64,000 bases of DNA, taken from Yuukianura sp. NJ FZ-2021 (Eukaryota). The position numbers and the translations under genes are program-made. The notes under the pieces were generated by a model, which was not told where the DNA came from, made no database searches, and saw nothing but the letters and a program-made list of their open reading frames with translations. Of this stretch, positions 1 to 64,000 are shown piece by piece. Numbering within the stretch: position 1 is the first letter of the stretch; every line of letters starts with the position of its first letter. The stretch lies in assembly GCA_046563655.1 (NCBI GenBank), contig CM102288.1, positions 4,278,001-4,342,000 of the forward strand, in the 5' to 3' direction.

Positions 1-40
1 ACTTGTAATTTGACAATGTTAATTTATGTTTTTTCTGAAG

Positions 41-2447
41 ATGAGACCCCCATTACATGACGCTGCCTTGTTGGGGGATGAAGGCAAAGTGAAGAGGCTA
101 ATCGCATCGGGGAGTGATTTGAATGAATTGGATTTTGTAAGATTCGTAATTCTAATTGTAAATTAAAATTAGCAATAATTTCAGTAAAAAGTAAAAGTTT
201 TGACTAACTTTTAAAAAAATTTCTCCAGGCGGGATGTACCTGTGTTCAGTTGGGGGCTGCTGCAGGTCACCACGACTTGGTTCAACTTCTGGTCGCTGCT
301 GGAGCTTCAGTTACAAACAAAGATGTATCTGTAAGTTTTATGTTCAAAGCTAATTTAGGTAGTGCTGGCTAATGGACGTCGGATTTTTGTACTTTTTAAG
401 CACGGGAATACTGCTCTACATGAAGCGTCGTGGAGAGGCTACTCAAAGCTAGTAAAATTTCTTTCAAACCCTCAAACGGTCAATGTACAAAACAAAGGTA
501 AATTGTGAGGTCAAGTTTTCTGAAATTCCAGCCACTAAAACGTCAACTTTTGAATTTAGGCGGGTTCACACCAGCACATTTAGCAAGTCAAGCTGGCCAT
601 AACCAATCCATTCGAGAACTGCTTCTTGCCGAAGCGGATCCAAATATTGCCAACACTTATGGCGACACTGCTCTCCACACAGCCGTCCGATACGGTCATG
701 CGGGTGTTACCCGAATTTTGCTCAGCGCTCGTGCTGTTACAGATATCCGTAACAAGGTAATGAGACAAAGTACTATTTTAATCTACAACCGTTGCTAAAC
801 GTTCATCTGAATTTTTTTTTTCATGCAGAATGGCGACACACCTCTTCACATTTCTTCTGCGATGGGTAGGAAAAAATTAACCAAAATCCTTCTGTCGGCT
901 GGATGTCTCCCGCACGTCCAAAATAATCAAAACGAAAGTGCCTTGGATATCAGCATTCGAAAAGGATTTGAAGACGTCACTTCCGTACTTCAAAATCCAC
1001 CCGCCGTCGTTACTCCAATAGAAAGAGATGCAATACGAGCCTCAAAGTACAAATATGGAGCAGGTCCCAGTACTGCAGCGACGGTTACGAATTTAGCAAG
1101 TTCCAACAGAACTGGCAGTGGTGGAAGTCATCACGTCCTAGTCGAAGCCGGTCCACCGACAAGATCCAGTAAACGTTCAAATGAATCAAGTAAAACTGGA
1201 TCGAAGTCTAAAAGTACTTCGAGTATCAACCGTGGACAAGATGTGAGAATGTCAATTTCAAACAATACTGCCGCTGGAATTACGTCAAGCCGAACTACGC
1301 TGCAAGAAGTGCCAAAATGGTCTCCTTATGGATGCCATAACCAACCGAATCCTGGTGCGTTCCCGCCACCCAACATTGATTCTCTTCCGAGTGACCCACT
1401 GAGGACTGGAGAACTTTACTACTTAGACTTGGCTGGAAATATCCATAAGGTAAAGTTAATATAATTTAAAACATATTATTATAATAATTTAAAACACTAT
1501 CACAAAATAATATTAATACTTTAAACCGTAGCACTACGTCCTAGTTGTAAAATTGGAATGGGGTATGTAAAAAGTTGCTTCTTGGCAAAGTGGTATTGTT
1601 CCCGGCGTGTCTTTTACGAGACGCGGGTTCGAATCTCGCACGAGTTTCTGCTGATGATTACAATTTGCGGCTGATTATGGTTGATGAAACTTCAAGCCTG
1701 CTAAAAATTTCTTGTGTCTGAAGAAACTCGTGTTCGATTTTTATATTTACTTTTAAAAATCCAAATTTTAATAACCGTTTCTAAAAATTACTTTCTTGAA
1801 ATCTATTTTGGTTTTCAGGGTCCGATGGGCGTTTCCGAAGGATGCTACTGTGGCCCCACTGTACTTTTGAGTCAAGCCAGAAGTAGTCAGTCGTTGATGG
1901 GCCTGGATGGACCAGCACTGCAAGTATTTGAGGTCAAAGGTCAAGATGAAAGTAGTGTTGATAAACGAATGAACAAGAGGAGTCAACGGAATAGAGTGAG
2001 CCCTGCACAGGTCAATCGAAGTGGCCTTGACCTTGCCCCCAGATATGAAGATCAGCTCAAATCGCTTACTCATCAGCTTTCCAAAATCCACTTCGACACG
2101 CAGGCGCAGTTGAGTTCACTTCATTCCATGCTCAATGAACGTCTCAAAACTTCAAGTAACAGTCAAGACCAAGACCACGACCTGGAATCTACTACGATTC
2201 CGGATGAAAATGAAGTGAGACTCAAGGAATGGGTTAGACAGTATCGTCGTTTTAGAAAAGGTAGGACAAAAACTTCAAAAAAAAAAGTGTTCAAAAATTG
2301 AAAATCTGTTTTCAATTTTCAGAATTGACCAAAAATCCGAAAACTCTTCAGCATGCCAATGACCTTCTGGCTTCCGCTTCATCACTTCTATCAGCTCGTT
2401 TGGCTTCTCCAGCTCCACCGGATTCAGAAACAGACAGCGGGCTTTAG
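41..2447 (+). CDS. Ankyrin-repeat protein, Diego/ANKRD6-like (multi-exon; 5' end may extend upstream of the window)
   Basis: Exons encode successive ankyrin repeats (PLHDAALLG, GNTALHEASWRG, GFTPAHLASQAG, GDTALHTAVRYG, GDTPLHISSAMG). These are followed by WSPYGCH...YYLDLAGNIHK|GPMG..CYCGP, which I recognise from arthropod Diego/ANKRD6 proteins. Stop TAG at 2445-2447. Confidence 0.75.
1578..1646 (+). other. tRNA-like sequence (tRNA pseudogene or tRNA-derived SINE head) in an intron
   Basis: Pol III A-box-like TGGCAAAGTGG at 1583-1593 and a T-arm/B-box GCGGGTTCGAATCTCGC at ~1623-1639. No convincing acceptor or anticodon stem. Confidence 0.5.
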
Positions 2448-2772
2448 CACTTTAAGCAGATCAGTACGCTTGCGCGCGTGAAAAATTGCCAAAATGGAGA
2501 TAACGTTTAAGTATTAGCTTCTAACACTAACCAGAGCCATTTTATTTCTTATACACTAAGCTAATCCGTCCAAAGTATTTTTGCAAATTAACATTTTTAC
2601 AGTAATTAATTAATTATGCTATTAATTAATAATTAACACGCTGTTTGTACCTGCTCACTCATTCACTGACTCATCTCTGCTCATCGTGTTGACACATAGT
2701 GTTAATGTAAGGCTTAAATAAAACCTTAGGTTTTGTTGCTTTATTGAAATTCAACGTTTAAGGACTCTTGCG

Positions 2773-4011
2773 TTATCCTCGGCTTTCAAAATACGTAAAA
2801 TCCTAAATACAAATTCAAAAATTTTAGAATTTGCATAAATCGAATTTTTGAATTTGAAAGAAAAATACTTACTATCAGGAACGTTGAGCCAATGAGCACT
2901 GCTTTGTACTCGGGACCTGCGTGAAAATTTTCAGTGTTTTTCAGAAATTCGAAATTTTGAAACTGATGAGTTTGTATTTACGTAATTTTTTTGGAAATTG
3001 TATTCCAAAAGTGTCCACGTCACTGAAGGATTCTTTGATGACTCCTCCCCACTGTTTAGTTATGAGTCCAATTTCAACTGGATCATCTTCGGCAGTGAAT
3101 ATTTTGAAACTGACTTTACAGCAGACACAAGTATGTGCTGGACCACGAATCCAGAAAAGTACTTTTCCAGTATCATCGGATACTTCGAATGTTGGTCGGC
3201 ATGACATGACATGTCGGACGTACCCGATCACTTCTCCAGAATCGTAAGTCACCTCCACTTTCTACCAAAATTCAAAAATTTAAAGCAATTTTGGAATTAT
3301 GTTTTTTGAAATTTTGAAATTTTTGTTGGTGAACACACATTTCCACAGCAGATGCCACAGAGACAGCAGAGGCCAAAGGTCAACCTCCGTTCAATGTTGA
3401 AAATCCGGTTGCCATTTTCATTGTAAACGTTGACCTCGAACGGGCGATTGGCGCCAAAACAGCATCGAAACCAAAACGAAGTATTTTCTGAAGCCAGAAG
3501 AATCCGTTGACCATGAGTGTTCCTCAGGATGTACTGATTGTCCAATTCCATTCCAGGTAATTCTGGACAACATTTTCAAAAATTTGGAAATTCGGGTTTC
3601 GAAATTTTGATTTAGACTCACTTTCGCCTTCTTCGTACATTTGTTCCAGAAAAATCATGTCGTGAGCCACGAGACACTGAAGTTCAGTTGGATAGGATTT
3701 GTGTATGTGGTGGTGGCGGTCTTTTCCTGAACCCACCGACGCCGACCTGGGACTGCTTAAGTAAATCGCTAAGAACATTTTTTAGAAAAGTGGACTTTTT
3801 TAAACTCGTTTTTTAAAAATATTCTTAATTTCTCACCTTTCGATAGCTCAGATTCACCTTTCTTGGAATCTTTTGATTTCGCAGGTTTGGGTTTCGACTC
3901 TGGTGCAACTTTGGAACCTTTTCGTTTCGGTTCTGATGGCGATTTCGCTGCTTTTGGTTCTGACTTCGGACGTTTTGGTTTCGGCCCTGGTACGGCCTTC
4001 TTCGGACTCAT
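2773..4011 (-). CDS. Phospholipid scramblase family protein, paralog 1 (Lys/Pro-rich N-terminus)
   Basis: Exons give NQYILRNTHGQRILLASE, RCCFGANRPF, IRGP..CVCC, IGLITKQWGG, FSDVDTFGIQFP, AVLIGSTFL and DFTYFESRG*, all typical PLSCR motifs. Confidence 0.85.
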
Positions 4012-4226
4012 TCTTTAAAACAAAGAAATCGACAACAAACTTTTCGGTTTTTTTTAAAACAAGCGTTTGTAGTTTTATTTTTCAAATTGCTGCGACTTTT
4101 TTTTTGATGAAATTTTGTGAAACTCAAACTTATACAATATGGCTGCCTAACTTGCCATGGCAGCGATTTCTACTACTAAAACTTGAAAATCTTCTTGGTG
4201 TACTTCATCAGCTTTAGAAGTACTTC

Positions 4227-5472
4227 TTAGTAGTGGTGGTGATGACGTCCACCACCAGAGCTCTCAAAGTATCCAAAATCCTGGATCAAGGTCAAAGGTC
4301 AAATGTTAAACACAAAAACAAACCTATAAGTTTCAAAATTCTAAACCATGAAAACTTACAATAACAAAAACTGCTCCCAAAATCAGTGCCTTGTTTCCAA
4401 AGAATCAGAAAAGTGCAAATTAGAATTTTTTTAAGAGCCTGATTTTCAATTTTGAACTTTGACCTCTGACCTTAAGTTTTGGCGGGAGTTGCATCATGAA
4501 CCGAACTCCAAACGTATTTGCATCGGACACCAATTCAGCAATGTTAGCTGTCTTCTGAATCACACCCACCGTTGTCACTCCATCCGGAAGGAAAATTGGA
4601 AACTCCGCAGTACAACATGGACCTTATAACAAAATTGAATTAATTATAATTAATTTCATAATTAAATACAATTAATTCAACAATTAAATTATATTAATCA
4701 AACCCATTGTGCAAAATGTACAGCAGTCTCCACAGCCAGGGCCCTGAATTGTGAATACCAATTGACCAGAGCCGTCTTTCAACTCGAAAGCAGGCGTGCA
4801 GCAACTACAAACCTGCTGCGCCGTTCCCATAATCTCTCCACTCATGTGTGTTACCACAACTTCCTGAAGGTCAAAGGTCAACAAGTTAAATCAAAGGTCA
4901 AAGGTCATTGACTGAAATTGTGGTCATACATTTCCACCACAGTAGTTACATTGACAAGCCAAGGTACAGGAACAGTCTCGGATCATGGTCAAAACTGGGA
5001 CACCGAAGAAATTCATGAGTTGAATGACGAAGGGCCTCCCTTTCCCACCGCAATAGACGACACAGGGACTGCTCACTTCGGCGGCAAAGAACATGCGCTG
5101 TCCATAACTGTCCAAGATCTCATACTTATTGGCAGTTTCAATTCCGACGAACACTAAAATATCCCAGAATGAGGTCAAAGGTCAATTGTGAGCATTATGT
5201 ATATTGGAAATGTCACTTGCCCTCTAGCATTTCGAAGAGTTGATGCACAAAGAGAGCATCCATGGAGGCCAAGTACTCCAGACCTATAACAAAATTCAAT
5301 TAATTATAATTAATTTCATAATTATGTATAATAAATTCAACAATTAAATTAATATTAATCAATCCAGACCAGGGGGACATCCTTGGAGCATCACAGTTTG
5401 AGGTGACGAGGAAAGCGGGGCTGACGGTGTGGGTTGAGCCGTCACTACATTTTGAGATGGATGTTCTGCCAT
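4227..5472 (-). CDS. Phospholipid scramblase family protein, paralog 2
   Basis: MAEHPSQ...GCPPG|LEYLASMDALFVHQ, ETANKYEI, GRPF, IQGPGC, SDANTFGVRF, ALILGAVFVI, DFGYFESSGGGRHHHHY*. Includes a GC-AG intron at 5154-5220. Confidence 0.88.
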
Positions 5473-5830
5473 GTTTAGAGTGTTGATTAATTAATTAGCA
5501 ACAGAATTATAGAAATTAGTCAAATGAAGTGTCAAAACTGGAGACAGGCAAAGATTTTTTTTTTCGGAGAAAATCGAAATTCATTCTCCGAAAAAGAAAT
5601 GGAAAGAAGAAAATTTTCGACAAAAAGTGAAAATTTTCATCTTTGTTTGTAAAAACAAAGCACGGAATAGTAGGAAATGTCAAGGTTACACTGAAAAAAT
5701 ATCCGCAATTTACTTCGCACATTCTCTTATATTTTTAACACACGAATATTTACACACGCAGAATAAAATATTATGACAAAAATTATAACATAATATTCAA
5801 TTTGTACAGAAAAAAAATGAAGTTGGTCGC

Positions 5831-7001
5831 TTAGAAGGCAGCAGGCTGCGGCTTGTCTTTCTTGGCCGAACTTTCAAAATACCCGAAATCCTGGAAAGGT
5901 CAAAGGTCAAAGTATTAGAAGTGTCAAAACACGTTAAGTAATACGCAAAATTTGAACTTGACTTACAATCACAAAAACTGCTGCAAGAATCAGAGCCTGA
6001 AGGAGATACAATTTTTACATTTGGATTTTTTTTCAGATCTTAAAAATTTCAAAATTTCAAAAAAATGAAATCGTTTCAACTTTGACCTTTTGTCTTGGAT
6101 CCAATTTAACTGCGAAAGTGACTCCAAAAGTATTTGCATCAGACACTAATTCCCGAAGATCTGCTTGTTTTCGAATCACTCCAGCGGGCGTATCCTCATC
6201 TGGAAGATACACTTTAAAGTCTGCTGTACAACAGGCGCCTGAAATTAAAAGTAATTAACACTGCATTTTAAAATTGTTAATTAACATTGTTAAAAATTAA
6301 TCCAACTATAGCTTCGTTCATACCCATGATGCAGCACCCACAACAATCAGCGCACGCTGGACCACGAATAACAAATTCAAGTTCTTCGTTTTCATTCTTC
6401 AGTTCAAAATGGGGTCGGCAGCAGCTCCATTTTTGCTTTGCCGTTCCAATGACCTCTCCTCCAATATGTTTCACTGACACTTTCTAGCAAGGTCAAAGGT
6501 CAAAATACAAAAAAGTAAAAGTTTTCGAAATTTTGAAGTAATAACTTGCATTTCCACCACACATGGTCAAGCCACAGCAGAACAAACAGCATGAGCACTT
6601 CCGTTGGATCGTCAAAATGGGAGCTCCCACGGCATTTAGCAGTCGAATTGTAAATGGTCGTCCTCTGCCACCGCAACAGACGCAGCAGTAGTTCGTCATC
6701 TCTGCCGCAAAGAATATCCTTCGACCAATCGTGTCCATCACCTCGTAGCGATTGGACGTCTCCAGTCCAGCGAAGACTGAAAACGAAAAAAAAAACAGAG
6801 AAAGTCAAAGGTCAATGCCCGTTTTTTGGTTCAGGTCAAAGGTCAATGACCTTCCACTGGCTCCAGAAGTTGTTTAACAAAGAGGCCTTCCATTGCCGCC
6901 AAATGCTCGAGTCCTGGCGGACAGTTTGGAACTGCCATGTCTGACAGGCCCCCTGGACCTGGTTGAGTCGTGAGTGCTGTCACGTGGGAAATCCCGTCCA
7001 T
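5831..7001 (-). CDS. Phospholipid scramblase family protein, paralog 3
   Basis: MDGISH...NCPPGLEHLAAMEGLFVKQ, ETSNRY, GRPF, IRGPAC, SDANTFGVTF, ALILAAVFVI, DFGYFESSAKKDKPQPAAF*. Includes a GC-AG intron at 6484-6549. Confidence 0.88.
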
Positions 7002-7465
7002 TGCTCAAAATTTCAAAAAACAAATTTAGTTTGACCATAAACTTGACCCAGAGTTTTGGTGTGACCTTTTGGCAGGAGCCCACGAACTTTTTTTAGTAGG
7101 AGACTCCCTTTTTTTTAACAAAACCTCAACATTTCAAAACAATAATGCAACAAAACCGTGACAAAATTCTACGACAAAATTTTAGTTTCAAGTTTAACCC
7201 GCCATTACAGTTACCATGGAAAGCATTCAACATAAGAAAATGCGGATTTGAAAAGAAGCAAGTTTCAATTCCATCACAACTTCCAAATTTTTGTTCTTCC
7301 AGTCCATGGGAACAAAATTATATCGAGCGGCTTGCAATTCAAGTACAAACTTTCAGTTTTGAATTGATTTGAGTTGAAAATGTTTTAGTGTGATTAAAAA
7401 ATTTGACCTTTTGCTTTTTAGCCTGGCAGTCGCAGTCTTGTACTGAACGAGAATAGAGTACGAGA

Positions 7466-9876
7466 ATGAAATTTGCAGAACATTTGAATTCTCACATTAC
7501 TCCAGAATGGCGCAAACAGTACATCCAGTATGACGTACGTAAGGTCGTTGCTACATCTATGACAGCGTGACCTTTGACCTCTGAATCTCAATTTTTACAG
7601 GAAATGAAAGCAATTTTGTACAAACATCAAAAACAGTTTTTGGCCAAAACCGAGCCGACTTTTCGACTTGCCTACCTCCGTGATTTTGACGAAACCTTTT
7701 TCGGTTTTTGTCAAGAAGAGTTGGACAAGATCTCGTCTTTTTATAATGGTGACGTCAAAGGTCAAAATTTCTAAAACCATTGCATTGACCTTGACCTTTG
7801 ACCTTAGAAAAGCAAGCCTACTACTCCAGGATTCTGTTGGCACTGAAAGCTGAACTACCCAAATTCTGGCTCCATGCTTCCGGCTCAACGGATTTTGGAT
7901 ATCAACTGCTGCCGAAGCGCAAACGCGACTTCAAGAAGAAACATGACCTTGAAAATGCTTTTTCCGAACTTTATCTTGGACTTGTCCTGCTTCAAAATTT
8001 TCAGCAGTTGAATTACACCGCATTTCGAAGGATTCTGCGCAAACATGACAAACTCTACGACTCGGAATTGGGGGCCGCTTGGTTTGCTGAAAAAGTTGAA
8101 GTAGCATTTTTCCATATTGACCCTTCAACTGACAAGCAAATTACGGAAATTGAAGAAATTGTGACAGAGGCCTTCGAGGGACAAGACAAGGGAAAAGCTA
8201 TGCAAAAACTAAGGGTCCCGCCCTTAAACGAACGAACCAAAATCAAAACCTATGCACTCGGACTTTTTACGGGGGCTCTCGGATTCTCAATTCAGCAAAT
8301 TGCGCTAACAATTTATGGTAAATTGATAAAATATAATATTATTATTAAATTCATAATAGTAAAGTACAGGATGTTCAACAGATACGAGTTGGACCAAAGG
8401 CTATGACTGGCACACCATCATTCGCTTGTACCGAGGATACATCTTGGCCAGTCTGTACATTTTCCTCATGGGGGTCAACATCCTAGGCTGGAGGAAAGCC
8501 GGGGTCAACCATGTTTTGATCTTCGGCCTTGACCCGAGAAGTCACTCGGAAGCAGCCGACTTGTTCACGATTGCGGGATTTTTAAGTTGTGCAACGGCCT
8601 TGAATTTTATTGGATTTCTGGAAGCGCCATCTCTCAAAATTCCGATTTACGTTTTCCCAATTTCACTTTTCATTTTTTACTTACTTTTTCTATTCAATCC
8701 TTTCAACTTCCTTTGGCGGGAAGCTCGGTTCTGGTTACTTCGAAATCTGGTATGACCTTTGACCTCTGACCTTTGACCTTGACCTAACAATTTTTTCTAC
8801 TCTAGGTTAGAGCCTTGACCTCCGGATTTCATACTGTAGCATTTGTGGACTTTTGGCTAATGGACCAAACCCAGTCGTTGACCCCGATGCTACTGGATTT
8901 TGAATACACAATTTGTGCCTACAGCGTCACCACAGGCACAAATGATTGGACGCCATGGTGGAATCGTACCAGAGCCACCGTGACGTCATCAGTCGACTAC
9001 CACGAGTACTGCAGTTCAAAGCTCTCCGTAGTCCGAGTACTCATCCGAATGCTTCCGTCTACAATACGACTGATTCAGTGTATTCGTCGATTCTGTGACC
9101 TCGGGAATCCTAAGGAACATCTTGTAAATGGCGGGAAATATTTCATCACCATTTGCGGCATTGGGTCTTCAGCGATCCTTGCTGTAACGGAAGTGTACAT
9201 TTACCCGGGAAACTTGCGTTATGTCAATCCAGCTTTCTACGTTTGGATCCTCCTATCATTCTTCACAACACTGTATTCTTATTACTGGGACGTGTCACGT
9301 GACTGGGGATTGTTTGACCCCAATGCAGAGGTCAAGTATCTTAGATCAGAACTGGTCTACAGTTCAAAGTACTACTACTATACTGCCATGGTCGTCGATC
9401 TCATACTGCGCTTCTCATGGGCCATCTCTTTGTCCATTACTGAAAACAAGTACATCTCGGCTGACATCATGCTGACCGTAACGGCTCCACTTGAACTTGT
9501 CAGGTTAGTCAAAAAAGTTAGGTTGAAAAAGTTAAAATCCTAGGTTATGGTTTTTGAAAGTGAAAATTCTTTGTTCAACTTTTTTAGGAGATTTGCTTGG
9601 AACTTTTTTCGTTTAGAAAATGAGCATTTGAATAACGTTGGAGATTTCCGAACACTGAAAGACATTACGATCCGACCGATTCCGAAGGCTGTGATTGGTT
9701 CAACAGTGAAGGAAGTGCGACAAGAAAAAGACGCAGACAATGGCGCAGACGTGGTCGTAGAAATTCTGAAGATCCGAAAAAGTGTCAACTCGGAGTCAGT
9801 TCCAGTTTTGGCTCCGAAACGCTCCAGTGCACTTAGTGACCCATTTATAAAAATTGACAGAAAACTTTCACATTGA
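7466..9876 (+). CDS. XPR1: XPR1/SYG1-type phosphate exporter (SPX + EXS domains)
   Basis: Starts [25 protein letters not shown] motif [22 protein letters not shown], then [41 protein letters not shown] and [18 protein letters not shown]. Confidence 0.95.
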
Positions 9877-10836
9877 CAATTTACTAAAATAGGCTAACTT
9901 TTAATAAATTCAGGATCTTCAAAATTTTGAGGAAAGAAACTGAAATGGTCATTCAGTACTCATTTTTACCCGCCCAAAGAATATTTTTTATTTTTTTATT
10001 TTGAAAGTAGGATTTGGAAGTTGAGTCAAGAGTTTAGAAATGTATTAGAATTAGAAATGTACTTCTTTTTTTTTGAAAAGTTGGATTTCGAAATATGAAA
10101 TATTTGTGGAAAAGAAGCAGAAACTGGATTTTTGAAAACTGTGTCCTTGAACTCTGTAAAAGTGCAACTGGTTTTTTTGATTACGTTTAGTTACGGTTTT
10201 TTTTTGTTTCAGCTGAAAGCGGTTTTTGAAAAACCGCTTTTCAAAACAACATGAAAACTTTAGTTTTGGTTTCTCATCAACCGGTTTCTCCAGTATCCGG
10301 TTTTTTCGTAACCGTTTTAAATTATTTTGGATCAAAAGTTTGTAAGAATGCACAACCTTTTCCACACATTGTTAATCATGTACAATCTTACATAAAAATG
10401 GTGCACACATAAACAACAATCAAGCAAATTCAACATTTAAGTGCAAATGTTAAAACCAAAATTTTTATAACTCGAAATTTTTTAAATATTTCCGTGCACT
10501 TAGAAATCTTCACGCAACCAAAACCAGAAATGGTTGCATGGCTGCACCAAAATTGCAAAAGTGTACAGCAAACTTTCACATTTGGAGTAACAAGTTTCAC
10601 CGATATGCACACAAAAGTTTTAATTTTCCAACATTCAATTTATTACATTTTTAGCAAATTAGACAACAATCAAAATTTCAACTTACGTTATGAAGTATAA
10701 CTTTCTAAAAAATTCAAAACCTCGCACCTTATTTCTAAAACTAAAATTTTTAAAAAATTTTGTCATCATCAATTCTGATTGCTTCAGTCCATGCATGACT
10801 GACATGACGCCTCCGCATCTTCTGCACCACATGACC

Positions 10837-12983
10837 TTACATGACCTTTGACCTTTCATAGATGTCTCTCTTCCTCCTGAATGCCGATCCATCTCCAGTA
10901 GGATCTTGTAGCCATGGATAATGTCTGGGGCATTCAACACAAGTGAACAACCGCAGTGTCTCTCCCGGTAACTCCCGTGTTGTCAATGGGCATGCATTTG
11001 GAATAGAGCAGTACGGTTGACCTTTGACATCACACTTCTCCTTCCACTCCTGAAAGTCACGCAGGGCCGTCAGTTCAGTTGGATTCTGCATCCACTGGAC
11101 AACTTGCAACATTGTTGTAAAGTAAACGTCACTCCGAGCCAGCATTTCGTCAATGAATTTGCCCAGTTCCTCTCTGAATTCTCGTTTGGACTTGAGCCAA
11201 GAGGCGTGAAAGTGGAGTCCAAGTGGAGCCCGATTGGTGGAAAAGTGGCGATTGAAGTTGTGTCGCAGGAGTCGCCCAAACTGTTCTCCTGTTTGGATGT
11301 TTGAACAAGACGAGACCATGTGACATCCTGGCAAGGACTCGTCAAAAGTCGGATCATCTCGACGATCCAGTTCGTTCATGACCATTTCCCAGACGGGGTG
11401 GGATCGAGATGGACAGTTTTGGGCGTTACCGTGACATTTGTGTGGCATTCGGAAGTAGAGCGTGTAGGGCCAAATCGGAACACGACCGAGTGGAGCAGTG
11501 ATGGATGCATCGTAGACAAAGAACTGATCGGACATCATGTCTGCCGGATACAAAAATTTAAAAATGAAGCAACACAATTTTGAAAAAAAAAAGTTGAAAC
11601 TTTTCGAAGTGAAACATGTTCATTTTTCAGGTTAGAGTTACATAGTAGGTTAAGTGATTCTGATTTACCAAATTGCTTGTTTCCACCAACTCGAAGAAAT
11701 GGCGCGCGAATTCCAACGACGCTTCCATCACTGATGTTTGCAAATCTGCAGAATACGAAAAAAGTAAGATTTTTTGAACTTTCTGTTTTATTCAAAATTT
11801 TGATTTTGTCCAAAATTTTGACCAACCGTTCAATGATGAGTCGATTTCCAGCCATTTCGGCCAACCAATCGTCGTATCTCCCGGCAGTCCAGTATTCCGG
11901 GTCATCTTTGTTCGTAATTGAAAAACTGCCGATTTCATGACCTTGTCGATGCAATTCCTACGATTTGGACAAAAAATGTTAAAGGTCATCAAAGTGTAAT
12001 GTACAGGTCACGAGGTCACAAAGGTCACAGGGTCATACCTGCACTGCTGAGTAGTTGGTGTACTTGTGTGAAGTGAAGAAAGTTCCTTTGATTTGACATC
12101 CGTTGGGATTCTGACGATTTCCATTGAAAATGTCCGAGTAGAGGTCTACATTGTCCACGTTAACGGCTCCATTGAAAGTAATCGTTATCATTTGGGGAAC
12201 CTGTTTTAAAAATGCTTTTTGAAAAATTTTGAAAACTTTGATTTTTAATTTTAAAAGATTACGGTATTCGGTTCAAGGGCTCCTGGAATCCGAGTTCCAT
12301 CGGCAGAGCAGAAACAGTCTGGCAAAACGCACTGTGTTTGGTCACATTCGGGAGCACGATTCGGATCGGTTTCAACCGCTGAAACAAAAATAAATGAATT
12401 TTTGAAGTTTTTCTTGAAAATTGAAATCAAAATTTTGAAAACTTACTGCAAGCATTCTCATCACTTCCATCTTGACAGTCTTTCTTGTCATTGCAAAACA
12501 AGGCTTTATCTAAACATTCTCCGTTTCCGCACTGCAATTTCCCGTCTGGACATACTGGCTCATCAGTCACGAGATTCGGAAGAACTTTTCGAGGTTCTGG
12601 ACAAAAATGTCAAAGGTTACCAAAAATTTTGAAATTTTGGTCAAACGCTTAAGAATTTTGAAAATTTATTTACTTTCTAGCTGGTCACAGTTTTGAACGC
12701 GACCTTTCCAGTCACAAGTTTGTTTGTAAATGTCAAAGGCCAACCCATTTGGACATTTGACCGCTCCGAGGCGAATAGTTCCAGTGAGACCAGCTTGGTC
12801 ACATCGTACGACATCACGACAGTCGCCCTCCGTCGTCAGTCGGAAGTACTCGTCTTCTGGTCGCCCTTTGCACAATTTCTCAATCTGCTGAGTATTCGGA
12901 TTGACTTTATGGTGATCCTGGTCTTGACATGAGGTCAAACCAAGGAAAATGGTCAACAGACAGACCACGCCGAGCTTGCCCAT
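10837..12983 (-). CDS. verm: Group I chitin deacetylase (signal peptide, CBM14, LDLa, deacetylase domain), CDA2/vermiform-like
   Basis: Signal peptide, then the chitin-binding domain CKGRPEDEYFRLTTEGDCRDVVRC...CDWK and an LDLa repeat. Catalytic motifs ITITFNGAVN, GHEIGSFSIT, RAPFLRVGGNKQF, YDASI, NRAPLGLHFHASWL. Confidence 0.9.
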
Positions 12984-15379
12984 ACTACAGGAAACAAAAA
13001 ATTGTAAAGAATTTTATTTTTCGAAATCCTAAAATTCAAAATTTATAAATATAAGCCCTTATGTTCTAATTTAGCCCACCTATTTTACTGCCGCAAATCG
13101 GCTATAATTTGGCACTGATTTTCGTTTGCCGCGGGGCACAAGGGAAACGTATTGGGAAATGTCGATACTCGTTGAAACTGGTTAACAAGTTTTGCAAATT
13201 AATTGTGATTTTGCAATAGTTTCACTTTCACAATCCCTCCCCCAACAAATGTAGTAATTTTTACTTCCTTAATGTAAATTAACTTGGCTCACTTTTAACT
13301 AATTGTTATGTGACCACTGGCAGGTCCTCAACACTACTTCAATAAATCAAATGCTACAGCCAGGGTAAGGGGCGGGGGGTACTTGGAGTGAAGTGTTGCA
13401 CTTTTGGAAGTCTTTTGCAAACTGACTAGAGATGAGCCCTTAGCCATTGGATTTTAAGCACATCTTCATCAACCCTCTCCCATTTCTCAACAATACACAA
13501 TGGAAAATGCAACAATTCACTTTTGAGCTCCGCTGCACGATCCCACCAAACAGTCCATGACGTTTAGATTACTTTTTAGTAAACTTAATTATAATTACTG
13601 TATGCATTTTTTCTATTAACTGCTTAACTTCTTGCTTCAAACTCTCATAAAACATTGTCACAAATTTTTAACAGTGGAGGTGCCTGGAGTTTTTGTGTTG
13701 AAATTGTGTTCGTAGGCATTAATGGTTCTAATTAATGTTTGACCAATAAGTTAAGCTGCTTAAATTCACATAAATCACACTAAAATTTCGAAAGTACTTG
13801 AATATTTTGTGAAAAAGTAGTGACTGATGCAGTTCTGTGAAGTTGGAGCATTTGACCTCAATCAGAGGTCAAATCCAAGTAAAAACGAGTTCAGTAAGCA
13901 ACGAGAAGTGTAATTACGTTTCCGCTGCTTGGTGAAACAAATTGGGACAAATTAAAAAGAGAGCAGATTTTTGGACTGTAAAATGCAATCTTCGAAAAAC
14001 CTATTAAAAAAATTATAAACAATGAGAGTAGTTCTGATGATCTCAAAAAGTGCACAGTGCACTTAAAAAAATACAATAGAATTCCTAGGTGGACCACTTT
14101 TTGTCCAATTCTTCCTAAGAAATCTTAGAACAATCAAAACGTCAAGTTGAGGAAAGGCGTACCATTAATCTCAACATCTCAAAGTTAATTTTGAATTGAC
14201 ATTTCAAGAGACATGACTTTTCTAAATCAAGTTTGAAAACAATCGAGTCACGGTCGTAAAGTTGACCACGCCCAAATCTTTTCATCTTCCTTGATTTTCA
14301 GATCAAACTGATTTCATCTACTGCAACCATCAAGTGGAATGCTCAAGTCATTTTTAGAACAAAAAATCTAAGTTTTTAGGTCACAAACTTTGAACTTTGA
14401 CCCAAAACGTTTGGTTTGGAGGTCAAATCTGAAAATTCTCTAATCTTTACTCTTCTTAGCATGAAAATTGTGGTATTTAAATTCTGAATTCTTTTTTCTT
14501 CTTTTTTTGTCATTCAGAAGTTCTTGAACCCGCACTTTCACTTTTCGTGAGACTTTGAACTGCTTTTTCACAAGGTCTCCTTTGATCCAGATCTTTCAAC
14601 TGAACTCTAAATTTAGAAATTTCAGTTTTCTAAAAAGGGGAAAGTGTGAGTTACGAGTGACCCAATTGACATCCGTTGTAATGCTGCCACTGTCCCACCA
14701 ATGAGAAAGCATGTGGCATATCATTTCAATGCTAACTATTGTCAAGTGGAAGTCTGATAGTCCGAACTAGGAAATACTGGATACTGGGATGTAGTTTTTA
14801 AAGTACGGCTAAAATTTGACAATAATTTAATTTATTAATTAATTTCTTTTTGTAGAAACTTCGATTATCTGAGTCGAGTACAAAGAAACTGCTAAGATTA
14901 TTGTGAAAAAAGTGAAATCAATTGTGAAGTCTTTCTTGCTCTCTAAAATCCACAATTTCTAACGTACGTTGCATCGGTCGAAGTTAAATTCGACAACAAT
15001 TTTAGCTAATTTAACTTTTAGTTAGTTTGGACTAATTTTAACTCCAGCTAAAACCTACTCCAAACCTTAATTTGTCATTTCTTTTTCGAAACTTCATACT
15101 ATAAGTGTACAGAACACAGCTAATAAACGATTACGTGTAATTATTAAATACTTAAGTACATTAATAATTGTACTTAATTGTAGTTAAGTTGTACTGGTAA
15201 TTAGTTGTTTCTGTAATTTTCGTTTTTGAGCATACACTCATCCAAACGGCCTCCAATTATTGTTCTGACATATTGAGCCGACAATTCGTTAATTACGTAT
15301 AAATTAAATTACTAAACCTCCTAAGCAAGATTTTAACTTGAACTTCATTTTTAGTTGTGGAATTATTTTGGTAATTTTC

Positions 15380-16539
15380 TCAGACATCTCCAAATTCGAG
15401 TGAAGACAAAGAGTCACTTTCGTCGTCTCTTCTCTCTCGACGACTCTGCCCATGACGATGTCCACTTCCAGTCTTGATGTCCGGGCCAAGACCCATGGCT
15501 TCCGCCATTAGTTTGTCTGAAGAGGAACGGCGGGAAAAGAATTTAGTTGCTCCTGAGCTAAGAATGGAGAGTCGTGAAGAACCTTGACTGGAGCCTTGGC
15601 TTTGGTGGCCTCTGGAAGGAGGATGTCGTGAGGGAGTGGACTGGAACAGAGGAAGCGGACCACTGCTACCCCCAGGGGGTGATGGAAGCAGAACTTGTCG
15701 AAGGTCCTGAATCCCTTGATGAATTTGAAGAAGGTGTCCAAGGAGAGCCATGTCCTGAACAGGTAAAAAAAAATTTGAAATCGTTTCTAGAAGAGCTGTT
15801 TTGTTTCTAGATTATTCTAGTCGTACCTGCTGCCTGAGGTGATGCATATCCTTCTTGAGTTGCCGTAATTGAGTATCTAGTCGAGTTGATATCGGAGGAG
15901 GTCTAAGGAACATTTAAAATAATTTAAAAATTTGAAGTTTGAAATTTCAAAATAATAAAACTTTTGGAAGAAACGTACGACTTGACGTTCCTAGCGAAGG
16001 CTCCTCGTCCATCACTAGAGCTGTCGGCTGAACTGCGCCCAAGTCCACTGTCAACATGAGGACTATGCGGACTACTGGAGAGACTGCGAGGAGAGCTGCG
16101 TAACATTTCCATTCCACCTCCAAGAATCGCTCCAGATCTAAGAGTTACGACATTATTTCGTAGGTATTTGATTTATAAAGTAATCGAGCTACACTAACCT
16201 GCTCGTGACGTGATCTGGAGAAGCCCGGAAGGAAGATCCACTGGAAGAGGAACGTCTACTTTGCGGTCTAGGTGGTGGGACAGGGGGAGCCGGACGCGAT
16301 GGTGCCAATGGGTTGAAATGGTGGCCCAAGTGGTGTCCATGTCCACTAGATTTCATCAGTGAATCTACCCGTCCAATCCCAATGTGGTGGCTCTGATGCA
16401 GAGGTTCCTGGTGATGACTTTGGGGAAGCTGTGAGTACGTTTGACTGGTCTGAGGAAGACCTGAGTATCCGGTAAGGCTGCGTGGAAGAGGCGGCAATCC
16501 CTGCAGTTGAAGCATAGCCGATATGGCACTGGAAGTCAT
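15380..16539 (-). CDS. FAM89/LURAP1 (leucine-repeat adaptor) family protein
   Basis: N-terminal GLPPLPRSLTG and the spliced helix LDTQLRQLKKDMHHLRQQ|DMALLGHLLQIHQGIQDL match the FAM89 signature (GLPPLPKSLSG...LRKEMVGLRQLDMSLL). Confidence 0.75.
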
Positions 16540-16753
16540 ATTTCCAAAGGCTACTCTGAACTTGATCAACTTCTTGAAAAATTTCAAATTCACTTTTGGC
16601 AGTTGAGCATTTTTAAAAATTTAGACGGAAAGTACTCAGGAAAGTTATTTAAGCACTGAAAATTTTGGAATGTAGACTTTTAGTACGTTTTAATTGTTTC
16701 AAAATGTTTCGTCCCTGTCAACGACGACTGGTTACGCAGCAGATTGACTTGAG

Positions 16754-17403
16754 TTATTGAGACTTGAGTGCCCAGTCCTGACGACACATTGGACACTGTT
16801 GAGTAACTTGATTCTGTTGCTGCGAGGCCAACCACTTCATAATACAATGCATATGAAAACAATGCGAGCAGACACCCCAAACTAAAGGAATCAAAGAAAT
16901 AAAAAGTGACGAATTAACAAAAAATTTGGCACAGATCATAACTTGGTGCCGGTGGTCGCCTGCCACGGCTCATGATTCCTTACATTAACAAGATTACTTA
17001 AGGTATGCCTTAGGTACACGAATCCTTGACTCATATACCATCCACATCCAAAGAGCCCTTTGACCTGAATGTGCAATTCAAGGGCATTGGACACATCAGT
17101 AACATAAAGCTCACCTAATGGACAGTCGTCACCCGGAACTTTGCAGTCGGCACAACATCCATCAAAAGCTCCACGACAAATTCCACATTTGTCGTCGTTA
17201 GCCAGCCATTTCCAAACAGCAATACCGTTCCAACCTGATTTATATCAAATCATTTCCATCAATCATAAGAATCAAGCACATGACAGACAAACAGAAATCA
17301 GCACTTCATGCGTCTAAAAAATCGATATTTTCACCATATTTAACTTACTTTTGATTTTTATTTTCAATCCAGTGCCAGTATCTTCTTTCTCTTCTCCTTG
17401 CAT
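16754..17403 (-). CDS. ANAPC11: Anaphase-promoting complex subunit 11 (RING-H2)
   Basis: Three exons: MQGEE...KIKIK / [39 protein letters not shown] / [18 protein letters not shown]...CPMCRQDW. Confidence 0.95.
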
Positions 17404-19658
17404 TTAGTCCCTGAATAAAGTTAATCGAAGTCGATTACAGAGGGTGAAGATGAAAACAAAGTAATCGTTCAAACAATTAACACCCACACAGACACACACA
17501 GAACTCACATGATAAAATGCACAATCAGAGAGAAGAAACAGAATTTCGATTTTGCGGAGGAGTTTGTGTTGAGCAAAAAAAATCGAAACAAAAATATCAA
17601 CAAAAGAGTAGCCATCGGCACTTTCTTCGAACCATCTTCATGTAATCGGCAATTCCCGTTCATTTAGTTCTTACAAAAGGTCAAAGGTTAAGAATTGTGG
17701 TACTATGCAAATTTGATTTACATAGTACTTATGTAGGTAGTCCTTGATATTTGAGGAGTACTGATTGATGGAGTGAGACATTCCATTTCAACATGAATTT
17801 GGAATTTGGAAATGTCATTTTTGAGAAACCACGAAGATGAAGATGATGCCGGAATTTCATAAGTTTTTGGAAACTGAAAAGTTAATGACTCTTGGTCATT
17901 GGATATCCGCCTCATTACGTTACGATTCTTAAGAAACTGTCCAGATCCTTGTAACTATTAATTATCTTTTGGAAATACGTAATTCAGGTGTAGTCATTAG
18001 GATTTAGGGTTTTACGGGGATGAAGAATGGTAGTGACCTTAACGAAATCTGGACACTATAAATACTGATCTCTGTCACTGAACAAATCATCCTCTGGCAG
18101 CTAACCACCAAATCCAGTCACTTCCGCCTCCAAAACTCCATTTTCAAAACCAAAAACAAAAATGAACTCCAAAATCCTGTTTGGTTTTTGTCTTTTGGTC
18201 GTTCTGGTCACTATTCAAGTGGCTCAAATCGAAGCCCAAGCACAATGCGGTAAGAAGATTTTGAATTCAGAAGATCATAACTAAACAAAAACTTACTACA
18301 AACGAATTCATTATTCAAAAAAGAGTTCAATTCATGTAAATTATTTTCTAAATAGCACGGAATCGCGCATTCTGTAATGATATCAGCAGATGCAACCAAT
18401 GCTGTGGGAATAACCCTCCTAGTACACAAATATAACTTGAATTTACACTTTTAACAAATGTTTTTATGTTTCGATTTATGTATTTATACTAATTAAAAAA
18501 TTTCCAGGAGGTGTGTTCTGCAATAGGTTGTTCATTAGAAGATGCTGTTAACAACGCAATGGAAACGGCAATGCAAACTAAAAGGAAACGTTAATTGATG
18601 GGGAAAGGAAAATTGAAATTACAAATTCAAAAAAAAAATGTAAAAAAGTTCATTTTAAAAAAAAGTTATTGGAAATTGGAAATTAAAAAAACTACACAGC
18701 AAAATGTTGGAAACTTATCAAGGTCAAGTATGACATAACTTTAACTAAACTTTACAACAAACGAACTAACAACTGTATTCAAATACATTCTCAAAATTGT
18801 TCTGAAACAACAATCGACGACATTTTCAAAGAAAAATTTAAATTCTGCAACCGTTTTCTGAAATGTGTTTGAGAAAGTAAAAGGACCCACATTTTCAGTG
18901 AAACTTTACACCATGACTTTCTACTCTAAAAACTGTATTAAATCTTTAAACTTTTCCACTTTTTAATCTTCAAATATTTTGGAATTCTAAAATCCATTCA
19001 GATTGTAACAGTTATTCTAAATTTGCTTAAATTTTTCTTAAATCTCGTAAATTTTCACATCACGTTCATAATATGAAAATTTCCGTGATTGAGATTAATC
19101 ATAACTTTTTACAAGTCTACCAGCAGACTACTTTCTTTTCAACTTTTTAAATTTAAGATATCAGTACATCGTACATAGTATTTCATTTCCAGACCTTTTT
19201 AAAACCAATTTGAACTGCAAGTTTTGTTAGCGCGTCGGTAAAACTGATTTGGAAGACAATCAGAATCCAGAAACACAAATCCAAATGATTTGACACCATC
19301 TTCTAACGATTGTCCTTCGTTTGGAAACTTTTACACACAATACTTAAACATTGTCAACTACAATTACTAATTATTTGGAACCATTTTCATCTTCTTGAAC
19401 GTTTCTAACACAAACATAATGGTTCTAGTCTTAATTCGACCCTGTTTCACTCAAAAATATTGACCAAACGTATCTAACGTCTTATTTCTTAACCTAGGAA
19501 TTTAAAAACAAAACTTAAAAAGTCAAAGCTGAACAAATAAGAAGTTAGTCCCAAAAGCTTATTAGTTACGTTAATATGGCAAACTTGGCAAAAATTGCAC
19601 TGAAAACTGACCTTACTAAAAACTGAAACTTGAAGTGACTTAAAAATTGTACCTGCGT

Positions 19659-22600
19659 CTACATAACCCATATTTTTGATTTGTACAAATTGATCGAGTA
19701 GGAGTCGGCTGTCGCCAGAATCGGTTTGTACGGATGAAAATGCAGCGAGGTAACGGTCCCCATTCTTCCAGAAATAAAAAGTCCTTCACGAATTGCATTT
19801 GCCAAAAACGTTTGTGCACCGTGAAAACCGTAGACGTTCACTGAATGATTTAGGCAGCCACTGTTAAAAACAATGCAAAGAATGTTCAAAAAAATTGTAA
19901 GTTTTAAGTTTTAGTTTAAAAAAAAACTTACGTTGCAAAGTAAGGTATGTGCGGATGAACCGCAAAGGCAGATATGTCCGTCGTCGTGTCAATTGTTCTC
20001 GTGGTGCCCTTTGACCTCAAGTCAAAAAATTTCACTCTTCCACTCAGACTTCCAGCAACAATTGTCCTATCATGTCGTAAACTAGCTCCAGCGATTATCG
20101 ATTCTCCAAAATCCCGCCATGTCACAACACCACATTCTGCTGGTGGCAATCGAATGTCAATTACTCTCACGGCTCCTTCTTCTAAGCCCAAAACGACTAG
20201 ATTTGGTTCTACAATAACAAAAACAACACTCAATTACTTAAACTCACTAAGATGACTGAATAGAAGTAATCAATTACCGCATCTATGGATATCAATCGAA
20301 GTGACAAGAGTTTCATGACTCGTAGGCCAGTCACCAACTTTCAGTTCTGATTTCATATCCCAAACTCGAACAATCTTGGAATCACCGCTGGCCAATATCT
20401 TTTCTCTCTCCTGGTCCCATTTGACTAACAGTCCAAGGGATTTTGAAGATTTGGCCAATTGACCAATTTCTGACAGAGCATTCCATGCCAAAATTAACCT
20501 AAAACGAAAAAAAAAAACACAAACTAAATTCAAGAATCCAACACATGTGCCAACGATGGAACTGAAATTTTGCCATCTTTTACTCCGTACTTTGGTTTTC
20601 CTTTTTCGTAATCCGGTTTCCAAGCTCTCAAACTTCCATCGTCAGCCCCAACCAGAACCAAACTTTCGTCATGTGCATTGATCCACTCCAAAGATGTTAT
20701 CCGACTGTCGTTACTGTTTTCCCATTTTCCAAGCAACTTTTGCGAATCTCCTGTTCAAAATTAGATTTATCAAAACTTTTCCCCAAATAACCAAACTTTT
20801 TTCAAAATCGTATCATACCATATTCATATAAGGAATACGTCGATCCCTCCGAAGTCAGTAACAGTTTTTCGTAGTCATGAAGGCGAACGATTGACGGCGT
20901 GGCTGACGACAGTGCAAAACTAAACGATGGATAAGAAGTAGGTGCCGTTGGTGTATTTCCATGCGAATGGTGAATTCCTCTTGAACTAAAAACTTGCTCA
21001 TCAATTTTTCCTGGAAAGGCCTTTGGACGTCGAAAACATTCTTTTCTCGTTAGAGTATTCCGAATGTACCTACAAGATCAATCAATTATTATTTAACAGT
21101 CTACACAGTTATTCAATTTTTAGTTTCCACTGACCTCCACTCTCTCGTATGATGAGCCGGATCTTGTGTGTCCATGACATTGTTCTTTGACCTTGAGAAC
21201 CCGAATCCAAGGCCATTGGAGTGTCCAGGAATAGTTGGTCTCGCAAATCTGTCCCAACACCACTCAACATACTTGGTTCCAATAATAGGGCAAATCTCTT
21301 TTCCTTTGCCAGCATCTCCACCAGCATTTGGATCCGCATTTCCTGAAGAAGCCACAGAATGTCCACTAGCAACTGAACTACTCCTCGTAGGGGTCAGTGA
21401 TCCCTGTGCACTAATGCTATTAGTGATCAACGGGGAAGGGGATCCTGGAGTGCTCAACTTCACTACATCAAAATCAAATCAAAAAGCACAACACAAAATT
21501 TAAGCCAAAACAATTCAAAAACAGAAATCAAACCGAAAAAATCTACGTCAAAAATTGCACCATCTTCTAAAAAATGTTTAGGTTTGACCTTGAAGTGTCA
21601 CAGATCAACGACTTACTCGGTCCACTGGAGCTTAGCAGTTCTCTAGCCCTATGTCGAATATGGTCCATGACAGTTTTAGCTAAAAGGGCTACCCCTGGCG
21701 ACGGATCCTTCTCAAATTGGGCCATCGCTGTATACACTTTTCCGTAGATTCCGCCCATTGACAAATGTGATTTCCCTGCACCACCAGAACCAGGACTAAA
21801 GGCCAACACTATTACACAAATTAATTAAAATATATAAATTAATATAATAAGTTACGTCCAATATGCATATTCCCAAGCAAGTTAACGTATGAGCTTGACT
21901 TACTTAAAGCTGAGAGTGAGCTGCTCGAGGATACTTTTCGCATTGAGTCCAAGCTTGAAGCATGCGTCTCTGCCCCAGTGACAGTTGCCGCTGGATTAGC
22001 ACTACTCAGTAGTTTCATTCTCGTCTGACTCGAAATTCTACGCATACCCCCACCACCGGCCGGGGATGATTGCAATTCTAAGTTTAAAATTTCAAAACGA
22101 TGAAGTTTTAACATTGAAATTAACATTTTACAATTAAAAAAAAACGTGACGGACAGACAGGCTGACCGACAAAGTCGTCTCAATAGTCATCGGGGAAAAA
22201 AAAGAAAACAAAACGATAACGTCGACAATGTCACAAGCTGGCAGAATTCCCCAGTTTGTTTTTAGGCTTTCTTTGCGCAATGCAAGTTTGGACTCCACGT
22301 TGTTAGATTTTAGTTATTCCAGCAACATTGAATTCAAGTTAGTGTTGATTTTAAGCAAATTGGATCAACGTACCTTGGTTAATGATACTGTGCTGCTCGA
22401 TTGCAACAAAATTGTTTTCAAAAACAAGCATGAAATTGTGCAGAGCTACTACAAGTTCCTGTCGCACTAGCGGTGACGCTTCATCTGTACACAGTTTGTT
22501 CACGAGGGTAAGAGCCACTTGATGGTCAATTGCATTTGCATGTTCAGTTCTCTCTGTCGTTGAGTTGATGAAAGTTCCAAGGGCATAGACCGCTGCTGCA

Positions 22601-25600
22601 CGAACTTCTGGATCCTCTTCGCCCAGTAAACTGTAAATTTTTTCATGTGCTGAATCACGAACTCCGCACCATCGTGCTGGTGAAAAGTCTGCCCACGTCA
22701 AACCGAGACAAATGCAAACCCATCTTCTCAGCTCACGATCGTTTTCATCTGCAAAACGCCACATAAAAATTATTACACATTTAGAAGCTTAAGACATTCA
22801 AAATGTCAGATATCGATTCGTCTATAAATTGGAGTTGCTTTAACCAGTTAAATTTCAAGTCTTAGTTTTTTAAAAAATCGATTGAATTAATTTACCTAAA
22901 GCTTCAAGGCAAGTGGCGATAGAACTGGATTGAAGCGCAGCTTGTTGACCTTGTCGAAAACTTCTGACGATATTCGTTAGAACAAACACAGCCATTGTTC
23001 TGTGCTCACACGGAAGTGTTGTGTCTCCCACGATTGAAATGAAGTACTTGTGGCTTCCATCTCGCACTAGGTCCGATTGGCAGCTCTGGAAGTCAAAATC
23101 ACATGGTCAATTAGTATACATTTACTGAATTCCTAAAAGAATTTTTAGAACTAGCACTCACGTGATCAACTGCAAGAATTTTTGCCCAAATGAAAACTAG
23201 CAGGGGCCGCAACTCCCGAGCCGACGATTGGAGCAGTTTCAGCACATACGGAAATATGCCGACAGATAAAGCAAGGTTCACAGCCCACCAACCCAAGTCC
23301 AAAAATCTGAAAAATTAACGAAATTTTGAAAAAGTCAAGCTCTAGAATTCTCATAATGACCTCTGACCTTACCTTCCCAACAGTTCAAGAGCCCTGACGC
23401 GATGAACCTGACTAAGGAGAACTTGGAGCACAATTGGTAATTGTTCCGGTGGTTGTCTCGATTCACTTCCATGTTCCAGCCATACTTGGAACGCTGTGAG
23501 CTGCTCTTCGAAGAATGGAGATGGAATATAAGTGGGTGTAACGGCTGTTTCAATGTTGTTATTGCCATTAACTGCTCCGTTAGTAGTAGCAGCACCAGCC
23601 ACGTGAGTTGTCGCTTGAAGATCCTCCAGTACTCCGGGTAGTTGATTCAGACAGAGGTCAAGTGCAAAGTCCCAAGCAGCCCACATAGGATGCTACAATA
23701 AGAAAAAGTTACGTAATTTGAGACATAGTTTTATAAATTATAGAAACTTAAAAAAAATACTTGTGAAGTCGGCGGTAATTTTGGAGATGAAGTAGGAGTG
23801 CAGTCGTAAGTTCTCATTATCCGTTCAGCCAGTAAAAAATTACGAAAAAGACTTGCCACGAGGAGGTCTTGCCGAAAAAGCCTAAAAATTGAAATATATT
23901 TTTACAAAAAGTCGTTTTTGGTCGTTCTGATGTAAATCGTTTCAAATCACCTTTGAAACAAACTTCGCGGCAGCGTATTCCATGCAATCGTGTCCGTTAT
24001 TGCTGTAAAAATCCAATTGAGTTCACCCAACATTGTGCGTCGATCATTCAGTTGACCAGGGACTCTAAAAAACAACATTTCTTTGAACTACGAAACAAAT
24101 GGCTGAAGAATCGCGAAAAACTCACTTGTCAATCATTTCCGGAACAATTTTTGGTATGAGTTTGTCTTTGTTATGTAGAATGAACCATTTAAGAGCAATT
24201 TTGATGGGCGTGGTGAGGCATGCCGTAAATAAGTCAGCTGGAAGATCCGGATTCATTGGAAGAATTTGATTTTCACCACAAGCACCAAGTTGAATACATC
24301 CACCAAAGTTAGGAGCTGGACAGCCAGTCAACGCCATCGATTTAGAACACAAGTCCTGGTTTTCAAAAAATCAAACATGAAATTAGCAGTTACCAAAGAT
24401 GTGTCAAAAGGTGAAGTTACCAACGATCAGAGGTTTCAATTCAAGTAAAATTACGAAAATTAAAAACCAACAATAATTACTAAAACTGACAAAGAGTTCT
24501 TTTTCTCTAAAAAGCAACGGTAAAATACACGCTTGCAAATCAACAAAGCAGCAACAAATCGGAACTGAGAAGTGATTGGATTTATGGAATAAACTTTGCA
24601 AAAACATTTGCAAAAACTTTGCAACCTTTGATGAGTTTCTTCCTCTCCGCTCCCTTTCGTCAATCTGTTCAAATAGTTCCGAGAAAAAGCATAGATTTTT
24701 AAATTCAATCTGCGTAACTAGCCTCTGAATCAATACTTTCATACTTACTACATCGACGTTGTTAATAATTAATGCTGCGTACTACACGTTAAAAGTAGTT
24801 TTTCATTTTCGAACGAGCAACCTACAAAGATTTTTTGAGACTTTACCTCGTATTCCTTTTCATGTTGCTCTGCAAACTGATGGAATGACTTGATGACGAG
24901 CCCTGCATTTGAGCAATCGTAGACGTAGATTGAGGGTGATCCCATCCATGTCTGTAAGTCGTAAATGCTGAGCGGAATGTACTGTGTGTAGTTCTGAAAA
25001 TCAAATACAAAATTACTTAAGAGAAAGCAAAGTTATCGACAAATTACTTCTTTCCGAACGTACTCGATTGAACACCCATATTTCTCCGTTGGTCGTCGGT
25101 TGCGGAACACCGTGTCCATTGTAATGAAACAGCACTCGTTCATCTTTTGCATTTCGACGGAGAGAGGTACATAACTTTTTGACTTCGTCCACAGTCGGGT
25201 CCAAGCTCGTTTTGTATCGTGCTCTAGGCTGCCATCTGATTAACGCAAACGTTTTCATTAAAAACGCGTTCGCAAGTTGCACAGTTAGATACAGTTCTGT
25301 GGAAAGGACTTGGATAGTGCTCACCGTTCGTACTGCTTTTGAAGTGAACTGCCGATTTGTTCCAAAGCTTTCTGAGGACTCAAAGTCAGTGGATCTAGAA
25401 ACAAAAAGTACATCACGAATGAAATACCATTCTAATCGGTTGATGTAGTAGAATCATATGGTTTCTGATTGAGTCCGAACCTATCCAACACTCAAGTCGG
25501 GCGCATGGTTGCATTTTGATGATTCCAGGCGGATCAACTCCAACGTTTAGGCACACCACCAATGCAACACTCACCGTTTTCATCTAAAAGCAACATATTA

Positions 25601-25827
25601 CAAATTAGAATTGAATGAAATGTATAACTAGATATTAAAACTTGAATTCAGCTTACGCGTTCTTTCATTCTCCATGACTGTGGTGTTGCTTCCGTGCCTT
25701 CAATCTTCTCCAAGTGCCTCTTGTCCTGGAAGGGCGTCGGAAGAGCCCAGTCATACAAGTCAGTGAGCAGATCTTCTTCGCCTTCACTCTTGAAGTTCAG
25801 TTCTAGGACACGATCCAGTGATGCCAT
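19659..25827 (-). CDS. RPTOR: Regulatory-associated protein of mTOR (RNC domain, HEAT repeats, WD40)
   Basis: [95 protein letters not shown] and C-terminal WD40 exons ending FHPYKPILA. Confidence 0.96.
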
Positions 25828-26636
25828 TTGGTCCTTATGTCGCCTTCGTCTTCGTCCCCACTCCGTCTTTGAATTGGATTTGTTTACTTCTGCGACCGCT
25901 GCTGTTTATTTCGTCTTCTCACTCCCAGTTTCAGACCTGTCATAATTAATTTACCATTTATAGCTAATTCCCAATTTGTCGGATTATAGTGGACAGCGTT
26001 TTTTCTTTATAAAGTTACTGATAACCTGGACCAAGAAAACGTATACAATTTCGGTTAAACGTAAAACGTTGACGTCAATTTCAAACCACGAACGTACATG
26101 CACTATCAATTATGGCTAAATTAACATCAATTGGTCACAATTTAGACGACACGAATAGAAACAAGATTGAAAAACGAAAACATTGCTGAATTTCTAAAAA
26201 GATGTAGTAATCGAAAATTCGCCAATTTAATTTTAATTTCTTCAATTCGCCAATTCGCGTGATTCTTTTTTGAGTTTTTTTTTTTACAGGAGAGAATTTT
26301 TTGATTCGAGCTTTCCTGCCATTTTTCACAGATGCAACAGAGGTGACGGCGTCAAAGTTATACATTTTGTTAACAATTGCTTGAATTAAATTAAACCATC
26401 GTACGTTAATCGTTAATTAACTATTCCATAATTAACACAAATTAAAATAAAATTTTAAACGATTCGCCTTATTTTTTAGGCACAATTTCAATTTGAATTC
26501 AAAATTCCCTGGGCATCCATTTTACATTCGTCTTTTACGAAACGAAACAAAAGTTTATAATTTCAATTTAATTAATTATTGAAAAATTAATTTAAATGCT
26601 TCAAATGTATTGATTTTTTAATTATTAATCTCCGTT

Positions 26637-29600
26637 ATGGATCACCAGTGTTACTTATGGACGACACTTTTGCTTCTCTGTATTTTGTATGTTCAGGTCA
26701 GCAAATCAGCACTTGGAAGCGCTTGTTCCGGAGCTGTGGGCAAGTTCTACTAATATTATGATAAATATAATCATATTATTATATAATAAGTTATAATTGC
26801 TTTCTCAGTTTTATTTTCTGTTATCTTTGACATTTACAAAGAAATAGATAGAATGCCATTTTCGTTTGATTGTCATTTGCAGCTTGTGACGCCGGAATGG
26901 AGTGTGGTAGCAACGGTAAATGCGTCTGCAGCGGTAATACCGTGGAGTATCCTGGATTGACCTGCGGTTTGCCGCAAAGAATTGGTGAAAAATGCGTCCA
27001 AATCCCCTGTGACACTAAAGTGCACCTCGTTTGCAACAGGAAGCAATTGTGTGAATGTGGTAAAGGGTGGACACCTAAAGATTGTACGTCCCTGCCGAGG
27101 TTTGGTGAGAATTGTGATCAAAATACTGGCTGTGACACTTCGTTGAATCTACGGTGCGACCCCGTGTACAAGTCATGTAACTGCGATAAGGTTGGCTTGG
27201 TAGGGTACCAAGGGTATGGCTGTACCCTACCAGCTAAGTACGGCGAGAAGTGTAACCCACCATCCTGCGACCGGCCTTTGTACCTGTTTTGCGACCCGAA
27301 AAACAAACTGTGTATGTGCCTAAATACCAGCTACGTTCCTGGGTATCCCGGCCCCGGTTGTGGTCTTCCGAAGAAACTAGGAGAGGATTGTGCTAATGCA
27401 GTATGCGAGGCCAGCACTACGTGCGACAGTCAGACTAAGAAGTGTGTGTGTAAGCCTGGAGCTGTAGAATATCCCGGAAAAGTCTGCAAGCCAGCACCCA
27501 AGTATGGTGAAGCGTGTGGTCCGCCAGACTGTGAACCAGGCCCGACATGGAACCTTACCTGTACCGGCAATAACTGTATTTGCATAAGCGCCGATTTGGT
27601 TCCACATCCTGGAAAATTCTGTGGAGCTCCACAACAGTTTGGGCAAGAATGCGGTGCCATCGTGTGCGACGACACCAAGAACCTAAACTGTGTCAACAAG
27701 CGATGTGCCTGTGCACTTCCATATGTAGAACACCCTGGAAAGAAATGCGGCATGCCAGCCAAGTACGCTGAGCCATGCGACCTTCCAGTTTGTGAATCAA
27801 CGTCGAACTTCATCTGTAATGCTACTACCAAACTGTGTAGTTGTGCTCCCGGTTTTGTCTGGCGTCCCGGAGATATTTGTGGTGCACCAATGAAACTACG
27901 GGAAGATTGTAGTCAAATTGAATGTGGCCCAAACCTGGAATGTGCTCCTACCAGTGCTAACCTCACGCTCTGTCGTTGTGCTCCTGGGACTGTTGAGCTG
28001 AAAGGAGCCGTTTGTGGACCGCCACCGAAGTTGGGAGAGCCATGCTCACCACCGCCGAATTGTGAATCAGGAGGGATGTTAACCTGTAACACCAATACAG
28101 AGAAGTGTGAATGTTTGGATCCAGATGTAAATGCAGAGATTCCAGGAAAAAAGTGTGGTCCAAGGGGACTGCTGGGCGATAAGTGCCCCCTACCGGACTG
28201 CCTACCCTCTGCTAACCTAACCTGTCAGACATACCGGGCAAAGTGTGTATGCGCAAGAGGATTTACCAGACACAACGGGGGACGTTGTGGACCATACGCT
28301 GTATTCGACGAGGTCAGCTGATCATATATCAAATAATTTACACAGTCAATTATTAATTAGCGAGTAATTGTTCACGTTTTTAACGTTTTGCAGGAATGTG
28401 ACCTTCCAGCTTGCAAGCCTAGGGCTAATTTGCAGTGTACTACTGTACCTGGGAACCAAACACCTAAACTCTGCCAATGTGTTGGTACTACCATCAGAGA
28501 TGCCATAGCCAATGACGGTTCCTGCGCACCGCCACCGCCGTCGATATACGGTCAAAGTTGTGACTCTAAGCGTGCCTACTTTTGTAAGACCAACGTCAAC
28601 CTCGTTTGTGACCCCGTAACACTACAATGCGCTTGTGCTGATCGATGGATGTCTGCGAATACAAATGATGGAGGGTGCACAGTTAGACCGGATAGTTACC
28701 TCAACGGTTATTGTGAACTCCAGTCAGGTACTAACTAAAGAGGAAAGATGATGAATAAGATGTAAATTGTGTAAAAAAATGTTGTAATTTGATGATTTCG
28801 GACTTCGGATGTAGATTGCCAGCCTGGAAATAACTTGGCATGCGACACTTCCCAGAAAAAATGTGTCTGTCTACCCTTTCATGAGGAACAGCCAGAAGAT
28901 TTTCCACAAACACCGTACCGATGTCGCCATAGACCGAGTCGCTACGACGAAGGTTGCGACAAAGACTCTGGTAAGTCCCACTTTTCGCGTGTTCTTGAAA
29001 AAAAAAACAAAAAATTAAAAACTGAAATTTTTTCATACACACTTGACAGACTGTCTTCAGGGACACAACATGGTATGTAGCAAATCGGGCCGAAAGGCAT
29101 GTACCTGCAAAGAAGCGTATGACCTGGATAACGGTAAAACACCGTGTGCTCCTAGCAGATTTAATGGAAGAACGTATGGTCAGACATGCGAAGACTCTCC
29201 GCCGGTACGACGTAAGTTGACCTTTGACCTTGACTTGAAACGTCGCAAGGACTTGGCCTGAAAATAACATGTACAATTGATTTTTATAAGGTTGCGTCGT
29301 CGCTCACAACTTGGTATGCGTCAACAATAGGTGTGAATGTCTCGTGGACTACGTCATTGACTCCAGTACACTCAGAGATCCGACGTTGGGTGTGATCACA
29401 TGTAAATTGGGACAAGGAACACAGACTTATAAGGACAAATGCAAACCGGATTCCGTGTCTCCTAGTGACAGTCGGTTTTCGAAAAAAAAAATTGAGCATT
29501 GAAGTTTTTAAAAAACCATTTTTTTTAACCCAAAATGATTGGTTTGTCCAGGATGTGACAGCAGTTTGGGTTTGGATTGTCTAAAAGTAGAAGAAATCTG

Positions 29601-30304
29601 CACTTGTATGGAGGGGTACATACCGACCGGAGAGGGCAACGCTGGAGATGGTGGCAACGCGACCGTCGGTGGTAACACGACTGTGGGTGGTAACACAACT
29701 GTTGGTGGTAACAAGACTACTGGTGGCACAACTCCGTCTGGTAAACCCTGTGTATTGGGAAAACAGCAATACAATGCCAATTGTGACCCTGCTGAGTACG
29801 TTGTCGGTAAAAGACCGATCGATCCGAAAACCGGTTTGGAGTTTCCCGGTCCGACGAGTCCTCCGCCACCAAAATTCGGTACGCAACCAACTGGAATGAT
29901 GAAGCTGACCACTCTTGGCACTTAAGGTTAACGGCTATTTTGATTTTTTTGAATTTGCAGCTTGCGATCTGTCCAAGCACTTGACGTGTGTCAACGGAAG
30001 CTGTCAGTGTAAAGATGAAAAAGTTTCTGGACGATACAAATACGATCCGAAGTCAAACGCTTGTCTCATCACAGCCGGATATGCTTGTAAACTAGACTCT
30101 GAGTGTGTAAGCAACAAGTGCTTGTCCAAGAGCGAAATAACTGGATCCAGTAGTAAGTCACATGACCATGGAGGCAAAGTCTGTTCTGGACTGCAAGGAG
30201 AAACTACTAGCAGCACAACCTTCATACAACCTCATCTTGACTTCTTAACACTAATTTCCTTCAAAATTTTCCTAGTTTTCATTAGAGTCAAAATTTCAGC
30301 TTAA
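26637..30304 (+). CDS. Secreted or cell-surface Cys-rich repeat protein (EB-module/EGF-like repeats), possibly GPI-anchored
   Basis: Exon 1 encodes a signal peptide (MDHQCYLWTTLLLLCILYVQVSKSA) and is joined by a phase-1 GC-AG intron (26740-26882) to a 483-aa ORF of ~43-aa six-Cys repeats (GExC...C....L.C....C.C). Further Cys-rich exons follow, then a Ser/Thr spacer and a hydrophobic C-terminus. Confidence 0.75.
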
Positions 30305-30480
30305 TTTTTTTAATTTGTTTCCATGACGATAAAATCACTTCGGCTGGTTTATTTGCTTCAAAGTCCAAAAAATGTTGGAAAATTTCAAGTTCAAATTTTT
30401 TTTTGCTCACTTTCAATTCAACTTCCGAGCGGAAACGTTCTATTCTTTCTTGTTGTGTCACAAAAGTCAAAATATCAAAA

Positions 30481-32709
30481 ATGGGTGCCAACCTGGCCAC
30501 AATGGACATTGCAAATCGTTCTCCGCCAATCAACGGCCAAAACATTGATCTCAATGAAACAGTTCCGTGCGAAGTAAGTGAAAATCCAATTTTTAAAAAT
30601 TTGCTGGAACTTGAAATCTTATCCAACTTTTTGGCATTTTTTAGATCCTGGCTGAGATCCTTCGATTCGTCGGTTCTCCTGACGACTTGACTCAGTACAG
30701 AGATGTCTGTGCTCTCTGGAGAAACATCATTGATGAAGTAATTGGCGTGGATCTTCATGTTGGCCATCGAGATCGAACTATCTGGGCAGACTATACCGGA
30801 ACAGCATTCCAATCGCCCGAGGCCATGTCACTTGTGGGAGTCAAGAAGTGTTACATTAGCAACATCGATGAATTTAACCCAGACGGTTCACGTCCATGCC
30901 CAACCTGGAAGACTCCGCAGCTTGTCCAGTATCTCTGGATTGACGGCTACATTCGTGCTGCGACTTTCAATTCGATTACGGCACACTTAAGTCATCTCGA
31001 GACGCTGGAACTTCATTTCACTACACTTGCTTCAGCTGGATCGCTGGAAGATTTCAGCTTCAACGAAGGATTGGCTTCTATTCAAAAATTGACTGTTCGA
31101 ATGGCTGGCGTTGAAGAAGCGACAAAATTGGACTCGATCGGCACTGGAATTGGAAATGCAATTGTGCTTTTGACGGTAGCCAACATTCGGAGACTGGCAG
31201 AGCTGTCGCTAAGTTTCCCATTGGTTGAGCGTATGAACAGTGCTCTGACTACGGTCATTACTCATTGTCTCCAGCGACATTCGGCTTCACTTCGGAACTT
31301 CAGTCTCTACTTCACCCGTTATGCTGAGACTTCTAAACATTTGAATGGTAACTTTTCTAATTTGGACTTTTTTTTATGAATTTTATGAATTTTGAAGAAT
31401 TTTCTTCATTTTGCTTTCAGAATTGGCTCTTCCACGATCGCTTCCGCTCGAGCCTGCTGACCTTGGATCTACAAATTTTGGACTGACTTCGGTCAAAATC
31501 TCATGCATACAACTGGATCATCAGCTCATGAAGCCATTTGAAGATTTGATTGTGGATCAGCGTCACCTAGCTGAGTTGTGTTGCTTTACAAAATACTTGC
31601 CACCGGATCTGGCATTTCAACCAATCCGGAACTGCTGCAACACATTGAAGTCTATTCAACTGGCGTTGAAGGCTGGCATTGATTTCCACTCAGGAGATAC
31701 GCCGTACCGTCCAATCAACCTCTCACCGTTCGAGCGGTGTGTCAACTTGGAATTTTTGGAGTTGATTGGGCGAGAGCCAGAGACTTTTCCAGATGACGCT
31801 GAAGTCCCTGACCTGGTTAACACAGCGGCCCTTCCTGCCAGTCTTCGTGTCCTAACGCTGTCGAACTTCTATTTGACTTCTACAGACTGCAGCGAACTTG
31901 TATCAAAGCCGAACTTAAAGATTCTTCGTCTTTACTACGCCGGGACCATGGGTGACCTTGGACTTCCGTTCAGCGGCCTTGTCCAAATTTTATCTCAGAA
32001 GAAACTGGAAAAAATCTATTTGAATTCTTCAGTCAATGTGCCGAGCATCAAAGTCGCAGCAATGTCCGATGATGTAACGCACTCCGTCTCGGCAACCCTG
32101 GCTTCACGTCAATTCCATGTGCCCTATGGCTTTGGCGCTGAGCTGAAGGATGGATTCTACGAAGTGGGTTATTCAGGTGACTTTACTACCCAGCCGCCAA
32201 TGACGGTCGTCCGGGACGTCTTCCTGACGGACGAAGACGTCAGTCCGTACGTCAGTGATGAAGAAGAAGAAGACGATGAAGACGACGACGAGGGTGTTGA
32301 TGGGGTGTCGGACGAGAGTGACGGAAGTGTCTACGAACCGGACTCGGAAGATGAGGAAGAAGATGACGACGATGATGCTGAAGTTTCTGCTGGAGAAAAC
32401 GAATCTGAAGATGATGCTGAAGTTTCTGCTGGAGAAAACGAATCTGAAGATGATGCTGAAGTTTCTGCTGGAGAAAACGAATCTGAAGATGATGCTGAAG
32501 TTTCTGCTGGAGAAAACGAATCTGAAGATGATGCTGAAGTTTCTGCTGGAGAAAACGAATCTGAAGATGATGCTGAAGTTTCTGCTGGAGAAAACGAATC
32601 TGAAGATGATGCTGAAGATGCTGCCGGACAAAACAATTCTGAAGATGATGATTCCGAAGCAGACGATTCTGGACTAGACAACCTTGAGGATGACGAGGAA
32701 GCAATTTAA
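30481..32709 (+). CDS. F-box / LRR-like protein with an acidic tandem-repeat C-terminus
   Basis: F-box ...VPCE|ILAEILRFV...YRDVCALWRNII, Leu-rich repeats (LSHLETLELH, CVNLEFLELIG, LRVLTLSNF) and an Asp/Glu-rich tail. Confidence 0.7.
32371..32617 (+). repeat. Coding 39-bp tandem repeat, 6 copies plus a partial copy (DDAEVSAGENESE)
   Basis: GATGATGCTGAAGTTTCTGCTGGAGAAAACGAATCTGAA repeated head-to-tail with no visible substitutions. Confidence 0.95.
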
Positions 32710-33039
32710 ATCAGTCTCATTCAAATGTAAATCAATCATTTGAAACTTCAAGCCTTAGCTAAGCCAAAAACACAAAAAAGCAATTTTGAAACAATACGTA
32801 AGGAAAAAGTGTGAAAAACTGAACTGATTTTTAAAAAATACAAAAATGTGGTGAAAAGTTGTTTGGTTCTTGGATTTTTTTAAATGTCAATTTTTTATTT
32901 TAAAATTTCAAATAAGTTTTGGCTTTCAGTGACTTTATTGTTTTTAATTAAACTTTAGATTTTATACATTTTTGGTTTCGTTTTTGAAAACTTTGAATTT
33001 GTACACGTTGGAATAATTGACTCCTGAGAAGGTCAAAGG

Positions 33040-34864
33040 TCAAAGGTGATCTTCAGATTCGGGTCCTCCGTATTGACAATTAGTCACCGTCATTCTGGAC
33101 ACCATTGTTTGACTATTCAATTCTCCTCCGGGTACTTTGGATCTACCTAACCATTCAAGAATCAAGGTCAATGGCAGGTCAAAGGTCAAATGGTCAAAGG
33201 TCAACCTTACTTGAGTGGAAAGTGACCCTGGAGGTCATTCCCGCTAAAGTTGCTGGACAAAGTACGGCTCTAAAGGCCTGTCGATACTGTTTGTTCATGA
33301 AGACGTAGATGATGGGGTTGATGCAAGCGGATGCGTAGATGAGTACGTAGCCAACCAGATGCATTACTGCATGAATAAGAAAAAAATAGTCAAAGGTCAA
33401 ATTCTGTTGAGGTCAAAGGTCAAATTTAGTTGAGGTCAAAGGTCACTTACGTGGGTGGTTGACACAGCGATCAGTGACCTTCACAATGGTAATCGGAAGG
33501 TAGCAGACCAAAAAGGAAATGAAAATGACCAAAACCATTTTCGTAATTCGCCACTCATTTCTTCTAGTTTTGACCTCTCGCGGGTCACTTCGTGCCGAAT
33601 GTTGCCTCATCCGATTCTCGGATCTAATAAGTTATAATATATTATTAATAATTTATTATATTTAATATATTAATGGATTTTATCATGAAATTTAGGTTAA
33701 AAAGCTATCATTTTGTTTGGAAAAAAAGCTAGAATATTTCGTAGTCATAAGGAGTACAGACGCCACTTTTGAAATTCCCGCTCAAAATTTAGCGTCCCTT
33801 TTCTTATAGACATGAAACTCTTTAGTATTTTTAAAGCAGATTATTTATGAATATTTAAATATATTTATATAAAATTATATTTACATTATGAATTATACTA
33901 AAATGCTATTTATTAGAGGTCAATGACCTTACTTGTGAACTGTCCAGAAGATCCTTGCATAGCAGAAGATGATAATGACACAAGGGCAGATGAAGGCAAT
34001 GACAAACAGAGAGTGCTTGGAAGTTCGTCCATTTTCATCCGGTACAATCGTACATGTCTGCAACTTGTCATCATACCCAAACTGACCTGAAGGTCAAATT
34101 TGAATTTAATGATTCAGCCGCCAAAAAAATGTTTGACCTCGTGACCTCTTACCCCAAACTCCAGCTAGCGTGGGTACTTGCATAATGAAACTGAAGATCC
34201 AGCAGAAGGCAATCATGGCTCCAATCCAAATTGGCTTGTAAATCCTCGTGTAAACGGAGTTGCTTGTGATCATAACGTACCTTAGAGAGTCAAAGTTTGA
34301 AGTAGTCATTGATAAGAGATATGCTCGTGACCTCGTGACCTTTGACCTCTCCTTACCTATTAATCGTGACCATTGCGATGGACAGAAGAGAGACGCCTAG
34401 ATTTCCATACTGCATGAGAGGATAGACTGAACAGAGGAAAGGGCCATGGACCCAACCGCGGTTGATAAAACGAGAAGCACTGAACGGCAAGACGATCAAA
34501 CAAAACATAAAGTCTGCCACACAGAGACTGAAATCAAAATTTTGAAAAAAGAATCAAAATTTTGAAAATTTAGAATTTTTAGTTGTGTACCTAATTATAA
34601 AGGCAGCAGCGATATTGCGTACTCTTGGACTCCTCATTAGAGCAACAATCGTGAGAGCGTTTCCCAGTAGGCCGATAATCATAATCAGAACTGTCAGCGT
34701 CGCAGTTAGTACTACAGACGCTTGTGAAAAACTGAAAAAAAAATTTTTTAAACTTTTTCAAAAACAGATTTCGAAATTTGAAAAGAAATTCTTCGCTTTT
34801 TACAGTTTTACCTGGCAAGTTCACTGATTTCTCCACTCACATTGTGATTTCCACACTCTTCCAT
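33040..34864 (-). CDS. moody: Rhodopsin-class GPCR, moody/Tre1 family
   Basis: IGLLGNALTIVAL..RNIAAAFIISLCVADFMFC, GVSLLSIAMVTINRY (NRY in place of DRY), FLVCYLPITIVK and CINPIIYVFMNKQYRQAF. Short tail ending EDHL*. Confidence 0.8.
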
Positions 34865-37800
34865 TTTATTAGTATTCACAAAAAAACTTCCACTGACTAA
34901 AATTTTTTTGTTCCGTTTCGTAAAATGAAATTTGGAAAATCAGTTGCTAGAGTTGTAAAGTGGAAAAATTGGGAAATTGTCAAGTCGAAGTGTCGACATT
35001 TTAGTCAAGAAAGAACTGAAAAACTGAACAGTTCAATGCGTTAGCGTCCGTTCTTTCTTCGAACACCAATTGAGACTTCTATGAAACCAAAATCCAAATG
35101 CTTCGTGGTTGGTGTAACGTCAATTGAGATCAATTTACAAAACTTCAATTTCAGACACAACAGTTCCTATTTAGTCAAATACAAATGACTCATTGGAACA
35201 AACAATTACTCCAACATTTCTAAAAACCACTAACTTTGTTCACAAGTTTCAAAAAATGAAACCAAATGCTGAAAAACCACACTGTATTTTGTATTTGCAG
35301 AGTTCAAAACTTGGTTTTTTGAAGACTCCACTTTTCACTTTGCAGCGCAAGTGAATTGTTGAATCCAAATATGTAGTCGACGTGTACTGATTTTTTGTTC
35401 CAGCGATTTTCCAAGTAGAAAAGGTTTAATGAATGTGTAACTATAAACAGAAACTGCTTCAATTGCCAATTCAACTTCAATTAAACTTCTGTTTAACTAC
35501 AATCAACTAACTAACGCTTTCCTCTCCAACTTAACACCACCTCCTCTCAACAGCATCCTACGACTTAATTCACACGACCCTCAACACTGGAACACAAACT
35601 AACACTAGACTATAAAGGACTAACACTACTAAAAGACTAAAAGACTAAAAACACAAAATGTAACAAATTAATAGCAACGTCGGAAACTGGAATTAAAAGG
35701 AAACTACATCTACGACTAAGCACGAACTTGTCTTCACGTTTTATTGTTTTCTAAACAGATTTTAGAAAAAATGTTTTTTATAGGGTAAAGCAAGGTTTTA
35801 AAAAAGATGTTAAAGTTTTATGTTTGAAGAAGCTGACTGTTGTTTGGTGTTTTTGAAACGTGACCTTTCAAAAAGGAACTGTTTGTGAGTCTAATGTGAA
35901 CAACTCACTGAAAGCATCATTTCTAGAAACAGTTTTTCCATGCTCTCCAGGGACATCGCATCTTACCGCCTTCCAGACTTAGTTTCTTACCAAAATTACA
36001 CAGATGCAAAAGTAGTCAACTTTTTTTTGAACTTTTTAAAAAATCGATTTTTTTTAAATCTAAAAATTCACAAACTCTAAAAATGCCTTTAAAAATGGAT
36101 TAATGGATTCATTCGAACTGACATGAAGTAATTCTTGCACATGTCACACTCGATTTTTTCCTACGACTGTGACATGTGACAAAAGTGATACAAGCGTTGT
36201 ATTGAGAATCAAATTTTTCAATTTGAGTAGTAAATTTTTGATAACTTTTTTGTTGACCAAGTTGTTGTTGGCTGAATTTTTGTTTGGCTTCTTGTTCTAA
36301 TCTTTTCTCCAGAAAGTACTGCCTCTCCCCTCCTCGTTTTCTGTTTTTGTTCTAAACTTTGGAATTTAAAACTTATGACTCCCATTCCCCTTTGGACACT
36401 AATTTATTCTTATTGTTGCCTAAGTGCAAGATGCATCATGCACCACCATCTCCATATGCTCAGCCATCGATGCTATAAATAATACACTTGACCTTTGACC
36501 TCTCAAGAGTTCAGCCCAAAAACTACAAACATTTTACTTTTATGCCCAGTAATCTAAAAACCGGATTTTAGAAATATTTCTCTTTACTTTAGCCTTTTTT
36601 TTTTCACTAAAAAGCAAAAAATATGAGCCCGTTTTTGACTAGATCCAGAAATTTTTAAAACTTTTCAAGAATCTACTGAGAGTTTCAAAAATAAAAGCTT
36701 TGAAATACTTTAAAATAGCAAGGGCTTAAAAACTTTGAAGAACATTTTAGACAAATTACACATTTCCAACCAAGAGTATCATTTTCAAAAATATCCAGAT
36801 GAACTTCAGCCCCATTTTGTTCAATGTAGCTTTAAACAAATTTAAAAAACAGACTAGAAAATGTTTCACCGGAAATCGTGACGAAGAGTATTGAAATACT
36901 GATTTTATATTTTAGTGGTTTGGCATATGTTGAAAAACCGGAAATTTATAGCCTGTCATCGGAGAATTTGAGTTTACAAATTGCGTAGCCTTAGAAGGGC
37001 TCATTTCATTCTTTTTTTGAAAGTTTTTTGAACAACCGAAGGGCTCCCCCACCCCTTGGAATGGATGACTCACGTCCCTTGACAATTGGACAACATCGTT
37101 CCACTTAAGCATCTTCCTTGCAACAATTTGCACCAAGTGATTCTCATAATGAGGAAATGAAACATTTAAGTTCCATTTGACACCGTTTAACCCTATTCCA
37201 AAACAACGCGATTTCTGCACCTCTTCGCAACTCTTTTTCAACATCAAAAATGAAAAGTCATTCAATTTTGTAAATTTTATTTTAGCAAAACACAAAATTC
37301 GCAAAAAGTTTTACAAAAATGTTAGGATTTAGCTGTCTAAATTTTGTAATCTGCGCAAAATGGGTAAAATTAAGCACAGGAACATAAATCCACGACTCAA
37401 CTGAGATGGAAGACGCAGTTGACTCATGAAAACTGTGCAAAAAAATTCAAACAGAATTTAGAAAAAGCAAAGAGCTGAAAACGAGCATCTGAAAGTTAAC
37501 ATCCATCGCCTACGCCATCCCCGTTTTTTGCTTCTTTTTTTTTCGCAAATGCTTTTTATAACTTCTTCTTCGTCTCACTTTAAATAAACTTTTGAATTGT
37601 GGTGACTCCTTAGGTGTGGCTCATCTTTTTAGTTTAGTTTAGAACAAACCCACTTTTTAGAAAAGTTGCTGCTGCGGAGCTGAACTTTAAAAAAAGATTG
37701 CTACTGCCAAACGGTTCCTTGGAATCGCTGCAGCAGCATCACCAACACAAAACTCAACTGCGAACGATAATCGCTGATTATAACCAAAAACGGTAGATTT

Positions 37801-38547
37801 TATTTGAATTATTTAAGCAATATTTTCTAAACATGGTTTCAAAAAATCATTGAAAAAATTATTTGTGTTTCAGAACGAATCCGAACGTTGAAAAACGAAC
37901 TTGCCGGAAGTGGTCTGTGATAGAAACGGAACTGAATTGACCTGGAGAAACCTGGATTTTACTTTCAAAGAATTTCATTTAACTTTCACAAATGGGACCA
38001 ATATTTTTTGTACGACAACCTTGACCTGGATTTATACGCACACGGTTTGACCTCGAGTGACCTCGAGTGATTGCGTCCAAATGAATTTGGACAAGGCGGA
38101 GGAGGATGAAGGTCACGGGGGGAAGGGCTCCCCAGCTCCCGCCAGAAACTGGCAACATAAACATCCACAGCATAAAGGTTAAACATTTCAGTTAAAAACT
38201 TCATTTTAACTCAAACAATTTAACATTTTAACCTTAATTATGATTGTTGTTGATAACTTAGATAGTTTTTCCATGTTTTGTGTGTTTTTTTAGAGAGCAG
38301 TGGAAATATTGAAGTTGAACCACAAGGACTTTTAATTAAAACTAAACAAACGAGAGAAATCTATAAACCACCAAGTAATTAACTAATTAATTAAAAATCT
38401 TAATTAATCTACAATATTTTTTGATGTCTTCTACAATTTTCCAGAAAACTTTAGTATTTAGCAGTAGCTTTAAACTTTTTACTGGAAAGGCAAGAATAAC
38501 TCGTCATGTCGGAGAGAATCTTATTTCATTTTGGTAAAATTTTTCAG

Positions 38548-40706
38548 ATTTGCGGAAATCCAGAACTGCACAATTTCAAAATAACGGAGGAAATGGAAGG
38601 TCAAAAGGTCACCAGTATTTCTACTACTTCCAAGCACAGCCGTATTCTCTACCACTGGAACAGCATAGTAATGCTGCCACTGGTGTAGACCACCGCCAAA
38701 AAGCTGAAATGACGCAACCTCTAAACTTTAACGCCAGAGAATTTCAGGCTAACAGTCAGAAACGCCACTATTGGTCAACATTTGACCAATCGGAGCCAGA
38801 AATACGCAGAGACCCGTTCCCATTGGTCCAGTCAAAATCTGCAAACAGCATGTTTGCCCAGTTTCAAAAGCACTGTCAACAACTGGAGGAGCAACAGCGT
38901 CAGGAACAAGCCGAGAATTCAAACGAAACGAAAACGTCCGAAAACGCGCCAAAAAGTGAACCGAACAAGGAAACTACTCCCCAACAACCCAACAACAATG
39001 GAAACGTAAAAGGGCGTGTCCGGTTTTTGGAGCAAAGTTGCAACGATCCACTGGATAGACAGATGGAGGCGCTAAAAATTGGAGGTAATTAAGCTCAAAA
39101 TTTGAAAATTTCTTTTTTTTAAAAACGTGATTTTTTTTTTCAAATTTTGATCTTTAGTGCTTCCCAACAGTGGACAGCCCAAATACGCTCCAGAAGTAGG
39201 ATTCAGGAAGTCTCATGAGCTGGTTAGATCCAAATCCATGATTCATCGGAATGCTCAGGTAGAGTGGTGTGCCGTTTCACCTCCATTTAACCGGAAACTG
39301 TGGGATGCATTTCATCCGCAGTACGCAGGTCCAGGACAGCCTCAAATCTGGACTCCTGATTGGCTCTCGCCTGGAAAAGCCCAACCGGCACAGGAAACCA
39401 AGAAAGTTTGGACTCCTGGCGGCGGAATCAAACGATCTAAAAGTTTTGGTTGCAAAACGGCTCAAGCGCAACCGTTGTTTCCAGTCAACAGTGGCACTGC
39501 AGTTGCTACTCCACTGATGACGCCCAACTGGGACGACTTTCAGTTGAGCAAATGGCCCAAGGGGGTAGTTGAACCAGTAACGATGGCTATAAACGGTAAG
39601 ATTTTTAAAAAAGAGAGCAAAGTTTAGTGACCTCTGGCTGACCTTGACTTGTCCAGGAGTGGAGAGAGTTCCGGCTAGACACAAGATTGACATGGTGACG
39701 CGCATGTTTGGAACAATGCTGGGCGACTACGAGTCAACTTTGACCTTGGGTCAAGAGGAACATAAAACTTTGAGTCAATTCATCCTTCCCGCCGTCAACA
39801 TCTTTCTCTATTTCATCCAAGTATGAATATTTCTTTAACACAGTTCTTTCGATGCCAATTGTACAGTAAGCTTAATCCAGTTAAATTTCATATTATAATA
39901 CTATATATATATAATTATACATTACTATATATTTAATTATTAGTTATTAACCTGTACTTCATTCGATACAATGTGAGCTTACTTTGTTTTAGAGAGAACC
40001 GGATGAAACCGTCCTGGAAAGTTTTTTGAACAATTCGCTCATGACCTACCAGAGTCTTTGCCAGGGGTCAAAGGTCAACTCCAAAAAGCTACCAAACGGG
40101 AACTCACCACTGTCCATCTTGTCAATGTCAACCACCTCAAAGTGGATAATATTTCTACAACTCTTGTCAACTTTCTACCAAAAGGTAAAAGTTCAAAAAT
40201 CAAAAATTCCAACATTTGGAAATTTTCAAAAAACCAAAGTCAAAATCTTTGACTTTTTAGACCAAAGTTATTCGCGGAAATCGGCAACGCTCAGTAGAAA
40301 AATTCGGGCATCGGATTTTATCTTTACTCTGCGACTCGGCCATCATCGTCATCCGACTTTCTCCGATTTCATACACAACGGAATTGGTGAGACATCATCA
40401 AAGGTCAAAGGTCAAAGTTTTATATTTTCCTTATTACAGGTTGACACGCTCTTTACCGTGATGACCTCGTTAGGTCGTGACATGGAAACAAAATTTCCGA
40501 TGAAATTGAAAGAAATTCTGGCTGGAGTGCGTGACGTTCTGCTTGGCGTTTCCGTTCCTGCGCAGAATGCACAAGATGGGCCCTCTGCGCAGGTCCATAA
40601 AACTTTAATGCAACTGATTGAACTTCACGCAGCCAATTGGCAACTTCCAGCCTCTGCCGTCCGCTACTACTACGCAAATCAGTCACAACCTGCCCAAGAA
40701 ACTTAA
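38548..40706 (+). CDS. MIF4G-domain protein, CTIF-like C-terminus, with a PAM2-like motif (start uncertain)
   Basis: Low-complexity N-terminal exons, then helical exons (FLNNSLMTYQ, WIIFLQLLSTFY, VDTLFTVMTSLGRDME). The C-terminal LMQLIELHAANWQLPASAVRYYY resembles the CTIF end (LLEVIELHANSW...YY). Confidence 0.6.
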
Positions 40707-41110
40707 ACTCATATTTCAAAATAGAATTTCAATCAAATTTGAAAATCAAATAAAAATTTCGAAAAAGAGGAAAACATTTATTTTTAGCATTTTCAATCAT
40801 AATCCATAATCTCTAAACCGGAAGTTCACTCTGATCCACTTTACCTTTGTTTCCTCAATTAAGACAAATAAAGGTCAAAGGTCAATGGAAAATGACAGAA
40901 TTTAGAAGAAAACGTAACTTGAGCAGCCATTAACTTTGCACTTCACGTATGAAGTCAAGAATGAAACTGAAAAAATACAATCTGAAAGTTTTTTTTTTTT
41001 TTTGAATTTTGAAAATATTTTGAAAAACTGTTTTGAGCATGTTTTGAAAACTAAAGCTACTTTCTTGGCACTGCTGCTTTTCGAAAGCTCGTCATTTTGA
41101 TGTGATGAAT

Positions 41111-43465
41111 TTAGAAACGAGTTTCATATTTGTATGTTTGGGTGGCACCACTTGTGACTGGCTCAGTCGTGGTGGAGTACGAATATGTTCCAGAGCCACC
41201 ACTAGGTGAAGCAGTTCGGAAGGACCCACCAAGGGAACTTCCAAGAGTCCCACCACCACCACCCGATTCTGTTGCTGCAAAAGCTGAGCCACCACCGGAA
41301 GAGGAGTAACTGTAGCCTCCACCCATTCCAGATCCACCTCCAATTCCACCGCTCTGAGTGGAGTAGCTCATGCTACCACCACCTCCACCTCCTCCGAGGC
41401 TAATTCCTCCTCCACCTCCTCCGAGACTCATTCCTCCTCCACCACCACTGCTTTGCTGTGTGTAGCTAATGCTACCTCCACCTCCGCCTCCTCCGAGACT
41501 CATTCCTCCTCCACCTCCTCCTAGACTAATCCCACCACCACCACCACTGCTTTGCTGTGTGTAGCTAATGCTACCACCACCACCTCCAACGCTCATGCCA
41601 GATCCACCACCGCTTTGGTGGGTCGCAAAACTAAGGTCACCGCCTCCTCCTCCTCCTCCTCCAACTGTTTGCATAGTGTAGCTGATGCCACCACCTCCAC
41701 CTCCTCCTGTTGTGTAGTACTCCGGTGTTGTTTCAGTAATCGTTCGCGTGGTTTTTTTGATTTCAAATGTCGGTGTAATCTGCGCCTCCAAAGCCAGTTT
41801 CATGCGTTCCTCATGCTGTTCCAGCATTCGTGCCAATCTGTTAGTGTGACAAATTAATAGTTTTAATCAATTAACTGTTGATTAATAGTTAAGTGTCAAC
41901 TAACTACAATTAATGCATTTGAGTGCTAACTAACTACAATTATTAATGTATGTTTATAAAGTTAGGTAGTTTTAAAAGTCCAGCGCAAGTGCAGAAGGTT
42001 TAGTGTGAGGTTACGTACGAGAGTTTTTGAAACGTTAAAAAATGTTCGATAACAGCTCCAAATTTGTACTCTTTATTTGTCAGACGTTGGTCAGTAAATC
42101 GCTGAAAAGTTGATGAGGTATGAAATTTTTTGAAATTCATAACTGAAAAATTCAAAATTTCAAAAAACGTTTGTAACTTGAACAAATCTGTATTTGGCTA
42201 ACCTCTCTTCTTCGGACTCCAGTAGACTTCTGTATGTTGCAATTTCGTTGTCCAATCCAACCTTGATTTCCATCAGCTGTTGATAGTCTGTCAGAAGCTG
42301 GAAGCGTTCCGCTTGCATGCTACGAATCAGCTCTTCGAGTCTCGTGCGTTCAGCAGCAAACGCTGACTTGTCACCAGCCCATCCAAGTTCCATATCTCTC
42401 AATTGTTCTTCCAAGTGAGACTTCTCGGACGTAAGCAAAGCCAACTTCTTCTCCAAACTTGACAACTTCAGAGTCAGACTTGACATGTCACCACCTTGAC
42501 CTTCCAGGCTGACCCGGAGTCTTGAAATTTCCGACTGAAGTGCCTGTTGTTTCTTGGTGTAAAGTTGTTCCTGTTCTTCCCGGTGACTGTACAGTTGAAG
42601 TTCACAGTCAGCACGGAGTTGGCGAATAGCGTCGGCCAATCGAGCATCGTACTCCAGTTTCAGTTGTCCAGTGACTTGCTGTGTCTCTTCACCCCGACTG
42701 ATCATCAGTTCAGAAAATTGTTGCTGATGAACTTGCATCTTCATCTGAACTTCATCTTCCTTCTGACGGAGTTGATGTTCCAGGTCAACTTTATTGATGG
42801 CCTCAACTTCATACATGTTTTGAACTTCTTCGAATTCCTTCGTGACCTTGGTCAGCCTCTCTTGAAGTTCAGTTTTTTCGCGGGAAAGTTTTTGACGATC
42901 GTCATCCCGACCTTTGATGTCCATCGTGAGGCTGGCAATTCTGGCTTGGAGCGTTTTGATCGTTCGGTTCAAGTTTGCCACTTCGTCCTCCGTCGTTCGA
43001 AGCCTAAAGCATAGAAAAGTGTTTAGAAAATTTTTGAAAACCGATTTGTAAAAAGTTTCAAAATTTTTTACCTCTCAAGAATTGTGTTGTACTCAGTTTG
43101 AAGTTTCTTGAACTGCATCTCGAGTCGGACTTTGTCCTTTTGCGTATCTTGCAACGTTAAACGGAGTGTGCTCGTCTCTTCCTCAAACGTCTTCGTCAGC
43201 TCATTTGTGATCAGCGTCAACTTGACGTTGGCGTCCCGCAACTAAAAAATTCCAAAAAGTTGACAGATCAGATGATTCATCAGAGATTTCAAGAATTGTG
43301 ACGGTTGACCTCTGACCTGAGCTTGCAAAAGTGAATTTTCCTGTTCCAGTTGTCTGTTGCGTGATAGAATTGAAGCGAGTCGGTCGTTGAGCGAAACGAG
43401 TGCATTCTTTTCGTCAATTCGAGAAAGCGAAATGAGACGCGTCGTTGGCGACATTGGGCGTTCAT
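41111..43465 (-). CDS. Lamin-derived intermediate filament protein with a Gly/Ser/Tyr-rich tail (no lamin tail domain, NLS or CaaX)
   Basis: Exons 43465-43317, 43241-43072, 43003-42203 and 41837-41111 splice in frame. Coil 1A: MSPTTRLISLSRIDEKNALVSLNDRLASILSRNRQLEQEN. Coil 2 end: YQQLMEIKVGLDNEIATYRSLLESEEERL. Poly-Gly tail ending YKYETRF*. Confidence 0.9.
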
Positions 43466-44748
43466 CTGTAACCAAGATTTAATAAAATATGTATTACATC
43501 AAATACATTTTATTGTTTAATGTAATGATACAGTAATGTATTTTTATGCATTTCATGTTGTATTCGCAACTTCTACAGTGACTATTCCAAAAATACCTTG
43601 CAGAACTATCCCTTAACTGTTTTAATATTTTAGTTTCTCCTATAGCCAAAACATAAAATTTTTTGAATGGCATAAAAATTGCAAAGTAGGAAATTGGCAA
43701 TTAGCCATTGAGCAAACTGCGTATATGAAAAGGTCCAATTTCAAATTAAAATTGTAAACAGCAATTATTTCGCAAGAAAGAAGAATTCGCGAATTTTGAA
43801 CAGCAAAAAATTCGCGAATTCCCGGTGACCTTTAAACCAGAAACATTTTATGTAAATGTTTTTGCACTCCTCTTACACGCTTCTCCTCTCTTCCTTCATC
43901 TTCATCCTTCAATCTTGTTTTTGCCAAAAACAGACGAAAGTCAACTTTTCTTTGCAATTTTTTCTTCTCAGTTTTGAAAAATCTCTTTCTAAAAACAAGA
44001 ATGAAGATGAGTTTACTATTTATGCCCCATCTTTCTTGTGTAACCAACCGGATCATCAACCACTTAGCCTCTCCAGTGTCCACGGTCACCCTCAGTGTCC
44101 GTAGACATAAACATCTATCTACTGTACTACAATGTATGACAATGGACACCGAATTAATTGAATTCAGTTAGTGTGTCCACCGGTTGACCTTCGTTTTGTT
44201 GTTGTCACGGAACACAACTTTACAACAATTTGGACAACTTGTCCAGGCCAAGTCGTCGCCTAAGGCTAGGCTCGTTGGCCTTGAATTGGCCCAATTATTT
44301 ATCCAATTTTTGCAACTTTGGTTGAATTCAAAGTGGCAGAGTTGAACTTTTATGCAAATGGTTGCAAATGAAAGTGACAATAAAGAATTTGGCAAACTGG
44401 CAAAAATGGGTACTACCCTAATTTCCATAGCGGTTTTTCTTGATTTTTTAAATATAACTTTATCACTTTACATGAGTGTTTTTGAAAATTTTGAAATTGA
44501 ATTTTGATTTTAGACATAAAAACAAACTGGTTTGCTTTTTTTTTTCGCAAATTCCCAAATTTTTCTGAATTCCTGGACCTTGATTTGCAAATGATTCACG
44601 CCAATTGAATCAAAGTAAAAATTGTGTTGCCGAAGTTTTAAAAAATCTTAGGTTAAAAGAGGTTTCTGATGGCTTTTTTTGCTCAACGATGGATTTTTGA
44701 AAACTATTCGTATGTGTTTTTTTTTCAAAATTTTAAAAAGTTCCTCAC

Positions 44749-46555
44749 CTAAGATGGGACTGGAGATGGAGAATTTTGAACTGACGGAAGTGCTGTTTCC
44801 GGTAGTCGAGATGTCGCCGTTGCTAAGTCCGAGTGTTAGGTTAGGGTGAGATTTATTTGGATCGTTCGTAGTGTAGTGAATTTCCCGCGTAATTTGTTGT
44901 GGTTCGTTCGTAGTGTAGTGAGTTTCCCGCGTCATTTGTTGTGGTTCGGTCGTATAGTGAATTTCCCGTGTAATTTGTTGTGGTTCTTGTTGTTGAGACC
45001 GTACTTGATTCTCAATCCATTGATTCAGCTGGCCATCTTGTCTGAGTCTGTTGAGGTCGTCCATGGAAATGTTCAAGCGTTGTCCAGTACTCGTGGTCAG
45101 CAAAACCGGTTGGTTTCCGGTGAAACTGTTGCTGTGCTGAACATTTTTTCCGGTAATCGTTTCAGTGATTTGAATCGGTTGTTGACCGCCAGTCGAAGAG
45201 CTGATGATAGTACCGTGTTGATGTGTCGGTTGGCCACCGCCAGTCGTGTTGATGATTACCGTTTCTTGTGTCTGAGTCGTCGGTTTGCCAATGATAGTCG
45301 TACCGGTGATTACATTGCCCTGAGCCAGCTGAGCACCGGTCAGCTGACCTCCATCAGCTGAACTGATGATTACCGTTTCGTGTCCACTTCCGCCACCCTG
45401 GAGACTGATTTGACCACCACCTCCAGATTGCATTGAGATTTGACCACCTCCAGATTGCATTGAGATTTGACCACCTCCACCTCCTTGTTGAGATGTAGTA
45501 GTAGTGAAGCTTCCAGTACCACCGCTACGCTGAATTCCAATCTGAGAATCAATAGTTGGCATTGTACGACTCGGCTTGACCACTTCACCCGATCCGGAAG
45601 TTGACGAACTAATTGTAATCTGACCTCCAGCTGATCCTGATCTTGGCTGTTCCTGGTTACGAGCGTCCTTGGTTTCGAATGTTAACTGACCCGACGGGTT
45701 TAAGTCCTTGAGGTCACGTGACTTTGTTGTCATGTCTTGTCCACCTTCCTTTCCCTCTGGATGTTCAAGTACTTTTAAATCCTTGAGTTGATGTTGTCGC
45801 TCTGGATGCTCAAGCTCCTTTGGTTCCTTTTGCTCAAGTTCTCGCAGTTTTGTGTCGGGATGCTCAAGGTGTTTGAGATCATGGAGCTCATGGACACGAT
45901 GCAGTCCATCAGGATGTTCGAGTGGTTTCACGTCTTTGAGGTCACGCGGTTTGGGTTCCGGATGGTCCAACTGCCTAAGTTCGTGCGGTTTGTGATCGGG
46001 ATGGTCCAATTCTCGCAATTCGTGCGTTTTGGGCTCAGGATGGTCTAACTGCCGGAGTTCGTGCGTTTTGGGCTCGGGATGTTCCAAATGCCGGAGTTCG
46101 TGCGTTTTGGGCTCTGGATGGTCCAACTTCCGGAGTTCGTGCGTTTTGGGCTCGGGACGGTCCAACTCTTTGAGGTGCGAAGCTTCATGGGCAGTGTGTC
46201 CAGGACGTTCGAGATGTTTCAACTCGTGTTTCGGCGAGTTCGAGCCGAAACCCAAACCGATTTTTGGTGCTCCAATGCCCACACCAACGTGTGGAGAATG
46301 TCGGCCAGCAACACCTGAAACGTCACCCGCTATCTCACCTGCTGCTGCTGCCGTAGCATCTCCTGCCGCCTTTGTATCAACACTGGCGCCTGCACTAAGT
46401 CCACCGGTTCCAACTTCACCTTCTCCTCCACCGACAGCGATTCCACCGGAAATGCCAGTCCCACCAGCAGTGGCTCCAGCGCTAACTTCAAGCCCTGCCT
46501 TCTTCGCTTCTTGCTCTTTCTTCTTTTCCGTCGAACCTCGAAAAATCTTCTTCAT
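44749..46555 (-). CDS. Large low-complexity, repeat-rich exon; probable extended head of the IF protein
   Basis: ~602 uninterrupted codons from the ATG at 46555 (MKKIFRGS...) to a phase-1 donor TTA G|GTGAG at 44749/44748. This phase matches the acceptor of the first rod exon at 43465. Confidence 0.65.
45935..46180 (-). repeat. Coding 39-bp (13-aa) His-rich repeats, KTHELRxLDHPEP
   Basis: About five well-conserved units plus degenerate flanking copies, visible in both DNA (GAGTTCGTGCGTTTTGGGCTC on +) and protein. Confidence 0.9.
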
Positions 46556-47619
46556 CACGACGATCCCCCTTGTAAGGTAAAGTTAAGGTCACCACTGGCG
46601 GGTCAAAGGTCACTGACCTGTAAATAAAGTAATCTTTTAGAAAAGTTCTCATTTTTGTTTAAATTAGGACTTCCATCGTGCTACTCCTCCGAATTCCAAA
46701 GCATCAAAATCTAGCAAAAAGTGTCGAAATTTTGGAGAAAAGAAATAGAAAAAAGTTATTTATTACCGATTTAAGAATTGGAAGATTGAGTTTGGATTTT
46801 TCTTTCGAAAACTTCAGAACACTTCAAATCGCGTCTTCCTTTTAAACGAGAAACTTTTAACACGCCTTTTGCGGAGGTAAGGACTGTGTGGTGACTGATC
46901 CACCTTCGCTCAGCGATTGGCGTGAATTTGTTCCTTGCCTTGGAACTTTATCGTTCAAATTGTATAATGTCTTCGTCAATTCAACTAGTTTTTGGTTGAT
47001 TTGAATTATTAAGGAGTGTTGGTAGGTAAAAGTGAAGGGAATGTGAAGATTCCACTTTTTCACTTAAAAAAGAACGAAAAGTTGTTTGGCTAGTTTTAAT
47101 TTCAGAAAGTAGTTGTGACCAAGCGTGTACCTCTCTACACATGACATATCACTCACTTTTGCCTTCACTTTTTTGGATTTTGTGGACAAGGACGTCAACA
47201 AATGAGGCTTTTTGCAAGTTAGCATTCGTTTTGATCAACAAAAATTTGGATGCACACGCTACAGGCTTTGAGTAATTCCACTTGTTCTTCTGTGAATTCT
47301 TAATTTTCTGCAAGGATTTGTCTTTAAATCACAATGAATTTTACACACCTATATCTAATGACTGCCTGATTTATTCTATTCTTCTGTGTTGTTTAATTTA
47401 TTCCTACTGTTCCACATTCCTTGGAGTGTCACTCATCATTTTAAGGCCGCCATACTTTCCAGTTTGGTTTAACTCAAACTTGCAAATATTGGCACAGAAT
47501 TTCAAAAAAGAGAAAAAAATAAGAGAGAAAAATAAAAATAAGCAAACTTGCAAATTTTAGCACAGAATTCCAAAAAAGAGAGAGTAAAAAAATATAGTTT
47601 TGAGAAAAATCAAAGCCAA

Positions 47620-47895
47620 TCCGGAGATATACTCACCGCCGCCATTTTCTCTTTGTTTCTTTTGTGAAAGTACAGCCAATAGATGGTGCTAAAAAGTGAT
47701 TTTTTTTTCGCGTTTTTGGAAACCAAAATTCTCATTGTCATCATTTTCTCTTTGTCTCTCTTTTGTTAAAAGTACATCCAATAGATGGCGCTGACAAGTT
47801 TGTTTCTCCCGGAGACATTAGCATTCTTTCCGTCGCCATTTCTTCTTTGTTTCTCTTCTGTTAAAAATGAAGCCAATAGATGGCGCTACAAAGTA
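47620..47895. repeat. Three diverged ~95-100 bp direct repeats, each with CCAATAGATGGYGCT
   Basis: The unit CATTTTCTCTTTGT...AAAGTACA.CCAATAGATGG(T/C)GCT recurs, with motif starts at 47676, 47778 and 47873. Confidence 0.8.
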
Positions 47896-48888
47896 AGCAA
47901 CAACCAGAGAGATTTGTTTTATTGCTTTCCCGGAATCCGAAATGATTTGAAACTTTCAAATTGAAAGTGGATTTAATATTGAAATTGAGTTTTCTTTCAC
48001 CAATTATCACCGACTAATTGACAATTAAGTTTCACAGTTTGTGATTGCGCTGTATTCTAGTATTAGTTGTAGACTGGCATTTTTGATTTACTTCATGTAA
48101 CATTCAATTTAATCGTTGGGTAATACAGAAGTAACTGAATCATTGTCGCCATCCGAATGCAATTAGTGACTCGGATTTCAATGCTTTTGTTTCTCTTTAA
48201 TTGACAGGATATTGGGTTGCAGAGAAGACTTACTAATTGACACTTTAAGTAAAGGGAAGCGACGATTCCTTGCAAAAGCCAGCCGACGGAAGGAAGCATG
48301 TCACCGACACCTACGTAAATCCATAAGTCGTATCATGGAGGCTGGAGCTGGAAGCCCTATAATTTTCACCTGTCAATCTGGAGAAGCCTTGTCTCTTTCA
48401 TCCATTTTATACTGTCATATTTCCAGCATTTTGGATTGGATAAAAACATGATTATAGGTAGGACAGGAACTGTTGTTCCACTTTTGCACAATACGATGGA
48501 AGATTGATCCACTTCCATCCAAAGGGAGACGCCGAGTAATTCAATTAGAGAGTTTCCATTTCCAGAGTTTCCGGACTACTTGTGCTGGAAATCAAGTTGG
48601 ACTTGATTATGGATTTGACTATACCCGACTCAAACTGAAGAACTGGATGTATCCGGGAGTATTGATACTGATAATGGATCGGTACTGGAAGAGACAACGA
48701 CGGGAACGTCAATTTTCGTTTTTGGAATTGTGACATGACATGACTAACAGTTGACATGAGACAGAAGAAGAGGTATTGGTATTCATGTAAAAAAAAATAC
48801 CGGGTTTTTAGTAATAAATCAAAATTACCTTATTTCCCTTTGCCATACCGTTCCATGCCATTGATTAGAATGAATTCCTTCGAAGGAA

Positions 48889-49153
48889 ATTGCTCCGAAT
48901 GAATTGCCGCGAAATCAATTTCTCCGAGCGGTTACTCCGAAAGGCAGGTTACGTAAATTTGCTAACCTTGTGACATAACTCAACCGACTGCAATCTTATG
49001 ATTGTTAGCATAGTCAAACCTAACTTTATGATTTATAATCTAACCAACTTTACTCTGTTCACATTGATACAAGTTTATTCAGTTTCGGGGTAATTGGTAT
49101 TGTGTTAATTCATTCGACGCAATGCGATTTAGGATTTATTCATTCGGAGCAAT
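48889..49153. mobile_element. MITE-like element with inverted termini
   Basis: Perfect 16-bp inverted repeat: ATTGCTCCGAATGAAT (48889-48904) and ATTCATTCGGAGCAAT (49138-49153). An inner imperfect pair TTACTCCGAAA / TTTCGGGGTAA encloses a non-coding AT-rich core. Confidence 0.55.
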
Positions 49154-50740
49154 GATGTGTGCATTATGGCTTGTTTCAATTACTTTCTACTAAAAGTATT
49201 ACTCTTAACAACATCAGTTTCTATGTTCTAGGACACCGGATGTCACATGCGGAAGCCACAGGAATAGCAGGAACACACCAGGAAACATTCACTTTATTTC
49301 GATTCCAATCAGTACGACTTGTCGATTTCCGTTCGTTTAGAAAAAAATGTTCTCATGTGGTAACACAATACTCAAAACCACAAAATTTTTGAAACCCAAA
49401 CCAATTTTGCCAAATATTTGTGATGCATCTTAGAAATTGAAATTCGACAAGACCTGACCACCGCCCTTCAATCTTAAAAACAAAAATTTTGATTACAATC
49501 GGACCGTATTTCGATTTTAATCAAATGATTAGAAAAGCAAACAACTTCAACAAGGAGAAAATCGAACACACACGTTTAGTGAAAGTGAAAGCGAATGACT
49601 CCAGCTTTCTAATTTCGAAGTCTCTCAAGTCCATACCCGATTGTGCACACAAAAACGAACTTTTCCATCAGAAAACTCTCGGATTTGTGTTATATCTTTC
49701 CAGAATCGCTCTTGTCGTATGCCTTTTCGTTACCATTGACACTAGTACTCACAGGAAGCACTCTGTAATGGCTACCGCACCTCGTTCATGAAGTCAATGA
49801 CACGGCACGTGCCCTGTGTGGGAGTCTAAGAAGACTAAAAAGTGTGTCATGACCTCTTGACCTCTGCTTTTCAATCGCCGTTTTTAATTATGAATCTGCT
49901 CAACTGCTTCTTCCAGAAGTTTGGATTAAACTTTGATTTTTTGCAGTTTCTGGACTTCTAAAACAGAACCTTATCGGACGAAATGGAAAACAAAAGTGTC
50001 TTTTTTGGCAGAAGCGGATTAGAAACAGAGAAGACCAAAGTGTATTGACCCAAACCAGAAGTCCATCGTCAGCAAAAGTGCAAAGTAGAAGTCATGCGTT
50101 GGTGTTTGTTAATACACCAAAGTCGTTTCCAAACATTTCCAATAATCGAATTTGGCTCTGTTTTTCGAAAACCCGAACTTTTTCAAAGTCTTGTTCTCTT
50201 TCCCTAATGAAATTGTAACCAAATCCAATTTTCCTAGTCTACAATCACTCCCAATGTAGTAATTGCATTCTGTTGTTTTGTATCAGTAGGTGCCTAAACA
50301 CAAATGGAAAACAGAAGCGTCAACACCAAAATCGTCAAGTTGGAAGTCCAGCAGGTCCTAAAGTTCACTTTGTCCATTCAATAGGAACTGCTAAGCTTTT
50401 AGACAGTCGATATCTGAAGTGGACCTCCTGGAAGGACTCCTCAACTTCATCTGCAGAAAGCCAAGCCTAAAAAACTTTGGAGGGAGAGCTCCACTTCATC
50501 GTCGTTTTTAGCAAAGAGGGTTTGAAGTTTGGGAGGAAAAAGGACAGGAGTGTGTTGGCAATTCGCAAACTCCTTCCTGGAGCAGCACACAACTTAACAA
50601 CAGAAACATCTTCATCCGGTGGTAGAAGCAGCAGCGGTGTGTCACAGGTTATTGTCACTTTCATGGTCATTCGAACTACATGTGTCGTCGTAACAACTCT
50701 GAAGACGCTCCACAGTTCTACAACAACACAACGCTGTTTT

Positions 50741-50836
50741 GAGCGGAAGACGAGAAAACAGCGCTTTTTGAGCGGAAGACGAGAAAACAGCGCTTTTTGA
50801 GCGGAAGACGAGAAAACAGCGCTTTTTGAGCGGAAG
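50741..50836. repeat. 29-bp minisatellite, about 3.3 perfect copies
   Basis: GAGCGGAAGACGAGAAAACAGCGCTTTTT three times, then GAGCGGAAG. Confidence 0.95.
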
Positions 50837-51053
50837 TGAAACAGGAAGCTTAGCTTACAGATCCTGTGTTGGTGCTAATTGTTTAGCAAAAGGTGATACG
50901 AGAGTGACGGGAGTCATTACGTGGAGGTGTGAGGGAGGTCATTAAGCCTTACAATAATCACGGCGGTGATTAGTCCGTGCCAAGGTCAAAGGTCATCTGT
51001 CACCATCCATCTCCGTTGCCTTGTTCCGCAATTAGTACTACAGCCAAACCACA

Positions 51054-54014
51054 ATGGCCTACAGATACTTTGCCTCTAGAACCATTTATCAAATTGTTGC
51101 TGTAATGGAAACAGTAAGTCAATTTTGACTTTTTCCTCATTTTTTGCAAAAGTAGTCAGTAAAATTTCAAAAAGTTTTGAAAAAATCGAAAATTCTGCTG
51201 TCAAGTTTCGGATTTTTCATTTTCCGTGTCGTGTGCTGGAAAACAAAACACTTGCATGAAAAAGTCGAAGACATAACATAACTGTGTTTTGAATCGGCAT
51301 TTTTAAAACGTAATACTAAAATTTTTGAAAAACTTTTCGAAACAACATTTGAGAATTGAAATTGAGCGAAAAATTGCAAAACCACAAGAGAGAAGGGCAT
51401 GAAAATTTTTTTGGAATAATTTTATGGAGTGAGGATGCATAAGGTTAGTCTTGCAAAAAGCGTTTTTTTTTTCATTTCCATGAAGCGCAAAAAATGTTTG
51501 GCCAAGGTTGATTTTTATCATGCGGTTTCTTTTTTGTGTGATTTCTTTCATCGTAAATAAAAATTTCGTCATTTTTTTAGCTTCTGGAAAAATTCTTGTA
51601 TGAACTTACTTCGTAATAAAAGTTTTTGTGTACATAACGTGATTTTAAAGTTTTTAAAACCTGATCTTACACTGTTTCTTAGAATTTTTCATAAAATTTT
51701 TTAAAAATGATGCTCGCTGAGTGGAATCTTTCATAAAAGTTTCAACTTTCAATTAGTTCCAATCATTGACTACAGGACAACATCATCATCTTCTAACGTT
51801 AACATTTTATGTTACGGGCCACATCACGCCAATTTTGGGCCGTGTGTGCCTAGTTATGTGTTCATGTGTTTATGATGTTCATTAAACGATATGCTATGTA
51901 AACACATTTCCTGTCTCAAGTACCATGTGTCTCTTGTCATGTTCACTAATAACCTTATGTAACCCACCAAAAGTAGCCATGTAACCTAGCCAAAGTAACC
52001 ATGCAACTGTGGTTACTACTTCACAAAGTCAAAGTGTAACCTTTCCACTTTGTAATTTTACTTTATAGTTTAGCTGAATTTTGAAAATGAGTCTTCGGGG
52101 AATTTTTTTTGTGGTTTTGCTCAAAGCTGGATTCGATTGTCTTTGATTACAGTTTTTATTTTTCTACTGAAATCTGAAGAAGAAACTGATTTTCTCTTGT
52201 GATTTTGTTTTTCAGTTATTCTCAACGGTGATCTTAGTTTTTTCTTGTATGGCCCTCGGAAAATTCTACGAAGAAGATGAAGCTTTTGAATCCGATAATC
52301 AAATCCTATTGTGTAAGAAACCAATTACTTAATTTTATACACGTTTCTTTTCATCTCCACGCTCCTTGTTTCCTTCTTTCGTTTTTGCAATAGCACATTT
52401 TCTACATTGTATTTCATGAAATCTTTCACAAGTACTTCTACCTTAACTCTTTTTTTAGACTCAAGTATTGGGGGAGTGATTGTAGGTGTGGTCCAAATCC
52501 TAGCCGCCGGAGCTCTCCTTTTGTCCAGCAGAGTAAGTACAAATTTTCAAAAAAAAATCAAAAATTTATGATTTACATTTACATGAAAGTTCCAAGATGA
52601 CTTCAGAATTTCATTTGCCTTCACTCCATCATCTTGGAATTCGAATTTTTAGCTTTAGTGCCCCCACTTTTTTTCAAAATCAAATTCCAGTTCGAAAAAA
52701 ATTGTTTCATAGCTTCATCATCTTCATAATCGCCTGTCTACTATGTATTTAGTTTTGATGAAAACAATTATAATTGCGCTGTTTTTTCTTAATGCTCAAC
52801 TTTGACTTTGAAAGTCAAAGTGTTTTGAAAGAAAAAATTTTCATTCTTTTCTTGTTGTTGAAAAGTTTATTCTTATGTGTTTGCAATGCAAACTGCGAAA
52901 TTCTAAAGTCGAAGTCCTTGATTTTTCGAAGAAGACGCGTGACAGTGCACTTTTTGGCCAAAGAGAAGGTGACTGACAGTGATGGTGGTCACTTGTCGTT
53001 TGTTTACTTGGGAGAAGGACGGAAGGTGACATGGACACTGTTCTTTTTCCAAGAATCAAATGTAAATTGTAGCTAATGGGCACTTTAACGTCCATTTTTT
53101 ATGACGTTCCGTAGGAACAACAGGCAGTCCCAAGTGTGTTCACTGTATTTACAGTTACAAAGAACAACTTCGACCGAAAGATTAATGACTTTTTGTATTT
53201 TGTTTAAATTGAAACTGATAGTAATCACAAAATATCAAACTAAACAATCTGTAGTTGTTTAGGAATTCAATTGGAAAGTTACAGTTTTGGTCATGTTAGA
53301 ATTGTCACACGGGGAAAGTTTGATTTTTTCGTAACAATTTCAATTTACTTTTGGATATGAGAAAAAAAATCCAGGTCAAGATTGATTTGTTCTAAATTTT
53401 TAAATTAGTTCAATTAACTTTCAGTTTTTTTCCGTGTGAGACCACTTGATTTTTTTTGTTCAGTAAGTCACATGATCTTTTGTCAAGTTTCGCTACTCCT
53501 GCTAGTAATTGGATGAAATTTTTATCGATTCGGACTTTCAGTAAAACTGATTGAGTTCGACGCACGAAGGAAGGAGAAAGTGTTCAATCTTTAAAAAAAT
53601 CAATCAAAGTCATGCAATCTTTGTTTCTAGATTTCCTGAAAAATTGTGTTAGATTTTCAGATTTTTAGGAAAATCGTAAAAGAATAATCGTACTGATTTA
53701 TTTGATTTTTTTGTTGTATGTTTCAGGCTGCCTTTGACAAAGATGACCTCGCCATTAGCAAAGTTCCGAAAGTGTGGTTCTTCTTGTCTTTCGTGACCTT
53801 TGCCCTCTTGATTTTCATAGTGACGGGACCACTTGTAGAAGAGAAGGTCAAACGAGGTCTCAAAACATCACCACTCAAAGAATCCATTGCCCATGTCTTT
53901 ACCTACGTAGTGGCCAATGCTCTGTTTAAAATCATCTTCATCTGGGCCATGTCCACGACAATTCGGTTTAAAAAACGAAGACCAACTGAATCTACATTGG
54001 CACTGGAACGGTAG
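51054..54014 (+). CDS. Uncharacterised ~172-aa four-transmembrane protein
   Basis: Exons 51054-51113, 52216-52312, 52459-52532 and 53727-54014 have canonical GT-AG sites with matching phases (0,1,0). The product has four hydrophobic segments and a basic tail (RFKKRRP). Confidence 0.7.
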
Positions 54015-54952
54015 TGAAAGTGTTGCTGAGCAACGCCAACCAATCACAGAAGCCAGACAGAAAGACAAACCAATCAGAATCCACACGGAAGTGTTTTGTG
54101 TCTCTCCGTCTCTCTCTCATTATTTCGGAATCGATTTCCGAAATGTTCCAGAGAGTCAGAAGAAGAAAACTGTCATATTTATTGGAAAATTGGGGGCGGG
54201 ATAATGTTTAAACGCTTAGAAAATAGTACGGGGATTTTTGTAGTCTGTTATTACAGGTAAATACATAGTGTATAATTAACCAAATGCTTTTGAAGCTCCA
54301 AAACATCTGACATGTCCGGTGTGCTTAGAGTCACCTTCGACCTGTTCCTAGCACCCTTCGATTCTTCAAAAGTTTGTCTAAACAAAAAGTATTTGGTTTT
54401 GGTACAAAACAAATTCGTAAACACAGTTAAATCAACAGGATTTTATTTGATTTGTAAACAGCTCGGTTCTAGGTTGAACGGTTTGTATTTTTTACTTTGT
54501 ATGTCTAATTTTCCAAATTCATCCCATAGTTTGTGTCAAAAAGTGAAATTTTTGAGATTTTACTGTTTTTATTGAAGTGTCGTGTTGACCTTTTGACCTT
54601 ATGAGACCAGTTTTGTGAATTGTAATTGTAATATGTGATTGTTGTGATATTATATTTGAAAACATGTTGAATAAATTAACGTTGACATTTTGACACATCG
54701 GGAATATATTCGAATATTGAATATCAATAATTACCTCAATTCCTTCCGTAAACAGTATTTTAGCAACAACGCAAGTCCAAGACATTAGGTAAACCACCGT
54801 CAAACGTTCAAATTTTTTCAAAGTTTCAAAATTTTGGAATTTTTTTTTGAAATTCCAGGAAGAGTTGTGCGCAGAAGCAATGGAGCTGGACCGGAATTTT
54901 TTAAAAAGCTGCCAAATGTCACAGGTTAAATGAGCAGAACCAAATCGATTTT

Positions 54953-57900
54953 TCATTCGTCCAAAATCGTCGTCGTAGTTTTCTGAGTTTCAGGATGTTC
55001 TGGAGCGACATTGTCGTCATCAGTGGGAGTACTTTGTTGCTCAATGTCGTCATCGAACGGCGACATTTCTTCATCTGGTTCACGTGCTTCCGGAATATCT
55101 TCTAGAATTGGGGAGAGTGCAGGGTGAAACGGATTGGTCAATTCCCGTCGCGTATCTTTTGCCGTTGCGAATTTGGTAACGAACGGAATCGTTGAGGAGA
55201 TGAGGGAAGAGGCGACGAGAAACATTCCAGCCAACATGAAGGGAACGTCGTAAGACTGGAATGTGTCATACAGAAATCCTACAAAGGACAACCAAAAACG
55301 TTTTTCAAAAACAACTTTTTCAATTTTTCAAAATTTTGAAAACTTCTCTTTCTCTCAGTTCTTATGCTCTAAAGACACATTTATTATGACGCCTAAACCC
55401 AAGTAACAAGGAATGGAAACAGAAAGGTAGAAAAAACCGAAAAACGAAACGAAAACCCCGGAAAAGCCTGAATTCAAAAATTCATAACTGGTATATGTGA
55501 TGCCCTGGAAGACTTTGCTTGACTTGGAGAATTTTTTCATAATTTCATGAAAGTTTTTCATAATTTCATGTTTATTTATAGGATTAGAACAAAATCTGTA
55601 GTTACCTGCGAATGGACTACCGATGATTGACGCAAATCCTCTGAAGAACATGAGGAGTCCAAAAGCGTTGGTCAAGTTGTCGAGTCCAAGGAGGTCAACT
55701 AGTGTGATCGAAGTAAGGGCAATGAACCCTGACAGAAACAGGCCAAACAAGACGTAGATGACGATGAGGGACACATACGTTGGACACCACGGAACGAGTC
55801 CAACCACCACTCCCATGCCCAACAAACAAATATTGTTCAAATACAAAGAGTTAATCAGCTTCAGGTCACTCAGCATCCCGAATCCAACACGACCTACGGT
55901 ATTCATCGCTCCAATGATAGAAATCAACAGAGCAGCATCATCTCGAGGGATATCCTAAAACAGTTTAAAACAGTTTTCAAATTTTGAAATTTTTGAAATT
56001 TTTAAAATTTGAATCTTACTTTTTCAGCACAGAAGTCAATAATGTAAACAAAAGGCACGTAGAATCCAAGCATTCCGACTACTCCGCTGAGTGCAATACA
56101 AAGGAACACAGGGTTGCGCAGAAGCGTAAAATCCATAAACGACTGAAGTGATTTGACTGTAGCTGCGAGACGTCTAGTGAAGGTGGGGCAAAAGGTGGGT
56201 TTGGTCCCACCGAAGTCTTTCTGCACAGAACCGACCGTATGTAGACTCAGAATGCTTTGGCGGTAGTTGAGTGGATTCTGAGTGTATTCGGGTAGATGGG
56301 TGATTGACCCAGAATAGAAAATGTCTTTTCGAGACAAAGGGCGAATGATCCGGTGAACTGAGCCGGATGACCCTGAAATTGACCCGGGCCTCCATTTTAG
56401 ACTAGGATGAATTGACGGCAAATCGGATTTCATTTGAAGAGGTTCATCTATGGACTCTGCAATTGAAAAACTCTCGCGTCGGGATCCGATAGGTGACGGC
56501 TCAGAGTTTCTTTTGGAAAAAAACCTAAAAAGAAGTCAAAAGAGGTCAAAGGTCACATTTTAGTAAATGAAAAGTTCAAATTCATGCAAGGTTAACCTGG
56601 CACTGATGATTGACCCGGGAACGGCCTTGAATGAAAATCTCCTTTGGTCGTGGGAACTTCGCTGTTCGTCGTCGTTCAGGCAATGGTCGTCGTGCATCGG
56701 GTCATGTGATGACCCCTTGGGGTAATGTGGTGACTCAAGGTCGATTTCCTTTGACCCCAAAGTTTTTCTGGAGTTATGAAGGTTAGGGTCGTGACTACTG
56801 CTTCTAGACACCGGGCTATTTAGCACAAAAATTGCATAAGAGGTCATTGACCTTTGTGGGAGTCACGTTGACCTTTGCGTTTAAAGGTCACTTACATATT
56901 GATTCCCCTTGGGTGAATCTCTATAGACGAACTGCTTCTGCCAATTCCTTCGTCCAGTTTTTCGAGGTCTGTTGACCCCTCTGACCCCGAGCTTTGTTTC
57001 TGTTCCGTCTCTGTAATGGTCGAAAGCGGAGGGTGGATGGGGGTGAGTGGGGGAAGCGGAGTGTGTGACCCCGTGAACTGAAACTGGTCCAAATGAAATG
57101 TGGAATGGACTCCAGGGTCAATGTTCAAAGGAAGCTTTTGGCGTCGTTCCATCGTTCCATCCGGCAGTTGCACCATGAAATACTCCGATCCACTTATGGA
57201 ATTCTTTTCAAAATGCTGTTTCCGCTCTTCTGCCATGCGGTAAAGGAGGGGTCGTCGTTTGGGGTCAAGGTCAACCAGGCCTTCGTCATCTGCAAAGTCA
57301 TCCAACGCTTCGCGCTTGATTTCCAGTGGACGAATCAGAGCTCCGCAGCACTTGAGGAAAAAATTGAACGTTTTTCAAAATACGATATGAGTTTAGTAGG
57401 TCACTAATTCACATAGTCACTCCTCAATGTATTTTCAAATTTAAAATTTGTTTGAAAAAAAAAATAAGAATTTTCAATTTTGAGTTTTTTTTAACTCACC
57501 CCACAGATAAATAGGAGTCCAGCATAAATCAGGTTCACTGTGCGCCAACTCATTCGACCGGAAAGCCATGATGCCATTGGTGCAAACGAAGTAGCACCAA
57601 ATCCAGAACCGCAAACGGCAATTCCAGTGGCCAGTGCTCGTCTTTTTTCAAAATAGTAGCCAACAGACACGATGTTTGGAAGGTAAATGAAACCAAAACC
57701 GATTGCTAATTTCAAAAAAATATTTCGTTTTTGAAATTTTTTGAAAATTTGATTTTTCGAAATACTTGACCTTCATGACCTTACCACCGAGAACTCCATA
57801 AGACAGAAGCATCAGTGTCAAACTGTCAGCAAACGACGACAGGATGAACCCTATGCAAGCCACCGCACTGCCCACCATACACACCGTCCGACATCCAAAT

Positions 57901-58644
57901 TTGTTTGTACACGCTCCAACTATTATTTATATACAAATTAATATATTATTTTAATTAATTATTTTTATTATTCTTACCTATAGGTCCAATACACAGTGAG
58001 CCACCACATAACAAACTGCCGGCCCAAGCCACTTGACCTTTGCCAGCATCAAAGGACTCTGCCATTTGCGGCAGGAAAACGCCAAAAGTACATGTGATTC
58101 CGTCCAGCACCAAGTTGCACACGAAAGAAGCAAACACGATGACCCACCCGTAGCCACCATCCGGTGGCACAGGAGCCCCACCATGAATCATTTCATTCAA
58201 AATTGCCTCCTCTTCTTCCTTATCTTCAGATTGCTGACCTCCAAATGTATCTAGAATACTCTTGAAAGAGGCTTTGGAGGTCATGGAACGCAGAGATTGA
58301 CCTGACCTGTTCCCCATCACACTTGCCTTGGAGGTCATTGACCTTATGGACCTATTTAACCTTGTTTCTGACGGGGTCATGGGTTCACTCTCTCCTTCTG
58401 GAACGTACACAGGGACATGATGACTGTTTTCCATGCTAGTGTCGTGCTAGAAACAGGAAAACATGAGTCAAGAATATTTCAAATTGCTTTTCTTAAAAAT
58501 TTTTCAAAATTTTGGATTCATTGTTTTCAATTTTAGAATTTAAAATGAGTTTAATTTTACCCAATCACTTGTTTCTGGTCCGTTTGGAACAGAAATGTCA
58601 TCAGGTACACTTGAATTTGAAACTGACAGATCCTTTTCACCCAT
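54953..58644 (-). CDS. Monocarboxylate transporter (SLC16/MCT family, MFS)
   Basis: PPDGGYGWVIVFASF, YFEKRRALATGIAVCGSG, a long cytoplasmic loop with RPLSRKDIFYSGS, NTVGRV, LLGLDNLTNAFG and GSPFAG. Probable first coding exon 58644-58561. Confidence 0.93.
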
Positions 58645-59774
58645 ATTTCGAAATTTTCGAAACTTGATGTTAAATTGTAAAATTTTAAAATTATGTTTTG
58701 AAACGATTACATTTCTGAAGATTCTCACAACTTGCTTGTTCTAGAGTAGCTTGTCTTGTGTTTTTAATTTTTGAGTCACATTGAATCAGATATTTTTAGT
58801 TTTCTTCCATGCGTCACTATGTCTGGAGTTTGCCTTTGTTTTTGTTGTTGGTTTGGTGGTTACGTATTGTGTATATATGAAGTCAGGAACCCACAACGTG
58901 CCAAAAAACTGCAAAGTGCGAATTTGTTTTGGTCATGGAAAGAACCCGTGAAGGAAAAGACTGTCACTGGACGCAGAAGGAGCTGAAGAAGAAGAGTTGA
59001 CATTGAAAACAGTGGCCTTGCACTCTCTGCTGAGTCTCTACAGCGCAGAATTGTGACTCATAAATATCGGACGCTTCGGAAGAAAGTGGGACGCCCTACT
59101 TTCTCGAACGCCAATTTGCAAAAAAAGTTGCAAAATATTTGCACTAAAATAGCTTGCTGCTACAGCTTCCTTTCTCTCATGCGCAAACTTTCTCCGTATG
59201 AAGCGTAATCCTACGAAATTATGCTTTGCAGAATAAATTCACATGAAAAATTGTATTCAGCTTCACAATTCAGATTGTCATTTTAAATTTTATTTTATCT
59301 TTTTATCATTTTTGTATGGATTTGTTTGAAAAAGCAAAATTTAGACAAAGATACACATTTGAAGCAAAAATTATGCTTATATAACTTGGTTTGTAAAGAA
59401 AATTGACTATACTCGGTGTTTTCCAAGGAAGCTCACTTTGTCGTGGTACTTCCGGATTTTTTTGGCAGCATTACTTCCCTTGTACTTAGATGGATGTCCA
59501 TCCTATTAAACACAACCTTACTCATTTCCTTGTCACTAATTTATGTAAAATTTAAAAAATCAACGTTTAATTGTTAATTTACATGATTCATGTGCTTCGC
59601 AAAAATAATGTGGGACAGTCGTTGGAGTCTCCCAGCCACGGATGCGTACACAATACTATAGATGTTCTCGCGCTCCAGTGTCAACTCGAGGGACTTCAGA
59701 TCTGAAAAGAAATTAACTTGAATTGAAGTATTACATTTATACAATAGTAGAAACTGGGAACTTTTTGAAATAGC

Positions 59775-61320
59775 TTAGATGTTATGGTGGTTACTTTTCA
59801 GTTCCCGAATCGGGTTTTTGGCAACGCCGGTTCCTTTGCGTACTTTCACTTTTTTGACTTTGTTAACAAAGTAGTGACGAACTTCGTCTCTCAATTGGAT
59901 AGTGTAAGGTTCACCAGTTAAAACCTCCCATGGATTTCCAGTTAGCTTGAGATGTTCCAGCCGAGGCACACCAGCAACCAAGGAACAAAATCCGTCAAAG
60001 TCTGGATACATCGTTCGACCATCATCGGGAAAACCGCTCAGAAAGAGGCTAAGTTTCGTTACATTTGGAAACAGTAAGTTTGCTCCATTTGACGCAATGT
60101 TTCTGCAACTGGTTAACCGAAGTTGGCGCAAACCATGGAAAGTGGTCGTCGGCAACAATGGAATGTCGTCGTAGTGAGCGCGGTTTTCAAAAAACTTGAG
60201 CTTATACAGAGGCAAAGTTTGAATACAATTCCAAATTGCAGTTTTGAGTGGCGTGTCAAGTTCAATCGGAAGTGAAATTGCAAGAGCGACAATTCTGGGT
60301 TGTGGATCCAAGGCTTCGAGTCGATTCCAAACATTTTGAAACGTATTGGTGACAATTCCGAGCCGAAGTTTGACTTTTGTAGAACGTGAGCGCAGAAGGC
60401 TTAGAAAATCTGGAAGTCTTTGCAACTCTTTTGTTCGCATTGTGTCCTCGGCATAGTTCCCATTCCTGCGGTGTCTAAGGAACTCTGGCATTCCAGCATG
60501 TTCGTAGGCGACTTCGCAGAAGTAAGGATAGTAAAGTAGCGACAGGACTTGTAGACGCGGAGAATACTGGATAACTTTTTCAAAAAATGTGGGCTGGTCG
60601 GCTGGAACTGTCCGGCGACCAAAAGGAAAATGTTCAACGAGTGCAAATTTGACCTTGAACTTTTTCAAATTCCGAAAAGCTTGAGCGTAGGTTGCAGCAT
60701 CGCCGTCAGGGAATTGTACTCCGCAGTGTCCGTAGTAAGCGACGAGTGACAGAGATGTCAAATTCGTAATGGTCATAAGCAGCCGGTGGACTGATTTAAC
60801 ATAGCGACGTTCTTCCCAAAATTCATTTGTCATCTCCCATGTCAAAGGTTCATAAATCTCATCCCGCGATATGTTGAACTGGAACGACAGTCCTGTGCGA
60901 TCCACTGAGCTGTTCATGAACTTCTTAATATCGATTGGAGCAATGTCTTGGTCAACATGGAACGTAAATTTGGAAAACGGAATTCTGTTTCCAGGAGTAG
61001 TGCGCATGAGCCATTCAAAGAAGTTGATGTCGGTGACTCTCCGGAAATGAATGGACTTGTGACGTGTTCGAAGGCTCTGCTGGGTAGCTGGATCGTCTCT
61101 CCAACTGCGACAAACGAGACGACAATTCGGAAGGTCGCTGACCGGAACGAACGAAAGTATTTCAGCGAAAACCTACAAAAAACAAAATGGATGTAAAAAA
61201 AAAAGAAGCGGGTAAATTCATTTTCATAAGGCCAAGACTCACTTCTTCTGGAAGGTCCTGAATAGAAAGTGTGTCCTCTGTTGTAATTTCCTCATCTTCC
61301 ATGTTGCCTTGTTCATCCAT
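59775..61320 (-). CDS. F-box / LRR-like protein
   Basis: MDEQG...SIQDLPEE|VFAEILSFVPVSDLPNCRLVCRSWRD is a clear F-box. It continues in frame into the 410-aa ORF with Leu-rich repeats (NLTSLSL, RLQVLSL, GLRQLRLTSC, RLEHLKL). Confidence 0.85.
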
Positions 61321-62043
61321 TTTCAAAATGTCGTACTTTTTTTGTACCAAGTCAAATCGGAACAAAATGGCTGTTTTAGAATTAGTGGGTTACTCGAATT
61401 CTTTTGTTTGTGTTCTCACAAAGCTATCGTTCATTCGCTGTAGACAAGAAATTACCGGATCGTCCAAAATTGCGACAGGCAGGAGCGTTGAGCGATAAAC
61501 AAAAAAATCAACAGCTTGAAAACTATGGTAGCGACTACAATTTCTATGTCAACCGACAGAACTGGCGGCATCGTAAAACTGGTAAACTCTCTGGGACACA
61601 CTAATATTAAACGTCTGAATTATCTGAATTTTGACTTCCGGTTGGTGTAGTCAGCATATTTTTAGGTAGAAAGGTCATAAAATTAATGAGAAGTTTTTGA
61701 CCTCTCAACTCTTCTCAAAGGTCAAATGAAAATTATTTGGCCAGTGCATCATTTTGAAAATCATAATTTAGCACAGCAAAACAATTTACACACAAACGTC
61801 CAAAATGCAGTCGACGTCAGTTCTTGCAGATAAGATTGTTAGTTTGCGCAGATTTGATTAGCAATTTTCAAATACTCGTCAGGGATTAACATTTGAGTTG
61901 AATTGACCAAAAATGATAAGAACCAAAACTCTTTTGTGTTTTCAGTTCGATTCGATTTCACTAACCTAGTCATTGAAATAAAATTAGTTTTGGCAAAAGT
62001 TCAGTTTTTAAAAATAATTTGGAAATAAAGTCTAAATCTTGAA

Positions 62044-64000
62044 ATGGGTGGGTCATTCTCGACTAAAAAATCGGCTGGAAGTGACGACCGGCAGAAGATT
62101 CGGGCGCATGAGCAAGAAATGGCTAAAGACAATGAAGCTAACGAAGCGATTCTGGATGGTAAGCCTTTTTTAAACAACAATTTTCAAAATGTATGCAGCG
62201 ATGACCAATTTTTAGCGACAATTGGCTTTCAGGTGACCCAAGAAGAGACGTCCATTGGTATCACTGGGTCATTTTTGACATGCGCTTCAGAATTGTTTAT
62301 GCGACACTACTGGCAATGGCCATTGGAGTCGGAGTTACTCTACTGCTCTACCTTTACGTATTTAGTGGAAATGGAAATCAAAAATTTGGAAGTTGTCTGC
62401 TCAATTCAGAATTCAGGTCAAAGTTCAATTTATAAACATGTAGAATTTTCACACAAAACTGGTTTGACCTTGAAAAAATTGAAAATGTTATAAAAAATTG
62501 AATTTCAGGTTTGAGTGTATGATAAATTCAAATCGTCGCGACATCTCTGAAAAAGAGTGTTTCGAAGCCTTCGGTTGTTACACTGACGACGACACTTTAC
62601 CATTCAAATGTCACCATTCATTTCCTCCAGGCTACCAGTACGAAGTTACACAAATCCAGGAATCCTCCGGCGACACTTCAGAAACAAACACAATTGATGT
62701 CACACTTACCGTTGCACCACGACATCCCACCAACATGTTACAACTGTCAGTGAATTTTGATTGGACAGAAGACGGATACTTGGAAATGGAACTTTTCGAT
62801 GCTGCTCGGCGGAAATCAGTTGAACCAACCACGAAAGCTCTAAACGACAACGACCATTTTGTAGTTTCTTTTCCTCCAGAATCCGAATTTTTCTATATTC
62901 ACATTCAGCGTAAAGATACACTCGAGACAATCTTTGATACACGCATGGGCCCTGTCATCATTGACGAAACTTCGCTCAGTTTCTCAACAACTTTGGCCAC
63001 CGAATTCTTCTGGGGCCTGAAAGGTGGACAGCGGGAATTAACGACTCACGTTGTTCTAAACGGTCCAGGAAGTAGCGAACTTCCGTTCTACATGGCTCTG
63101 GAGCAAAGTGGACAATTTCATGGTGTCTTAATTGAAACTTTGGCGCCTTTTATTTTCCAGTACATCGAAGCTCCAGCGATGCTTTTTCACTTTCAGCATG
63201 AAGCGTCAGTCAAGCTACGCTTCTTTCCAGGCCCCACCCCGCAGGACGTTTTTACTCAAGTTCAAAAATACGTAAGAACAATTTTTCTGGAAAAGAATTT
63301 TCCTCAAGTTTAAAAATTTTCTAGCAACAGTTCATATTTTGGTGCGTCTTATACGTGACTGCGTATTATACGCCGTGAAATCGGGTAATTTGAATAAAAC
63401 TTCGTGTTTTAACTCAATGTCTTGTTTTGTTTGTTTAGAAAGAAAAAGTTGCTGGAATTCCAGCGCCAGTACCGAAAGTGCTGCCGCCGTATTGGGCTCT
63501 TGGACTCCACCTTTGCCGGAAAGGTTACGATGCTGGTCAAGCTCTCGCAGAACTAAAAGGACTTGCAGCAGAAGGAAACGACGAGAAGCGGAAACAGATT
63601 CCATATGACTCCGACTGTATTGAAGAAACGCTAAGGAAGCCTTTTGTAATTGACGATTCGACATTCCCTTCGACAGGATCCGGATTTTCTAGTATCTTGG
63701 ATCACATTGTAACCAATGGCCAAAAAATTTTACTGAGTCAGACGATGCCTTTGGACGCTGATCCTCAACCGCCAACGTCAGTTCCACTTATACTGGACGC
63801 AACCGGGGCAGCAGCATTCGTTGGACTTCAGGCTCCGCGGGATGGAAATCTGAGCGAAGGCATTGAAATCGTTTTCCCAGACTACTTAAACAGTCAAATC
63901 CAAGCTTGGGCTGATGCTGAGCTGAGTTCGGGTCTTTCCGGAGGATTTCGGCCGGATGTGAGACACTTGATGACAGGACTCGTGTTGGTTGACAATTTTC
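62044..64000 (+). CDS. Type II membrane GH31 alpha-glucosidase-like protein (5' part; runs off the window)
   Basis: Short cytoplasmic N-terminus, TM helix (IVYATLLAMAIGVGVTLLLYLYVF), Cys-rich trefoil-like segment, then PFYMALEQSGQFHGVLI, FFPGPTPQDV, PPYWALGLHLCR and VFPDYLN, as in the GAA/MGAM subfamily. Confidence 0.85.

What the first reader, a model, noticed from the sequence alone, without database searches (positions are those of the whole stretch)
4623..5370. Apparent intron gain: a paralog-specific intron is a near-copy of another intron of the same gene, flanked by an 8-bp direct repeat
In scramblase paralog 2, introns 5284-5369 (86 nt) and 4623-4703 (81 nt) are nearly identical over ~75 nt (TATAACAAAATT.AATTAATTATAATTAATTTCATAATTA...ATTCAACAATTAAATTA.TATTAATCAA). 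The 4623-4703 position (MG|xCCT) is shared with paralog 3, so it is the older one. The 5284-5369 intron interrupts CPPG|LEYL, where paralog 3 (CPPGLEHL) and the equivalent region of paralog 1 have no intron. It is bracketed by TCCAGACC at 5277-5284 and 5363-5370, and the duplicated exonic sequence supplies the GT donor. Inference: recent intron gain by templated insertion (double-strand-break repair or an introner-like element) with an identifiable source, which is rarely observable.
Basis: partly seen in the sequence, partly recalled or inferred. Interest (0 to 1): 0.75.

Follow-up and report, generated by a model that had tools for sequence, protein, structure and literature searches.

The report
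Intron copied within one gene
In a springtail-like animal, one lipid-scramblase gene gained an extra intron that is a near-copy of another intron 660 bases away in the same gene, and the duplicated bases at its edges suggest it was pasted in during DNA break repair; such events are known but rarely show both the source and the scar.

Summary
Confirmed. Introns B (5284-5369) and A (4623-4703) of scramblase paralog 2 match at 72 of 78 columns. That is far above any other same-gene pair with unrelated flanks (score 124, next 61). B sits between two copies of GGTCTGGA, which supply its GT and the G of its AG. Four genome searches find only these two copies and the core has no terminal repeats, so it is not an introner. 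B's position is absent in 8 of 8 other paralogs readable there. Caveats: A's position is shared with paralog 3 but missing in an orthologue from another species, and A holds a hairpin that looks young. No RNA run was listed and no B-less allele was seen. Best reading: a one-off templated insertion at a staggered break or template switch, copied from unspliced A (0.6). Same-gene intron copies are known from Oikopleura and fungi, and repeat-flanked new introns from Daphnia; seeing both marks in one intron is the unusual part. The scan has noted transposon-derived intron gains elsewhere in this genome, but not this kind.

The parts
4227..5472 (-). Scramblase paralog 2, 261 aa, 7 coding exons (5472-5370, 5283-5221, 5153-4930, 4863-4704, 4622-4471, 4389-4360, 4280-4227)
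   Evidence: gene model; PF03803 match; gapless match to outside scramblases across the B junction
5284..5369 (-). Intron B, the gained intron; 86 nt, phase 1 in the Gly codon of CPPG|LEYL; weak donor (6th percentile), good acceptor (73rd); read-through has stops and shifts the frame
5285..5362 (-). Inserted core of B, copy of A's body
   Evidence: 72/78 identical columns
5363..5370 (-). First copy of the 8-bp repeat GGTCTGGA; gives the last exon G and the GT donor
5277..5284 (-). Second copy of GGTCTGGA; gives the G of the AG acceptor and the start of exon 2
4623..4703 (-). Intron A, inferred template; 81 nt, phase 1 at MG|PCC; position shared with paralog 3, absent in orthologue L104
4635..4680 (.). 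AT-rich quasi-palindrome in A, 19 of 21 pairs with a 4-nt loop; 17 of 21 in B
   Evidence: matched or beaten by 1 of 1500 shuffles; among the top 3 of 1095 introns; DNA fold z -3.8
4620..4623 (-). GGTC across A's 3' splice junction, identical to the start of the target repeat: candidate microhomology
   Evidence: 3.9% of introns are followed by GTC
4704..4706 (-). TGG before A's donor, also present near the end of the target repeat: candidate second microhomology (needs a later 2-base change in B)
   Evidence: 2.2% of introns; inference
4629..4640 (.). Three segregating sites in A (4629, 4630, 4640); B carries the window's allele at all three
5831..7001 (-). Scramblase paralog 3; uninterrupted CPPGLEHL (Gly codon 6914-6912); intron 6239-6323 at A's position with unrelated sequence
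2773..4011 (-). Scramblase paralog 1; no intron at A's or B's position

Best explanation
B is a single, recent intron gain. An exonic site reading CCT GGT CTG GAG was broken with staggered ends, or a polymerase paused there. Synthesis switched to intron A, 660 bp downstream in the same gene, copied almost all of it, and returned to the target 8 bases behind where it left, probably by pairing GGTC, which also spans A's 3' splice junction. The template was unspliced: DNA, or less likely nascent pre-mRNA. The duplication supplied the GT donor, the copy supplied the acceptor region, and splicing restores the coding sequence exactly. Shown: sequence identity, junction repeat, two copies, paralog distribution. 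Inferred: direction A to B, the repair pathway (polymerase-theta-like end joining or replication template switching), splicing, and age (about 9% apart, 95% range 3.6-17%, against roughly 1.5-2% between alleles over mixed sequence).
For: Identity far beyond background. Exactly two copies in 4 of 4 searches of G000. B's position is in 1 of 11 scramblase loci, absent in 8, unreadable in 2. The five bases after B's GT that A lacks are exactly the next exon's bases, which an exact intron transfer would not give. Homology with A runs through A's acceptor into GTC, seen after 3.9% of introns. Using the hairpin as an internal reference, 3 substitutions are private to B, 1 to A and 1 is ambiguous. The spliced product matches outside scramblases without a gap: 29 of the 30 hits carrying the motif have the same spacing, of 150 scanned. 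The 3 exonic variants listed in paralog 2 are all synonymous. A contig of run X2 spans B, so it is not an assembly slip.
Against: The copy starts within 2 bases of A's 5' end, which selection does not require and which fits an excised-intron template; the DNA model needs luck or a TGG microhomology plus a later 2-base change. The GGTC match is only 4 bases and partly splice consensus. The orthologue L104 lacks intron A, so A's greater age rests on parsimony: loss of two adjacent introns in that lineage. L104 does not reach B's site. No intron-less allele was seen, though 15 of 30 joints were not displayed. Junction repeats are not enriched in this genome. It is one event.
Confidence: 0.6

Rival explanations
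1. RNA-templated version: the excised, debranched intron A RNA (or its cDNA) was captured at a staggered break, or copied by a reverse transcriptase that switched templates, in the same gene while it was being transcribed. The repeat comes from the staggered ends.
For: Both ends of the copy fall within 2 bases of A's own ends. Capture of intact intron RNA at breaks has been proposed for fungal stwintrons (PMC12403724, passages), and reverse-transcription template switching is a listed model (PMC3609843).
Against: It does not explain the GGTC match into A's downstream exon (3.9%). The fungal cases are seamless, without target duplication. The acceptor end is fixed by selection anyway.
Confidence: 0.15
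2. Direction reversed or common origin: A's present sequence is as young as B. B's sequence overwrote the intron at A's position, or both came from one AT-rich fold-back patch made during the same repair event.
For: A's hairpin is nearly perfect and so probably young. Paralog 3's intron at that site is unrelated. L104 lacks A. A can also be read as core between two GGT. Parallel gains at one site are common in Daphnia (PMC4202315).
Against: Paralogs 2 and 3 share two positions missing in L104, and one joint loss is simpler than four gains. A 3-base junction repeat is commonplace: 334 of 1334 introns have 3 or more. A is closer to the palindrome than B is. B would still be a gain.
Confidence: 0.12
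3. Classical intron transposition: A reverse-spliced into its own mRNA at G|GT, was reverse transcribed and recombined into the gene; the five extra bases were added later.
For: This is the published reading of the four same-gene pairs in Oikopleura (as reported in PMC3879977). The target is a G|GT proto-splice site and the orientation is sense.
Against: It predicts an exact copy with no duplication, so a second event must insert precisely the downstream exon bases. The introns next to B are retained.
Confidence: 0.06
4. B is an old intron lost from the other paralogs, and ectopic gene conversion made its body like A's.
For: No outgroup species could be read at B's site.
Against: It needs repeated losses across at least 8 paralogs. 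The flanks of A and B are unrelated (score 12). An intact 8-bp exon duplication would not last in an old intron.
Confidence: 0.04
5. B is an unspliced or poorly spliced insertion that has disabled this copy.
For: Weak donor (6th percentile); no RNA evidence.
Against: The spliced frame is intact and conserved, listed exonic variants are synonymous (3 of 3), and A's donor is as weak (4th percentile).
Confidence: 0.03

Closest known systems
Same-gene near-identical introns: Oikopleura dioica NII pairs (Denoeud et al. 2010, not read; as reported in PMC3879977 passages) and fungal same-gene duplications, SGD (PMC3609843, parts 1-2 of 3)
   Same: Two near-identical introns at unrelated positions of one gene; low copy number; rare (4 pairs in about 75,000 introns in Oikopleura; 82 SGD members in 24 fungi, half of them segmental duplications).
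   Different: Those were ascribed to reverse splicing or transposition; no junction duplication is mentioned in the passages seen. Here an 8-bp exon duplication forms the donor.
Daphnia pulex new introns from staggered double-strand-break repair (PMC4202315, passages and section 23; review PMC3443670, passages)
   Same: Very AT-rich, short, flanked by a direct repeat, with internal repeats; an arthropod.
   Different: Daphnia sources were almost never found (one mitochondrial, one rRNA, three weak foreign hits); here the source is a neighbouring intron. Daphnia cases have intron-less alleles; none was seen here.
Introners that take the 5' splice site from the target duplication (PMC9860276, passages)
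   Same: Same junction logic; 8 bp lies within the 3-9 bp range given.
   Different: Families there need at least four introns; here there are two copies, in one gene, with no terminal inverted repeats and no shared duplication length between A and B.
Templated insertions of alternative end joining / SD-MMEJ (review PMC7407515, passages)
   Same: Locally templated insert, microhomology at the junction, direct and inverted repeat scars.
   Different: Here the insert is a whole intron from 660 bp away and is spliceable; that review links the pathway to intron loss, not gain, in the passages seen.

Membership tests
Same-gene near-identical introns (NII/SGD) | Near-identical introns within one gene | tested here: met
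   72/78 columns
Same-gene near-identical introns (NII/SGD) | Flanking exons not homologous (not a segmental duplication) | tested here: met
   flank score 12, against 80 for a true duplicate pair
Same-gene near-identical introns (NII/SGD) | Both introns spliced | not testable with these tools
   no RNA holder listed; indirect support
Break-repair new intron (Daphnia type) | Short direct repeat at the intron ends | tested here: met
   8 bp; 7-base start match in 1 of 1489 introns
Break-repair new intron (Daphnia type) | More AT-rich than resident introns | tested here: met
   GC 0.09, lowest 1.2% of 1334 introns, (inherited from A)
Break-repair new intron (Daphnia type) | Derived state shown by intron-less alleles or outgroup species | tested here: inconclusive
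   absent in 8 of 8 readable paralogs; L104 does not reach the site; no skipping joint among 15 of 30 shown
Introner | At least four similar introns, in unrelated genes | tested here: not met
   2 copies
Introner | Terminal inverted repeats (many families) | tested here: not met
   core ends are not complementary and the hairpin is internal
Introner | Target duplication used as splice site | tested here: met
   for B only
Reverse-splicing transposition | Exact intron copy, seamless insertion | tested here: not met
   five extra exon-derived bases after GT

The most novel reading that the evidence does not exclude
Same-gene 'intron transposition' needs no RNA step. Intron ends and G|GT proto-splice sites resemble each other, so microhomology-guided repair can copy a whole neighbouring intron into an exon with near-correct ends (TGG on the left, GGTC on the right here). 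The product is spliceable and in frame from the start. Cases filed under reverse splicing in Oikopleura and fungi may partly be of this kind, and part of the 'missing sources' of repeat-flanked new introns may be neighbouring introns that have since diverged.
Probability: 0.3. Interest if true: 0.75.

Novelty: new variant of a known kind. Interest (0 to 1): 0.5.

Why it matters
The source of newly gained introns is rarely found: none for 168 nematode gains (PMC9169325, passages) and almost none in Daphnia. This intron shows source and junction scar together, and the scar argues against the reverse-splicing reading usually given to same-gene copies. It suggests a cheap test: re-inspect published same-gene intron pairs for junction duplications and microhomology. 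Limits: one event, none among 1386 predicted introns outside the window, no RNA, no intron-less allele, and no known effect on the scramblase.

Tried and rejected
Introner family: rejected, two copies in 4 of 4 searches; reversed-pattern controls gave 1, 4 and 1 matches, and the DNA search skips common words, so highly diverged copies are not excluded. 'Very AT-rich introns are a young class in this genome': not supported; 2 of 4 such introns had paralog-private positions versus 26 of 61 others (small numbers), and same-gene clustering was 8 pairs versus 4.5 expected, p 0.11. Genome-wide excess of junction repeats: none. General local intron copying: no second case in 954 kb; other high-scoring pairs were duplicated genes or exons, repeats inside long introns, or low-complexity matches. 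RNA: no RNA holder listed, which is no evidence either way. Presence/absence: X2 spans B; coverage of B in the independent sample X4 could not be read from the cut tables. Outgroup for B's site: the metagenome scan gave 1 locus from 249 candidate stretches, starting downstream of the site; protein searches gave no close orthologue and carry no intron data; a paper search on scramblase gene structure listed nothing relevant. My first hand-made exon list was out of frame and its 'p2' rows were discarded; models were used. One search failed with a script error. A report of a same-gene copied intron with a target duplication was not found in searches; the library lacks most subscription papers, and the Oikopleura primary paper and all supplements were not seen.

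Full report
Setting. The window lies at G000:C6:4278001-4342000 of a 98.7-Mb genome. A chitin deacetylase exon in the window is 95% identical to a protein whose cluster contains Folsomia candida and Allacma fusca members, against at most 88% for the insects listed, so the animal is probably a springtail (inference). Three scramblase genes lie in tandem on the minus strand.

Observation. Intron A (4623-4703) and intron B (5284-5369) of the middle gene are GT-AG introns whose bodies match at 72 of 78 columns. On the sense strand B is GGTCTGGA, core, GGTCTGGA. The first repeat gives the last exon base and the GT; the second gives the G of AG and begins exon 2. Removal restores CPPGLEYL; read-through hits stops. 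I trained a simple gene finder on 864 kb of this genome and ran it on 90 kb more. It gave 1334 + 155 predicted introns, unverified by RNA, and called A and B unaided. A/B scores 124. The other 594 pairs among 35 very AT-rich introns reach at most 66. Among 6426 same-gene pairs only one scores higher, from a duplicated gene segment, and the next is 61. B is the only intron of 1489 whose first 7 bases equal the next exon's (expected 0.16 per 1334). Counting both sides, 3 of 1334 introns have 8 or more repeated bases versus 1.2 expected: the repeat matters because it coincides with the copy.

Copy number. One DNA search and three patterns covering different parts of the core each returned only A and B. 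The core has no terminal inverted repeats. It is not an introner under the four-copy rule of PMC9860276 (passages).

Which is new. I modelled eleven scramblase loci of G000. B's position is occupied only in paralog 2; it is clearly empty in 8 and unreadable in 2. Other positions are widely shared, for example the last intron in 9 of 11. A's position is in paralogs 2 and 3 only. Metagenome contig L104 encodes a probable orthologue of paralog 2 (66% identity, same HHHHY end, support 94/91). It lacks A and the next intron, keeps the introns either side, and starts downstream of B's site. Four-fold sites among the three genes are saturated (20/66, 19/58, 19/59). The simplest reading is two old introns lost together in L104's lineage, but parallel gain or transfer between the tandem genes is not excluded. 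Paralog 3's intron at A's position is unrelated in sequence (p 0.17). A holds a 21-bp hairpin with 19 pairs (z -3.8) that has 17 pairs in B; against the perfect palindrome, 3 changes are B's, 1 is A's and 1 is ambiguous. This favours A as nearer the source state, unless A's hairpin was corrected later.

Population data. Only DNA contigs were available: three runs of one sample, possibly the source of the assembly, and one run of another sample. A contig of X2 spans B (5116-6227, 11 differences). No listed joint skips B, but 15 of 30 joints and 797 variant rows were not shown. A second allele of A differs at 4629, 4630 and 4640 in all four runs, and B agrees with the window's allele at all three. 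Listed contig pieces of X2-X4 differ from the window by about 1.4-2.2% (summed by hand from table 8). A and B differ by 7 of about 80 (8.8%, 3.6-17%). The copy is thus only a few times older than variation within the species (rough inference). All 3 exonic variants listed in paralog 2 are synonymous.

Mechanism. An exact reverse-spliced copy would begin GTTTGATT; B begins GT, then CTGGA from the next exon, then TTGATT. A staggered break or a backward return after a template switch gives this in one step. At the 3' side the match to A continues through AG into GTC, the same GGTC that opens the target repeat (3.9% of introns), which suits an unspliced template. At the 5' side the copy begins two bases into A, which selection does not demand. 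Either an excised intron served as template, or TGG at A's donor was a second microhomology (2.2%) followed by a 2-base change in B. In the latter case the first product had two donors, both in frame. I give 0.6 to local templated repair from unspliced A, 0.15 to an RNA template, 0.12 to reversed or joint origin, 0.06 to classical reverse splicing, 0.04 to an old intron converted, and 0.03 to an unspliced insertion. That B is a gain related by copying to A is about 0.9.

Comparison. Same-gene near-identical introns are known: four pairs in Oikopleura, read as reverse splicing (second-hand, PMC3879977 passages), and fungal same-gene duplications (PMC3609843, parts 1-2 of 3). Repeat-flanked AT-rich gains are known from Daphnia, mostly without a source (PMC4202315, passages and section 23; PMC3443670, passages, which also warns that flanking repeats were no commoner in gained Drosophila introns). 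Also seen as passages only: PMC3514964, PMC4122922, PMC10996645, PMC12403724, PMC9169325, PMC7407515. Six searches listed no report joining a same-gene source with a target duplication; coverage is partial and supplements were not read.

Verdict. Real and well supported as a recent local intron copy; a known class of event with an unusually informative junction; a single instance, unconfirmed by RNA or by an empty allele. Interest 0.5.

Noticed in passing
35 predicted introns in the 864-kb sample, e.g. window 8318-8369 and 57920-57977: A class of very AT-rich, TAAT-patterned introns (about 2.6%) distinct from the usual TGACC- or TTTTGAAA-rich ones; resembles repair filler, but younger age was not supported.
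   Followed up: partly
G000:C1:3054600-3054934 and 3076160-3076442 (L069, L071): A 200-240 bp MITE-like element with CAAGG inverted ends lies inside two introns whose positions are missing in the paralogs compared (a scramblase and a cytochrome P450); further copies at C1:3010639, 3188458 and C2.
   Followed up: partly
G000:C1:6787536-6791243 (L005): An intronless scramblase paralog (254 aa), a possible retrocopy, in a family that otherwise has introns.
   Followed up: no
L104:398-739: The paralog-2 orthologue lacks two adjacent introns shared by paralogs 2 and 3, a pattern expected from cDNA-mediated loss.
   Followed up: partly
window 5154-5220 and 6484-6549: Predicted GC-AG introns in paralogs 2 and 3, at different positions; GC donors are 20 of 1334 overall.
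   Followed up: no
window 1-12000: High sequence variation among contigs of one sample (395 variant places in X1, inflated by the loose 82% setting).
   Followed up: no
G000:C1:3164675-3164742 (L080): A 68-nt AT-rich intron with the strongest inverted-repeat score of 1095 short introns, an internal tandem duplication and a 6-bp junction repeat; a candidate young repair-made intron.
   Followed up: no
G000:C6:4499542-4500075 (L059-L060): An 89-bp duplication spanning an intron end and the following exon within one predicted gene.
   Followed up: no

Follow-up and report, generated by a model that had tools for sequence, protein, structure and literature searches.

The best explanation of the data, to which we give a probability of roughly 0.7, is that a springtail gene found in the window (the whole 64-kb stretch of DNA that was analyzed) encodes a 1,217-residue intermediate filament (IF) protein of the collembolan lamin-derived, LTD-less family, and that this protein forms cytoplasmic filaments with projecting glycine-loop ends. 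The protein is a new and much enlarged member of the known collembolan lamin-derived cytoplasmic IFs (isomin type), and a literature search found no description of such a protein.

Gene Structure and Transcript Support

The gene lies on the minus strand and is one gene with five coding exons (Table 1). Its spliced CDS of 3,654 nt has a single terminal stop and specifies a product of 130 kDa. One RNA contig (run X6) bridges exons 1-2-3-4, with joints at 44749/43465, 43317/43241 and 43072/43003, and since the 602-codon upstream exon is spliced onto the rod in this contig, the product is 1,217 aa long. Exon 1 ends in phase 1 (TTAG/gtgagg), and further RNA contigs lie within it (44905-45317 and 45802-46069). 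Between 46765 and 46615, 149 nt are skipped in a contig of run X6, with GT..AG ends on the minus strand. The RNA consists of assembled contigs of an environmental metatranscriptome that are 95–99% identical to the window, and may therefore come from a close relative; such contigs bear on individual exon joints and not on isoform ratios or on the transcript in its full length. The original prediction had the gene extending from 41111 to 43465 and starting at the latter position; the gene is about twice as large, and exon 2 begins at 43465, where the ATG does not lie in frame, the in-frame Met being at 43454. That reading also missed the 602-residue head with its glycine loops, and the membership in the known collembolan isomin-type clade.

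Table 1. Positions of gene parts and sequence features within the window.
Feature	Position	Strand	Details
5' UTR exon	46765..46900	-	5' end at or beyond 46900; RNA contig (run X6) joint 46765/46615
Exon 1	44749..46615	-	60 nt of 5' UTR with in-frame TGA; ATG 46555-46553; 602 codons, head domain
His/Pro/Glu-rich 13-residue repeats	45946..46167	-	TRF, 39 nt x 5.7
Glycine-loop repeats in head	45407..45479	-	TRF, 27 nt x 2.4, unit GGGQISMQS; ORF translation
Conserved helical motif, residues 493-522	44990..45079	-	21/40 identical to L001 head exon
14-residue repeats adjoining rod	44851..44986	-	TRF, 42 nt x 3.3
Intron 1	43466..44748	-	1283 nt; GT..AG ends; spliced out in RNA contig
Exon 2	43317..43465	-	SP site, in-frame Met 43454, coil 1A with LNDRLA; RNA joints on both sides
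Exon 3	43072..43241	-	First part of coil 1B; RNA joints 43317/43241 and 43072/43003; phmmer E 2.4e-29 against assembled rod
Exon 4	42203..43003	-	Remaining coil 1B, L12, coil 2, up to EIATYRSLLESEEER (+L from exon 5)
Intron 4, predicted	41838..42202	-	365 nt; AG/gttagc and ctaacag/, phase-compatible
Exon 5	41111..41837	-	240-residue tail and stop; TAA at 41113-41111; C-terminus ETRF

RNA-seq had been proposed as a check on the last exon. An RNA contig covers 41000-41126; the contigs of run X6 leave 41197-42375 uncovered, and neither the exon 4-5 junction nor the glycine-rich tail was seen in them. As repeats assemble poorly, this gap is not evidence of absence. We infer the junction from comparative and codon evidence: a contig of a related species (L001) has it in identical phase, with an intron of 143 nt.

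The head and tail domains are both coding and under purifying selection. Among the 29 coding variants listed, 24 are synonymous and five are non-synonymous; six of the eight listed for exon 1 are synonymous, and those listed for the tail (exon 5) divide into 11 synonymous and three non-synonymous changes. Every 1-nt indel listed for the DNA runs is located in an intron or a UTR. In DNA run X1, one 14-residue head repeat unit is missing in frame (the joint from 44891 to 44934 skips 42 nt). A second set of DNA-run joints, from 42166/7 to 44717-44723, was considered as a deletion allele and rejected, one side being only 21–22 nt long, and is taken as a short shared repeat. A search of the whole window against Rfam gave 0 matches.

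The Rod Domain

The Pfam Filament profile (PF00038) matched exon 4 (8e-30, profile positions 53-312) and exon 2 (5.8e-06, profile positions 1-31), and both of the motifs that mark the IF family, helix-initiation LNDRLA and helix-termination EIATYR-LLE-EE, can be read in the protein. The PMSPTT, LNDRLA and EIATYRSLLESEEER segments named in the original prediction are all present on the minus strand. Exon 4 is matched by 459 library proteins at E<=1e-3 and has vimentin as its best PDB match (1.1e-10); a word-index search with this exon at 'longer' lengths returned one match only, P0001.

Counted from the L of LNDRLA as far as the L of EEERL, the rod is 350 residues long, and residues 615-977 (363 residues) align gap-free, at 32–34% identity, to the lamins P0017 and P0022, both of which carry an LTD and a CaaX box. 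This agrees with the lamin-length coil 1B that had been counted by hand. In all 61 matches whose single best match spans the whole rod, the length difference is between -16 and +8 residues, and nine short-rod matches span 315–321 residues compared to 366 here. The rod is of the L-type, its coil 1B being six heptads longer than that of chordate cytoplasmic IFs, and the alignments show that the predicted rod retains the exact geometry of lamins, including the long coil 1B, the linkers and the stutter.

When exon 4 was modeled as two copies, the chains were parallel and in register, with a score of 0.47 against 0.00 for the best of three controls. Runs agreed in at least 86% of contacts, pLDDT was at least 81, and the contacts joined same-numbered residues at heptad spacing. 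Of 30 proteins solved as one-chain pairs, 21 attained the mark used for dimers, compared to 0 of the 23 solved single chains; among eukaryotes the figure was 17/29, and only 1/7 for those lacking an older solved relative. Because IF rod dimers have already been solved, the pass of exon 4 may reflect structures that the model had learned.

The Tail and the Missing Lamin Features

The Ig-fold tail, NLS and CaaX box of lamins had been reported as lacking, and this was upheld. A local HMM search for the LTD (PF00932) in all six frames gave nothing across the window (best E 0.4); in the same search 59 of 156 control proteins matched. In a regular-expression scan of the protein for an NLS, the one find was KKK at residue 11, and K and R together account for 9 of the 240 tail residues. 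The CaaX box is absent, as the protein ends in ETRF and its sole Cys (residue 842) is inside the rod. There is also no signal peptide or TM segment by hydropathy (KD), with a maximum over 19 residues of 0.99 and a mean over the first 30 residues of -0.91.

The 240-residue tail, close to the length first estimated for the glycine-loop last exon, is 35.1% Gly and contains 14 runs of at least three glycines, the longest of eight. The spacers between these runs have I, M, Y, S or D as their first residue and include I/M/L/Y/F. Among 102 matched tails of at least 30 residues, the maximum glycine content is 26.9%, compared to 35.1% here. The last exon contains GGGYSYSSSGGG, and repeats (TRF, 99 nt x 2.2) occur at 41363-41581. 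The string GGGGGGISYTQQSSGGGGG, quoted in the original prediction, conflates two separate segments, G7-ISYTMQTV and G5-SISYTQQSS-G5. The first 40 tail residues precede the glycine runs and are conserved, with 65% identity to the residues with which exon 5 of L001 opens; a Pfam search with the tail gave no match. In the available part of PMC4504709, glycine loops are defined as stretches of poly-Gly, interrupted by aromatic or long aliphatic residues, that lie in the head and/or tail of an IF. Such end domains, which are a functional class and not a family, are found here both at the tail and, as GGGQISMQS repeats, at the head.

The Head Domain

The 602-residue head is mostly disordered. It matches no Pfam family, and its AF2 model (single sequence) is of low confidence, with a mean pLDDT of 39.7. 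The sole confidently folded part is the conserved helical motif, which was modeled as helices at residues 498-506 and 510-522 (block pLDDT 61–81). The segment that encloses the 13-residue repeats (head residues 111-262) is 15.8% His and 12.5% Pro. A homologue search with the head, confined to near lengths, gave a score for none of 8,000 candidates, from which orphan status does not follow, and ESM Atlas searches with the head and with the tail gave no usable match.

The in-frame Met at 43454 sits 11 nt into exon 2 and matches the start of a short-headed relative, P0003. A start at this codon would give a head of 13 residues, the same as that of isomin. Since the Met of the ancestral short-head start is kept in frame in exon 2, it would seem that the head was added later, upstream of a core resembling isomin.

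Host and Phylogenetic Position

The exon of a neighboring gene, CDA1, is 95% identical (209/221) to CDA1 of Folsomia candida, and the host is therefore a springtail, in keeping with the arthropod originally proposed. Identity is 199/221 with Allacma fusca, 86–88% with the best insects and 69–71% with chelicerates. A nematode or rotifer origin, as suggested by short introns and F-box genes, is ruled out by the CDA1 identities.

In a 33-row tree, the query pairs with P0003 (100/100) and falls inside a clade of eight LTD-less rows (96/87) that includes Folsomia candida XP_021948444.1 and Orchesella cincta ODN01235.1. This clade is sister (100/99) to P0017, a lamin with LTD, NLS and CaaX, and a 60-row rod tree gives the same picture. 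A constraint that joined the LTD-less clade with an LTD-bearing, CaaX-less clade lost 61.6 lnL and was rejected (p-AU 0.0044, for a group defined after the tree was seen). The protein thus groups with collembolan LTD-less IFs beside lamins, which favors the lamin-derived rod of the original prediction. The rod phylogeny that it had called for was obtained in so far as the query nests with collembolan LTD-less proteins beside a lamin, but the rows of these trees are mostly metagenome proteins, and none is named as isomin, cytotardin or a nematode, mollusc or annelid cytoplasmic IF. Isomin, sought among the matches by its Arg-Pro stretch, was not found in the LTD-less clade.

In L001, exon 4 is 71% identical and the exons, phases and junction residues are the same, also where the head exon ends and exon 5 begins. 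The lineage with very large low-complexity ends is seen in at least three species, represented by the window, L001 and P0002.

Comparison with Known Intermediate Filament Proteins

As far as it is described in the available text of Mencarelli et al. 2011 (PMC3065449), isomin of Isotomurus maculatus is likewise collembolan, has an L-type rod and a Gly/Ser-enriched tail, and carries no LTD, NLS or CaaX. It is, however, a protein of 411 residues with a 13-residue head and a short tail of 20.4% Gly, compared to 1,217 residues, a 602-residue head exon and a 240-residue tail of 35% Gly here, and it has a degenerate coil 1A and a 2-residue gap at the stutter; coil 1A and the stutter are intact in the protein described here and gap-free against lamins. 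By this description, the protein is set apart from isomin proper, with its 13-residue head, short tail and ~411 residues. The accessible part of Hering et al. 2016 (PMC4829535) reassigns isomin to the lamin clade. Two members of the same LTD-less clade, Folsomia candida XP_021948444.1 (P0012, 'lamin Dm0 isoform X2') and Orchesella cincta ODN01235.1 (P0062, 'Lamin-C'), share an NRLA-IL type coil-1A signature with the protein but are only ~31–32% identical in exon 4, have 417 and 406 residues with short heads and tails and, in the case of P0012, show a 14-residue deletion in coil 1B. They and the protein described here are probably paralogous subfamilies. Nuclear lamins (P0017, P0022, Darwinula, Amblyomma) have the same rod length and register and share the SP site, but carry the NLS, LTD/Ig fold and CaaX that are all lacking here, and they do not have the huge head.

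The likeness to keratins K1 and K10 lies in the end domains. According to the portion of PMC4504709 at hand, their V1 region is 36% Gly (~35% here), with poly-Gly punctuated by aromatics, and in both cases short conserved segments flank the rod. Keratins, however, have a short, S-type rod, and the loop 'stickers' of the springtail protein are mostly I/M/L, with fewer of the aromatics typical of K1/K10. Neither Keratin_2_head nor any other Pfam family was found in the head or tail, so the protein is not a type I/II keratin, and the likeness is convergence and not membership. Cytotardin of tardigrades is also a lamin-derived IF without NLS, LTD or CaaX; in the consulted sections of Hering et al. 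2016 (PMC4829535) it is placed in the cytoplasm of ectodermal epithelia and given an independent origin in another phylum, and those sections mention no long glycine-loop ends. In C. elegans, IFC-1 as well as IFC-2 have Gly/Ser-rich tails without a lamin-homology segment (cited in PMC3065449, seen in part), and belong to the bilaterian cytoplasmic IF clade in the sections of Hering et al. seen (PMC4829535).

Alternative Explanations

It is improbable that the gene model is over-extended, with the main product being an isomin-like protein of ~400 residues that starts at Met 43454 and/or ends near the rod, and the head and tail exons belonging to minor isoforms or other transcripts. In the relative P0003 the corresponding Met is indeed the start, the head being 13 residues long and the tail short, the exon 4-5 joint occurs in no RNA contig, and the 1,283-nt intron 1 could house an internal promoter. 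Against this, the head exon is joined to exons 2-4 in an RNA contig, the tail frame shows the excess of synonymous variants (11 vs 3) and has no upstream start of its own, and L001 shows conservation, in the same phases, of the last part of the head exon and the first part of exon 5. Very unlikely, too, is a nuclear or nucleoplasmic protein of lamin type that enters by co-assembly with a canonical lamin or through an unrecognized signal, its ends serving a nuclear role. The 130 kDa protein has no NLS-like basic cluster, LTD or CaaX, and isomin was reported from the cytoplasm, in the midgut terminal web (PMC3065449, in the text available), but the rod is collinear with those of lamins, with the SP site ahead of coil 1A still in place, and a tardigrade lamin without CaaX, lamin-1, is nucleoplasmic according to the part of Hering et al. 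seen (PMC4829535).

Descent from an ancestral bilaterian cytoplasmic IF gene, and not from a lamin duplicate, would make the long coil 1B a general L-type trait of protostomes. L-type rods are common to protostome cytoplasmic IFs, and isomin was placed with nematode IFC/IFD/IFP in its original paper (both from the accessible text of PMC3065449), while the present trees had no IF rows named as nematode or mollusc. This origin is nevertheless given little credence, as the nearest LTD-bearing relative is a lamin with NLS and CaaX, the union with the LTD-bearing, CaaX-less clade is rejected, and the tree of 447 sequences by Hering et al. (PMC4829535, as excerpted) has the collembolan IFs inside arthropod lamins. 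The Gly/Ser/Tyr-rich low-complexity ends and the His-rich repeat block could also belong to a secreted or extracellular structural fiber protein that resembles silk, cement or cuticle proteins and has an IF rod as its base, but the hydrophilic N-terminus offers no signal peptide or TM segment and there is no Cys outside the rod, which leaves this a far-fetched reading.

Proposed Function and Significance

On the preferred reading of a cytoplasmic, lamin-derived IF, the rod would form parallel, in-register coiled-coil dimers and these, in turn, cytoplasmic 10-nm filaments; filament formation and function are proposed here from the features of the protein. We infer a cytoplasmic location from the missing NLS, CaaX and LTD together with the size: with no NLS or membrane anchor, and too large for passive nuclear entry, the protein would stay in the cytoplasm. 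The disordered head (602 residues) and tail (240 residues) would project from the filament surface. There, by analogy, the glycine loops may act as G3-8 spacers with aliphatic or aromatic 'stickers', making weak multivalent contacts that would gather filaments into bundles or link them to further proteins rich in glycine, along the lines proposed for keratins K1/K10, and cross-links that depend on pH or metals may be contributed by the His/Pro/acidic 13-residue repeats. The protein probably serves to strengthen an epithelium mechanically (epidermis or gut). A bolder version, put forward tentatively, is a springtail 'epidermal keratin': a lamin-derived IF that would have gained K1/K10-like loops at both ends, by addition of an upstream exon and expansion of repeats, as well as a His-rich, possibly metal- or pH-switchable block, and that would form a bundled, elastic cytoplasmic network backing a thin, non-wetting integument.

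Textbooks present arthropods as animals that lack cytoplasmic intermediate filaments, and the exceptions known to us (isomin, copepod IFs and tardigrade cytotardin) are of small size and have minimal end domains. Diversification has taken place within the collembolan lamin-derived family, one lineage of which has evolved very large end domains of low complexity, similar in kind to those that confer bundling and elasticity on the epidermal keratins of mammals. This offers an example of a new coding exon recruited upstream of an old start codon, and a case provided by nature in which to test whether glycine loops serve generally for contacts between filaments. If the epidermal keratin proposal is true, the keratin design principle would have been invented a second time, independently, in animals long thought to be without cytoplasmic IFs.

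Gene structure and transcription

Stop-to-stop ORFs and reading of the sequence gave four consecutive coding pieces on the minus strand between 43465 and 41111 (exons 2–5 in the table below), with GT..AG at every splice site and compatible phases throughout. The original prediction, which took 43465 as the gene start and 41111..43465 as its extent, proved too short. The ATG at 43465 is not in frame and immediately follows a good acceptor (ttacag), and a 644-codon open frame lies upstream, ending in TTAG/gtgagg, in a phase (1) that matches the exon 2 acceptor. Public runs were aligned over 41000–46900, including an RNA run (X6) of metatranscriptome contigs 95–99% identical to the window. One 473-nt X6 contig splices the upstream exon onto exon 2 (44749 to 43465, 1,283 nt skipped) and carries the joints 43317 to 43241 and 43072 to 43003. 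A second shows a 5' UTR exon at 46765 spliced to 46615, and two more fall within the upstream (head) exon. Between 46615 and the ATG at 46555 the frame is interrupted by a TGA, which fixes the start codon at 46555. At the 3' end, X6 contigs cover 41000–41126 only, and the exon 4–5 junction lies outside RNA coverage. The spliced CDS of 3,654 nt specifies 1,217 residues (130.5 kDa, pI 5.9), with a head of about 612, a rod of 366 and a tail of 240 residues.

Features of the intermediate-filament (IF) gene and its surroundings (window coordinates)
Feature	Position	Strand	Remarks
SPX-EXS (XPR1-like) gene	7795-9543	+	
Chitin deacetylase 1 (CDA1)	10837-11957	-	
Raptor	22351-25453	-	Raptor_N + HEAT
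Open frame, 483 residues	26870-28321	+	regularly spaced Cys-rich repeats of ~45 residues; no Pfam family
F-box/LRR-like ORF	30645-32709	+	single exon; no Pfam match; ends in 6-7 acidic 13-residue repeats
IF gene, exon 5	41837-41111	-	glycine-rich tail, C-terminus ETRF then TAA
IF gene, exon 4	43003-42203	-	remaining rod
IF gene, exon 3	43241-43072	-	rod continuation
IF gene, exon 2	43465-43317	-	SP site + coil 1A
IF gene, upstream open frame	44648-46582	-	head
MFS transporter	55355-58446	-	
F-box/LRR-like ORF	59775-61172	-	single exon; Pfam F-box 1.8e-06
GH31 glycosidase	63439-63999	+	

Genes are densely packed in the window and their introns are short. The SPX-EXS, CDA1, Raptor, MFS and GH31 genes are ordinary neighbours, and two of the window's large ORFs are single-exon and F-box/LRR-like. 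The CDA1 exon is closest to collembolan sequences (209/221 identical to Folsomia candida CDA1 and 199/221 to Allacma fusca, against 86–88% identity to the best insects and Daphnia and 69–71% to chelicerates), so the window comes from a springtail.

Conservation of the head and tail exons

Between the window and the DNA runs X1 and X5 and RNA run X6, 24 of the 29 listed coding differences are synonymous third-position changes. Among listed variants the tail has 11 synonymous and 3 non-synonymous changes and the head 6 and 2, and all listed 1-nt indels fall in introns or UTRs. A 42-nt in-frame deletion in X1 (44892–44933) removes exactly one 14-residue head repeat, and is a copy-number polymorphism of these repeats. 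X1 and X5 contigs also join 42166–42167 (intron 4) to 44717–44723 (intron 1), with a short side of 21–22 nt; a short repeat common to both introns is probably responsible, rather than a deletion allele.

A metagenome contig from a related species (L001) has the same gene architecture: a Gly/Ser/Tyr-rich head exon ending in phase 1, the RPMSPTT stretch in exon 2, equal end phases for exons 3 and 4, and an exon 4 that is 71% identical across all 267 residues. Identity is 65% over the first 40 residues of exon 5 and 53% over a 40-residue head motif. The exon 4–5 intron is 143 nt in L001 vs 365 nt in the window, and the contig stops before the expected beginning of the glycine tail. P0002, from a third source species, is a 69% identical single-exon fragment terminating at the equivalent exon 4 end. 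The variants, indels, L001 and P0002 lend independent support to the head and tail exons.

In both species an out-of-frame ATG opens exon 2 (window 43463–43465; L001 about 1856–1858). The in-frame Met at 43454, 11 nt downstream, corresponds to the Met at which P0003, a relative with a short head, begins. This suggests that an earlier start codon has become internal; the head exon would apparently have been recruited upstream of an isomin-like core.

The rod

Pfam Filament matches exon 4 (8e-30) and the coil-1A exon (5.8e-06), and 350 residues separate the L of LNDRLA from the L of EEERL. Residues 615–977 align without gaps to P0017 and P0022, both of which carry a lamin tail domain (LTD) and CaaX box; a 14-residue deletion in coil 1B of the LTD-less Folsomia protein is not shared by the window protein. 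Rod length differs by -16 to +8 residues in 61/61 matches with one full-length match, while nine short-rod matches span 315–321 residues. The rod has no Pro, and its heptad register shifts near residue 935, the expected stutter position. The top PDB match is vimentin (1.1e-10), and lamin fragments match too.

Modelled as two copies, exon 4 passed with a score of 0.47 (best of three controls, 0.00), the pass mark being one reached by 21/30 proteins solved as pairs of one chain and 0/23 single chains; among eukaryotes it was reached by 17/29, but by 1/7 without an older solved relative. Agreement of contacts between runs was at least 86% and pLDDT at least 81. Contacts are same-numbered, so the modelled dimer is parallel and in register, with a break at the position of rod linker L12. 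The model shows likeness, which may reflect the predictor's prior exposure to IF dimers, as such dimers are already solved.

Lamin features and relatives

The predicted lack of an LTD, NLS and CaaX was borne out. A local LTD HMM, which matched 59/156 control proteins, found none across all six frames of the 64-kb window (lowest E 0.4), nor was a second IF rod found there. The C-terminus has no CaaX, the sole Cys being residue 842, and the 1,217 residues contain no basic cluster apart from KKK at residue 11, and neither a signal peptide nor a TM segment (KD19 hydropathy peaks at 0.99).

Scanning 1.84 billion representatives in full with HMMER returned 459 matches at E<=1e-3, of which the 15 best (P0002–P0016) all lack an LTD. 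In a careful IQ-TREE analysis of 33 rods (UFBoot/SH-aLRT), the query groups with P0003 (100/100), all eight LTD-less rows form a clade (96/87), and this clade joins the lamin P0017 (100/99); a quick tree of 60 rows agrees. The clade's named members come from Folsomia candida ('lamin Dm0 isoform X2', 417 aa) and Orchesella cincta ('Lamin-C', 406 aa). An alternative grouping with an LTD-bearing, CaaX-less clade, which includes Brachionus and Neoechinorhynchus entries, was disfavored when forced (cost 61.6 lnL, p-AU 0.0044, for a group defined after the tree was seen). The rod trees match the placement in Hering et al. 2016 (PMC4829535), where isomin and other collembolan transcripts fall inside arthropod lamins and independent lamin-derived cytoplasmic IFs are inferred in collembolans, copepods and tardigrades; a 2025 preprint repeats this view. 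Elsewhere in the match set, four proteins of 664–754 residues (P0031, P0072, P0104 and P0132) carry a PDZ domain at the N-terminus, joined to a complete L-type IF rod, and no LTD; they form a 100/100 clade sister to three LTD+CaaX lamins.

Head and tail domains

The motifs described in the original prediction are present in the sequence, except that one quoted string merges two adjacent repeats. The tail, which has no Pfam match, is 35.1% Gly (maximum 26.9% among 102 match tails of at least 30 residues). It has 14 runs of three or more Gly, the longest of eight, with spacers such as ISL, MSL, SISYTQQSS and YSYSSS; runs and spacers partly form 99-nt repeats. The head is exceeded in length by only 1 of 47 match heads of at least 30 residues. 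It contains 13-residue His/Pro/acidic repeats (residues 111–262 are 15.8% His), GGGQISMQS glycine loops and 14-residue repeats adjoining the rod. AF2 predicts it to be disordered (mean pLDDT 39.7) except at residues 481–525, where its two predicted helices fall on the motif that L001 shares.

Complete clade members in the match set have tails of about 10–47 residues, compared with 240 here. Isomin, as described in PMC3065449, is 411 residues long; its head measures 13 residues, its short tail is 20.4% Gly, and the protein is reported from the terminal web of the midgut. According to PMC4504709, the V1 region of K1/K10 is 36% Gly and its poly-Gly is interrupted by aromatic residues, whereas in the loops of the window protein the interrupting residues are chiefly I, M and L, along with some Y and F.

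The literature searched yielded no account of a protein of this kind. Its cytoplasmic location, its tissue, its assembly into filaments and what its loops and His repeats do are inferences; the gene itself is real, expressed and conserved, and it adds a greatly enlarged form with glycine-loop ends to the collembolan family of lamin-derived IFs already known.

Follow-up and report, generated by a model that had tools for sequence, protein, structure and literature searches.

The window (the whole 64,000-nt stretch of DNA analysed here) carries on its minus strand five coding exons that we read, with good confidence, as a single gene for an intermediate filament (IF) protein that is lamin-like and of cytoplasmic type, its first coding exon supplying nearly the whole head and joined by a predicted phase-1 splice to the rod (Table 1). 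The joined exons form an open 3654-nt CDS, in frame and with one terminal stop, which encodes a protein of 1217 aa and 130.5 kDa, made up of head (620 aa), rod (356 aa) and tail (241 aa). By its protein matches the host is an arthropod: the window contains a chitin-deacetylase-1-like ORF whose product shares 81-88% identity with proteins of insects, branchiopods, copepods and ostracods, and 95% with a JGI protein.

Table 1. Positions of the exons, repeats and candidate elements of the filament gene (window coordinates)
Feature	Position	Strand	Details
TGACCTTTGACC motif just upstream of head exon	46601..46612	minus	followed by cgccAG and, 35 nt on, ttacaAG/GGGGATCGTCGTGATG
Head exon	44749..46555	minus	ATG at 46555; 602 codons + 1 base; phase-1 donor; low-complexity
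39-nt (13-aa) tandem repeats, HELRxLDHPEPKT type	45946..46167	minus	5.7 copies; TRF, translation
27-nt (9-aa) Gly-rich tandem repeats, GGGQISMQS	45407..45479	minus	2.4 copies; TRF, translation
Conserved head block, residues 493-532, RLNISMDDLNRLRQDGQLNQWIENQVR...	44960..45079	minus	BLASTP, tblastx, blastn, AF2
42-nt (14-aa) tandem repeats, EPQQITREIHYTTN	44851..44986	minus	3.3 copies; TRF, translation
Head-rod intron	43466..44748	minus	1283 nt; donor GTGAGG, acceptor ttggttacAG
Conserved intronic 12-mer TCCGGTTGGTTA	44041..44052	minus	17/18 as GATGNTCCGGTTGGTTA; candidate enhancer or internal-promoter element
TATA-like CATAAATAG (44024-44016) and candidate non-coding exon (about 43989-43877)	43877..44024	minus	sequence reading
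Rod exon 1	43317..43465	minus	final 17 head residues (D)ERPMSPTTRLISLSRID, then start of coil 1A, EKNALVSLNDRLA...
Rod exon 2	43072..43241	minus	170 nt; acceptor phase 0, donor phase 2
Rod exon 3	42203..43003	minus	801 nt; remainder of coil 1B and coil 2, through EIATYRSLLESEEE
Tail exon	41111..41837	minus	stop codon 41113-41111

Exon chain, rod and tail

The original prediction had placed a phase-1 donor at 44749 and a phase-1 acceptor at 43465, and reading of the minus strand bears out both. The head exon closes with ...AGT CCC ATC TTA G/GTGAGG, its final base being 44749, and rod exon 1 opens with ...ttggttacag/AT GAA CGC CCA ATG TCG, its first base being 43465. Across this junction the five-exon join reads SPIL-D-ERPMSPTTRL, just as had been claimed, and the length of its product agrees with the roughly 1,200 aa foreseen. 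The long upstream open frame is also present, with 635 codons from ATG to stop in place of the 636 aa first given. An in-frame stop (46585-46583) lies just 5' of the ATG, the frame then stays open until a stop at 44650-44648, and from stop to stop it measures 644 codons. Because so long a frame is unlikely to arise by chance in DNA of about 42% GC, and because a second species shares its C-terminal part and phase-1 donor, we take this ORF to be more than a chance frame. The TGACCTTTGACC motif that lies upstream of it occurs 28 times in the window (0.05 expected), and 18 of its 24 clusters have a YAG no more than 30 nt further on; here, the motif and the sequence that follows it probably form the 3' end of an intron in the 5' UTR.

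The Pfam Filament family (PF00038) matches rod exon 3 over model positions 53-313 (E = 4.8e-30; 105.7 bits, cut-off 40 bits) and rod exon 1 over positions 1-32 (E = 4.3e-6). Among PDB entries, rod exon 1 best matches the PLSPT..RITRLQEKEDLQELNDRLA region of lamin A (E = 3e-4), while rod exon 3 matches vimentin, keratin and lamin; by the Pfam model and the PDB match, coil 1A is intact. The helix-initiation motif (LNDRLA...) is present as EKNALVSLNDRLASILSRNRQLEQEN and the termination motif (EIATYRxLLExEE) as LDNEIATYRSLLESEEER, and it is at these motifs that the rod ends align to lamin A and vimentin. From EKNALV to SEEER the rod spans 356 aa, in agreement with the approximately 350-356 aa of lamins, which implies a long coil 1B with 42 extra residues, as judged by length and without explicit heptad alignment. 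A word-indexed search with the rod, confined to proteins of 498-2000 aa, returned one match, a keratin of 27% identity.

The tail is Gly/Ser-rich (34.9% Gly and 15.4% Ser), carries 27- and 99-nt repeats (TRF), and may resemble the tails of keratins in composition. No Pfam family matched the tail ORF at E <= 0.1, hence it is without a lamin tail (Ig-fold) domain. By reading, the C-terminus (...TQTYKYETRF) has no CaaX box, and no basic cluster that could serve as an NLS follows the rod, only ...EIKKTTRT....

The head and its conservation in a second species

As translated, the head would run from Gly/Ala-rich sequence through 13-aa HELR/PEPKT repeats and Gly/Ser/Thr/Gln-rich GGGQISMQ repeats to 14-aa ITREIHYTT repeats. 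AlphaFold2 gave the head exon product a mean pLDDT of 39.7, with values below 50 at 515 of the 602 residues; the only confidently modelled part comprises two short helices (residues 498-506 and 510-522, pLDDT 61-81), a conserved helical motif about 100 residues N-terminal of the rod. The model thus suggests a head that is intrinsically disordered except for one conserved helix pair. A Pfam search with the head exon found no family, and phmmer against 1.84 billion representatives returned six matches at E <= 1e-3, all of them chance repeat matches and none to an IF protein. Among database proteins of 1055-3010 aa, there was no fused head-rod architecture related to this head. A style shared by head and tail had been put forward in support of a single gene; the Gly-rich stretches are indeed there (GGGQISMQSGGGQISMQSGGGGQISLQGGG in the head, GGGGGISLGGGGGGMSLGGG in the tail), but the resemblance is one of composition only, since a BLASTP comparison of the two is not significant (E = 1.8) and their 27-nt Gly repeats use different Ser codons.

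A relative of the gene is found on a metagenome contig (L001), which likewise carries a head-type ORF 5' of the rod and on its strand; this is the linkage that had been proposed as a check in a related genome. Only the last 136 head codons are visible there, so that the conservation described here covers the head C-terminus, the rod and the start of the tail, the N-terminal 460 head residues falling outside the contig. The two rods are 69% identical, and synonymous sites are saturated (pS 0.59-0.72). By exon, identity is 86% for rod exon 1 (pN 0.12, pS 0.72), 66% for rod exon 2, whose counterpart at 2167-2336 likewise measures 170 nt, and 69% for rod exon 3; the tail start is conserved at 3350-3493.

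The head-rod junction is built alike in the two species. The head-type ORF of L001 (3-411, open at its 5' end) ends ...SKFSMSSPLLA and then G/GTAAGC (GCG G/GTAAGC), in phase 1; after an intron of 1444 nt, unalignable to the 1283-nt intron of the window, the rod acceptor ttttag/AT GAC AAC CGC CCC ATG follows, also in phase 1. The junction codon is GAT (Asp) in both, and the frame is kept in spite of in-frame indels on either side, an extra Ala codon before the donor and DN versus E after the acceptor. The conserved head block is identical at 21 of 40 residues (BLASTP E = 1e-11), is also found by tblastx and reaches 75% over 65 nt in blastn, and tblastx detects a second block at the very end of the head, ...SKFS(I/M)SSP(I/L)L. 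Conservation at the protein level ends at the donor: past it, the read-through frames differ (GEELFKIL... in the window, GKLDILCS... in L001) and stop after 34 and 22 codons, respectively. Over the 90 aligned codons of the head C-terminus, pN was 0.43 and pS 0.67, and because this corresponds to a dN/dS of about 0.4 the head appears to evolve as coding sequence.

On the other side of the intron, conservation includes the R-P codons that precede the Met in rod exon 1, apart from a synonymous change. The own ATG of rod exon 1 would give a head of 14 residues, and in both species the exon begins with another ATG, out of frame, ahead of it; rod exon 1 is thus a poor first coding exon. A tblastx comparison of the head-rod intron with L001 found no conserved coding segment, which argues against a hidden further exon within it. 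Taken across the two species, the comparison supports the central claim of the original prediction, that the IF gene has the upstream ORF as its first coding exon, which would be joined from 44749 to 43465. The main support for this claim is the comparison; in one RNA run, a fraction of 0.15 of the sampled words was present.

The head-rod intron and other readings of the locus

Besides the long mRNA, the locus may produce from a promoter within the intron a 611-aa (65.6 kDa) isoform that starts at MSPTT (ATG 43454-43452) and has a 14-residue head, a tentative idea to which we give rather less than an even chance. Such a head-less form is possible because both species have kept the MSPTT Met and because the conserved 12-mer stands beside a TATA-like box. 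This 12-mer, TCCGGTTGGTTA, has one exact copy in the window and lies 576 nt upstream of the rod-exon acceptor there and 577 nt upstream in L001, so that GATGNTCCGGTTGGTTA has kept its place despite saturated neutral sites; the two introns share two 12-mers where 0.4 would be expected. About 20 nt downstream of GATGNTCCGGTTGGTTA in the window comes the TATA-like CATAAATAG, and then the candidate non-coding exon 43989-43877, ending in a donor-like CGT/GTAAGA. Two published accounts offer precedents: IFC-2d (622 aa) arises from a promoter in intron 10 and carries a 14-aa N-terminal extension (PMC7035338), and isomin, with a head of 13 residues, forms filaments in vitro (PMC3065449). The L001 intron, however, has no donor at the position matching that of the candidate exon; in the window this leader has two ATGs that, were the exon used, would open an upstream ORF of 10 codons with its end beyond the junction, and the out-of-frame ATG at the start of rod exon 1 precedes the MSPTT ATG in both species, which by reading also has C at -3 in both. 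The conserved element GATGNTCCGGTTGGTTA could equally be an intronic enhancer. An internal promoter would add to the long-head product and does not exclude it, and the short isoform may dominate in some tissues.

That the locus holds two neighbouring genes is improbable in our judgement. The upstream ORF would then encode a disordered protein of its own, about 635 aa long, and would end or splice within the intron, and the IF protein would exist only in its 611-aa form. This would agree with a head for which phmmer (1.84 billion representatives) and the search of proteins of 1055-3010 aa found no IF-related homologues, with the non-significant head-tail likeness, and with an AATAAA that can be read at about 43514-43509 within the interval. 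Yet conservation ends exactly at the donor, the read-through tails being neither conserved nor of equal length; donor and acceptor phases fit each other in each species even though indels flank the junction; tblastx revealed no conserved terminal exon that could serve instead; neither gene order nor strand has changed despite saturated divergence; and conservation extends to the codons before the IF Met. We find it barely credible that the ORF is non-functional, a frame opened by tandem repeats or produced by an assembly artefact. Although three tandem-repeat arrays lie in the ORF and long ORFs of 194 aa (45996-46580) and 173 aa (44840-45361) lie on the opposite strand, the arrays account for no more than about 430 of the 1807 nt, another species shares the non-repetitive C-terminal part at protein level with a dN/dS of about 0.4, and the window contains no N. 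The reading we prefer is therefore a single gene whose first coding exon encodes the long head.

Known filament proteins and a possible role

With its rod of 356 aa, the predicted protein has the rod length of nuclear lamins, in contrast to vertebrate cytoplasmic IFs, whose rod is shorter. Its head-coil 1A junction aligns best with that of lamin A, P(L/M)SPT...R(I)..(L/I)(Q/D)EK..L..LNDRLA. Unlike nuclear lamins, it has no lamin tail (Ig-fold) domain, NLS cluster or CaaX box, and its predicted head is about 20 times as long as a lamin head. Glycine-rich repeats in both end domains around the rod are known from the vertebrate keratins K1/K10, but keratin heads are shorter than 200 aa. In nestin, synemin and NF-H a single end domain is very long and disordered and extends out from the filament; in these proteins, however, that domain is the tail and not the head.

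A giant N-terminal half on an IF protein has a precedent, the nearest being C. elegans IFC-2a/b (PMC7035338). These proteins are described there as 1128 and 1248 aa long, with an IF-unrelated N-terminal half followed by a complete IF moiety, and short isoforms of IFC-2 (EXC-2), IFC-2d/e, come from an internal promoter, that of IFC-2d lying in the intron just before the IF part. The likeness is one of size and architecture: the predicted 1217 aa with a 620-aa head stand beside the 1128 and 1248 aa of IFC-2a/b, and the candidate 611-aa isoform with a 14-residue head beside the 622-aa, IF-only IFC-2d. The tails of IFC-1/2 are without a lamin-homology domain according to PMC3065449, as is the tail here. 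The N-terminal half of the nematode protein is encoded by exons 1-10 (PMC7035338), whereas a single 1.8-kb exon encodes the head here, and phmmer with the head detected no similarity to the IFC-2 N-terminal half among 1.84 billion representatives, a set that may lack IFC-2. Since arthropod IFs are reported, in PMC4829535, to be lamin-derived and not from the bilaterian cytoplasmic IF clade, the likeness to IFC-2 would be convergent.

Isomin, from the collembolan Isotomurus, is described in PMC3065449 as a protein of about 40 kDa with a 13-residue head, a degenerate coil 1A with a Gly/Ser stretch after it, and a tail of 20.4% Gly and 18.5% Ser. Like isomin and the lamin-derived collembolan and copepod cytoplasmic IFs (PMC3065449, PMC4829535), the protein predicted here is an arthropod one that lacks an NLS, a CaaX box and a lamin tail domain, and its tail shares the Gly/Ser-rich character of the isomin tail. 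Compared by description, it differs from isomin in its intact coil 1A, its 241-aa tail and its predicted 620-aa head. Among the papers cited here, isomin is the one arthropod cytoplasmic IF whose protein has been characterised, and its short head counts against a giant one (PMC3065449).

In the predicted protein, the 356-aa rod would form the coiled-coil core of a filament, from which the long head and the glycine-rich tail would project as flexible side-arms. Such arms could set the spacing between filaments, cross-link them, or tether them to an apical or junctional structure. Beside coil 1A, the lamin-type P-M-S-P-T-T site, which from lamin biology we take to be a site of phospho-regulation, may retain phospho-regulated assembly. 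A lamin-like cytoskeletal filament gene of this organism very probably starts with a 1.8-kb exon that adds a mostly disordered, repeat-rich head of about 620 residues, and this giant-head arrangement, otherwise known from nematode ifc-2 (PMC7035338), appears to be kept in a second species.

Gene model and predicted product

Upstream of the rod, on the minus strand, one frame is open from 46582 to a stop at 44650-44648 (644 codons from stop to stop), and its first ATG, at 46555, has a G at -3. Translation from this ATG down to 44750 gives 602 residues without a stop (P0001, the translation of the head exon). Since the exon end reads AGT CCC ATC TTA G|GTGAGG, its last base is 44749 and its donor is in phase 1; rod exon 1 opens AT GAA CGC CCA ATG TCG at 43465, directly after ttggttacag, so its acceptor is in phase 1 as well. 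The other exon borders were placed from the three reading frames and the splice contexts. Joined by coordinates, the five exons form a 3654-nt CDS with its sole stop at the end, and the predicted product is 1217 aa and 130.5 kDa, with a head of 620 aa (counted up to EKNALV), a rod of 356 aa and a tail of 241 aa (34.9% Gly, 15.4% Ser). A start at the MSPTT methionine within rod exon 1 would give 611 aa and 65.6 kDa. The original prediction, of a giant head spliced onto an IF rod from 44749 to 43465, had all exon coordinates right, as the minus-strand reading and the five-exon join agree; its SPIL-D-ERPMSPTT junction does join a phase-1 donor and a phase-1 acceptor in frame, and its ORF length was off by one residue.

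Features of the predicted gene and its surroundings (window coordinates)
Feature	Position	Strand	Remark
Head exon	46555-44749	-	donor GTGAGG
Rod exon 1	43465-43317	-	donor CAG|GTCAGA
Rod exon 2	43241-43072	-	donor AG|GTAAAA
Rod exon 3	43003-42203	-	donor AG|GTTAGC
Tail exon	41837-41111	-	no donor; holds stop codon
Head repeat, 39 nt x 5.7 copies	46167-45946	-	HELRxLDHPEPKT; Tandem Repeats Finder
Head repeat, 27 nt x 2.4 copies	45479-45407	-	GGGQISMQS; Tandem Repeats Finder
Head repeat, 42 nt x 3.3 copies	44986-44851	-	EPQQITREIHYTTN; Tandem Repeats Finder
TATA-like CATAAATAG	44024-44016	-	downstream of conserved intronic 12-mer
Candidate leader exon, end	43877	-	CGT|GTAAGA; after TATA-like box
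TGACCTTTGACC sites, examples	4869-4880, 5898-5909, 7568-7579, 8753-8778, 33031-33445, 46601-46612, 56544-56555
EXS-family (XPR1-like) gene	7795-9543	+	EXS domain
Chitin deacetylase 1-like gene	10837-11957	-	ORF 10840-11544
HEAT-repeat gene	22351-22788	-	HEAT domain; presumably raptor-like
MFS transporter	55355-58446	-	MFS domain
GH31 glucosidase	62483-63999	+	GH31 domain

A probable head-to-rod join, as seen in a second species

With the rod as query, a scan of metagenome contigs gave a single locus, L001, a 3495-nt contig carrying a relative of the gene from a second species, with a rod 69% identical to that in the window. For rod exons 1 and 2, pS was 0.72 and 0.59 (saturated) and pN 0.12 and 0.23; the two species are thus far apart. 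Because synonymous sites are saturated, unconstrained sequence is not expected to align; the introns of the window and L001 do not, and global alignment was uninformative. Linkage, proposed as a check in related genomes, is retained here: L001 keeps a head-type ORF upstream of the rod on the same strand, open at its 5' end (3-411), Gly/Ser-rich and then reading RINASMNDVSGLRDDGQLAQWIENDVK...STFNSKFSMSSPLLA. It ends GCG G|GTAAGC, a phase-1 donor; the intron that follows is 1444 nt long, compared with 1283 nt in the window, and the acceptor is ttttag|AT GAC AAC CGC CCC ATG, also phase 1. The junction reads ...SSPLLA-D-DNRPMSPTT in L001 versus ...SSPIL-D-ERPMSPTT in the window, with one in-frame indel on each side of it.

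L001 shows only the last 136 head codons, to which the head comparison is limited. They include a block with 21 of 40 residues identical (E = 1e-11), the final residues before the donor are conserved by tblastx, and 90 aligned head codons gave pN 0.43 and pS 0.67 (dN/dS ~0.4). Past the donor, the two frames diverge and reach stops after 34 and 22 codons, and tblastx found no conserved coding segment within the intron. Past the junction, L001 conserves the R-P codons 5' of the MSPTT methionine, with a synonymous difference. This pattern is the one expected if translation crosses the junction, and on it we put the predicted long spliced head-rod product as highly probable. Conserved phases, frame and layout likewise back the central claim of the original prediction, that head exon and rod belong to one gene, and leave the reading of the head ORF and the IF as fully separate genes quite improbable. 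Exact look-up of five L001 ORF translations gave no transcript-derived full-length relative, its sole match being L001's own 269-aa rod ORF (a cluster of 1). In one metatranscriptome run, 0.15 of sampled window words were present.

The long product might be accompanied by an additional short, head-less isoform made from a promoter inside the intron. A 12-mer, TCCGGTTGGTTA, is found in both introns (window 44041-44052, minus strand; L001 1267-1278), where 17 of 18 nt are identical as GATGNTCCGGTTGGTTA; it lies 576 nt (window) and 577 nt (L001) before the rod-exon acceptor, with neutral sites saturated, and the introns have two 12-mers in common versus 0.4 expected. Taken with the TATA-like box and the candidate leader exon, the latter already picked out in the original prediction, the conserved element fits a promoter inside the intron, but an enhancer there just as well. 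Against a well-translated short mRNA, two ATGs in that leader exon open a 10-codon upstream ORF, and L001 has no donor at the place matching CGT|GTAAGA. Moreover, because the Asp codon is split G|AT and followed by GA, the first three bases of rod exon 1 form an out-of-frame ATG in either species (window 43463-43465, minus strand; L001 1856-1858), which would hamper translation of a head-less mRNA from the MSPTT start; the MSPTT ATG itself has a C at -3 in both. We hold an additional short isoform to be possible but somewhat doubtful.

The rod, the tail and an orphan head

In Pfam, rod exon 3 matched Filament (PF00038; 105.7 bits versus a cut-off of 40, E = 4.8e-30) and rod exon 1 the first 32 positions of the same model (E = 4.3e-6), while head and tail matched no family. 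Among solved structures, rod exon 3 matched vimentin, keratins and lamins, and the best match of rod exon 1 was a lamin A segment, PLSPT..RITRLQEKEDLQELNDRLA (E = 3e-4). At 356 aa the rod is lamin-length. Pfam found no lamin tail domain in the tail, no basic NLS cluster was seen there by reading, and the C-terminus, ...KYETRF, means that there is no CaaX box. Given a lamin-like rod, a tail without lamin signals and an arthropod host, the gene appears to belong with the lamin-like cytoplasmic IFs reported from collembolans and copepods (PMC4829535). Neither of two further rod searches was informative on taxon or head length: among longer proteins there was one match, a keratin with 27% identity, and the ESM Atlas returned generic Filament clusters. 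No paralogues of head, rod or tail were found within the 64-kb window.

The head is an orphan by sequence, with no homologue detected among candidate proteins of 1055-3010 aa and no usable match in the ESM Atlas. A HMMER search of 1.84 billion representatives gave six matches at E <= 1e-3, all on the 13-aa HELR/PEPKT repeat; on inspection they were unrelated repeat proteins, and we rejected them as homologues. A single-sequence AlphaFold2 model, which is weak evidence, had a mean pLDDT of 39.7, and 515 of its 602 residues scored below 50. Its sole confident stretch, at about 481-522 of P0001 with helices at 498-506 and 510-522, coincides with the sole head block conserved in the L001 species. 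The 'shared style' of head and tail noted in the original prediction extends to composition but not to sequence similarity (BLASTP E = 1.8), and the Ser codons of their 27-nt Gly repeats differ; with repeat units differing at the DNA level, we rejected head and tail as duplicated sequence.

As to the surroundings, the chitin deacetylase 1-like ORF shares 81-88% identity with proteins of insects, Daphnia, copepods and ostracods, and its gene reaches 95% identity with a JGI protein and 87% with CDA1 of insects. By similarity, the neighbouring genes indicate that the window comes from an arthropod genome whose introns are short. Three further ORFs were seen. A 483-aa open frame at 26870-28321 (plus strand) has about ten Cys-rich repeats of the pattern C-x-C...PG..CG.P...GE.C and matches nothing in Pfam at E <= 1e-3; it may be a secreted repeat protein whose family has yet to be described. 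A long single-exon ORF at 59775-61172 (minus strand) carries an F-box (PF00646, E = 1.8e-6), and another at 31396-32709 (plus strand), with no match in Pfam, has a highly acidic tandem repeat, (DDAEVSAGENESE)n, at its end.

A 12-mer, TGACCTTTGACC, is dispersed through the window in 28 copies versus 0.05 expected, often in tandem and with unrelated flanks; one site reads ...TTTGCCC. The motif contains CTGAC and TTGAC, and a YAG follows a few to 30 nt downstream in 18 of 24 clusters, compared with 47% of random positions. It shares the strand of the local gene wherever that can be told, except for the copy at 10842, and in L001 a copy at 1829-1840 precedes the rod-exon acceptor by 15 nt. The motif resembles a lineage-specific signal of intron 3' ends, perhaps an extended branch-site, or else a short repeat of introner type. 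In some cases a short intron seems to be largely this motif, for example gtaagTGACCTTTGACC...TTGACCTTTGACC...cag near 33445-33380. One copy lies shortly before the ATG of the head exon, and the reverse complement, AGGTCAAAGGTCA, is a DR1 nuclear-receptor site; reading that copy as a DR1 or HNF4-type site specific to this gene was set aside because the motif is so widely dispersed.

Relation to known filaments and implications

Arthropods were long believed to be without cytoplasmic IFs; the exceptions described to date are isomin, a collembolan protein, and some IFs of collembolans and copepods that derive from lamins (PMC3065449, PMC4829535). Among these, isomin is the one characterised at the protein level; in the collembolan Isotomurus it is a small protein of about 40 kDa with very short end domains. 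Its head has 13 residues, its coil 1A is degenerate, and its tail is rich in Gly and Ser and lacks a lamin-homology domain (PMC3065449). The window protein resembles isomin in tail character and in the absence of lamin signals, but its coil 1A is intact and its end domains are far larger. In narrow literature searches, no account of a long-headed arthropod IF came up.

In architecture, C. elegans ifc-2 is the nearest precedent (PMC7035338). There, IFC-2a (1128 aa) and IFC-2b (1248 aa) have a non-IF N-terminal half followed by a typical IF moiety, and IFC-2d (622 aa) has its promoter in intron 10 and a 14-aa N-terminal extension; PMC6605810 deals with isoform use in the excretory canal. The sizes are strikingly similar to the 1217 aa and 620-aa head predicted here, and to the possible 611-aa isoform, whose head would be 14 residues. 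For the head, HMMER detected no sequence similarity among the 1.84 billion representatives. The likeness would be convergent, because arthropod IFs are reported as lamin derivatives (PMC4829535). Overall, conservation in the second species supports the main reading, a lamin-like arthropod cytoplasmic IF with a predicted IFC-2-like giant N-terminal half.

A fuller proposal, which we consider rather unlikely as a whole, is that an arthropod lineage independently built the ifc-2/exc-2 design on a lamin-derived rod: one giant exon would add a disordered head some 620 aa long, an intronic promoter would serve a head-less isoform, and an N-terminal side-arm together with the Gly-rich tail would organise an epithelial apical web. 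Isomin and IFC-2, as analogues, would lead one to expect the protein in an apical web of epithelium or midgut. If true, the side-arm would be N-terminal, not C-terminal, in a phylum long held to be without cytoplasmic IFs. To our knowledge, a head of this length would rank with the longest known for IFs. With such a head and a Gly-rich tail, an arthropod IF of about 130 kDa would widen the known range of end domains in lamin-derived IFs, and would be a second, apparently convergent, instance of the IFC-2/EXC-2 architecture. The significance is moderate and chiefly for IF biologists and for annotation, where the locus should be modelled as one gene, with the 1.8-kb exon joined to the rod, and not as two. 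IF heads are normally required for filament assembly, and this gene would be a natural system for asking how a very large head affects it.
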